DNA of 64,000 nucleotides, taken from Tubulanus polymorphus (lineage: Eukaryota; Animalia; Nemertea). Numbering within the stretch: the first letter of the stretch is position 1; every line of letters begins with the position of its first letter. The notes under the pieces are model-generated. The model was not told the DNA's origin and searched no databases. It saw only the letters and a list, made by a program, of their open reading frames with translations. A program made the translations under genes and the position numbers. The DNA is taken from assembly GCF_964204645.1 (NCBI RefSeq), contig NC_134033.1, forward strand, positions 12,098,655-12,162,654. Direction: 5' to 3'. Shown here in pieces: positions 1 through 64,000 of this stretch.

Positions 1-271
1 CGTTTCGCTTTGGTCTGATTACCTGATTACCTCGTGATATGATTACATTCCCTAAGACCCGTTTACGTGACTTTCACAAAGCAAACGCATTCATAGTATA
101 TCTTAGCATTACGCGCTAATCCGGGGATTTCGACATCATTACGAAATAATGATGTATAGATAAGATTTTCATCAGCAATGACTGAGATATTGTTATTTCT
201 GTAAAACCAAAAAACCACCCGTGAATCCAGTTGCCCCATGTATATTATATTCCTCTCATTTTCTCTTACAG

Positions 272-6194
<5,923 letters not shown>

Positions 6195-7431
6195 AGCGTC
6201 TTTTTGTACAGTTCGATATCGAAGTAGATCGTCGTTCCTCTGCGTACCACGTCACACACACACCGCGACGACGCGTGGTCGACTGAAATTCGGGTCACAG
6301 GTTACCATCGATACGTCTCTTCTAGAACGGCCTCGTCCGCCAAAAGAAGATAGCACCGGAATTCGAAATACGTCGCTAGTGTCGGTGCGAAAAAAAGTCG
6401 ACAAACAAAATTTATTTTTGTCATTTTGCATTTAACGTGTATGATCATCTGTTTAAGTGAGTGCCATACAAATATATTATTACTAGAATCGGCGGGTGTG
6501 ATAATGCACGGTATAAATTAAAATTGCAGCAGCTGCTGCTCTATGTTGCGAGTGTTTAGTTACGGTTGAGATTAACGTGAGGACCTTGTCAGTCGAGGAT
6601 TTACCGTGATCGTTCGTTCGTAGTAAGTCACCTCTAGCGCACTGAAAAATCTCTTCTATCATTTACCGAAATCTATCCACTCGTCCTCTTCTTCAGTTCA
6701 TCAAGTTTATAAGTAAAAGTGAATATGTACGAAAGAAACGTTGACGAAAGGATTTTTTTTTTAGATTAGGTGGTCAAAAGTTCATCGAAAATCAATCTAT
6801 TTCGGTACAATTTTTAATGTTTTGGTCTTATATATACATCATTGTTAGATTTTCGGCGAGGATCCACAGTTTGACTGCGCCTAGCACGTCCGAGAATGGG
6901 CCTTAGAACTTTTTGGTTACAAAATTGTCAAAGTTAATATAGTTGCCTGACTAGAACAAAATTTTTGTTTTTACTAAAAATTCAGATAAACTATCCACCC
7001 GTAGTCAGTTATTTGAATAATAGATATTTTGTTATCGAAATTTCTTTCTGGAGAACCTTCACCTGGTGGAAGTCACTGTCTCTCTTACTAATACGAGTAT
7101 ACAACGGTTTCCTGTAGGTCTAGTTTAACTAGGTTTTATTTTGGGTGAATAGCAGGATTGTGATACCAATTATATGTATGTCTTTATCAGAGAGTAGAAA
7201 AAATACAACCGGTAAAAATGACAGTAGGAAAAATAGCGCCAATCATGTTTCATCAATTTATTGTTTTTTTTTGTAACTGTACGGATTAAGTAGAGGCAGT
7301 GAAATCGCATGCACTCACCCGGAATCGAAACCTTAGTTACGTCTATTTTCATGTATTTTATCATATTCTGAAGCTCAACGGCGCGAGGTATTACTGAAAT
7401 CACTACGGTTTCTCCAATGATCAACAGGTGA

Positions 7432-7498
7432 GTGGGCGCACTCACCGGGAATCGAACCCGGTTCTGGCACACACGAAGAAAACGCGCTAACCAGTAAA
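7432..7498 (-). mobile_element. tRNA-derived SINE-like head (degenerate)
   Basis: Minus strand TGGTTAGCGCG...GGGTTCGATTCCCGGTGAGTGC; partial duplicate near 7310-7330; no clean cloverleaf. Confidence 0.4.
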
Positions 7499-10400
7499 AC
7501 CGATGGAATTAATCAAGTTCAAGTGCAAGTTAATTTATTTAATAGAAAAGAAAATATACATATACAGGAAATATACATGATAATATTCACGATACAGGCT
7601 ATTTGAGAAAAGTTTGATTTTTGAATAGTGGCTAAACAGCTTGTATAAATGTCGTATTTTCCAAGTAGGCTTGGGTTTAATTATATCTATATTAATCAAA
7701 TTCTAACGTGTATCTAATGTATACCAAACAGTAGGCAGTTTACCTATTGATTCGATACAGTGCACATTGTGCTGGGTTAATTTTCATATTCAATATCTAC
7801 CCCGTGTACATGCGCGTGGTGACATAGTTCGTTGCCCAGCAGTGCTGGGGCCCTGTGTCCATACAACAGAACAAAGGGCCACGTGGACACTCAATAATTG
7901 ACCAGCAACGGCAACCAACAACATTGTTTACACACGTCACACGTAATGTTCACATGTTTCACATTGTCCGACAAATGATTATAATATTTCTCCTCGTACA
8001 CGTCTAACGAATACGTCGATCTACGCAATGACCTGCGACTTAACACATTTGTCTTAAAACTATTGCCGATAAAATGAAAATTCTTGCGACGTTTCGATCT
8101 CACACTTATAGAGATCATCGTCAGGTGTTCTTCTGAAAGACGTTTGTAGTGAAAATTGTGCTCGAGGGCCAACATGACGCACCGGCGTGTTTGAGCTCTG
8201 TGGTTCTGTTTCAGGGGTAGATCCAGGTCTTTGAGAAGAGTTACACTGCGAACGGTTTTAAGGTCCTTGGGTTTTATCCTAAGGAATTTTGAAAATGTAG
8301 ATGCAATTAGGTTTATTCTGAAGGGGGTTATTTAATCGGCGATTCACTTTTAATTCTCGATTACATACTCGATTTTAATAACATGTTTAAAGATGGCTAT
8401 CCAATGAACGGGGTCATGTTTATCTGTAAGATTCTTTATAAGATATATTATATTTACATTGAATTGTATTGTATATGACGCATATGTACTAAACGTAAAT
8501 ATGAGCACACAAACTGCTGTTAAACGGAGAATAAAAAATCAAGCCTGTTTTCTTTTTTTACTACTCAACGAGTTCTTCTCTTATTTCGTCACTCGGTGGA
8601 GTATAGAGTTCCGTCTGAAGTCGAAAAGCGGTTGGCATATCGACCGGAATACAGGTAGACTCCGCCTAAACCGATGCAGTTGGGACCTTCACTTGTTACC
8701 GAATTATTAAGCGGTTACCGGTTTGAAGGACAGGTAAAATCAATGCATAAATGTGGATTTACTGAACCTAATGGCAATCTATGGGATTTTACCCTCATCG
8801 CTTTTATTTCATAGCGATCATCAACGCTTAGGGTTTCCTTATTTCGGTAGTTCAATAGTTTTGAGTTTGTCTTTGAAACTCCGCGACCACTTTTCTCCGT
8901 TTCGGTTTGTTGGGTTTTTGATCCATGACTATAGTTGCTAGCACATGAAATACGGCGCACCTAACATCGATAAAAGATCGATAGCGTTGTAAATTGTTGG
9001 CCTACTTTTCGTTTATTTTTCTTTGATGCTTTCTTGAATTCTTCAAGTCATATCAGAATCTAGTCAGACTGAGCTATAGGCAAAATAGCGTTTACATGAA
9101 TGGTGCCAAATTGGCAAAATATCTGAATTTTTTGAATAATTGAAACCTTAAAATCTCGGAAGCCGTCACTATCGCATTCATGCACATCTAAACCCCATTC
9201 ACACCTACAGATTATACAGGACGTTATGGAACACGTAGGAATGTAAAAAAAAACACATAATGGTGATGAAGCAATAACACTATGAATTATGTTTTTTACA
9301 AGAACAATCGCTCCCACTGTCCTGATTTATTTAAAGAAAAAAGGATTTATTATTCATCGTTTTGTCACTACAAATTGTTGGTTTCAAAAATAAATGCCTC
9401 ATACACAGCGACTATAGTCTGAACTATTCTAATTCCGAAATTGTAGGAATATTGTGAATGCATATTGAAATTATTGATAACATGTGACAAACATGCATCA
9501 GCACTCAATCAGTACCGCGATCAATAAATAGATGTTCATCACAATTCGCTACCTAGTATGCTAATAACTGTAATGTCCCATGTTGTGCGTTGACGTTGCC
9601 TTCGTGATACGCGGACACCTGTTACCAAATTGAAAGCATAGATACTGCTATTTATCGTTAAATGTTAAGCCTTATTGAAAATGAATCAATTTCCACAAAT
9701 CATCGGCAAAAAACGCAGGTTCACCGCGGCTATGACTTCACTTATCAACACATGGAACCACTTGTCGCGAGACGATATAAAGAAATCCAGCCTGGCAGAC
9801 ACCACGTGGTCTATACTTCTCGTCATTTCTCAATTACTTAAATGGTTTCCTATTACTGGAAAAAATGAATTCAGAATATTCAAATGCTTTGTGACCATGT
9901 GTGGCAAGTAAACGTTACGATATGTAGCTGTACAAGATCCGTTGATAGCAGGCGACACTACCAATATCATATCGATAAAACGCTTTGACATGTACCGCGC
10001 TTTTGCGCATGACGCCATTTAACAAATAATTATCAAGTTACGAAAATACTTCTCGTCGCTAAATTGCTCACTGATTGGTCTATTTTAACGGGAAATTCGA
10101 CAGAAGCCTAATACCGTTTGTAATAAGCGCTGTGATTGGCGCGACTGGATCCTAGTCGCGAGGTCCAGGGGCTCGGGGAACGGCTTTAGCTTAGCGAGTT
10201 GAAGTAGTAGTTGGAATCACTTTCGATGGATGAAGATGGAACAATAAGATCATGGATGTAATTCTACATGGAATCAAATTTTGTTGGCTGCCAAATTTGA
10301 TACGTGCATCGAGATTTTGAAGGATATATGAATCGTGGCGCCAATATCACAAACGTTGATGTGATGGAGACAAGGAACGCTGACAATTGATGCAAAGACT

Positions 10401-10909
10401 GGACGTATTGGCCCACTCCGCGCGGGATTTACGCGAAGCAGCGGAAAGCAAAAAGGCCACATTCCGTATTTTTGGCAAAGTAGAAAATATGTATGAATTT
10501 CAATAATTTTCAGCTCTTAGGGTTTCAAGGCACAATATAATTATATGATGCGATAAGGTGAAGTTGATAAATGATAATGACGCAGTGAAGCTGAGGAACT
10601 ATCCCCATTGAGTGTACAGCGGTCAAAAACATATAGATTGGCGTAGAGTTACATAACTATTAGCAGTGAATTGCAGACGAAACATGAAGCCTTAATGGCC
10701 GTTTACAAATAGATCATAGCAATCTTTATTAATTCCGTTAAGTACAAAGCTTTGTAGGATAAGACAAGTTAATAAAGAAACAACACAACCGTCATGATAA
10801 TAAATCTTACTGTCTGCACCAGTATACATGTATGGCAAACTACGAATTAATCAACGAAGCACTCACGTTACAGGACAATGGCTGCGTCCATCATGGTCAT
10901 GGAGTCCCT

Positions 10910-10985
10910 CGCCTCCATGGTCTAATGGGAACATGATACGCTTGTAACCTGCTGGCCCGGGTTCGAATACTGCACTGACCGCTCA
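10910..10985 (+). mobile_element. tRNA-derived SINE-like head
   Basis: A-box-like TGGTCTAATGG and B-box-like GGTTCGAATAC at Pol III spacing. Confidence 0.4.
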
Positions 10986-12192
10986 ATTTCTTAACTCTAT
11001 GCTCCAGACTGTCTTTGGATTTTCGAAGTCGCAGCCTCGGTAATATTGCCGCGACATTAGCAAAATATTTTGGTGCGCATTACCGCATTGGCAAGATAAC
11101 ACCTGTCAAGTTGTTTGACAATAATCGTAGCGATCTGTGTGCTAGCCAGAAATGCACTCAGATCACACTTTACCGATCCGACCCCTAGCTACCAACTGCT
11201 TTGTCACCAACCTTCCAATTATCTAAGTGTGCGTGTCTCTCCCTGATTTCAAACGATATGACTCATATATGTTTTAATATCTATCGTCGAAAAGCAATAT
11301 CTCTATTCAAAAAGCACATTTCTTATCTTATCATATGCATTATCATTATTGTGAACAAACAACCAAGTCTAGAACACAACGACGTTGAACGTGGGTTAGA
11401 AGTAATAAAGGTGGTCGCGATAAAGGAAGTTTGAATCATTCCGAATATTGACATGTACGCACAGTGTAAAGGTACACGATTACGGAGTGATATTATATTC
11501 GAGTGTTACAACCAGTAAGTTTAGGAATATATGGACGTACGCGGGGGATTAAAGCATATTGAGTGATCGAAGTGCACAATAAGTTGTAGGTTAAATATGG
11601 ATTAGTTGCAGATGTTTGAGTCGTGTTAGACCTCTCGCTCCTACGTATATCATCTAGTATTGTATTGTTATTCATTTTCTGATATTGATTACATCGATGA
11701 AAGAACCGCTCGCGGCCGATTGTACCACGTGTTACACCGGCTCTGATTCGGTATTCGGTGTGCCGGCGAAACGAAATAGATGTATGGTTATAACGCCTAT
11801 AACGCGTCGGACGCAGGGAAAAGCGGAAACACGGAGTCAAGCACGTTTGATCTCGGAAACATTGATTCCGGAAAGCTCAAAAATATCTCTGTCTTCTGTT
11901 TCCGGGTTTCCCTGCGACGTGCGAACATTTTCAGCGTATAAATTTGAGTAAAAGTCGCGTGTTCGTCTGTTTGGAAATCACAAAACGATAATGAACTATA
12001 TTCGGGATTTTATTCGAAGGAAATTTTGATTTTGCCTCAGTAGCACTGCGGGCACCCCATTGAAATCACATTTGCAAAGGTTGCAATTTGCAAAACTCGA
12101 ATTTGAGAGGGAAATGATATATATAATTGTCGAAACGAAATTGATGATCTTTTTTTTTGTATATTTCAGGAGGCCGCTGCTTATCCAGTAGG

Positions 12193-13227
12193 ATGTATTG
12201 CTCGAGATATATTTTGGGGCGGAATTCAGTTTCAATCGTTTTGTTTGCGCTATCGATTTTTGTAATTGTTGGTTTGTATCTCGTTTTGGAAACATCGATT
12301 ACAAACTATAAACCACAGCAAACGGAGAAGAAGATCGATTCGCTGCCCGTTAAGCCAAAAGGGATCAATACTAGTATGACGGTTATTACGCAGGCGCGAT
12401 TGGGCAATAATATGTTTCAGTACGCCGCTCTTGTTGGGGTCGCGTTAGCTAGAGGTCACGTGCCTATCTACCTAAACGAGGGAAACGATTTGAGGAAAAT
12501 ATTCGACATAAGTGCTGCGAAATACCCGGATAGCGAACACGGTGTGCGTGTTACAAAAAATTCTAATCGCTACAACGAGAATTGTTGCCTTTTCGACCCA
12601 AAGTTAATGAAAACTGTCAAGATCGAAGGGAATTTTGTACTGAATGGTTTTTTCCAGAATTGGCGTTATTTCCATCCGCACGCGTCCGATCAGCTGCGGC
12701 GAGAGTTCACGTTCAGAAAGCAGGTCACAGACGCCGCCGAATCCTTCCTGGCGAAAACAACGACAAAATTTAGACAAAAACTCGCATCTACTAAAAACAA
12801 TACGAAAGTGACGTATGTGGGCGTTCATGTGCGTCGTGGGGACATTACGAACAAATTTTATTATGATAAAGTCGGTATGAGGCAACCGACGATGGATTAT
12901 TTCAAAAAAGCGATGGCAATTATGGAAAGTTTATACCATAACGTGTTTTACGTGATCTGTAGTGACGATTTGAAATGGTGCCGCGACAATTTCGGCTCGA
13001 TGCCGAACACGGCGTTTTGTCCCGGCACGGATCGTCTGGTCGATCTGGCGATCTTATCGAAATCAAACCACTCGATTTTAACGATCGGATCGTTTGGATT
13101 CTGGGCCGCATTTTTAGCGAACGGTACAACGACTTATTTCGGCAGCGCCAGAGCACTCGGTACAGATGCCGATCGAATGTTCAGCTACGATCAATACTTT
13201 ATGCCGGAATGGATCAAAATCCCGTAA
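12193..13227 (+). CDS. Galactoside alpha-1,2-fucosyltransferase (GT11, FUT1/FUT2-like), copy 1
   Basis: Type II TM anchor; motifs RLGNNMFQYA, GFFQNWRYF, VGVHVRRGD, SDDLKWC, GSFGFWAAFL. Single coding exon after the acceptor ATATTTCAG; first ATG at 12193. Confidence 0.93.
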   Translation: MYCSRYILGRNSVSIVLFALSIFVIVGLYLVLETSITNYKPQQTEKKIDSLPVKPKGINTSMTVITQARLGNNMFQYAALVGVALARGHVPIYLNEGNDLRKIFDISAAKYPDSEHGVRVTKNSNRYNENCCLFDPKLMKTVKIEGNFVLNGFFQNWRYFHPHASDQLRREFTFRKQVTDAAESFLAKTTTKFRQKLASTKNNTKVTYVGVHVRRGDITNKFYYDKVGMRQPTMDYFKKAMAIMESLYHNVFYVICSDDLKWCRDNFGSMPNTAFCPGTDRLVDLAILSKSNHSILTIGSFGFWAAFLANGTTTYFGSARALGTDADRMFSYDQYFMPEWIKIP

Positions 13228-15894
13228 AACGGTTAAAATCCCGAATCAGTGACTCAATCAAACGTAACGATGCCTATCGCATGAATAACCTCGCGGCAAT
13301 ACCTGTACTCTGTGGGTAAATAGCTGTTCGAGCCCGAACGAAATTCATTTCTGATTTACAAACGTATTTTTTCCCGCTAGTTAATTCGGACTCTCGTTGA
13401 TCTGGGGCCAATTTGCGGTCGTCGTTTTGCCCGAGGTTTACTGTAGGGTTCACCTGGTTGGTTCGTCTAACGAATATCCGTCCCTTGGTGGGTTCATTGC
13501 TCCAGTTTTGAATGAAAATTGGTGTTTTGACGCGAAAAGGAGATTGTACGGAAATTATTCCCAGGAGAGGAATTAAGATCTTATAGACTACCGGTATTGA
13601 GAGGTTCGGTAACTGTATGTTCAGTTTAACCTGAGTAGACGAAACCGATTTCTAATCACGGAAATTGTACAGGTCTCATATCCGCTAGAAGGTATAGCAA
13701 TTTTACCCCTTGCATTGCGTGTTTAATAGTACCGGTAGTGTATGTTATGTATGATAAAAATGAAGAATGTATGAATTATCATTAATCAAAATGAAACAAT
13801 GAACGATGCTGCTAACATAGCTAACATAGTGACCTTCATCAGGTGTGTGCGCTTTCAATAATTTACTGCTCTTCAAAAAAATCGTCTTGCAAATTTGTGT
13901 ATATCGGCGGGCTGACCACACGTCCGAGTATTCAACAGGAAGTCCGTCTCCGTCCAAGATATGTTAATGAAATGGCGTCTCATATATTTTCGTATTCTTT
14001 ACAAACAATTTCCTATCCATGGAACCATCCATAATAATCATATCTGTCGACTTGATCGCTTAATTCAGTTCTAAGTGAAAGGTTTGCAGCGTTTTATATT
14101 TACATATGTTCACGTCCAAATAATTAAACTACGCATATGATACTACATGTGTATATAATGTATCTGAAATATATTTTCTTGGTCTATAGAAAAATACTTC
14201 GTTGTTTAATCGGCCTTCGTTCTAATATTCCATATATTGACATTATCGCCGCGTTCACTCGGGTGCCAAATTTGGCCCGACCAAAGACGTCGGATCAAGC
14301 CCGAGTAAGATTTTAGCACGAGTCAAATAACTGTATGTGAGTTGCAACTGGTTCCGGAAGTGGCTCACATCGCCTTGTTTTTGAGCATTGTTTAACCCTT
14401 TCAGATTCGTTCGATAACTAACATCCGTACGCAACAAAACATAAGAAAAACTGGAATAACGGACCCAAAGTTTATATCCTCGATCGATTTCTATTTGACA
14501 TTTATTTCGCTGCCGATTATGATTAAACCCATATATATCCCTGGTTTTCAATAATCAATTTTTTTAAGGATTTCCCGAAACATGCATTAAAAATTATCGA
14601 CCCCACTTTTGCGAGGGCTCGTACACGGTGGCCAAAAATTCGTTAGTGTACCGATTTCACATTCCCATCGGTGACGTGGATTTCACTTGCAACCGAAGAG
14701 CCCCATCAAGTAATTAGCTTCTGACTATATATTGCATGCCTGGCCCGTGTAGGTGAAAAAGCGTGAACTGCAGGTAAGAAAGGCATAAAATGTCATTTCA
14801 TTCCAGTGTCGACGAACATTTCGGTGACGCTGTAGCAAGCTCCAGATCGCCGAAATAACATCGTTATATTCTCCGGGCCGAGAGAAAAATGCATTGTATT
14901 TTCATGCGAATCATAGGCCTATTCGGGAATTAATTCGGAGAATGAGGATCACTCAGAACTAATTGATCTTTGAAAATATGGAATTATTATGAAAATTGAA
15001 TTAGAAATCATTCGTAGTGTCTCGCCGGGCAAGACACTTGCCGTGATCCTCATTGCCACTCTTCACCGGGCAGATGGGTCCACTTGGCCTGATTGGAGTC
15101 CCAAGCGCTAAGTGTGAAATCTCTCATCGCTACCATGAATGAGCAGCAGCCTTTTAAGCAGCTCTAAGTTTATCCACGATCAGCTTCGAAGGATGCAACA
15201 GCATTATGACAATGGTTGTGCCAGAGCAATCTGCCCTGGGCAGAGCGTTTCCATGTCTCAGTGTCTATGCCGCTGGCTTGAGTTGACGCTTGTGAGTGAG
15301 TCCTTGAAGCGTAGGTGTGGACGGCCAATATTACTACGGCGGCCAGCACGCAGTTGGCTGTTGTATAGTAGGGCCTTAGGTAACCTGCTATCATCCATCA
15401 GCGCTTAGTACAGGTAGTTAGTTGCTCAGATGTTACTTCTCCACAGGGATGCAATGTTAGAGTAATAGGCTGGGAGTATCTAGATGATACCAATTCAACG
15501 GAAAGCGCCATTTAACTTAGCAGCGAGGGGCACTTAAGAATTAAATTACTATCACTACTACTATCTAATAAGGCCAGTTGTCGGCTCAGCATGGTCGGGC
15601 GACGCCTGACTTGAGAACACTTTGATTGTGAAAGAATATATTGGGAATTATCATCAGTAAATGAAAATCGTCAATCAAAATAGTTAAATTCGAGAACCTT
15701 ATTGCGTAATCGCGTTCAGGCGTAACGTAAATTTAAAGAATATTAACTACACCATTCTGGAATTGAAATGATTTTTTGCAAAACTCGAATTCGAGAATGA
15801 AATGATGTTCAGATATATTTATCGAAAACAAAATTGATTGTCTCTTTTTCCTATATTTCAGCACGCTGCTCTCAAACATCACCACCTCATTAAG

Positions 15895-16977
15895 ATGCGT
15901 TGCTTTAGATATTTTTGGAGGCGGAAATCAGCTTCAATCGTTTTGTTTGCGATATCGCTTTTCGTAATTACCAATATCTACCTCGTTTTGGAAACAACAA
16001 TCATAAACAATAAACCACTACGACGGCAAACGGAGGAAACACTACAAATCTCACCGAAATATATCCCCTCTTCTACTGCCATGAGTAGTGGTAAGCAAAA
16101 ACCAACTAAGAAGAAAGTCCCTACTATAATGACGGTCAGTGCACAGGGGCGATTGGGCAATACTATGTTTCAGTACGCCGCTCTTGTTGGAGTAGCGTTA
16201 GCTAGAGGTCACGTGCCTATCTACCTAAACGAGGGAAACGATTTGAGGAAAATATTCAACATAAGTGCTGCGAAATACCCGGATAGCGAGCTCGGTGTGC
16301 GAGTTACAAAAACTGCCAATCGCTACAACGAGAATTGTTGCCTTTTCGACCCGAAGTTGATGAAAACTGTCAAGATCGCAGGGAATTTTGTGCTGAGCGG
16401 ATATTTTCAGAATTGGCGTTATTTCCATCCACACGCGTCCGATCAGCTGCGGCGTGAGTTCACGTTCAGAAAGCAGGTCACAGACGCCGCCGAATCCTTC
16501 CTGGCGAAAACAACGACAAAATTTAGACAAAAACTCGCAACTACTAAAAACAGTACGGAAGTGACGTATGTGGGCGTTCATGTACGTCGTGGGGACATTA
16601 CGAACGACCGCTATAGAAAATTAGGTATGCGGCAACCGACGATGGATTATTTCAAAAAAGCGATGGCAATTATGGAAAGTTTATACCATAACGTGTTTTA
16701 CGTGATCTGTAGTGACGATTTGAAATGGTGCCGCGACAATTTCGGCTCGATGCCGAACACGGCGTTTTGTCCCGGCACTGATCGTCTGGTCGATCTGGCG
16801 ATTTTATCGAAATCAAACCACTCGATTTTAACGATCGGATCGTTTGGATTCTGGGGCGCGTTTTTGGCAAACGGTACAACGACTTATTTCGGCAGCGCCA
16901 GAGCACTCCGTACAGATGCCGATCGAATGTTCAGCTACGATCAATACTTTATGCCGGAATGGATCAAAATCCCGTAA
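15895..16977 (+). CDS. Alpha-1,2-fucosyltransferase (GT11), copy 2
   Basis: GRLGNTMFQYA, HVRRGD and other GT11 motifs; catalytic domain near-identical to copy 1. Confidence 0.93.
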   Translation: MRCFRYFWRRKSASIVLFAISLFVITNIYLVLETTIINNKPLRRQTEETLQISPKYIPSSTAMSSGKQKPTKKKVPTIMTVSAQGRLGNTMFQYAALVGVALARGHVPIYLNEGNDLRKIFNISAAKYPDSELGVRVTKTANRYNENCCLFDPKLMKTVKIAGNFVLSGYFQNWRYFHPHASDQLRREFTFRKQVTDAAESFLAKTTTKFRQKLATTKNSTEVTYVGVHVRRGDITNDRYRKLGMRQPTMDYFKKAMAIMESLYHNVFYVICSDDLKWCRDNFGSMPNTAFCPGTDRLVDLAILSKSNHSILTIGSFGFWGAFLANGTTTYFGSARALRTDADRMFSYDQYFMPEWIKIP

Positions 16978-18174
16978 AACGGTTTAGAATCCGGAATCAG
17001 TGACTCAGTCAGACGTAACGATGCATTTCCAGCTGTTTTCCGTTCTGTGTTGATGTACTATCGCCATGTTTGTTTCACATCAATTTAGAAAAAATAACCC
17101 GAAACATACAACTCATAATCTAATACATACATTACAATGTCCATACCGTTTATATAGAAGGAAGGTCCCATTGGATTCGTTATCATCAACATTATTTTCT
17201 GATTGTTGACTCTTGGCGTTCGCTTAACGGGTGCTAATTTTCCCGGTCCTAGTTTTTCCCCGAGTAAGTGCAGGTTTTCTGTATAGAGTTGGTTCGTCTA
17301 ACGAATATTCGTCCCATGTCGGGTTCCACATTCCAGTTAGGGTTTATGCGTGATGACGGGATTACCAAAAATATATTTCTTGAATGATTTTGCATTTATT
17401 CGTTTTCAAAATAAATGAAAGCGAATGATCTAACCGGGGGTCTGAAACGAACATCAAATCGCCCCATTGCTTGAAAGGCTGTAGTCGTAAGACGTGTCGT
17501 GCGTGTTACAGACTGTGGTCATCTATGTTAATTTCGAGCACCAGTTAACTCTATATAATTGGTCGACACCGGGCTCACGTTTTGATCGATACAGCGCTCC
17601 TGTGTAGAACTGCGGAATCAAGCGCAGTAATGACTGTTTTCCATGGAAACAACGTTTTTTTCAGTCATGCTAGATTTATGCACATCGTTTGACGTGCTTA
17701 GAGACTAGACAGCTCCGTGCGTGGATTGAATGCTCTCAGATAGTTCGGGCACCAATAAAGGTAGGCCCGTACGTTTTAGGCGCACGATAGGTGTCAAAAC
17801 ACAACCATGCTCGTCGCTCGCAAAACACTAGAATACGGACGTATTTCCAGAGCCAGATCAGTGCTTTTTACGGTGTTTTATCATTCGAGAAACCCTAACC
17901 AAATTCAACCAAATTCCACCGTTCAAAAACTTCATTCACTCTCTTCCACCACCCTGCCTTAAACCGATCATTCTTCAAAACGATAAAAACTTAATGGACT
18001 TAGGTTAAATGAAAATGAATTTCTTTTGTAAAAGGCTTTTCTTCAGCTACTAAATATATCCAGTTGTTATACATACACACAATGTATGTTCAAAAACTGT
18101 GTGATTGGTGTCAGAAACTTCTTAACGATTCCATGTTGCCTTTTCCAAAGATGTACTGAATTTTTGAAGATCAT

Positions 18175-18657
18175 TAAGGGAGAGTCCAAAAATTACGTAC
18201 CTCTAATTGGGGGAGGGGGGTTACTGAATATTGGTACAAAGTGGTACATGGGGGAGGGGGTCAGCAAAAAAGGTACGTGCTTTGAGGGAGGGGGGTATTA
18301 TTCTATCTTGGTAAGTACTTTATGCACCCCAAACTCAAATGAAAATGGCCGATACTGGTGTGTTATCGGCTTTTACTGACTCAAGTGACATGTAGTATAC
18401 TTCAACTGGGAATTCCCCATACCAGATACCCGTATCGATCTTACACGCACTTGTTGGAATCAGGTATTTATATTTTTAAATTTTTTGTTTTAATTTGTGT
18501 TCTTTGCATCAATATAATGGGGGGGGGGGTCATGGGTATCATGGTACGTACCTATGAGGGGGTCAGTGAATTTGGTACACAGGTGGTACAAGGGAGGGGG
18601 GGGGGGTCCAGAAAAACTGGAGATTTCGAGGTACGTAATTTCTGGACGCATCCTAAG
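18175..18657. mobile_element. MITE with about 28-bp imperfect TIRs
   Basis: Left TAAGGGAGAGTCCAAAAATTACGTACCTC; right GAGGTACGTAATTTCTGGACGCATCCTAA; G-rich subterminal tracts. Confidence 0.6.
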
Positions 18658-20035
18658 CTGAGCTAACAAAATTGCGAAAACGCCATAACACATTAATTCA
18701 AAGCTTCGTATACGTTTTCGACGCTCTAGGCAACGCTAGGGTGTGGATAGAGGACACGCCCTAAAACTAAAATAGATTTTAGCGTTTGAAGCTGTATCCA
18801 GTGAGATGGGTTGGGAGGGGAAAAAGAAATACAGCACTACCACCAACCAGATACACACACAAGAGATAGAACTATCTAATTTTTTGTTAAGTCTGCAACA
18901 CATTGGGTCAATGTTATAACTTGCAGAAAATTATACATGTACCTTTATTGGCAAATATTTCGAAATTGCAGAAAAATCGAATGCGAAAGGACATCACTTT
19001 AAGTAACAAGATTTCTATTCTTCGAGTTTAAGACAGTTTTTAATCGATATCTAACGGGATAATATGACATGTTCATAAAATAAGCTCAGCTAATAAAATT
19101 GTATCTTGAGACCGTCGTCGAAAGATTCAATGAAAGATGTGCTGCTACATACACTATTATCAACGCTTCTTTGTAGATTGGGGACACGCCCGACAAAATA
19201 TGCAACATAGATTTTCTAGCGTATTGAAATGATGATGTATGCAAATAGAAAGCGAGTAAGCTCGCTGTACCCGTAGAGAAATATAAGCTACGGATTTCGT
19301 TGTTATCTTTTTTAAAAATTGCAACGTGGCTTAAGAAATTGATTACGTAGAATTATTTCTATTATGCAGTCATCTCAAAATGATATAGTTTTTGGTGAGT
19401 ACATCGACATCATGAGAATGTATTAAAAAAGGCGTCGAAAGTTTACAATGTATATTCGTTTACCTTTTTGACGCAATTCAAAACTGTTACGATAATGTAT
19501 TGATACATTGATACTAAGTATGCGTTACGTCTTAAGGGGCACTGTCTGAGTCGATGTGCACTACGTCGTCGATATTGGCGATTCAAAATTAACGATACCA
19601 TTTGTGAATTTGGGCGTTCATTTTTTAATCAAATAATTATTCCATAAATCTCATTTTCCATCTGGTTCATCTCTTCTTGATGATGAATTTTGAGTGAATG
19701 GCCAATGAAAAACCGTGCATTGATAGATGCCTAGCGTCATCGGGGCTAGCTAGACCGGTTGCCGGTCTCTACCTTCAGTTAGACTATCCTGAATGCGAAT
19801 GCAGGTGGCGCAGAATTGGACAGGCGACCAGCCTACGTGGCTAGCCTGTTTGGATTGGTCGGCGTTGGTAGGGTCTGAAACAGGGTCTCCTGCGGGGACC
19901 GGAGCCGGGACCGTGTTTCAGACCCTACCGTCGGCGTGCAATTCAATTCATTCGTCGATAAAATTCAAATTCAATAATATAGCTGCAAAGCAGCGATAAC
20001 GGGTTTTTTGCACAGTCTTAGAATCCTGTTCAACG

Positions 20036-20268
20036 GTGGATTTCAACAAAGCATTTGATAAGGTTCAACATCAGCCATTACTAAAGAGTCTATTAGGAAA
20101 CAGTATCAATGATAGGTCGTTAAAATGGCTCAGAAGTTATCTCTGAACGGAAACTTGTAACCGAAATCAACGGAACGCCTCATCTTGGAATGAGACGGTC
20201 TAACTAGTGGAGTCACGCAAGGTAGTATCCTAAGTCGTCTTCTGTTTAATGTCCTGACAAATGAAATA
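20036..20268 (+). pseudogene. Degenerate non-LTR (CR1/L2/Jockey-like) reverse transcriptase fragment
   Basis: Translates to VDFNKAFDKVQHQPLL...LKWLRSYL and SGVTQGSILSRLLFNV (RT motifs DF.KAFD.V.H and GVPQGS.L.P.LF), with frameshifts. Confidence 0.75.
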
Positions 20269-20349
20269 CACAGTAATCCAAAATATATCAGACCGAGTAA
20301 ATTTCCAAAACGACCTTAACACACTGTTCGACCAAAAAACTTAATGTTC

Positions 20350-20685
20350 CGACAAAACCACGGGGATAAATCCAAAATTATGAATTGTCGCGGGTGACAA
20401 AACCAAAATATTGAATTGTCACGGGCGACAAAACAAAAATAATGAATTGTCGCGGGCGATAAAACCAAAATAATGAATTGTCGCGGGCGATAAAACCAAA
20501 ATAATGAATTGTCGCGGGCGATAAAACCACAATAATGAATTGTCGCGGGTGTTAAAACCAAAATATTGAATTGTCGCGGCGATAAAACCAATATAATGAA
20601 TTGTCGCGGACGACAGAAACAAAATATTGAATTGTTGCGTGCGACAAAACCAGAATAATGAATTGTCGCGGGAGACAAAACCAAA
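20350..20685. repeat. 31-bp satellite, left segment (about 10 units)
   Basis: Unit GAATTGTCGCGGGCGA(T/C)AAAACCAAAATAAT. Confidence 0.95.
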
Positions 20686-21787
20686 CTAGGGGTCCAGGGA
20701 CACCATGCTCACTTGGGAAGTGGTTTCAAATGCTCAACAATCTAACAATTTCAATACATAACGCCCTCTAGTGACCATATACAAAAACCAATGACCTTGA
20801 AACCCACCACAATCATAGAACATGTGAGCAGCTATGATTTTGTAATTGATTGTGATAACAAAATACCAATATGCCTCGTTACCAATTTAATATGGAAATA
20901 CTAAGTTATTCTACTATTCAACGCCCCTGGTGACCATATGCAAAACCCAATGACCTTAAAACTCACCATAATCAGTTAGTTGTCGAATAAACACTATAAT
21001 CCGTGTAAACTGTAGATAAATGAAGAAATCCCACACTTCGAATTTGAAATTATACTATCAAATTAAACTATCGTTTCGGCTGTTGACTAACAGCCATCAT
21101 CAGGTGGAATGATGATGATGATGATGATGGCTGTTAGTCAACAGCCGAAACGTTGTGGTTTCGTAATAATAAATTTGATAGTATAATTTCAAATTCGAAG
21201 TGTGGGATTTCTTCATTTATCTCACCACAATCGTAGTACATGTCATGAAATACAACTTTGCAATTGATCATAGTAACAAAATATGCCTAGGTACCAATCT
21301 AATAAGGAAATACTAAGCCATTCTACTATTCAACGCCCCCTGGTGACTATATGGAATAACTAATGTCCTTAAAAACTCACCACAATCATAGACGATGTCA
21401 TGATCTACAACTTTGCAATGGATCATGGTAACAAACTATGCCTAGGTACCAATCTAATAAGGAAAAACTAAGCTTTTCTACTATTCAACGCCCCCTGGTG
21501 ACTATATGGAATAACTAATGTCATTAAAAACTCACCACAATCATAGACGATGTCATGAACTACAACTTTGCAATTGATCATGGTAACAAAATATGCCTCG
21601 GTACAAATATAATATAGCAATACTAAGTTATTGTATTATTCAACGCCCCCTGATGGCCACATACTAAAACCAATGACCTTGAAGCGTCTTCAAAACTTCC
21701 CAAAAAAACTGGATTCCGTCTATGGACGGACGGACGGACGAAAAGTGAACACAATAGCCCGCTGGGACTAAAGTCCCAAGTGGACTG
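20686..21787 (-). mobile_element. Non-autonomous Helentron (HINE/DINE-1-like), copy 1, inserted in the satellite
   Basis: Subterminal IRs (CACTTGG/CCAAGTG), terminal hairpins (GGGACTAAAGTCCC; GGGTCCAGGGACACC), (GGAC)n microsatellite, central 154-155-bp tandem repeats, insertion in an A/T run; homologous to 46965-48224. Confidence 0.75.
21014..21222. mobile_element. Palindromic Penelope-like remnant with hammerhead cores, nested in HINE copy 1
   Basis: Inverted arms with core CTGATGA-T-GGCTGTT-agtc-AACAGCC-GAAACG; insert (about 20974-21220) flanked by a duplicated CTCACCAYAATC. Confidence 0.65.
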
Positions 21788-21789
21788 AA

Positions 21790-24700
21790 AAAGAATTGTC
21801 GCGGGCGACAAAACCAAACTAATGAATTGTCGTGGGTGATAAAACCAAAATATTGAATTGTCGCGGGCGACAAAACCAAACTAATGAATTGTCGCGGGCG
21901 ATAAAACCAAAATAATGAATTGTCTCGAGCGACAAAACCAAAATAATGAATTGTCGCGGACGATAAAACCAAAATAATGAATTGCCTCGAGCGACATAAC
22001 CGAAATAATGAATTGTCGCGGACGATAAAAACAAAATATTGAATTGTCGCGGGCGATAAAACCAAAATAATGAATTATCGCGGGCGATAAAACTAAAATA
22101 TTGAATTGTCGCGGGCGATAAAACCAAAATAATGAATTGTTGCGGGCGACAAAACCAAAATATTGAATTGTTGCGGGCGACAAAACCAAAAAAAAAATTG
22201 TCGCGGGCAACAAAAACAAAGTATAAAACCAAAATAATGAATTGTCGCGGGCGTCAAAACCAAAAACAAGAATTGTCGCGGGCGACAAAACCAAAATAAT
22301 GAATTGTCGCTGGAGATAATACCAAAGCAATGAATTGTCGAGGGCGATAAAACCAAAATATTGAATTGTCGCGGGCGACAAAACCAAACTAATGAATTGT
22401 CGCGGGCGACAAAACCAAAAAAAGAATTGTCGGGGCGACAAAACCAAAATAATGAATTGTCGCGGGCGACAAAACCAAAATGGTGAATTGTCCAGGCGAC
22501 AAAACCAAAATGGTGAATTGTCGCGGGCGACAAAAGCAAAATAATGAATTGTCGCGGGCGACAAAAGCAAAATAATGAATTGTCGCAGGCGATAAAACCA
22601 AAATAATGAATTGTCTCGGGTGACAAAACCAAAATAATGAATTGTCGCGAGCGATAAAACCAAAATAATGAATTATCGCGGGCGCTAAAACCAAAATATT
22701 GAATTGTCGCGGGCGATAAAACCAAAATAATGAATTGTCGCGGGCGACAAAACCAAAATAATGAATTGTCGCGGGCGATAAAACCAAAATAATGAATTGT
22801 CGCGGGCGACAAAACCAAAATAATGAATTGTCGCTGGCGATAAAACCAAAATAATGAATTGTCGTGGGCGATAAAACCAAAATAATGAATTGTCGCTGGC
22901 GATAAAACCAAAATAATGAATTGTCGTGGGCGATAAAACCAAAATAATGAATTGTCGCGGGCGACAAAACCAAAATAATGAATTGTCGCGGGCGATAAAA
23001 CCGTAATAATGAATTGTCGCGGGCGATAAAACCAAAATAATGAATTTTCTCAGGCGACAAAACCAAAATAATGAATTGTCGCGGGCGATAAAACCAAAAT
23101 AATGAATTGTCTCGAGCGACAAAACCAAAATAATGAATTGTCTCGAGCGACAAAACCAAAATAATGAATTGTCGCGGGCGATAAAACCAAAATAATGAAT
23201 TGTCGCGGGCGACAAAACCAAAATAATGAATTGTCGCAGGCGATAAAACCAAACTAATGAATTGTCGCGGGCGATAAAACTAAAATAATGAATTGTCTCG
23301 AGCGACAAAACCAAAATAATGAATTGTCGCGGACGATAAAACCAAAATAATGAATTGTCTCGAGCGACATAACCGAAATAATGAATTGTGGCGGACGATA
23401 AAAACAAAATATTGAATTGTCGCGGGCGATAAAACCAAAATAATGAATTATCGCAGGCGATAAAACTAAAATATTGAATTGTCGCGGGCGATAAAACCAA
23501 AATAATGAATTGTCGCGGGCGACAAAACCAAAATATTGAATTGTTGCGGGCGACAAAACCAAAAAGAAAATTGTCGCGGGCGACAAAAACAAAGTATAAA
23601 ACCAAAATAATGAATTGTCGCGGGCGTCAAAACCAAAAACAAGAATTGTCGCGGGCGACAAAACCAAAATAATGAATTGTCGCTGGAGATAAAACCAAAG
23701 CAATGAATTGTCGAGGGCGATAAAACCAAAATATTGAATTGTCGCGGGCGACAAAACCAAACTAATGAATTGTCGCGGGCGACAAAACCAAAATGGTGAA
23801 TTGTCCAGGCGACAAAACCAAAATGGTGTATTGTCGCGGGCGACAAAAGCAAAATAATGAATTGTCGCGGGCGATAAAACCAAAATAATGAATTTTCGCG
23901 GGCGATAAAACCAAAAAAAGAATTGTCGGGGCGACAAAACCAAAATAATGAATTGTCGCGGGCGACAAAACCAAAATGGTGAATTGTCCAGGCGACAAAA
24001 CCAAAATGGTGAATTGTCGCGGGCGACAAAAGCAAAATAATGAATTGTCGCGGGCGACAAAAGCAAAATAATGAATTGTCGCAGGCGATAAAACCAAAAT
24101 AATGAATTGTCTCGGGTGACAAAACCAAAATAATGAATTGTCGCGAGCGATAAAACCAAAATAATGAATTATCGCGGGCGCTAAAACCAAAATATTGAAT
24201 TGTCGCGGGCGATAAAACCAAAATAATGAATTGTCGCGGGCGACAAAACCAAAATAATGAATTGTCGCGGGCGATAAAACCAAAATAATGAATTGTCGCG
24301 GGCGACAAAACCAAAATAATGAATTGTCGCTGGCGATAAAACCAAAATAATGAATTGTCGTGGGCGATAAAACCAAAATAATGAATTGTCGCTGGCGATA
24401 AAACCAAAATAATGAATTGTCGTGGGCGATAAAACCAAAATAATGAATTGTCGCGGGCGACAAAACCAAAATAATGAATTGTCGCGGGCGATAAAACCGT
24501 AATAATGAATTGTCGCGGGCGATAAAACCAAAATAATGAATTTTCTCAGGCGACAAAACCAAAATAATGAATTGTCGCGGGCGATAAAACCAAAATAATG
24601 AATTGTCTCGAGCGACAAAACCAAAATAATGAATTGTCTCGAGCGACAAAACCAAAATAATGAATTGTCGCGGGCGATAAAACCAAAATAATGAATTGTC

Positions 24701-26165
24701 GCGGGCGACAAAACCAAAATAATGAATTGTCGCAGGCGATAAAACCAAACTAATGAATTGTCGCGGGCGATAAAACTAAAATAATGAATTGTCTCGAGCG
24801 AAAAAACCAAAATAATGAATTGTCGCGGACGATAAAACCAAAATAATGAATTGTCTCGAGCGACATAACCGAAATAATGAATTGTGGCGGACGATAAAAA
24901 CAAAATATTGAATTGTCGCGGGCGATAAAACCAAAATAATGAATTATCGCAGGCGATAAAACTAAAATATTGAATTGTCGCGGGCGATAAAACCAAAATA
25001 ATGAATTGTCGCGGGCGACAAAACCAAAATATTGAATTGTTGCGGGCGACAAAACCAAAAAGAAAATTGTCGCGGGCGACAAAAACAAAGTATAAAACCA
25101 AAATAATGAATTGTCGCGGGCGTCAAAACCAAAAACAAGAATTGTCGCGGGCGACAAAACCAAAATAATGAATTGTCGCTGGAGATAAAACCAAAGCAAT
25201 GAATTGTCGAGGGCGATAAAACCAAAATATTGAATTGTCGCGGGCGACAAAACCAAACTAATGAATTGTCGCGGGCGACAAAACCAAAATGGTGAATTGT
25301 CCAGGCGACAAAACCAAAATGGTGTATTGTCGCGGGCGACAAAAGCAAAATAATGAATTGTCGCGGGCGATAAAACCAAAATAATGAATTTTCGCGGGCG
25401 ATAAAACTAAAATAATGAATTGTCTCGGGCGACAAAACCAAAATAATGAATTGTCGCGAGCGATAAAACCAAAATAATGAATTATCGCGGGCGATAAAAC
25501 CAAAATATTGAATTGTCGCGGGCGATAAAACCAAAATAATGAATTGTCGCGGGCGACAAAACCAAAATATTGAATTGTCGCGGGCGACAAAACCAAACTA
25601 ATGAATTGTCGCGGGCGACAAAACCAAACTAATGAATTGTCGGGCCGACAAAACCAAAATAATGAATTATCGCTGGCGATAAAACCAAAATAATGAATTG
25701 TCGCGGGCGATAAAACCAAAATAATGAATTGTCGCGGGCGACAAAACCAAAATGGTGAATTGGTGCGGGCGACAAAACCAAAATAATGAATTGTCGCGGG
25801 CGATAAAACCGTAATAATGAATTGTTGCGGGCGATAAAACCAAAATAATGAATTTTCTCAGGCGACAAAACCAAAATAATGAATTATCGCGGGCGATAAA
25901 ACCAAAATATTGAATTGTCGCAGGCGATAAAACCAAAATATTGAATTGTCGCGGGCGACAAAACCAAAAAGGAAAATTGTCGCGGGCGACAAAAACAAAA
26001 TATAAAACCAAAATAATGAATTGTCGCGGGCGACAAAACCAAAAAGAAGAATTGTCGCGGGCGACAAAACCAAAATAATGCATTGTCGCTGGCGATAAAA
26101 CCAAAGTAATGAATTGTCGTGGGCGATAAAACCAAAATAATGAATTGTCGCGGGCGACAAAATCA
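21790..26165. repeat. 31-bp satellite array (about 140 units) with about 1.4-1.5-kb higher-order repeats
   Basis: Same unit as 20350-20685. Diagnostic variants recur at 21995/23368/24864 and at 23001/24497. Confidence 0.97.
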
Positions 26166-27192
26166 AAATCATTGTTTTCTCGCGTTATTTTAGTTTTGTC
26201 GTTTTGTCGTAATGTCGCCCTCATTTGCATATTCGTGTTTTGTTATCTTATCAGCCACCATACTAAAGCTTTAAAGTCGCGTAAAACTCGATAAACACTT
26301 CATGCGACCCAGCGAACGATCTCCTTTCCCCCACAGCGAACGCTTACTCCGAATGTCAAGTGTGAGTCCAGCATACGGATACGAGTGTGTTTTATACTTG
26401 TATTTAGTAAATACCTTGTGGATTTGACAATGATCGGTATGTACTGTAGGAAATATAGAATATTGATGGTATTGATATGGAGGCCCGCGGCCGAATAAAG
26501 TAATATATTCTTTTATTTTGATACCTCGTCGACATAACAGCTTTTCTCCGCTATAATCTCTTCGGCCTACGACTCCCCGGTACACTTATGATTTATCTTA
26601 GTAAAAACACGGTAAATTTGGTAAAGAAAAATAGGTATTGCTAAATTAACTGCTTGACGCCCGCAGCCAAATCACTGGTAGTAATAAATTAATTTGTACT
26701 CGATTTGATTCTCAGAATGAGGAGAAACTCGCAGCTGATTCCCGGAACGACGATGTAGTGACACACGTCGATTTGTCGATGTTTACGGCTCGACAGTGCT
26801 TTTAAACTCCAAAGTAGTAAATTTCCTGTGTATTGGTATTATAATTTGATGAGGAAAATGTGTTATTGTTAAAATTAGTTTTTAAAAACCGCGACAGAAT
26901 GTGCAATCTTTGGGTAATAAATTTGTTAATTTATGCTTGAATCGATAATCGATGTGACAAGAAACGTGCGGTAGATTTCGGAAAGACGACTTAGAAAAAC
27001 ATGTCGGCTCTTTGAATGGGGCTCAATTTTCGATGTTTACGGCCCGACAGTGCTTTTGTAACGTTGATTCTTCAAAATTCGCACGGAGTATTTGTAGATC
27101 GAACTGAGCTGAATGATATCAGACGGATTGTATCGGCAACAGCGGTAATGTAAAAAAGCCTATGTACTTTTGACAAAAAATGTGTGGAAAAA

Positions 27193-27193
<1 letters not shown>

Positions 27194-27232
<39 letters not shown>
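27194..27232. repeat. (AAT)n microsatellite
   Basis: Seen directly. Confidence 0.9.
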
Positions 27233-27233
<1 letters not shown>

Positions 27234-27427
27234 GAAACACGCGAATCTCAATAGGGTTTTCTGTGATGTAACAGAAAACCCTAATAATCTTATAAGGTCT
27301 TCGATGATTATTCATCGTCGATAATATGGAGATATTGCGTGTTATTTTGCTTCAAATTAGTTTTCTCGTTTGCACGTCGTATATTTCAGCAGGTTGTTCG
27401 AAACACCCCGATCACCGACACAGAAGG

Positions 27428-28474
27428 ATGATGCGCTGGGTAACATATCCTCTGAGGAAGCGGCTTTCGTACGTACTGTTGGGAATGATATTATTCGTAA
27501 TTGTCGGTGGCATCTTTCTACACGCGCCAATCACTAAACAATTACGCACACGGGCGAAACCTACGTCAGCGAAAAAGGTCGAAATCGTCTGCGTTACGTT
27601 GAAAAGCATCGTCGTTAATACCAGTATGACGGTAATCACGCGGGAAAGACTTGGCAATAATATGTTTCAGTACGCCGCTCTTGTTGGGGTCGCGTTAGCT
27701 AGAGGTCATGTGCCTATCAACCTAAACGAAGGAAACGATTTGAGGAAGATATTCAACATAAGTGCTGCGAAATACCCGGATAGCGAGCTCGGTGTGCGAG
27801 TTACAAACAATTCTAATCGCTACAACGAGAATTGTTGCCTTTTCGACCCGAAGTTGATGAAAACTGTCAAGATCGCAGGGAATTTTGTGCTGAGTGGATT
27901 TTTTCAGAATTGGCGTTATTTCCATCCACACGCGTCCAATCAGCTGCGGCGAGAATTCACGTTCAGAAAGCCGGTCGCAGACGCCGCCGAATCCTTCCTG
28001 GCGAATGCAACGACGAAATTAAGACAAAAACTCGCAACTACTAAAAACAATACGAAAGTGACGTATGTGGGCGTTCATGTACGTCGTGGGGACATTACGA
28101 GCGTCGGCTATAAAAAATTAGGTATGCGGCAACCGACGATGGATTATTTCAAAAAAGCGATGGCAATTATGGAAAGTTTATACGATAACGTGTTTTACGT
28201 GATCTGCAGTGACGATTTGAAATGGTGCCGCAAGAATTTCGGCTCGATGCCGAACAAGGCGTTTTGTCCCGGCACGGATCGTCTGGTCGATCTGGCGATC
28301 TTATCGAAATCAAACCACTCGATTTTAACGATCGGATCGTTTGGATTCTGGGCCGCATTTTTAGCGAACGGTACAACGACTTATTTCGGCAGCGCCAGAG
28401 CACTCGGTACAGATGCCGATCGAATGTTCAGCTACGATCAATACTTTATGCCGGAATGGATCAAAATCCCGTAA
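27428..28474 (+). CDS. Alpha-1,2-fucosyltransferase (GT11), copy 3
   Basis: ERLGNNMFQYA, HVRRGD; TM anchor; probable start MMRWV after the acceptor ATATTTCAG. Confidence 0.92.
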   Translation: MMRWVTYPLRKRLSYVLLGMILFVIVGGIFLHAPITKQLRTRAKPTSAKKVEIVCVTLKSIVVNTSMTVITRERLGNNMFQYAALVGVALARGHVPINLNEGNDLRKIFNISAAKYPDSELGVRVTNNSNRYNENCCLFDPKLMKTVKIAGNFVLSGFFQNWRYFHPHASNQLRREFTFRKPVADAAESFLANATTKLRQKLATTKNNTKVTYVGVHVRRGDITSVGYKKLGMRQPTMDYFKKAMAIMESLYDNVFYVICSDDLKWCRKNFGSMPNKAFCPGTDRLVDLAILSKSNHSILTIGSFGFWAAFLANGTTTYFGSARALGTDADRMFSYDQYFMPEWIKIP

Positions 28475-28965
28475 AACGGTCTAGAATCCCGAATCAGTTA
28501 CTCAATCAAACGTATCGATGCCTAAGTAACCCCAAGGCAATAATTTTCGGACGCATTTTCTGCGAGCTAAATCTGTTTTTCGTTCTGCGTCAATGAATTT
28601 GTATCGCCGTGGGAATCAGGGTAATTGCAGCCATAAATCTATTTAGAAAAAAACCACAAAACATACAAATGCATGTATATATTAACGATCTAAACATACA
28701 ACTCACCATTATCTAAAATAGACATTATGATGTCCATACTGTCCCATTGGATTCGTAATTATCAATGTTCATCCTGTTACGCGCAGTAAACCTCGCTTTA
28801 CTCTGGCATGGCTGCTACTTTAGACTGACAAAAACAAAATATCTTTTTTTGTACTATGAAACGTAGTTTTCGATTGTTAACTCGCACTTTCGCTTTTGAT
28901 ACTGGGACCGGTTTTGCCAGTCTTGTTTTTTAGAGTAAGTCGAGGTTTACTAAGTGTTTACCCAC

Positions 28966-29330
28966 GGGGCCGTCCATAACAGACATCCACGCTGTAGGGG
29001 GAGGGGGTTTAGATTTTTTTTTACTTTTGTGGACAAGGGGGGAGGGGTTCCTCTGATATGGATGTCTATCTTGAAAGGGACACCGTTCACTAGTTAGGGA
29101 AATCTTTAATGGATCAAAGTCTAGGTAAAATCACCTGTGACTAGTTACCAGAACTTTACAAGTTATGATAATAATACAAGGTTATGGGAATAAATGTGTG
29201 AAACTTAAGGTCCGCTGTCCGTCGGGCAAGGGGGGTGGGTGGTCAAGCTGATATGGATTTTATGTTGACATAAGGGGAGGGGGGTAAGATTTCCACACTT
29301 TTGTGTGGACGTCTTTTATGGACAGCCCCC
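28966..29330. mobile_element. MITE with about 25-bp TIRs
   Basis: GGGGCCGTCCATAACAGACATCCAC ... GTGGACGTCTTTTATGGACAGCCCC; it interrupts 3' flank sequence that is continuous downstream of copy 1. Confidence 0.7.
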
Positions 29331-29432
29331 CAGTGGGTTCATCTAGTAGATATCCGTCCCGGGTGGGTTCATTGTAATCTAGGTTCATTCCGCCAACCCG
29401 CTATGCAGATTTAACAAAATTCAACGTACGTA

Positions 29433-29592
29433 CAGTGGAACCTCGTTAATACGAATCTTGTGGGCCAAAGTGATATTGTCGTTTTAAACGGGTTTCGTAT
29501 TATCCAAAGCTTGATCGATATAAATATCTCAGCTGGGACACGCTGAAAATCATCGTAATAAACAGAAGCGTATTCATAACGAGGTTCAACTG
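29433..29592. mobile_element. Tc1/mariner-type MITE
   Basis: TA|CAGTGGAACCTCGTTA ... TAACGAGGTTCAACTG|TA. Confidence 0.75.
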
Positions 29593-31882
29593 TATAAAGA
29601 TAGTAAATCATCGAGATAGAAATGAAACGATGCACGGTGCTCATACCAGTGTCCATAGCCAGATCTGAACCTTTCACAATGTCAGCTCCTCAATGCTTTA
29701 TCGTGTTTAACTTTCACATACAAATTTACATATAGGTCTATTTTGTTATATTGTCTATTGGCCTCACGTCCGAGTAGTTCTAGTTAGTCGCTGTCCAAGA
29801 TCATCCTCCCTCGGCATGTGAGTACATGCGCGGGCTTAAGGCTAGTGTGACAGGGTTTCGCATACCTTGGCGAAAATCGGTGCCATCAGGTTCGAATCCC
29901 TGTCGGTGAGGATGAGAAAGATATTTCAATAAAATGGGGTTGCAAAATCAACACTACACAATTTCCTATCCTTTTACGAAGCCATCTATAATGATTTTGA
30001 CCATTTATATTTCAGAGTTTGGAAATAGTTAATTTTGTAAATAGCAAGTGGTTTTGTCGGCATAAGCTGTGTACACAAAACTCGAGTAAAAAGAATCAAG
30101 ACCGAGCTGTTTAAGGTTCTATATGGACTTGCATCTGTATATGTTTCAAATTTCTGCTGGTAACGCTCAGATCTTCGTAGCAATATTTGTGCACCAATGG
30201 CAAGTTAACTATATTAACAAATACGGTTTTAACTATCATTTTGTCAACTATTCGCATTTTGAGCTCAAGGGGTAGTTGCTGTCTGACGTGTATTAGCTTT
30301 AAGAAAACCGATCTACTACCATCTTATTTCCATAGAGTCAACCTCAAACAACTGTAGACTCGTCTCCAGATGAGACCACTCTTGTGCTAAGTCACAGCCG
30401 TGCAACTGGTTCTGGGTCACAAGTGTGTCCGTGTGTATTGAGCTGTTGTCATGCCAACACATCCAGATTGAGAGTATAGTCTGCATCATAAACGTGTTCC
30501 TTTTTGTTTGGCTTGTCTTCATCACCGACGCTCGTGCCGTCAGGCCTTTTGTCGTCTATTCCATCGCCGCAATATTTCTATTTTGAGCGCCGGAGACCGG
30601 TTCATCGGGTTGTTCAGCCCTGTTCTCCTCCCGGTAGCAGATAGATGATACGTGTTACTTGAACTTGACTTGAACTTGAACAAGGCCTTCGATTGATCAA
30701 TTAAACGAAGACGGCACACATGCTGCGCGCGCACACGCTGTCATTATCCGATGGAATTGTCATCATGTTCAACACAATAATCAGGATGGAATGAATTGTG
30801 CGAGCGTTTAAATCGAATATTTATTCGCCTGTGATATCGAATATACAAAGGTTATTTATATACCGCTAAGCTCTCCTTCTGATTGGACAGTTACGATTCC
30901 GATCGATATTTCCGTATTCAATTTTTCATTACGTGACGCGTCGAATGATGAGGATGCAGTTACTATGGTTGATGGGACTTGTTATGATCCAAGCACGTAT
31001 ACACGGATAGCCGCAACTGTCCAGGTTAACACTCAATGGACGCGATCGCGATTCATCAAATATGCGTTTAGTTGGTATGAAATTTCAAAGACGAAGAGGA
31101 TAACTAATATTTGATCCGCTAAGTGTCTCGGATGCCCACAATGTCGAGGCTGTTGTGTTACGGTAGGCATATTCGAATCGTTGTCACTTAAGCCACCACT
31201 TATGCATGCATATATATACATTACTTGGGTCATGGTTGCTCAATATATGTTTAAAGTTAACCAGTGGATATGTGAAATAGTGACAATTAGAACTCAATCG
31301 TTGCTATGGCATACACCAGGGGCTGTAGTTAGTTAGGAGTTCACCAGTGGATAGGTAACATAGTGACAATTGAAAGCTCATTGCAACTATCGATCATCAG
31401 AAAACGTTTTCTAATAATTTGGTAATACGTATCAATGATGGATATTACTTGGTTCCATAATAAGAACGATTATTCAGTTTTTTTACATGAATTTCATTCA
31501 GTGGGCTGTGGAGAATATAGATAATAAGTTCAAAACCCACTGTACAAATTTAAAAGATTTGAAATGAAATTCGTTACTGAAGAATTAGAACCAGCTGACA
31601 CCTGGGACTTTTAAAAGACCATCACACCCTGTATACTGGTCATTCACAAACCTGTTCTCTTCTCACTGTACAATGTGTCGCGTGATTTAATCAATTTATT
31701 CACACTTTGACGATGGTCTTTAAGAGAGATTCCGACACAACGTATCATTTTTCTAAATTCTCGAGAAAAAATCGATCGTTTTTAAATGTTTTAGATTTAT
31801 TTATCGAACTTACAACCGTTTAAGTAAACATTTCAAACAAGAATTCAATGAGATATCGTTCATTTTGATTTGATGGCATCTA

Positions 31883-32057
31883 CAGTCAACCCCCGATAAA
31901 CCGCCCTCCCATATACCGCCACCCCCGCCTACCGCCAGGTTTTCTCAAATCACATCTCTATACAAATACATAGTTTAAACACCCCCGATATACCACCATA
32001 CTCTCTATACCGCCAAAATCGTTCTGCACCGATGTGGGCGGTATCAGGGGTTGACTG
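31883..32057. mobile_element. Tc1/mariner-type MITE
   Basis: TA|CAGTCAACCCC...GGGGTTGACTG|TA with internal ACCGCC repeats. Confidence 0.75.
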
Positions 32058-32162
32058 TATAACTATTTCTCAGAACTGTAATCTAATCGATTTTTTTTTA
32101 TTTCATGAATTTCAGCTGGTTGTTTTCGATATCGCTCGAATAACGTTTTCAACACGAATTTG

Positions 32163-33197
32163 ATGAAGTATTCTGTTCGGACGATTTCGTTCGTGTTGTT
32201 CGGGATATTGTTGTTCGTGATTCCTGGCATCTACCAATTGATTCAGACGACTTCGATAGCCACCAGGAATCACCAACTGCAGGAGGTGAAAACTATTACA
32301 CGACTAACTCCGACGACGAAGGTTATGCCGAAAGGGGTCGCTACTAGTATGACGGTTATTACGCAGGCGCGATTGGGCAATAATATGTTTCAGTACGCCG
32401 CTCTTGTTGGGGTCGCGTTAGCTAGAGGTCACGTGCCTATCTACCTAAACGAGGGAAACGATTTGAGGAAAATATTCAACATAAGTGCTGCGAAATATCC
32501 GGATAGCGAGCTCGGTGTGCGAGTTACAAAAAATTCTAATCGCTACAACGAAAATTGTTGCCTTTTCGACCCGAAGTTAATGAAAACTGTCAAGATCGAA
32601 GGGAATTTTGTGCTGAGCGGATTTTTTCAGAATTGGCGTTATTTCCACCCGCACGCGTCCGATCAGCTGCGGCGAGAGTTCACGTTCAGAAAACCGGTCG
32701 CAGACGCCGCCGAATCCTTCCTGGCGATTGCAACGACGAAATTTAGACAAAAACTTGCGACTACTAAAAACAATACGAAAGTGACGTATGTGGGCGTTCA
32801 TGTACGTCGTGGGGACATTACGAACAACCACTATAGAAAATTAGGTATGAGGCAACCGACGATGGATTATTTCAAAAAAGCGATGGCAATTATGGAAAGT
32901 TTATACCATAACTTGTTTTACGTGATCTGCAGTGACGATTTGAAATGGTGCCGCAAGAATTTCGGCTCGATGCCGAACACGGCGTTTTGTCCCGGCACGG
33001 ATCGTCTGGTCGATCTGGCAATTTTATCGAAATCAAACCACTCAATTTTAACGATCGGATCGTTTGGATTCTGGGGCGCGTTTTTAGCGAACGGTACAAC
33101 GACTTATTTCGGCAGCGCCAGAGCGTTCAACACTGAAGTAGAACGTGTGTTTAGTTACGATCAATACTTTATGCCGGAATGGATCAAAATCCCGTAG
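32163..33197 (+). CDS. Alpha-1,2-fucosyltransferase (GT11), copy 4
   Basis: Same GT11 motifs; distinct N-terminus and a distinct C-terminal patch (AFNTEVERVF). Confidence 0.93.
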   Translation: MKYSVRTISFVLFGILLFVIPGIYQLIQTTSIATRNHQLQEVKTITRLTPTTKVMPKGVATSMTVITQARLGNNMFQYAALVGVALARGHVPIYLNEGNDLRKIFNISAAKYPDSELGVRVTKNSNRYNENCCLFDPKLMKTVKIEGNFVLSGFFQNWRYFHPHASDQLRREFTFRKPVADAAESFLAIATTKFRQKLATTKNNTKVTYVGVHVRRGDITNNHYRKLGMRQPTMDYFKKAMAIMESLYHNLFYVICSDDLKWCRKNFGSMPNTAFCPGTDRLVDLAILSKSNHSILTIGSFGFWGAFLANGTTTYFGSARAFNTEVERVFSYDQYFMPEWIKIP

Positions 33198-35617
33198 ATT
33201 GATTGGGAAAGGTGGTTGGTTGGATTTTCCCCCGTAGGTTTTGTGGCCCCCACCAGGAAACTTTGAGGCAAAAGAATCACCGAAAGAATGCATTATCCTG
33301 GTGTTTGTCAGTCAGAACCGAGTTTTCCATCAGAACGACATTTTTGTTCACTTCAAAAGTGGGAAGCTATACCGGTGACTACGAAATTAAAGCTGATAAT
33401 ATTTCGTGTATATCCGTGTGTAGGGTGGCCACATATCTGCAAATCAGGCAAAAAATCAGGGAATTTTCATTCCTTTAAAAAGCCAATTAATTTTCTAACA
33501 AAGCTTATCAGGGAAATGTCAGGGAAATATGTTGAGATATATGTTGAAATATGATTTGAAAGGTTTGGTGGCCATTTGGCCCTCATTAGTCACTTTCGTT
33601 CCCCGGTAACCCGGGAATAGATGAAATAATTTCAAAGTATTTCATTTATATATACACGCTAAGTGGGTTCGTTAGAATCGAGGTTCATCCCTGTAGGTTC
33701 CGTCCGCTCTAGTTACTTTTCGTTTATTATCAAGAAAGGTGCGTGTTTTGACGAGTGTCCATTCCAGTGAACTCGCTGTAAAACCGTCCCCACAGAGCTG
33801 TTCATGACGAGGGTCCGCTTCAGGGGTTCGTTTTAGACGGGTTTCCGTCCTAATAGGATTATCATGACACACGTATAATGTAAATAATCTCAAATATGAC
33901 AACCGTTGCAAACCATGACATCATACGTAAAAGATATTTGTTACTGTTGCTTTATATTTTCTATTCATTTATGTACTCATTGCAATTTTGAACTTACCAG
34001 ATTTGAAGAAAAAGCTGTTTGTAAGCACTTGTGTTATCACACGTCCACATGACCTTTAATATCTTTAACACAGCTTGTTCGTTTTTATATCAGGAATAGA
34101 ATATATAGAATGCACGGACATTACTCGGATTATTCACGTATTACGTCATATTGGCCGTTAATGGCAGGACTAGCTTGTGACTTTACTTTCGATAAGCGTT
34201 TGGCACTAGATATCCAGTATGACGTGTAATACCTGTGGATATAAATAAATGCTGGATCCGTCCAGTGTGCTATAAACGATGATCAAATATATTTTCTTGA
34301 TTGTAAACGAATCCTTTGTTAATTCGGTCATTTATTTAAGGCCACGCAAAAATACCCTTGTTTTGTCTGGACATTAGAATGGAAACATTTTCGACGTCAG
34401 ATGACGGCAAACAATGGCACTTTACGTCAAACCTATTGTTTTCAACTCATGGATTGAGGGGCATGGACAAAGCTCGTTGGTGTTCAAGAAACCTTATCAA
34501 AACTTAATTTCAGCTGCATCTATCTAGCTTTTAAATCGATTTCCGAGCCACTTTTAAATTATAGAACTCTGCTCAGCGAATGTTATCAGTTTCCCAGAAC
34601 CTTGGCATCTTAATCAACGCTTAGTTAAGTGAGGCCTATCCACGATTCACCATGAACCGTAGTGTCTGATGTACCACAGTTGGTATCGTAGAGCAACGTA
34701 GATCTCTGTGGGGCAACAACCACTGTCATGGCTGGGTGAAATCCACGAATGCTGTGAAGAATTTTTTACTGACAACTTGCAAGTCCTCAAAAAGGAGCAA
34801 TTTCTGTAAAAAGTGGCTTAAACAATTTTCTTCCAAAAAGTAACGCTGAGTAGCACTGAGTAGACTCGTCGCTACAAACCAGTAAAGAGAAAACTATGTT
34901 TTCTTAAGAAAATGACGAGATTTTATTCAAATTCAGGAGCGGAACCTCAAGTACACAATCAATACGTGCATCGGACGCAAAAACACGAATTCTTTTTAAA
35001 AATACAATTAATCGAAAACTGACCAAAACACAAGACAACTTGAAATACATGTTTGATTTACTGAACCCATATGAGGCCAACATGCGCAACGAAAACGCAT
35101 TGCGATCGAATTGGGGAAAACCCCAATATTGTTCAATATTCACCATCCCAACATATACATACACATTAACGTATGACCTTGGAGTAATTATTGAATGATT
35201 ACTAAGGTAGGACGGTGTTTCCATTCATGGCTGACATTTCAACATAGTATAGGACAATATAGAATGTCGTGGTGCTACGTATTGACTGTTAGCGGTTTTT
35301 CAAGCAAATATTACGTCAAAAAACGCTTTTGAACACTGTGTGCTGTCTGATGTAATGCATAGATTAGACAGGAAACTACAGACAATTAAAAATCTAAAAT
35401 TCAACAACACCAAACTTCCCTAACATATTGGTAATAATCCTTAGTTTGAATACCGTTACATAGCTTTAGTAGCTGTCAATATCATTCACACAAAAAAATC
35501 ATATCACATGCAATTAAAGTAAATTAAGTGGTTAGGTCTGAAATCTCTTTGACCAAACGTATAAAGATTACTGACTGTAATGTAAGTTCATTCTATTAAT
35601 TATTAGTTATCTAATTC

Positions 35618-35716
35618 GTTTGACCGTAGAGAAGTTCACTGTAACTGGTTTGACCGTAGAGAAGTTCACTGTAACTGGTTTGATCGTAGAGAAGTTCACT
35701 GTAACTGGTTTGACCA
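35618..35716. repeat. 30-bp tandem repeat, about 3 copies
   Basis: TGACCGTAGAGAAGTTCACTGTAACTGGTT. Confidence 0.9.
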
Positions 35717-36735
35717 TGGACTAGGTATCTTATCTCTATGTACATCCGCTTACAATTAGAACAATTAAGGAGATGTCTACTACAACAGGTTCCTTCCTAT
35801 ATAAGAATTCTTTTTACATGGACACTTACATTCTTTTCTGAACTGGTTTATAACACTGGCAATTTGGTATATATATTATCAGAAACATCATTAAAAAAAT
35901 CTGTTTTATATTTCTTTGATAATAAATTGGACGGAGCTGATTATTGGACAGCGTTAATGGAACTTATACTCTGAAACTTTAAAACTGTTCATAGGAAAAA
36001 ATAGATACAAAAATTATAAAATAAATCTTTCTTTCTTACACTACTACGTGTATATTGGATGGAAAATCATTATTTCAATTAATCGATGTTACACATTACT
36101 AGAGATGGAATATAAAATAAGTGAAATAATCTAGAGGCCCTGCGCACCTTTAATAAGGGCCAGTTCTTAAGAGGATATACCCAAAATTTAGTGATTTTCA
36201 AACCACCTCCCCATGTATCTATGTAGACAAGGAGGCCAACTATTGACCACATGTCCTATGGATCCAGGGTTTGTATTACGGCATTCTTTGCGCATGAAGA
36301 CACAATAAGGCTGAAATAAAATGACACCTTGTTTCCCTTTTTCGGCCGGGTTACTTTTGTGAACTGCAATAATCAGTTCATTTCTATAGCTGCTGGGCCT
36401 GTTATGGTGAGCTTGATCATCATTAACAAAAAAAAAAGAAGCAATGTACAGGGTAGAAAGGCCGCTGGCTGGGTCAGCGCAGTAGAGTTTTTAAAGTTTT
36501 AGCGCAGTAGAAATGAGAAACACGGTGTCAATTTGTTTTTAGCCTGGACCGCAATAAAATTTGTCAGTAGAAACGTCCCGCGATGAGTCAAAAAAATAAG
36601 CACCTTTCCAGCACTTTCAGGACATTCTCAATTCAAGCAGTGTTTGTCTAGATTTTAACAGCTGTCTATAAACTATCGAATCAGTTCTAGATATCGAGAT
36701 GTCAATGATTGTAGATTTATCGTATGATATACAAA

Positions 36736-36767
<32 letters not shown>

Positions 36768-36965
36768 ACACATACCACAAGCACGCAGAGCAAACAAAAA
36801 TATTCAAACAAAATAGCAGCTGAAATTCAATTCAATACGGATGAGTCAACATTGATGGATGGATTGAATGCATGGAAAAAAATTTGATAGTTCACGCTGG
36901 TAGAGTTCTGGCCGTGGTCACGCCGAGGAAGTTGAACGATCGGCTTTAGAACCAAAATGAACTTA

Positions 36966-37263
36966 AGCCGCGATCACACGGATCTTGGCCAGTGCCTAAT
37001 TAGAGAGCGCGTTCACACGCAAACCATTCACTCGATACTAAACAATGCTCAAACAAAGCGAAGTGGATCATTTCCGGTGCCAGTTGCAATTCAATCGCAA
37101 TCATTTGTCTGGTGCTAAAATTTGGCTAGGGCCTGGTCCGATGTTTTTCTTCGGGCCAAACAGGCTCGGGGCCCATTTGGCACCCGTGTGAACAGTTGTT
37201 CCCAGCCAAATTTGGCACGGGCCAAATTTGGCCCGAGCCCAAAATGCTCGTGTGATCGCGGCT
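36966..37263. mobile_element. PIF/Harbinger-like MITE
   Basis: TTA|AGCCGCGATCACACG ... CGTGTGATCGCGGCT|TTA (15-bp TIR, 3-bp TWA TSD); related fragment near 14250-14290. Confidence 0.7.
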
Positions 37264-37351
37264 TTAGACTGGTCGTAATTTGTGAGATCATTTATATGTA
37301 GTAGAATCAAGTTAATCCCTCCATAATTTTGATCCTTGACTATACAACTGG

Positions 37352-37612
37352 TTCCTGGTTGATGATGCTGGTTGATGATGCTGGTTGACTGTAGACAGTC
37401 CTGGTTGATGATGCTGGTTGATGATGCTGGTTGGTTGCAGACAGTCCTGGTTGATGATGCTGGTTGACTGCAGACAGTCCTGGTTGATGATGCGCTGGAC
37501 GACTGTAGACAGTCCTGGTTGATGATGTTGGTTGGCTGCGACATTCCTGGTTGATGATGTTGGTTGACTGCAGACAGTCCTGGTTGATGATGTTGGAGAC
37601 TGTAGCCAGTCC
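37352..37612. repeat. About 33-bp minisatellite in the DAW1 3' region
   Basis: CTGGTTGATGATGCTGGTTGACTGCAGACAGTC units with 13-bp sub-repeats. Confidence 0.85.
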
Positions 37613-37644
37613 CAGTTGAATTTAAAATCTAACATGTATTGACA

Positions 37645-40600
37645 TTATCTCCAAATTCTACAAGTGTTGTCTTTACTTCCTATGAATAAGAAAATACAAC
37701 GAAATATATGCAGAAAATGTAAAAATATCATCGCGAACAAGCAGTATTTTCTATTTGTTCATTTCTATTTACCCGTTATGATTGTGGTGCCTTCATAATT
37801 GAAAGAGCAGCTGAATATCTCGTCTGTGTGACCCTGTAGTATGTGTAAACATTCACCGGTCTCGTAATTCCATAACCTCGCCGTCTTATCAGCGCTCGCT
37901 GTTAAAACCATCGTTCCTTGAGGGTTGAAGGCGATCTGTTTCGAGTATAAAATGATCCTCGATTAAAAGAAGGGTTTAACTTCAGAATACATGAGACAGA
38001 TTAAACGTGATTGATTACGCATTAATTTTCAAGATGTTGTTATTGATGTGTCAGTTTCAACGCTATATCAGTAGCCACTATGAGATATCTCATAGTTCCA
38101 GTGCTATAACAGAAGCCACTGTGAGATATCTAATAGTTCCAGTGCTATTACAGAAGCCACTTTGAGATATCTCATAGTTTCAGTGCTATAACAGAAGCCA
38201 CTGTGAGATATCTCATAGTTCCAGTGCTATAACAGAAGCCACTGTGAGATATCTAATAGTTCCAGTGCTATTACAGAAGCCACTGTGAGATATCTCATAG
38301 TTCCAGTGCTATAACAGAAGCCACTGTGAGATATCTAATAGTTCCAGTGCTATAACAGAAGCCACTGTGAGATATCTAATAGTTCCAGTGCTATAACAGA
38401 AGCCACTGTGAGATATCTAATAGTTCCAGTACTATAACAGAAGCCACTGTGAGATATCTAATAGTTCCAGTGCTATAACAGAAGCCACTGTGAGATATCT
38501 AATAGTTCCAGTGCTATAACAGAAGCCACTGTGAGATATCTCATAGTTTCAGTGCTATAACAGAAGCCACTGTGAGATATCTAATAGTTCCAGTGCTATA
38601 CCAGTAGCTAATATGACATATCTCATAGTTCCAGTACTATACCAGTATCCACTAAGAGATATCTCATAGTTCCAATGCTATATCAGAAGCTTCGTAACTG
38701 TACCTTCGAGATTTCTCCTTCGTGTCCTTCCATTTTGGAGATACATTTATGCGTAGTTGCGTCGTAGCACCGCGCCGTCGAATCTGCCGAGGCCGTCAGT
38801 AAATATTTGCCCGTATAGTCGAACGTAACGTCGAGAACTTCGTCGTCGTGACCATGAAGCGTTCCGACGCATCGACCTGCGAAAACAATTCCTCATTAAT
38901 TAGCCCTTCCAGATTTAGGGGGTGGTCTCAGGGATCCGGACCCCTCACTTCCCAATCCGGGTTGCCCCTTTCGTCAAGACAGATATTGTAGAAACCTACA
39001 AATCTGACACTCATCCACTCGAAAATTGCATCTTTTAGAATGGATTTTACTCTGGCGTGGCTGCTATACTGAGAAATACCTTTTCTTTTCTTCTGGACCA
39101 AAGCTTCCAATTTTTCTAGATCCACTCCTCCTCCTGGGCCCAGTTTCACGAAAAATGTTTTACTCTCAAATCCGTTTAATTTCTTCATTAATCCAGTTTA
39201 TCTTAAATCGATTTTGGCCTAAATGCATTTTTGTGAAACTCGGCCCCGTTCAACCAACTGTAAGCCGGGATAACACGATAACACACGACGTTACGACACT
39301 TACCGTCCTTCGGATCCCAGAGTCGACAAGTTTTATCCATCGAACCGGTGGCGATCAGCGAACTATCCCAGTTGAACTGCGCGCTACTGATTTCGGCTTT
39401 ATGTCCGATCAGGGTATGAACGATACTGAAACAAAAAATACCGATCGCGATAAGATAATTCACACGATGTTAGGCGGTAAAAAGGAGAATGGCGGTTTAT
39501 CACCGGTTAATTTGTATCAAATTTCAAGATAAAATACCAATGATTTGTTCCCAGAAAAGGTCTGGCATTAGGCAGGGGTGGCAGTTTATCGGGGGTTTTC
39601 TGCATTTCTGAAAATGAGCGTATTTTCAACAACATTTCAGGGAGAGAATTTCATTGCCGGTTTACTGAGCTGAACTTACGTCTGTGTCGCGACGTCCCAC
39701 AAACAGACCGTATTGTCGAACGATCCTGTAATCATTTGATTTCCCGTGGTGTTGAACGCTAGAGATATGATTTCCGCTGAATGACCCTGAAATAACGCAT
39801 GAATAAGAGTGAGCACCAGGCAGAGATATTTGCTCGACTAACCCAGGTTCCCTACAGATCAGTCATTCCTGGATATACAGAGTCCCTACAGATCAGTCAT
39901 TCCTGAATATACAGGATTCCTACAGATCAGTCATTCCTGGATATACAGGGTTCCTACAGATTAGTCATTCCTGGATATACAGAGTCCCTACAGATCAGTC
40001 ATTCCTGGATATACAGTGTCCCTACAGATCAGTCATTCCTGGATATACAGAATCCCTACAGATCAGTCATTCCTGAATATACAGAATCCCTACAGATCAG
40101 TCATTCCTGGATATAAGGAGACTTCACTTATAAGAGAAAATTTATAAGAGAAAATTTATAATTTTAATGGTCTGCGTTACATTCATATCCCAATAGACTC
40201 CTAAATCGGTACTGTTTATTCTCGTTCAGTGGTTTTGTTTAAGCATACTTTTATCCTTAAGACAACCTTATGTCAGTTTATAATTTGGTAACCGCCTAAT
40301 TGAGTAAAAACACATCCCAGCCACCCGTAGCGATTTAGGCGTAGTTTATTGTACAACTACAAACTAGACAAACATTTCTAATCGTCTATATTTCTCAAAA
40401 TAGAAAGAGTTTCAGGCATATTGCTCAAATCAAAGGAGTTATGAGCATTTTCAAGCATTTTCAGTTGGGGAGAATCAAGGAATCAAGGAGTCATAGAGAA
40501 CCTGTAACCTAACAATTGAACAAAATACTGATATACATCATTTTTTTTCTAAATTTGTCGTTGAAGAAACTTACACTCAAAGTACAAACTTCAAGACCAG

Positions 40601-43600
40601 TTTGGACGTTCCACAGTTTCGCCGTGGTATCCATACTCCCAGTCGCTACCATCGTGCTCTGCGGGTTAAAACTCAAACACACCTGTGAATTAGAATCATA
40701 CGAACATCTTACACCGCATCAACGTGTCTACCCCACGGTGCGCACCTATTAACACACCGCATTTAACCCTGCAGTGCAGTGTATATTATACATTCCATCG
40801 CGGCGTAAATCTGATATACATATCCTAATCATTTATACACCGTACATGGATTGGAACTCGAAGGCTTCGCGACCACAGCACGAGCCCCTTCCTGATTAGC
40901 CAATCAGATTCAGGTAATTCTATTCATGGCTATCCATGAATTTGCGTCAACAAAAAAAAAAAAAAAAAAACCACGGGCAATCTGGCACCGCATATTTTGT
41001 GCGGCTAAGGTATGAAAATAGCCACGCGCTTGGAGCAAACAGGCAAGGGTTCATGCAATTGCAGAATCGATGTCATCAGGTTCAAATCCCTGCTGAGGCT
41101 GAAAGCCGTTAAAATTTGTGGTGCATTCATAAATGTTTTAACCGAGGCCAGTCATATCGACATTAATCCCCGGGAAGTCACTTGTGGGCCAGGAGAACTA
41201 AGTCAAACTAACAACGCGTCTAGAATTATGAACTTAAACTGTTTGTCGTAAACTAAACTTACTATTTCAGCCGTATGTCCCCTGAACGTATGGTAAAGTT
41301 TACCCGTTTCAGCGCTCCACAGTTTACAAGTCTTATCGAACGATCCGGTCGCTATTTTATCCCTACGAAGAAAACGGGAATTTTTCGTGAAGAACGCGAA
41401 AAACTTACAGCGACAAAATCATGTCACTACTCGGCTGTGAAGTGAATGGGAAGAAGTGGCTTCACAACTAATATTTGATTCAACTTTATTTGGCTGTTTT
41501 CTTTATTCTTTATTGCTCAAAATTGTCCATAATTTTTCGAGCACAAAAACAAGAGTAATATACATGGGAATAAAAGTTTACATACTTCTGCACAATATTT
41601 TAATATTAACTGCAAGTTTTCTGAACACATTTCTATCATTTGTATTGAGTAATTTACTAAATTTGCGGAAAAATTTCGGGTATATACACATTTCGCAATT
41701 ACAAAAAGTTAGCCTGTCCTATATCATGTAAAAAGCATCAATTTGCTGCCTTGACCTCTACTCCCCCAGACATTTAATACTTCAACCCTTTCTGTGCTGA
41801 CAATTTCATACCCTAAAAATAGTAACAGCATTTTGAAAATCAGCTCACTTCGATTAAGTAATCTTTAAGACTTCACATTAAGATACCAGTAGTAAATGCC
41901 TGGGTGCTCTTCCAGGCTGCGGATTGATACTTGTGAATTGGTCCTCGTTCTGTACGTACCCGTAAGGATTGTTAAATGCAATTGCGTAAACGACATTTCG
42001 ATGACCCTCGAGCGTGTGTAACTCCTCGCCCGACGCCGTATCCCATATTTTACACGTTCGATCGTAACTTCCCGTGATAAAACTACAATGAAAACGATCA
42101 ATAAAATTATCCGATCCAGAGCATAATCTACCTCTTTGTTGAAAAATGAAGACTTAACATCACAATGTGATCCTAACCTACTATGATGAAGGATTCACTT
42201 CGGTGGTTAATGGAGCATCCACAAGGTTTGCTACTAAACCGTTAAGTAACTTAGTCTTCCACACATTTCAATTTCACTTACATTCCTATCACGTATGGGG
42301 ACCAAAAATCTGGTATTCGATTCTTTGGGGCAAGAGTGAGGATTCGTCAGGTTTGCAAGTAATTACTTGGCCTTTTTTCGTTTCAATATCTTCTACATTT
42401 CAATGGGATTGCTAACGATCAAAAGGATTCGACTTGTGCCAAGTGAGGACGCCCCAGTTTGCTAGTAATTACTAGGTTATCCGCGCTGCTATTTCTGGCA
42501 GTTCTTTCAATCACAATGAATGAAAATAATTAATCCTCAAGGGCTCGATCCTAAACCTTATAATTGTTTGTACGATTTTTTGTATTCGTTTACCTGGATC
42601 CGGATTTGTTAAAAGCCACATTGGTCAGCGGAAGTATATGCGCTCGGAGCACTTTGAACAGATAGAAATGGTGATGATCTCTGGTTTGTTCGAGCTTCTC
42701 TTGAAGACCTGTTTCTATCAGTTAAAGAAATTCCGGTACGGCGACATTCTGTGGAGGACTCGGCTACACAGTTCTCAATCGAAATATTACCCCAATACCA
42801 TATTTGAAAAATGCCGGGTTAACTCAGGGACTACTTTCACAGTTTCAATTGGTAATTTTTGTCTTTTCAGAATTAAATCATTCCATTTTCAATAGTTGAC
42901 TGTAGAGTAACATTATTTCAAAGGAGAATCGTGCATTGGGCCCTACATAACAAGCCTAATACAAAGCCTGCTAGATGTACTACATGTACTAGGCCTACCA
43001 TATTCAGCTTTGACCTTTTGTGACCATGTTAACCCAGCAAATGTGGTTTCACAGTTCCACCGGAAATGAAATTAAATCAATACTTGCTTTTCAGTAAGCA
43101 TGCAAGAGATGGGGATAGGTGAATCCAGCCTGCCAAAATTACGAAATTGCCTCTCTTCGTTCAAAATTTTTTTGAAAATAAGAAGCAATTTCACAACTTC
43201 TTGCATTTTTGGGACGAAAGTTTTGCTTCTGCTGAGCACTTTGAACACCCAACGACCAACATTTACGTTGTTCCACTTTCATGGGAAGTTGCACTTTCAT
43301 GAAAATTGTACCTCCATGAAGGGTTGAAGACATGGCTGGCTACGGGCCTGGAATGCCAAGGACACGTTAAGTTTAGTACTAAAGGATACGTATGATTAGT
43401 TTTCGAACTTGTTCGGCTTTTGATTGTGTTATGAGCGGTTCTTTATTGGTGATTTCATCAACGACGGCATCTACGTCAGTCCTGGAAAGAAAGATAAAAA
43501 AATTGAAAAAAAAAAACAAAACAAACAATGAACACTACGCTCCCATCTTTACCGGCCCCAGGTTTGATACTTGAATAACGTTCACATGGTGGTAGACAAA

Positions 43601-44918
43601 CCCCCTGACAAGATTCACCCAAGATTTTACTAGTTAAATTCATACCAATTTCGGGGACCAGATTTTATTCGATTCCACGGACAGACAGAATTCAAAATAA
43701 TGATACGCCTATTTAATTAGAAATAGACTCAGACTGACTGCATACATTGCACAACTAAATCCCCATTAACATTGTACCCAGGTTTCATTCAGCAAGATCG
43801 ACCATCAATGAAGCGACAATGGGTGTCTAATGGAAGCCCAAAAACCAAATTGATATTTTTTTTTAACACGCAAGGGCATTATCAGTGGGTTCGATATTTC
43901 TTTTTCCCACTGGGGGAGAAACCTTCGACCAAGAAACTCCGTCTCCAACAGGGTTTGAACCCATAAACCCTGGATTGACGAGACCAGTGGCTTAAACCAC
44001 TCGGCCACTGCACCACCTTTCCAAATTCAAATTGACATTAGAAATAGACTCAATCAGAATGACTGTAGGCTATACTCACTCCGGTTTTAGATCGAGTAAA
44101 TCGATAGATTTCGTTTTCAGGCATCCTTTTGTTTCGTATTCCAGAATAATTCCTACAAAAAATTTAAAAATGATTCACAGGTATCCAGTCCCCGGTTGCA
44201 CAGTTCTGGACAGAAAAAATTTAATAATGATTCACAGGTCAGTCCCCGGGTTGCACAGTTCTGGATCAAGATTTGACTGATCAAAAATGAACTAATCTTA
44301 ACTTTTACACCGCAACAATGAAACTAGATCCTGAATATCAGATGCCCCTTTGGCACAGGGGTAAGCACATCTATCAAAGCCCAAATTACACGACAAAGTT
44401 TCCAACATGCTAGGCCTAGTTTGGTCTCACTTAATTTCTAGTGTCAGCAATTTTGACAGTAGGTCTGAACTACAGCGACCGCACTCAATCCCGACCCATG
44501 GTGGACCATTCCGGACTGTCTGTCTATAGTTCCGACTTAACTCCTGACATTGGCGACATTATCAATACGGTCGAAACTTCTCAATAACATTCTGCCCAGG
44601 CCCAGGCAGTGCTGTTCTTTTATCGAGCAAGGAATGGTCAGATTCTGACCCAATCATGGAGAGCCCAAGAGCCCTATCGCCAAAAAAAGAAGTCGAAGAA
44701 TGGTCAAGCGAGTACTGACATGTCCTGGTCGCCATGACGACGCGTGTAAACACCTTTAACTAGCGGCGATTTTCAGTTTCTTTCATCGAAACCATCGCAA
44801 AAATTATCATAATTTTTCATCACATGAAACATGACCGAATCTCTCATGTACCATCGTAAAATATTCACGCGCACATACCTGGGGGATAGTAGCGTAAAAG
44901 AAAGCGCTTCAATTTCAT
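37645..44918 (-). CDS. DAW1: Dynein assembly factor with WD repeats 1 (WDR69/ODA16); 12 exons approx. 44918-44879, 44152-44080, 43481-43390, 42708-42594, 42082-41960, 41362-41263, 40682-40575, 39786-39679, 39426-39304, 38877-38704, 37936-37772, 37679-37645
   Basis: Spliced translation [19 protein letters not shown]...[10 protein letters not shown]...[79 protein letters not shown]...[11 protein letters not shown] matches DAW1 end to end. Confidence 0.95.
38068..38690. repeat. 41-bp intronic minisatellite, about 15 copies
   Basis: AGAAGCCACTGTGAGATATCT(A/C)ATAGTTCCAGTGCTATAAC. Confidence 0.95.
39850..40114. repeat. 34-bp intronic minisatellite, about 8 copies
   Basis: CTACAGATCAGTCATTCCTGGATATACAGAGTCC. 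Confidence 0.95.
43880..44016 (-). mobile_element. tRNA-derived SINE
   Basis: Minus strand GGTGCAGTGGCCGAGTGGTTTAAG (A box) ... GGGTTCAAACCC (B box), followed by a non-tRNA body. Confidence 0.55.
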
Positions 44919-45610
44919 TTCGCCGACCGACTCGATCAGAGCAATAATGGCCGCCCTCGCGTGCCAGTGTAGGAGGCGCGCCGGCGTAAATTCAAATGGC
45001 GGTTGGCTCCGAGAAATCCATACCGGGCCGAGTGCTACAGAAGGCACTCGTTCCATGCTTGGGAATTCCTTTTTAAATATCTAAAAATCTGTTTCCACAA
45101 CAATGAATTCTATGTAAACTTCTACTTTTCACTTGCAAAACTGACTGTTTTTGCTCCGGCGGTGACTGGTGCGCGCACAGATTTGATCCTGAGCCGCTTT
45201 TCTGTATCACAATTCTCCCCGTCGAATTTGGAGATGATCCTAAAGACCAACACATAACGATCCAGGGAAACACAGAAACTAAGTTTCCGAGCTTTTTCCT
45301 GTTTTAAGGACAGATTGAGAAACATTTAATAGTACTTAGTGGTTAGTTTCACAACTACGTCGTATGTGTTGAGCTTGTAACACTGAGTCGTTCACCGATA
45401 AGACACGAAAATTGAATGGCACCTGAAGTCACGTTCTGCGCAAGATTGATATTTATTTCCAATTATTGAAATGCGGCCGTTGAAAGAAAAATGATAACAC
45501 TAACCCGATCGTGAATGCAAAAGTAAACAGATAATTTAGAAATGCGGAGTCTATGCCTTTCCACTAAATAAGATAATCATAAATGTGACAAATTTATCTG
45601 ATCTGCTGAT

Positions 45611-48600
45611 TCATTGTGTCGGATAACCACGACCCGAACGCTTGCAGAGCTTCACCGACGTTTCCAAACTGATACCCCACTTTTCGACATCTTTCAGTAA
45701 CGGCGAGTGAAGACCTTTATCGGCTTCTCGGGCTAACTGACCACATGTGACCGAATCTATGTTATATCCAACGTCGGAAAACGGGTTTGCCGGGTCCACA
45801 ATCCACGGTCTGAAAGATTAAGGACAATCATGATTTTCAGTAGAAGTTGATTAATTTTGTTTTCTTTTTACAGTTAATACAATCCTGTTTATCTAAGTAA
45901 GCATCGCCATCGCATTGTACCGAATGATTTAGGTAATACATGTTCGCCAAATAGAGATTTAATGTATGTTTGCTTCAGCTAGTATACTGGTTCAGCAGGG
46001 CTGTGCATAGCAAGGGTCAGAGGGTAGACCCCGAAATGTCGAAAAGTACCAATTTTGCAAATATCATTGTTATATCCTATATAAGAAATCTAATGTAGAA
46101 TCCTTCACGTGGGACTGACAAGCATTTTTATAAGCCAAAAATAGTTTTTATTATGGCATATTTAAGAAGAATCATTATATCGATTTTTTTGTTTTAGGTA
46201 AATCCTTTTTTGGGTTTCACTGCCCCCTCACATCCTTATGCACGGTAAGGCCCTGGAATGTATCTACACATGACGTAGATCCATCTAACGCGTAATCGAG
46301 ATGATTAGTAGATACATTCATCCATGACTGAGTAGATCCATTCATCCATCTATCCACCTATCCACATATCTGGCACTAAGATCCTCAGTGATGACTGTTA
46401 GTAGACCTAGTATTCTAAATCAGTTAATTAATAATTAACAATTACCTGCCAGGCCGCGGTTCACAGCACGGTCTGTCGTAGTTAACAGTCCATTTTATCC
46501 TAATGGACCCCGGATCCGTAAGTCGTTGTAACACGGTACGGAGTCCGACTCTGAGGTCAAAGCTCCGAGGACTTCCTGCTCTCTCCCACGTATCTATAAC
46601 CAATAACTCGTAAAAGTATGACGGCGGTCCTTTCTTGAAAATAGAAATAAGATGATTCGTTGTAAATTTCAAAACACACATGCTAACTAAGTATAAATGT
46701 TGATTGGGACGCTGCAATTTCGTAGTGATAGTTGTCACCGTCAAATTTGTGTGATCATTATACTAAAATCGGTACTAGAAAATGTCGGTAGGGGGTGAAA
46801 CTTCGTACGGGATGTAACGATGAAACTTAAATAATTCGATTCAATTTCCTCATAAATTAAATTCATCTTAACTCGATTAAAGAGTGAATCCAGTTACACC
46901 TAACTCGATTTAAGCGAAACTGAATAAAAATAATCTGGATTTATTTAGAAATATTTTGATTTAACTAGGGGTCCAGGGACACCATGCCCACTTGGAAAGT
47001 GGTTCCAAATGCTCAACAATCTAACAATTTCAATATTCAACGCCCCCTGGTGGCCATATACAGAATCCAATAACCTTGAAACTCACCACAATCATAGAAC
47101 ATGTCAGCAGCTACGATTTTGTAATTGATTGTGATAACAAAATAATCCTCGTTACCGCTATAATATGGAAATACTAAGTTATTCTACTATTCAACGCCCC
47201 CTGGTCACCATATTCAAAACCCAATGACCTTGAAACTCACCACAATCATAGAACATGTCACGAACTATAACTTTGTAATTGATCATGGTAACAAAATATG
47301 CCTAGGTACCAATATAATAAGGAAATAATAAGTTATTCTACTATTCAACGCCCCCTGGTGACCATATAGAATAACTAATGGCCTTAAAACTTGCCACAAT
47401 CATAGATGATGTCATGAGCTACAACTTTGCAATTGATTGTGGTTACAAAATATGCATTGATACGAATATAATATAGAAATACTAAGATATTGTATTATTC
47501 AACGCCCCCTGGTGGCCATATGAAAAAACCAATAACCTTGAAACTCACCACAATCATAGAACACGTTATGAGCTACAACTTTCTAAATGATTGTGGTAGC
47601 AAAATACGCTTAGGTATCAATATAATGTGGAAAAAACTTTTTCCCACTTACGAACGAGTACTGCTGACACCAAGATGGCCGCCAATTGCGTCATAATTGG
47701 CTGATGAAAAATACCTGTCTCAGGTATAAAACATCCCTTTCCAAAGAATACCCATCACAAATTGCAATGAGAAATGATAAACCAGTAGGAAGCTACAGGA
47801 CTCAGAATTTGGGCCAAAATTAACATTTTTGGGCACTAAAAAGGTCATAGGACGGCCATCTTGAGTCCGATCGACCCAATTTTTGTTATGCTGATGGGCC
47901 CTGGGGGAATTCACATATATCCGAAAGATCAAGGTAATTGATCAAAGCGTCTTCAAAATTTCCCTCAAAAAGTTCAAAAATGTGTAAAAAGTGCTGATTT
48001 TGGCGAACAACAATGGCTGCCAGTCGGCCATCTTGAATCTGACTGGGCCAGTTTTAGGCTGAAGATGTGTCTAGGGTAGATACATGCGTAACCCAAATAT
48101 CAAGATATTACCTTGAAGCGTCTTCAAAACTTCCCAAAATAACTGGATTCCGTCTACGGCCGGACGGACGACGGACGAAAAGTGAACGCAATAGCCCGCT
48201 GGGACTAAAGTCCCAAGTGGGCTAAAAATTAAACTTTTCATGAAATCGAGGCCAGAAGTGAATAAGTCGTGTACATATGCTACGCAATCAAGGAACAACG
48301 ATTGGGTGCTCAGATCGTAGGAACAGCAAGCCGCGCAATAATCTGCTGAATATCTTAAAAGAAACATCAAGGTTCAAATCTAGACTATTTTGTGATTGAA
48401 AGTGTTGATATTAGAGAAAACCTGGGTTCAGACGGTATGTTCTACTACCGATCCCTATTCAAACGTACTTTATCATTTACCTAGAATTTAGAAATCTAAC
48501 CTGGAAAGAACGTCTTGTTTTTGACCAGTATTTCACTGTTCGTATCAGACTTTTTACGATCGTAGGTTGTTTCTTAACGAATTCGAGCTGTAACGGGGCA

Positions 48601-49834
48601 AGTGGTGCAGAATAGAATCCCCTCGACCTACCATCGATATTCCGCATTTCACCATAGATATCTGCCTCTAAAAACGTTAAAATTAATCCATGCTTTTATT
48701 AATTCTCTGTCAACTCTCTGTTGGTTTTACTGATCTAACTGTGGATTTTACTGATCAACACGTATATCGATTATGATAGACACGCTTACTACCAGGATAG
48801 CGTTTCAAGATATCGTAAGTTGGCAGAAGGTCAACTTCGTGGAACTCGTCATCATAGCGTCCCCGGAGTTTCAAGTTTATCAGGTATGAATCCCGACGAA
48901 TCAATTTCAATTTGCCCTCTCTGTTCCACTTATGGGCGGCCAGAATATCCCATATGTTATCGATGCACTCTTTAATTTTGAGTTGTATATTGTCCATGCC
49001 GCGGAAATTGTTGATATACATCACACAGTCGATATCGGCCTTGCCAATGACGGCTGTACCTTTACCTAACGATCCGGACTAGAATTAGAAAAAAAGACAC
49101 GTACACGCAACATATCAACAAAATGCACTAAAGATATCACATTCACCATATACAGCTAGCTGCTAAACATTGAAGTCACAAAAACAGTCCTACGAACTGA
49201 AAGTAACTGATAAGGCCGGCGTTAGAGTCGAAGACTTGAAATGGCGGTAGCGCACAAATCAAAACGCTAAAAAACCTCTGCTTTGTGTTTTCTGCAATGT
49301 GTGTTTCTCCGAACACGAAACATTGCCATGTGCGCACGACTTACATTGTTTTTAATGACATGCGTTTAATTCGTTTTCATTTTCATTCAGACAAAATAGT
49401 GTCCTTATCGTTTTTTGTTTGTTTTGAGGATTCCGAGGTTGACTGCAAAAGGCATCTGGCGGTGTAAGTACGTACCTTAGAGCGCCAGTCCTAACAAGTT
49501 ATCGATACGGTTTTTACCTTAACAACTTCACTGACGTCGAATGGCACATTTTCGGAATGAAGATACCTTATCAACATGTCAAGAGCTCGTTTAAAACCGT
49601 CGTGGTATTCTTCCGTAGGTTGGATGGAATGAGCTTGAAATGTGTTCATCTCTGAATTGCACGTATCATAAGGACTTTTAACACGTATATTCATTGATCA
49701 GAAGCCAGTTCTTCAAAATTTGCAATAGAAAACCATTAGATGCCTTAATTATTATTCTGACCTACCCCTTTGAGACATTTGCATTCGCATGATATCATCT
49801 TGAACATTAACTGCTGCTTCTTGTTCATCATTCC
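45611..49834 (-). CDS. OAS: 2'-5'-oligoadenylate synthetase-like nucleotidyltransferase; exons approx. 49834-49768, 49651-49517, 49078-48790, 48668-48501, 46635-46445, 45811-45611; 5' end not found
   Basis: VSEVVKSGSLGKGTAVIGKADIDCV (GS plus DxD), EVDLLPTYDIL (third Asp), LQLEFVKKQPTIVKSLIRTVKYW, PPSYFYELLVIDTWE, RPWIVDPANPF: the full OAS motif set. Confidence 0.9.
46965..48224 (-). mobile_element. Non-autonomous Helentron (HINE-like), copy 2, in an OAS intron
   Basis: Same ends as 20686-21787 (CTAGGGGTCCAGGGACACCATG ... GGGACTAAAGTCCCAAGTGGGCTA); four 154-bp internal repeats. Confidence 0.78.
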
Positions 49835-50216
49835 TGATGGATATGCGTGAAACAGAATAACAAAAAGTTGACTTTACACTCAAATGTTAACATAGATCTA
49901 TGCTAATTGTATATAATCGAACGAGTCCCAATGTTACAGGTTGATTGATCGATTTTCGGTTGCTAGTAAAATGGCGGATGGAGGATTCTCCCGTATTTTA
50001 ATCACAGGGACTAATTGTCATTGTTGATAGTGAATGAATAAAACCAGTACCGTCACATGTATCAATGACCAAATCCAGATGTATCTTCTTTATTTGCAGG
50101 TATACTGGGATTGGTCATTGAAATTGGTTTTGTATGGTCATTGATACTGGTTTAGTGCACCAGGTCCATGTGGTTTGGATTCTTCAGCATCTTGGTTGGA
50201 TGAGTCTATAAAACCA

Positions 50217-50525
50217 CTACTCGAATGGTTTTACTCAAACCGTTTACGTTTTCGACAAAACAAATGTGCAAAACCGGTATTTTTTAGTAAACGAAGTGGA
50301 TATTTAACCGTATACGGCAAAGTGTTTACTTCCGCTATTTTACCGTACATCATTGCTATATATTATAGTTTAAACTAATAAAAGTAACTATAAAATCATT
50401 TTATTCGGTTTAGGGTCTAAAGGACTCAAAGGGTTAGGTTTAGAGATAGAGGTTAGAGTCCGTTTTGCCCCTAGGGATGGGTGAGGGTAAGGTTGGGCGC
50501 TATAAGTAGTTAAAACATTCGGTAG
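50217..50525. repeat. About 310-bp segment with imperfect inverted ends and telomere-like (TTAGGG-like) motifs; a MITE or the Polinton terminus
   Basis: CTACTCGAATGGTTTTAC versus GTTAAAACATTCGGTAG; contains ACTACT (50216) and AGTAGT (50505). Confidence 0.4.
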
Positions 50526-53180
50526 GAGTAATTAGAAAAGTGGGGTTTCATACCAGAGGGCGAGAGGGCGAGACACCACTCATCACCACAAGTAATTTTT
50601 TTTCCTAATAAATGGGGGAGAATGAACACCAACTAGAAAACAATAATGTCAATAAAAATCAATATTATTGTCAATATTGTAAAAAATACATCGATACATC
50701 TCATAAAACACGACATGAAAAAACTGTAAATCATATAAAAAATGTAATAGATTTTGAAACTCCAGAAAATTCTAATGAAAGAAAAGAACGATTAGAAAAT
50801 ATGAATGTGGATGAAATAAAATGTGAAGTTTGTAATGAATTTATAGTAAAAAGGAATTATAATAGACATCTCGAATCACAAAAACATTATAAAAATTTAA
50901 ATAAAAATGTTTTAGGATTAGAATATTTTGATAATAAACCTCAACAAGTAAAAGAATCAACTTCAAAAACTAAATCAATTTCAAATAAACCTTACATGGA
51001 AAATGTTAGAAATTATATTGATTCACTAGAAATAAAAGATACAATTGAAATCTTAGAAACATTACATAGTAAAATTGGTCCTGCAGCTATTATATTTAGA
51101 TTTTTTAAAGGTACAACAATAGAAGATTATAGTACATTTAATGAAATAATAGAAAAATTACTAGATTTGATAACAGATGTTGAATATCCAAAAATTAGTA
51201 TCTCTGGGAAAGTAAGTTTTATAAAGTCAGAAGAAAAAATGAATTATAATATTCAAACACACTCTGAAGAAATAATTTCAAAAACACAAATAAAAGAGAA
51301 GTTAGAAAAAATATTAAATGAATTTAAACGTCATATTGAAGAAAGATATTTTGAGGGTTCTGGCTTAACATTGAATGAAATTATATATTTAGATTTAAAT
51401 GTTTATAATACAAAAAGGAATAAAACATCAAAAAGTAATAAAATGTTTAAAAATGATTCAAACTTTACAACAGAAAAGGATATTAAAGCATCATCTTATA
51501 TTAAATTACCATTTACAACAAAAGCAGTAATAAATGTTCAAAATGAAGATAATAAATGTTTTCTATGGTCAATTATTAGTTGTTTACACCAAACAGAAGA
51601 TATGACGCATAGTTTTAGAATAACAAATTACCGGAAATATGAAACATTATATAAAATTGATCAATATCCAGTAACTATAAAAATGATTCCTAAAATAGAA
51701 AAAATTAATAATTTAAAAATAAATGTATTTGAATTAATGCAATTACCAAAGACAAAAGGTGAAAATATTAAAGATTATACATTGGAAGCTTTATATTTAA
51801 CAGAATATTATGATGATGAAAATGCTATAGATTTGTTATATTACAAAAAAGATGAAAATGAACATTATATGTGGTTAAAACAAATTGATTTATTCTTTTG
51901 AACAACAGAAAGTGATCATCATCGTAAAATTTATCTATGTAGAAAATGTTTATCTAAATTTATGACTGAGAATACATTATTAAAACATAAAGAATTATGT
52001 GATAATAAAGATTTTTGTAAATTAATAATGCCAACAGAAAAAGATTATAAATTGAAATTTACTAATCATAAATTTAAGAATATTGTTCCATTTGTAATTT
52101 ATGGGGATTTTGAATCGTTGAATAAAGAATTAACTGATCAAGATAGAAAAGAAATATATAACAAAAAGCAATTATTAAAATCAATGGATAAAGGAAATGA
52201 ATTAAATGAAGACGCAATACAAGACCCACCAATTATAAATACAATTAAAAAAGTTCATCAAAGAGCTGCTGCTTATGGAATTTACATCAAATCAAATTAT
52301 CCCGAATTATATGAAAGTCAATATATTTCTTTTAGAGGTGAAAATGTAGTTAATGATTTTTGTGATAAAATGATTGAATTAGAAAGTGATTTTACAAAAT
52401 TATTAAACAAAAATAAAAGAATAGTTATGACAAAAGAAGATGAAATTGATTTTAATTATGCAACTCATTGTTGTTACTGTGAAAAACGTTTTTATTCATT
52501 TGATAAAAAAGTTAGAGATCATGATCATTTAAATTCAAAATATCGTGGAGCTGCTCATGAAGATTGCAATTTACAAGCTAAAAAAGTAAATTTCGTACCA
52601 ATATTATTTCATAATTTATCAGGATATGATACCCATCTACTTATAAAACAATTATCGGGAAAATTGGGCGCAATTAATCAAGAAATAGAAGAATATAATG
52701 CTATGAATGAAGCAAATGTAAGAAAATATGATTTTAAACTATTAGCTAAAACATCTGAAAATTATATTTCATTTCAATTTGGTTGCATTAGATTTTTAGA
52801 TTCTTATAGATTTCTAGCAAGTTCATTAGATAATTTATCAAAAAGTTTAGTTGATAATGATTTTGTTATAACTCGATATTATTATCCAAATGAACAAGAT
52901 TTTAAATTATTGAGATATAAAGGCGCAATTCCTTATTCATTTTATAAAACACATGATGATTTTAATGTAACAGAATTATTAAAAGATCAATTTTATGATA
53001 AATTAAAAGAGGAGTATGTGAAAGACGAAGTGTTTAATAGAACATTAAATATTTGGAACCATTTTAAGATGAAAAATCATGGCGAATTAGTTGATTTATA
53101 TTTAAAATCAGATGTTATGATATTGGCTGACATATTTGAAAAATTTAGAGAAGTTAATTTGAATCATTTAAATGTTGATC

Positions 53181-56100
53181 CGGTTCCTGAACTTCGCTGA
53201 AAAAGCTGAAACACTGAAACGCTGAATCGCTGAAATAAAAACGCTGAAATTTCAGGGAATTTCCGAAAAACGCCGAAATTTCAGGGAATTCCCGAAAAAC
53301 GCTGAAATCGTGCTAGGTACCGACAATACTCGTTTTGAAATATTTTCCGGGCCGGTGTCCGCTGCCGAGTCCTGAACCGTGTTTTGCATGGGCAGTATGT
53401 GTGGAGTATACTTCTAGAGGGCCACTTGTTGGACAAATTAATTCGCTTGAAATCCGGATTTTTAATGCATACAGGCAGCATGATGAGGAAAACCCATTCA
53501 CAAACCGTGCAAGCCAACTTAAACACTATGCTCAATATTCCAAGAATATGGTTTACTTCTGCAAGACGTAACGTTCATTCATGTATAAAACAGGATTATG
53601 AGCAACTTTTCTTTTGTCAACACGTTGATGGGCGACGGACTATGGTATTCTCTGAAGGAGGTAAATTAAATTTGACAGCTAGTTATATAAATGATGCAGC
53701 TTTTGGACAAAAGGGATCTAACTAAATTTCTTTTTTATTCACCGTGGAATGGAATGGATTGACGCCAATGACATGCAGTAGGCCCCTACTTATAGGTCAT
53801 ACCAATTAGCGTCAACCAATTAATCTAAATCGGGCAAACCATTCAACACCTGTAATTTATTTGCTGTGGTGTGATAATAATAAGTTTTTTTTGAAAAAAT
53901 GACATACCAACTGTTAGAAAAATTTACCGATTCTTATTTTTAGACTACTACGGTAATACCGATAAAGATAATCTATAAAAGGAGGAGTCATAGACAAAGT
54001 TGATTTGCCTAGCTGGACACACTTCTTGTCCAGTTCATCATCTCAAGTATTGGGTGTTTTGTAAGTTGTTTCAGTATTTATTTACAAAGTGCTGTTCCCT
54101 CGGACCTCAGTGCTTTCAAACTAGGCCCACCCCATAGGCTATATCTCCAGGGTGTATTAGCCACTACTCTTTTATTTCCTACTTTAAATGCACTTTTTTC
54201 AATTTTTAGACTCGGGCTAAGAATGTGCAAATTTGAGAAATCAGATAGCACTAGTTAACTTCAACTGCGAAATTTACAGCAGGATAGCTGAACGACACAA
54301 TTTTTAAAAACAAAATGGCTATTTGAATGCTATTTCAGTAATAACTTGATTCAACCAGAGAGAAATAAGTCAATTGCGGATGTACAGTACACCCACTTTA
54401 CTTATCCGTTTTCCTGGTACCAAATTTGTTATCTTAAGCTAAGCAATATTCTTAGGTATGCTAGTGAATTTCATTAGAATATGAAGCAATGGAACCAGAA
54501 TTCAAGCCCGAGTTAAGCGAACTATTGATTCTGATATAATGTAAGAACTGATTTCTTTTGTGTACTCTTGCAGAATGTGTTAAGTATTATTTTAAGCTGT
54601 TAAATGATATAGTTAGACAAACGTCCAATTATTGGATCTTTCTTGTTGACTCGTTTAATTTTGTGAGTTTAGAGTTCCAGTCAATCCACAATGTGTAGTG
54701 CCTAGCCTTCATCTAGTACTAAAGCCAAGCCTGTGTATGGGAAAACGTTGTTCGACTCTCATAAGCCAGACAAATCAAAGCATGCAATACATTGCAGATA
54801 GTAGTATCCAGCAAGTAGACAGAGAAAGTAAACCAGGTTTTACCCTGTACCCTACCCGGCATCTTCACCTGTCAAGGGATTCGAACCCACTACACTAAAG
54901 CTGTTCTCCGAACCGCTTGACCTCACGAGTCGTTACTAGCCGACCAGAATCAGGTCGGGCCAATCACAGCGCTTGTTACAAATGACATTGGGCATCTGTG
55001 GAATTTCCCGGTAAATGGACCAATCAGCGAACACGTAGCGAAGGGGAAGTATTGTCGCGTGTTGATATATGACGTCATGCTCAAAAGCGCCGGTAATGAA
55101 ATCGCGCGTCGTGAGGCCAGGGGGCTGCTGGAAGCGAGTTTGGGAGCAATACTGGTCTCCTGGCAAGCGAGGATGCCTACCCGGGAACGAAAGACACTTC
55201 AATACTCCTTTCTTGTAGAGATTGTAGAAATATGGCACCCAATCGTAGTAATGCTAAGTACCAGTATACTATGACGGTTGAACCTTTATTCACACCGAAA
55301 TAGAATCAAAGTAGTCATAAGTTCCATGCTAGCACTTAATTTGGGTTATCAGGTTCAGCCTAACTAGCTGTACTTTCATTCAGCTACTACTTTTGTATGA
55401 GAATTGGCAATGATAAGTTGCAAGAAATCACCAAACATAAGAAAAAATATTGAGAATTAATATTACTGTAATTAAGAATTTATTCAAATGAAGTGATAAT
55501 TTCATTGTTAGATCGTACCGGTATATGCGCATAAAACAAAAAACACATCTAACAATCCACGCAAATCGCAATGCAAAAACCGTAAAGTTTCCCAAGTCTC
55601 TGTTTATAACGCATGCGCATTAGGAAGTGTTGGGGAAATCCTCTAAGTCTAGAAACTGGTCGCGTGCGCATGCGTCGCTACATGTGTATTTTTTCCTAAA
55701 CTGGGTCATGTCAGAACGCTGAAACATAGAACTATAACGGACTGAACTTGCGTGAACTTATGCGCAGCGGGAAGGCGCAGTTTGTTTGGTCACTTACGAG
55801 GATCATTTGTATTTTTTGGAATGACAGGTGTTCAAGTGGTCTTGCCATAAGCTGAAAATCTAAGATATATATCGGTATATTAAAAAGGATGAATGTATTT
55901 TTCTGCTACACATTCGGGATTCGAACCTAATAGCACTTAAAAGTAAATCCTGTCTATTTTATGTTCATTGTTTCATATTCGGGATGCTGTAACTTTTTCC
56001 TTGGCAAACAATAACCCAGCGACACTTTAATCATCAAAGTTCATGTCGTAACGCTTGAAATACGATCAGTAATTTTCGGGTTTCGAACCTGATAGCGCCG

Positions 56101-56585
56101 CTTAAGATGAACAGCGTAAATAAGATCAATATTTTTACGGGATTCGAACCTAATGGAAACTACAGTGACTATTAGTCATTAAAGTTCACATGCAGTTCAC
56201 ATGTAGTGCCGCATGCGCAATGTGCCGATTTCGCGACTAAGAGCAATTCCAGCACTGACTAATGCGCATGCGTTAGGTAGAAACGGAGACTTGGGAAACT
56301 TAACGGTTTTTGCATCCGCAATCGATCAAGTCGAACATGACGACGACCTCAAGGCATGTCTCTGTAACCGAAGGTAGAGACTAAAACGGTTCAGGACTCG
56401 GCAGCGGACACCGGCCCTGAAAGAATTTCAAAACGTGTATTGTCGGTACCTAGCACGATTTCAGCGTTTTTCGGGAATTCCCTGAAATTTCGGCGTTTTT
56501 CGGAAATTCCCTGAAATTTCAGCATTTTTATTTCAGCGTTTCAGCTTTTCAGTGTTTCAGCTTTTTCAGCGAAGTTCAGGAACCG
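53181..56585. mobile_element. Non-autonomous DNA transposon, about 200-bp TIRs, 9-bp TSD ATGTTGATC (Mutator/Foldback-like)
   Basis: TSD at 53172-53180 and 56586-56594; TIRs 53181-53380 and 56386-56585; removal restores the pPolB frame; no transposase ORF. Confidence 0.92.
55570..56315. mobile_element. Nested inverted-repeat element inside the 3.4-kb insertion
   Basis: ATGCAAAAACCGTAAAGTTTCCCAAGTCTC...CTACATGTG is mirrored at about 56197-56315; internal GGG(A/T)TTCGAACCT repeats. Confidence 0.6.
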
Positions 56586-57577
56586 ATGTTGATCCTTGTT
56601 ATTGTTATTCTAGTCCTGGTTTAACCTGGCAATGTGGTTTAAAATATACAAATGTAGAATTAGATTTATTAAAAGAACCAGATATGGTTTTATTATTTGA
56701 AAAATCAATTAGAGGTGGAATTAGTGGTGTTATGGGAGATAGGTATTTTAAAGCAAATGATGAATATAAATTATTATATATTGACGCTAATAATTTATAT
56801 GGTTGGGCAATGATGCAACCTCAACCATATAAAAATTTTATATTAACAGAAGTTGAAAATGGTGATAAAACTGATTGGGAAAACGCAATTGCGAGTTTAA
56901 AAGATGAAGCACCAATTGGTTATTTCTTTGTAGTTGATTTAGAATATCCTTAAAATATAAAGTTTAAAACAAGAAACTTACCTTATTGCCCAGAACATTT
57001 AACTGTAGATGATAGTTATTTAAGTGAATACCAGAAGAAAATAAAACCGAAAGATCATGTTTTTACAGAAAAATTAATACTTACTCAAAATAATAAATAC
57101 AATTATATTGTTCATTATAGAATGTTAAAATTTTATCTAAAACAAGGAATGAAATTAAAGAAAGTACATAGATATATTGAATTTAATCAATCGAAGTGGT
57201 TAGAAAAATATATAGATTTCAATACTCAACAGAGAACCATATCAAAAACAGATTTTGAAAAAGATTTTTTCAAATTGATGAACAATAGTTTTTATGGAAA
57301 AACATGTGAAAATATTAGAAATAGAAATGATATTGAATTAGTAAATAATTCTGAAAGATTAAGACATTTACAATCAAGTCCTAGACATTTAGGAAATAAA
57401 AGATTTGAAGATTATTTAACTGCGGTAAAATTAAAAAGAACGTCCATGAAATTTAATAAACCAATATTTATAGGTTCAACTGTTTTAGAAATTTCAAAGC
57501 TATTGATGTATGATTTTTATTATAATGTTTTACAACCACTTTTTGGGGAAAAACATATAGAAATCTTATATTTTGAT

Positions 57578-58630
57578 TCTGTTACAGCAGACACCCCAAT
57601 ATTATTAAAATACAATAACCAAATATTAATTAGAAGAATTTCAGAAATAATTCCTAATCAAAATAAATCTTATATTTCGTATGGTAAAAAAGAACTAATA
57701 CAAATAAATGGATTAATGGATGTTTGGACAAGAAATGGATGGAATATTATTAGACATAAAACAAATAAGAAAATCTATAGAGTTAGAACTAAATTAGGGT
57801 TTGTAGATGTTACTGAAAATCATAGTTTGATTAAACAAAATGGTAATGAAATAAAACCAACTGATATAAAAATTGGAGATGAATTATTACACAACAGATT
57901 TTACCCAAGAATGAATCATATGTCATTTGATGAAATAATTGATAATATTTATAATATAGAACCCGAAACATTAGAAGAAAAAGAATATTTTATCAAAGGA
58001 TTTTTCATGGGAGATGGTTCAGCAGGTGTGTATAAATATGTTTGGGGTAATAAATATTGTTGGTATTTATGCAATCAAGACTTAAAATTATTAGAAAGAA
58101 TTAAGAAATTCTGTGAAGAAGTTTATTCACATAAAACATTTAGAATCATGGACCATATGAAATCATCCGCGGTTTATAGAATATTTGTAAATAATCCTAA
58201 AGATTTTGCTACAAAATATAATGATGAATTCTATATTCATGCAATAGTGAAAAGTAATACTTCAACAAAAGAAAAGATAGTTCCAGATTATGTATTGAAT
58301 GCAAAAATTAATTTAAGAAAGTGGTTCTTCATTGGATTCTATGCCGCAGATGGTTCAAAAAGGTTCCAAAACCGCAAAACAATATCCTTTGCTCAAAAAG
58401 GAAAAGTTGCTATATCAGGATTGAATATATTATGCAGTTCATTAGGATTTAATATGAATATTGGATTGATTAAATCTAAACCAAATTGCTTTAATCTAAG
58501 CCACACAGAAAATGAGTTAACTGAAGAAGTTAAAGATTTATTTGAAATATATAACCCAACAGATTATGTTTATGATTTATCAACTGAAGATGGTACATTT
58601 AACTGTGGATTTCCATTAATAGCCAAAAAT
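57578..58630 (+). mobile_element. Intein (351 aa) with a dodecapeptide LAGLIDADG homing endonuclease, in pPolB motif C
   Basis: YFD|SVTADTPILL (block A), DVTENHSL (block B TxxH), FIKGFFMGDGS and FFIGFYAADGS (blocks C and E), YVYDLSTEDGTF (block F), LIAKN|TDS (terminal Asn, +1 Thr). Excision restores YFDTDS. Confidence 0.95.
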
Positions 58631-59082
58631 ACTGACAGTTACATACTAAAAATCAAGACAAATGATATAACAAAAGACTTAAAAACATTAAAACATTATT
58701 TTGATTTTAGCAATTATCCTAAAGATCATGAACCATTTAGCAATGATAATAAAAAGATTCCTGGTAAATTTAAAGATGAATTAGGAGGTGATGAAATGAT
58801 TGAATTTGTTGGGATAAGAAGTAAAATGTATAGTTACAGAACAAAAGATCATGAAGCTAAAAAGTTAAAAGGAATAACAAAACATGTGGTTGATAAACAT
58901 ATAGAATTTCAAGATTATATAAAGTGTTTATATAACTCAATTGTAATGAAACACAAGATGAATTGTTTAAGATCAGAAGATCATGAGATGTACATTAATG
59001 AAGTTGAAAAAACTAGTTTAAATCCATTTGATGATAAAAGGCATATTTCAGATGATGGTATAAAAACATTACCTTATGGCCA

Positions 59083-60393
59083 TTAAAACATAAAATCAAT
59101 ATCATCATACTCGAAATCACTATTAGCTTCTTCATTTTCATTTAATTGTTCAGGTTCTTCTTCCATTCCATTTTTCTCATTTAAATAAATTTCTATCTTG
59201 TTCCACATTTCATCTCGCTCTCTTTGTTTCTTTTTGTTTGTTAATTCATCAAATGGAATTATAATATCTAGGTTTAAATAATTTACAATCTTATTTAAAA
59301 AGAATTCATAATTTATTGAATCTGTTATTCTATTTTCCAAATGATACATTAATATTTGTTTAAATATTTTTTTTATATTTTCCATATCTTCTTCTGTTAA
59401 TTTAGGTTTTTCATAATAATCGTTAAATAATAAATATAAATACATTTTCTTTTGTTTTGTGTTAAATGTTGGTGGAATAATTGTTTTTATGATATCTTTT
59501 TTAGTTATTTCACCATTTTTATTTTCTATTATTTTCATTTTTTCAAGCCATTGCATATATTCTGGTGTATGATCTTCTATAGAAAATGTTTTAAAAATTT
59601 CATCAAGATAATTTAATTTTGGATCTATGAGAAAATCTCTAGTTTTTTCTTCACCCCATAAATTCTTTTGCCATCCACATTCAACACAAAATAACACAGT
59701 ACCTTCTTGTCTTAAGGTCGCATAAATACATCGTGGACATTTTTGTTTATAATTTACTGGTAATAGATCTTCATTAAGCTCTTGGTATTTTCTTACGTTT
59801 TCTTTATGTTTTATTGTTCTATTATGTAGATTTGAATTACTTGTTGTAATAATCAATTTACAATATTTACAATAATATGTTTTTCTTGTTAATTCATTAT
59901 ATTGTTTTTCTAGCTTTTCAACTGTTTCTTCATTATCTGGTAATGTTTTCTCATATTTTATTTTTTCTAATAAATTATTTTTTCTTGCATTGAATTCAGT
60001 TTCAAATTTATTAGAAATTTTATCTATATGTACTTTACGAAATTGATGATTCTCCCAATCTTCTATATTTTCAGGGTTATATTTTATTCGACAAGGCTCA
60101 CAGAAATGATCTTTTATATTATCCTTATCATAGAATAAGAAAGGTCTTTTCCAAATAATTTCAGGTTCAACTTCAACAGAATTATTATTACTTTCGTTAC
60201 TGTCAACATTAACTATTAAGTTATTATTTTTACACTTATGTTTTTTGAAATAATTTCTAGAGAATGTTTTATTACAATTTGGACAGTTTATTTTAGGGGG
60301 TTTATAATTTTCATCATGTTTTTTCATATGTCGAGCCATATTACTTTTTCTTAGAAGTTCACCACAAATTTCGCATGTTATCTTCTCATCCAT
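59083..60393 (-). CDS. Multi-zinc-finger protein with a C-terminal VLTF3 (poxvirus A2)-like late transcription factor domain
   Basis: N-terminal C2H2/matrin-like fingers; zinc ribbon CPRC...CVECG; C-terminal PKLTEEDMENIKKIFKQI...SINYEFFLNKIVNYLNL...KKKQRERDEMWNKI resembles the VLTF3 signature. Recognised by eye only. Confidence 0.6.
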   Translation of the reverse strand: MDEKITCEICGELLRKSNMARHMKKHDENYKPPKINCPNCNKTFSRNYFKKHKCKNNNLIVNVDSNESNNNSVEVEPEIIWKRPFLFYDKDNIKDHFCEPCRIKYNPENIEDWENHQFRKVHIDKISNKFETEFNARKNNLLEKIKYEKTLPDNEETVEKLEKQYNELTRKTYYCKYCKLIITTSNSNLHNRTIKHKENVRKYQELNEDLLPVNYKQKCPRCIYATLRQEGTVLFCVECGWQKNLWGEEKTRDFLIDPKLNYLDEIFKTFSIEDHTPEYMQWLEKMKIIENKNGEITKKDIIKTIIPPTFNTKQKKMYLYLLFNDYYEKPKLTEEDMENIKKIFKQILMYHLENRITDSINYEFFLNKIVNYLNLDIIIPFDELTNKKKQRERDEMWNKIEIYLNEKNGMEEEPEQLNENEEANSDFEYDDIDFMF

Positions 60394-60461
60394 TTATTAA
60401 GGAAAAATTTTATTAAAATTAATTTTTAGTGATGAGCGGTAATTTTTTTATGTTATAAATA

Positions 60462-61258
60462 ATGGTAGAATTAAAAGAATACAGAATATTTGTTGATTCT
60501 AGAAAACTTATAAATTATAAATCTCATAATTTATTAGTACAATTAGATAGAGAATTTAAGAATTGTGTAGATTTAAAATTAGTAAATATAAGTTTATGTA
60601 ATTCTTTTTATAATATATCAGATAAAACTGATGAACATAGAAGCCTTCTTATTTTTGATAAACTTGAAAAAAATGGATTCAACTTATGCTTACACCAGGA
60701 TTATATGATTTAGAAACATTAGAGCAAGAAATTAATAGAAAAGCTCGGATTAGATTAGGTAATGGTAATTCTAAATTTAATATTAAATTCATAAAAAGTG
60801 AGAGCTCTAATAAAATTAAAATAAAGCTTGATGATGAACTTATTAAACTTGATAAATCTAATCCATTGATGACAAGAAGACATACTTACACGGTAAAAAA
60901 ACCTAAAGCTAAACTATTAGGAATTACTCCAAATCAATTTGGTGGAAACAAACACGGTAACTCAAATATAATACCTTTTACACACTTTTATATTTATTGT
61001 AATTTAATCGATCCTACAAAAACATTCGAAGCAACTAAAGATACAACATGTAATTCTAGTATATTAAACATTTTACCATTGAAGAATGTTAAACAATTTG
61101 GAACGCAAATAAATTATAATTTAGCTGAATGTGATTTTAAACCTTGTATTCCACATTTCAATAATTTTAAATTAGAAATAAGAAATCATAATGGTTATTT
61201 AATTGATTTGAATAACTTTCCTGTAATTTATGAATTAGTTATAAGATGTAAAGAGTAA
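60462..61258 (+). pseudogene. Minor capsid (penton, single jelly-roll)-like gene, frameshifted near 60670-60690
   Basis: Two overlapping ORFs join into IFVDS...KLVNISLCNSFYNIS...PGLYDLETL...FYIYCNLID...ILNILP...LEIRNHNGYLIDLNN..YELVI, the pattern of Polinton/virophage pentons. Confidence 0.65.
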
Positions 61259-61274
61259 TTTTTCCCCTATATAA

Positions 61275-61631
61275 ATGAATATAACTGTTGGACCGAGTAT
61301 ATGTTTTGGATTTGATTTTTAACGTGAGAAAGAAATGAAATTTAACATTAATGATGTAATAACACATATCAAAAATATTGTATTTTCTAATGAAACAACA
61401 TTTGAGTATGAAACAACAATAGATAAAGAAACTTTAAATGTAGAAAAGATTACTAATTTAATTAGAGAATTTTTAAGATTTTATGAATTAGATGAAGATT
61501 TTATAATCGATGATATTAAAAAAATAATAATTGAAATATATACAAATGAAACTAGTAATAAAATAAATGTTGAATTAATCATAAATAAGTTAACTAAATA
61601 TTTTGATGATAGTAATTTTTTTGATAAATAA
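61275..61631 (+). pseudogene. Hypothetical viral protein with a premature TAA at 61320-61322
   Basis: The ATG at 61275 follows the element's shared promoter motif and is in frame with ORF 61335-61631. Confidence 0.55.
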
Positions 61632-61853
61632 ATGAGTGATAATAAGTGGATAATAACTGGATTATATAATGGCGCATTACTATCAGTTGGAACGGTTGGT
61701 TATTCAATGGTATTAAAAAAAGTATTCAAAATGGGAAGCGTTAATGTTGATAGATTTGATATCAATGATATCTTAAAATTAACATTAGCAGTTACTTTAT
61801 CTAATTTAACAATTGATTATTTGGAAAAACAAAAATATATTCCTCCCATATAA
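61632..61853 (+). CDS. Small hydrophobic viral protein (73 aa)
   Basis: Intact ORF with TAAATG start and two hydrophobic segments. Confidence 0.65.
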   Translation: MSDNKWIITGLYNGALLSVGTVGYSMVLKKVFKMGSVNVDRFDINDILKLTLAVTLSNLTIDYLEKQKYIPPI

Positions 61854-61878
61854 ATGCATAATTTTTTTTGCTAAATAA

Positions 61879-62301
61879 ATGGCTTCTGCAATTATAACTA
61901 TTATAGGATCAGCAATTGTTAACGCTTTAGCATTCACTGGTGGTGGTTATTTATTTAAACATATTGATAAAAATAGTTCATTAGGAGAACAAAGAAGACA
62001 TAACTTAGCGTTAGAGAAATACAATAAAGCTGCAGAAGAATATAGAGAAAAGAGGCAAAACTATATGGATTACATCAATAAAGAATTATATGATCAGAAG
62101 ATTTCACATAGAGATTTTCAATCAGTTGATGATGCAATGAGTTTATATAACGCAGTAACAAATAAAGAAAAATTACATCTATACAAACCTAAATTATCAG
62201 ATTATTATACCCCAAGTAAAGAACAACAGAAATATGAAATGATATGGATTTTAGGTGGAACAGTTATTGTTATATTTATTGCTTATAAATTTACTAATTA
62301 G
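61879..62301 (+). CDS. Viral membrane protein (140 aa): N-terminal hydrophobic helix, coiled coil, C-terminal TM
   Basis: IIGSAIVNALAFTGGGYLF...RHNLALEKY...WILGGTVIVIFIAY. Confidence 0.7.
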   Translation: MASAIITIIGSAIVNALAFTGGGYLFKHIDKNSSLGEQRRHNLALEKYNKAAEEYREKRQNYMDYINKELYDQKISHRDFQSVDDAMSLYNAVTNKEKLHLYKPKLSDYYTPSKEQQKYEMIWILGGTVIVIFIAYKFTN

Positions 62302-62320
62302 TAATTTTTTTGTTAAATAA

Positions 62321-62755
62321 ATGGAAGATAAAGTTGATAGTATTGATATTATTCCTCATGATATAAATAAAACTAAATTAAAAACATATTTAGAAAGACA
62401 AATATTAGAATTTGAAAGTGACTTAAAGATAAAAAAGAAAAAATATCTAAAAAGTAAAATTACATATTATTTGATTATAAGTGGTTCGGTTACAATTAGT
62501 TCTGTAATAACATTTTTAGCAATATTCAGTCCATTAACACCTTTAGCTATATCAATTGGTGTATTAGGATTAAGTTCAAGTGTTTTAACTGGTATAAGTT
62601 CAAAATTAAATATAAAAAGTAATAAAGAAAAAATAAAATCTAATATAAAAGAAATTAATAAATTAAAGAACACACTAGATTATATAATAAGTTTAAATGG
62701 CCATATAACAGTTGAAGAACAAGATAAATTATTAAAAGAATTAATAAATTATTAA
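62321..62755 (+). CDS. Two-TM viral protein with flanking coiled coils (144 aa)
   Basis: Hydrophobic hairpin YYLIISGSVTISSVITFLAIF-SPLTP-LAISIGVLGLSSSVLTGI. Confidence 0.65.
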   Translation: MEDKVDSIDIIPHDINKTKLKTYLERQILEFESDLKIKKKKYLKSKITYYLIISGSVTISSVITFLAIFSPLTPLAISIGVLGLSSSVLTGISSKLNIKSNKEKIKSNIKEINKLKNTLDYIISLNGHITVEEQDKLLKELINY

Positions 62756-62771
62756 TTTTTTAGTTATATAA

Positions 62772-63911
62772 ATGGGGTTTCCAAAAGCTTTCCAATATAA
62801 TAAATCACATGAATATTATAAATATAATACTCCAGCAATAGATTTTAGTAACATGATAATATATAAAAATTTAGTTTTACCTTCATTGATTAATTTAGAA
62901 ATTTATGTTACTGAAACAAACTATTTTATTTCTAAAATGGAAAATATATTTAATACATATGAAGTTACTTTTACTCGAGATGAATATAATATATATAAAC
63001 TAAAATCTAATATGAAATATTGGCAGAATCAATTAAATTTTGCTGTTCATTGTGCAACAGCTGGTTGTGGTGTAAGTTGGCATGATCACTTGAATAACTT
63101 AGATAAAAATTTGAAATATTCTGATTTAAAATTCATTCATACAATATTTAGATTTCATGTATACTTTCAAATTAGAATTATATTAAATGAATTAGAATGC
63201 CCTTTACCTGGATCAAAATATTTTAAAGAATTAGATAATAATATTAATCTATCTAAGTTTTATAAAATATGTAATGAATTTAATATAAATATTAATTTCG
63301 ATTTTAGAGCGCATGGTAAATTGCAAGGTGTCGGTGAACAGTATGAAATAAAAAGAATTGATTTTATGCATAGAATTGGAGCTTATCATAATTATAAAAT
63401 TAATAATAATAATGGTTGGGTTTATTTTATTGAATCTTATAGTGAAGGATTTACAAAACCCGGTATACAAAGAATAAATCAATCAATTAGAACTTATTTG
63501 ATATGTATTTTAGGTGCACAAGTTGAAACAAGATCACCAATAGTTGGAAATAATAGTACTTCATTTGATGCGCAGAAACAATTCAAAGTATTATTTGAAG
63601 ATTCCATTCATAATGATAAAAATAGATCGATTCCAGAAAACATTGTAAGATATCAAAATTATTTAGATAAATCACATATTAGATTAAATTATTGTATAGG
63701 ACCTAATCTATTAATTATTTCTAATGATTTAGTATTAAAGATGGGAAATATAATTGGTTATAATAATCTAATTAAAACTGCAACAATAAATAATTCAATT
63801 GGATTAAATGATATAAATAAAAAGATTATTACTGCTCCAAAATTAATGGAAGGTGAAAAAAATAAAAACATATTCAATCAACAGAAACTAAAACTAATAA
63901 TATTAAATTGA
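62772..63911 (+). CDS. Uncharacterised Polinton-associated protein (379 aa, possibly frameshifted at its 3' end)
   Basis: Long AT-rich ORF with TAAATG start; motifs WQNQLNFAVHCATAGCGVS and FRFHVYFQIR. Confidence 0.65.
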   Translation: MGFPKAFQYNKSHEYYKYNTPAIDFSNMIIYKNLVLPSLINLEIYVTETNYFISKMENIFNTYEVTFTRDEYNIYKLKSNMKYWQNQLNFAVHCATAGCGVSWHDHLNNLDKNLKYSDLKFIHTIFRFHVYFQIRIILNELECPLPGSKYFKELDNNINLSKFYKICNEFNININFDFRAHGKLQGVGEQYEIKRIDFMHRIGAYHNYKINNNNGWVYFIESYSEGFTKPGIQRINQSIRTYLICILGAQVETRSPIVGNNSTSFDAQKQFKVLFEDSIHNDKNRSIPENIVRYQNYLDKSHIRLNYCIGPNLLIISNDLVLKMGNIIGYNNLIKTATINNSIGLNDINKKIITAPKLMEGEKNKNIFNQQKLKLIILN

Positions 63912-64000
63912 ATAATGATTCCAAAATAAAAGATTACAATACTATAGAAAATGGTGCCGTACGGCACCCACACGGTGATATTAAAACCGATAAAATTCAA

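Follow-up and report, generated by a model that had tools for sequence, protein, structure and literature searches.

The closest described relatives of the element studied here are the Mavericks/Polintons, described as 'adintoviruses' (PMC8502044). In the available text of that source they share with it a protein-primed type B DNA polymerase (pPolB), small membrane genes and AT-rich multi-copy insertion, and their rve integrase, A32-type ATPase and double jelly-roll capsid are also seen in the syntenic locus L031. On the basis of its description, the element likely belongs to the Beta class adintoviruses of Starrett et al. (PMC8502044). The words 'intein' and 'promoter' do not occur in the main text of that paper, whereas the element carries an intein in polymerase motif C and uniform TAAATG gene starts. 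Coral polintoviruses (PMC11131425) are likewise animal Polintons with VLTF3, ascribed there to exchange with giant viruses; the available text reports no intein or promoter, and VLTF3 is here fused to N-terminal zinc fingers. PLVs packaged with entomopoxviruses (PMC11296320) are, like the present element, small integrative animal DNA viruses proposed to parasitize poxviruses. They were co-sequenced with their helper, whereas a helper is putative here, and the available text of that paper, unlike this element, has no mention of promoter, VLTF or intein. Mobile nuclease domains in Polinton polymerases are also known as pPolB endonuclease insertions (PMC10748475, PMC11071308), and one sentence in the available text suggests intein invasions as their source. 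Those insertions are HNH, VSR and GIY-YIG domains, in contrast to the full intein found here, which has splice-junction residues inside the catalytic motif and for which there is an empty allele. Giant-virus PolB motif-C inteins have the same site (between YxD and TDS), the same ends, a LAGLIDADG domain and up to about 42% identity; the present intein differs in its protein-primed host polymerase, its location in an animal-genome element and its own clade. The giant-virus allele is the one we take to be the Mimivirus-type.

The window, i.e. the whole stretch of 64,000 nucleotides analysed, contains the following features.

50505..64000, no strand assigned: left part of an endogenous Polinton/Maverick, whose right end is past the window
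50612..59086, + strand: gene for a protein-primed DNA polymerase B that includes an endonuclease-VII-like domain (Pfam PF03175, PF02945; homologues P0160, P0161, P0164)
53181-56585 (with duplications 53172..56594), no strand assigned: inserted DNA transposon with 203-nt terminal inverted repeats
57578..58630, + strand: intein of 351 aa with two LAGLIDADG motifs, inside polymerase motif C
59083..60393, - strand: protein of 436 aa with zinc fingers and a VLTF3-like part, matched at about 59179-59412
60462..61258, + strand: probable minor capsid protein gene; two ORFs here, a single ORF in L029 and L031
61275..61631, + strand: small conserved gene, interrupted here; start like L031:1333 and L029:944
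61632-61850, + strand: small conserved membrane-type ORF 1, with homologue families across loci
61879-62301, + strand: small conserved membrane-type ORF 2, with homologue families across loci
62321..62755, + strand: SLATT-like two-helix membrane protein (Pfam PF18142 matches weakly, E 0.006, under its cut-off)
62772..63911, + strand: conserved Polinton virion-module protein, 379 aa (relatives about 440 aa)
50590..62774: region of seven starts with T-run and TAAATG (ATG at 50612, 61275, 61632, 61879, 62321 and 62772 on the + strand, 60393 on the - strand)

GC content drops at the element boundary from about 40% outside to 22-27% inside, and read depth rises abruptly at about 50468. The element is syntenic with loci L029 and L031. 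Its left end was assigned at an AGTAGT motif, presumably a typical Polinton end, whose partner repeat is outside the view of the 64-kb window. The 6-bp target duplication that goes with terminal inverted repeats in Polintons would likewise require the right end, past the window. In-frame stops (51899-51901, 56951-56953) and the transposon interrupt the polymerase ORF; PF03175 matches its fragments and exceeds the cut-off on homologues of full length. The transposon is flanked by 9-bp target duplicates (53172-53180 and 56586-56594), and 134 reads skip 3,414 nt of this insertion, so the transposon is absent from other copies. With its stops, one split gene and the 3.4-kb transposon the window copy is broken, a point absent from the earlier note on this DNA, and the element is a decayed integrated copy of a multi-copy animal Polinton. 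No Rfam match was found across 48000-64000.

The intein comprises 351 codons with Ser first and Asn last, and splits motif C between YFD and TDS. It scored 29.4 bits with Pfam LAGLIDADG_3 (cut-off 22.5) and 29.4 bits with Intein_splicing, under the cut-off of 35.8. Its terminal Ser and Asn, Thr at +1, a TxxH block and in-frame position in a conserved motif are features of a class 1 homing intein, as are the LAGLIDADG endonuclease and the empty allele. The penultimate residue is Lys, likewise found in several giant-virus alleles. A search of PDB sequences with the intein gave no match, and the phage collection was blank as well. Protein splicing would restore motif C of the polymerase.

Among the top 150 intein matches, 1 matched the exteins of the window, and most were flanked as in RNA-primed PolB, with YGD before the first Ser and TDS after the last Asn. 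Of 15 viral contigs sharing the C-terminal motif of the intein, 13 were named giant-virus MAGs. The same-site intein was present in four further pPolBs at 41-62% identity; a metagenome scan with one of the homologues (P0160) yielded no locus. In a rooted tree of 47 inteins, the Polinton-only (pPolB) inteins (5 of the 47 rows) formed a clade with 100/100 support, nested among RNA-primed PolB inteins. The window intein grouped at 99/90 with those of P0160 and P0162, the latter carried by a polymerase of another class without BLAST match to the window's exteins. Rows were chosen by BLAST, excluding near-duplicates and PolB inteins outside 300-400 aa, and the tree was rooted on topoisomerase and other-site inteins under LG+G4 without a mixture model. 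Its deeper nodes are partly open and it resolves no donor; one giant-virus subclade, considered as donor on account of the shared C-terminal motif, was rejected as the tree failed to join them. The flanks, the MAG contigs and the nested clade bear out the giant-virus-type PolB intein claimed in an earlier note on this DNA, and one old capture into Polintons from such a polymerase is likely; the direction of this first transfer is likewise a probable reading of the sequences. As the intein belongs to an old Polinton clade, the note's suggestion of gene exchange with an NCLDV infecting this animal finds no support in it. Among the papers searched in accessible main text, none was found that describes an intein in Polintons or such a clade.

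Reads of the same species revealed that the intein is present in some copies of this family and absent from many others: 74 reads omit precisely these 1,053 nt, 55 more show an equal net skip, and depth is about 140-265 within the intein compared to 325-730 in the flanks. It was also absent in all 6 TAAATG loci whose insertion site is visible; with its absence from many family copies, this speaks against the proposal that the traits form one lineage-defining package. Among 14 proteins compared in the P0161 family, 7 have the intein, 6 lack it and 1 is truncated. Between members with and without intein, identity stands at 98-99% well upstream of the site, drops to 89% immediately before it and 78% immediately after it, and is 96.5% farther on. 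This dip is likely a homing-like footprint, and it could alternatively be explained by target-site divergence in empty alleles. Movement between Polintons by homing therefore appears likely from sequence comparison, in which the LAGLIDADG nuclease would cut empty alleles and repair would then copy the intein along with flanking codons.

The VLTF3-like factor named in the earlier note was also upheld, and membership in the VLTF3 family holds narrowly at sequence level. PF04947 matched the C-terminal part with 26.5 bits (cut-off 25, E 6e-6) and gave no match in the whole-protein scan, and the first ESM Atlas matches were VLTF3 clusters (0.94/0.93). A single-sequence structure model (pLDDT 43) was set aside. 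With the VLTF3 part as query, no homologue was found at E 0.001 among 597 candidates, nor any locus in the viral-contig scan. The 80 partial loci contained no VLTF3 domain, just an N-terminal homologue at the cut-off end of L031. VLTF3 in Polintons is already published and is not new. For its presence in coral polintoviruses, PMC11131425 cites Krupovic and Koonin 2016.

The product of 60462-61258 is 42-67% identical to its L029/L031 counterparts, and its structural neighbours in the ESM Atlas are viral, DUF5901 among them; it is probably a minor capsid protein. Each of the two membrane-type ORFs (61632-62301) belongs to a family found across the loci, with 21 and 20 members respectively, and their identity to L029/L031 is 74-90%; going by its description, the second is likely what Starrett et al. 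class as 'cupiennin'. The 62321-62755 product is 77-81% identical to L029/L031. For the 62772-63911 product, likely the 'GasderminX' class by description, 271 homologues and 177 metagenome matches were obtained, of which 80 loci were retained; viral-contig scans with this ORF or its alignment gave no locus. L031, sharing 7 ORF matches with the window at 53-90% identity, was used as syntenic proxy for genes to the right. It encodes the rve integrase, A32-type ATPase and double jelly-roll capsid, which for this element would lie outside the window, and a deoxynucleoside kinase (dNK). The note lists major capsid, packaging ATPase, protease and integrase genes as not visible in the window; part of the virion module can be seen there, as the split homologue of a probable minor capsid protein. 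At E 0.01, Pfam gave no match for the L031 capsid, and a PDB sequence search with the capsid profile was likewise empty. The solved structures it matched by fold include no Polinton capsid. One query for an adenovirus-type cysteine protease found none among 462 ORFs of the 80 partial loci; in the available text of 10.64898/2026.06.19.733378 this protease is variable in one Polinton group. VLTF2 and HUH were not noted among the ORFs scanned.

Of 9 candidate gene starts, 7 have TAAATG, each preceded within a few bases by a stretch of 5-8 T; among the element's 419 other ATGs the count is 27, so the pattern is not due to chance (binomial p about 1.5e-7). This agrees with the poxvirus-late-like starts noted earlier. 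TAAAT is the intermediate/late initiator of vaccinia in the available text of PMC6211774. Among the 80 related loci, 27 fall in the TAAATG class, and 127 of their 147 conserved starts (86%) carry the motif against a background of 4%. Counts of T5NT terminators were set aside, being confounded by A-rich coding strands. Likewise, no paper searched in accessible main text was found to describe uniform TAAATG starts in Polintons.

One reading regards these starts as a side effect of AT-rich genes lying close together, where stop and start codons adjoin and the start context is rich in A, and the three traits as unrelated passengers without meaning for lifestyle. The class is strongly linked to low GC (25 of 32 classified loci at <=40%, 2 of 37 above), the TAA at 61629-61634 doubles as stop of the gene upstream, and the trait must have changed at least 3 times across a 57-row tree of classified loci with a protein of at least 280 aa (11 of the 80 loci stayed unclassified for TAAATG). 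We consider this reading rather improbable given the 86% usage, the strict use at 36-39% GC (L039 7/7, L059 9/9, L063 8/8, L068 6/6), and the position of most motifs apart from an upstream stop and also at first and divergent genes. In 8 viral contigs of 22-36% GC that share the polymerase type, each locus has 0-1 TAAATG starts (1 of 14 starts in L024, at 22% GC), which answers the doubt raised earlier that the promoter is generic to all AT-rich elements of this kind. An autonomous nuclear Polinton, using host RNA polymerase II and its own VLTF3 for a late switch, with the intein as unrelated passenger, would agree with the rve integrase in L031, the many integrated copies and the VLTF3 known in coral Polintons (PMC11131425). 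Mriyaviruses, RNA-polymerase-free viruses presumed to be nuclear, retain VLTF3 (available text of PMC11253617), and VLTF3 therefore implies no borrowed polymerase. This autonomy is nevertheless unlikely. The motif adjoins the start codon in every gene class, and an element-made late switch fits poorly because TAAATG precedes the polymerase and VLTF3 genes as well; the 26 other TAAATG loci (partial) show no VLTF3. With T at -3 the context for scanning is poor, and a TATA box so placed would initiate transcription inside the ORF.

VLTF3, the dNK of L031 and the capsid fold, whose best structural matches are NCLDV capsids, might suggest an intermediate between Polintons and small Nucleocytoviricota, as the earlier note proposed. 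These capsid matches are 7-15% identical, with virophage capsids equally distant; between the L031 capsid and those of 25 further loci of this Polinton family, whether TAAATG or not, identity is 30-56%. The proposal fails because the capsid, integrase and ATPase of syntenic L031 are those of an ordinary Polinton, and it appears highly improbable. With its protein-primed polymerase, and the Polinton-family capsid of L031, the element falls outside NCLDV/mriyaviruses.

The account which we favour, with modest confidence, is a decayed Polinton copy with a once-captured homing intein and TAAATG starts used by a helper polymerase of poxvirus type. The intein would have passed a single time from a giant-virus-type PolB into Polintons and then spread between them; the uniform starts would reflect transcription by the polymerase of a putative helper virus, with VLTF3 as accessory adaptor. 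Dependence on helper transcription, for which the promoter is the main evidence, falls a little short of probable. The traits are best explained as separate contacts with large DNA viruses over a long period and not as a chimeric or transitional virus; calling them 'independent', as was done earlier, is interpretation rather than observation. Together, intein and TAAATG likely signal an old, maybe continuing dependence on a putative large DNA virus. More tentatively, a large share of animal Polintons, those with strict TAAATG, may be endogenous virophages of invertebrate poxvirus-like viruses, where a shared factory let a giant-virus intein jump into pPolB, now homing between lineages.

Homing inteins are scarce in eukaryotes according to the available part of PMC10710043, the main text of which mentions no animals, Mavericks or Polintons. 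Because homing requires both DNAs in the same cell, the polymorphic pPolB intein clade marks physical contact of Polintons with giant-virus-type DNA and of distant Polintons with each other. The TAAATG class makes the expression and helper need of animal Polintons testable.

The host part of the window has a GC content of about 40% and was assigned to animal DNA on our reading of an exon as metalloprotease-like and of a tandem gene series as glycosyltransferase-like. Four tandem host genes, read by us as alpha-1,2-fucosyltransferase-like, are situated at 12148-13227, 15838-16977, 27308-28474 and 32109-33197. The region at about 21800-26300 is a long array of A-rich tandem repeats, and its minus strand contains open frames. 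At about 50,505 the GC content falls to 22-27% and read depth rises, marking the beginning of the left part of a Polinton. Just left of it, short ORFs at 48071-49021 (minus strand) gave the impression of host nucleotidyltransferase/Mab-21-like gene fragments and had no Pfam match in the Pfam scan. The Polinton part contains the following features.

50612-59086, polymerase gene with PF03175 and PF02945 matches
53181-56585, inserted DNA transposon, non-coding and multi-copy, containing nested repeats; inverted repeats of 203 nt, target duplication of 9 bp
55571-55608 / 56278-56315, inner inverted repeat pair inside the transposon
57578-58630, intein of 351 residues, in frame within polymerase motif C (YFD/TDS)
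59083-60393, reverse strand, zinc-finger and VLTF3-like ORF, the VLTF3-like domain being C-terminal

The polymerase gene is disrupted by two in-frame stops and the 3.4-kb transposon. As 134 reads skip the transposon, other Polinton copies lack the insertion. The majority of the 76,397 reads placed on the window are 90-99% alike or less, indicating a multi-copy, diverged Polinton family.

A T-run with TAAATG was found at 7/9 candidate starts of this Polinton (p about 1.5e-7). Vaccinia late promoters likewise have an upstream T-run. According to a passage of PMC6211774, the vaccinia intermediate/late initiator is TAAAT, and slippage of the polymerase on it gives the transcript a poly(A) leader. 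Among 80 metagenome loci retrieved through ORF 62772 (62772-63911, plus strand, a conserved virion-module protein), 27 were TAAATG-type, 42 showed none and 11 were unclear. In the 27 loci, 127 of 147 conserved starts read TAAATG against a background of 4%. The type tracks low GC (25/32 loci at or below 40% GC vs 2/37 above) and its use is strict even at 36-39% GC. Thirteen viral contigs share the polymerase type: L003 has the motif (6/6 starts), and the other 12, including L024 at 22% GC, have 0-1 per locus. At least three changes of the trait are required on a 57-row tree. The intein is absent from all six TAAATG loci with visible motif C (L003, L038, L042, L043, L081, L082). On these counts, the viral-contig contrast and the intein-free loci, the motif is real and discrete, extends beyond the window's element and is not linked to the intein. 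The objection that it is generic to all AT-rich Polintons is half borne out. L042 and L043 join the other (pfam03175-type) polymerase class to a TAAATG-type virion module, consistent with polymerase swapping.

The gene order of the window recurs at 53-90% identity in the related locus L031 (11.5 kb, 20% GC, TAAATG at 15/17 ORFs), which also has the N-terminus of the zinc-finger/VLTF3-like ORF. Beyond the shared part it possesses a capsid, an rve integrase, an A32 ATPase and a kinase:

L031:10343-10981, minus strand, deoxynucleoside kinase (Pfam dNK, 110 bits)

The kinase adds to the genes of this TAAATG-type Polinton that are characteristic of large DNA viruses. The capsid has a double jelly roll in its predicted fold (pLDDT 86). 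It is 7-15% identical to the capsids of NCLDVs and virophages, and 25 other loci in the same Polinton family have capsids that match it at 30-56% identity. The earlier note had proposed an NCLDV-linked Polinton-like virus or an intermediate to small Nucleocytoviricota. Given the capsid, integrase and ATPase of L031, the remaining genes are largely canonical in this relative. The intermediate was rejected.

The VLTF3 match of that note stood: the C-terminal part scored 26.5 bits (cut-off 25), the Atlas score was 0.94, and scanning the whole protein did not pick up the domain. VLTF3 in Polintons is already known; an excerpt of PMC11131425 reports it in coral polintoviruses, citing an earlier report, and a figure legend of Starrett et al. 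(PMC8502044) lists it. Mriyaviruses retain VLTF3 without RNA polymerase, as a part of PMC11253617 describes, so VLTF3 alone is no sign of a helper. Helper dependence is the best reading of the TAAATG motif, which precedes every gene class, polymerase and VLTF3 included; it is held tentatively at slightly under even chances. Neither helper virus nor RNA was seen. Entomopoxvirus-associated PLVs, in the portion of PMC11296320 concerned, form a precedent.

The intein begins with Ser, ends with Asn, has two LAGLIDADG motifs and presumably splices. It is polymorphic. Among raw DNA reads from the same species, 74 reads at 49 starts carry an exact 1,053-nt skip and 55 additional reads amount to an equal net skip; depth inside the intein is lower by about half. 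In the cluster of P0161, another protein-primed polymerase with the intein (136 members, 14 compared), 7 proteins carry the intein, 6 are empty and 1 protein is truncated. Carriers and empties are 98-99% identical far upstream of the site, 89% over 41 residues before it, 78% over 33 after it and again 96.5% further on, and carriers are 97-100% identical to each other over the whole length. The dip fits homing accompanied by co-conversion, with a different Polinton as the source; alternatively, the empty alleles may have diverged at the target site.

Among the 150 best intein hits in representatives of 50% clusters, P0003 (73%) was the one match to the exteins of the window, the flanking polymerase parts, and most others had RNA-primed family-B polymerase flanks. 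Named giant-virus MAGs make up 13 of the 15 viral contigs sharing its C-terminal motif. A long-protein search revealed a same-site intein in four further protein-primed polymerases, P0160 (62%), P0161 (49%), P0162 (48%) and P0164 (42%). Of these, P0162 is a polymerase of the other class: it scores 111 bits against PF03175, and BLAST did not match it to the exteins of the window. The same intein family is also found in topoisomerase II, within an acidic motif, and in a second site of PolB (P0225, P0228, P0135, P0125, P0043, P0007, P0163), with two copies in some of these proteins. Related inteins in family-B polymerases P0010 and P0015 nest among giant-virus-type inteins; motif B of these polymerases looks T4-phage-like, and virus-to-phage intein exchange is possible.

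Protein-primed-polymerase inteins formed a single clade in two trees (SH-aLRT 100; 100/100). No description of this Polinton-borne clade was found in published literature, and it is the new part of the result; one sentence in the part of PMC11071308 concerned proposes intein invasions as a source of other nuclease domains. In a simple-model tree rooted on topoisomerase and other-site inteins the clade falls within RNA-primed PolB inteins, and no donor was resolved. The P0162 intein clusters with those of the window and P0160 (99/90). This nesting and placement point to a single old capture, probably from a giant-virus-type polymerase, followed by movement between Polinton classes.
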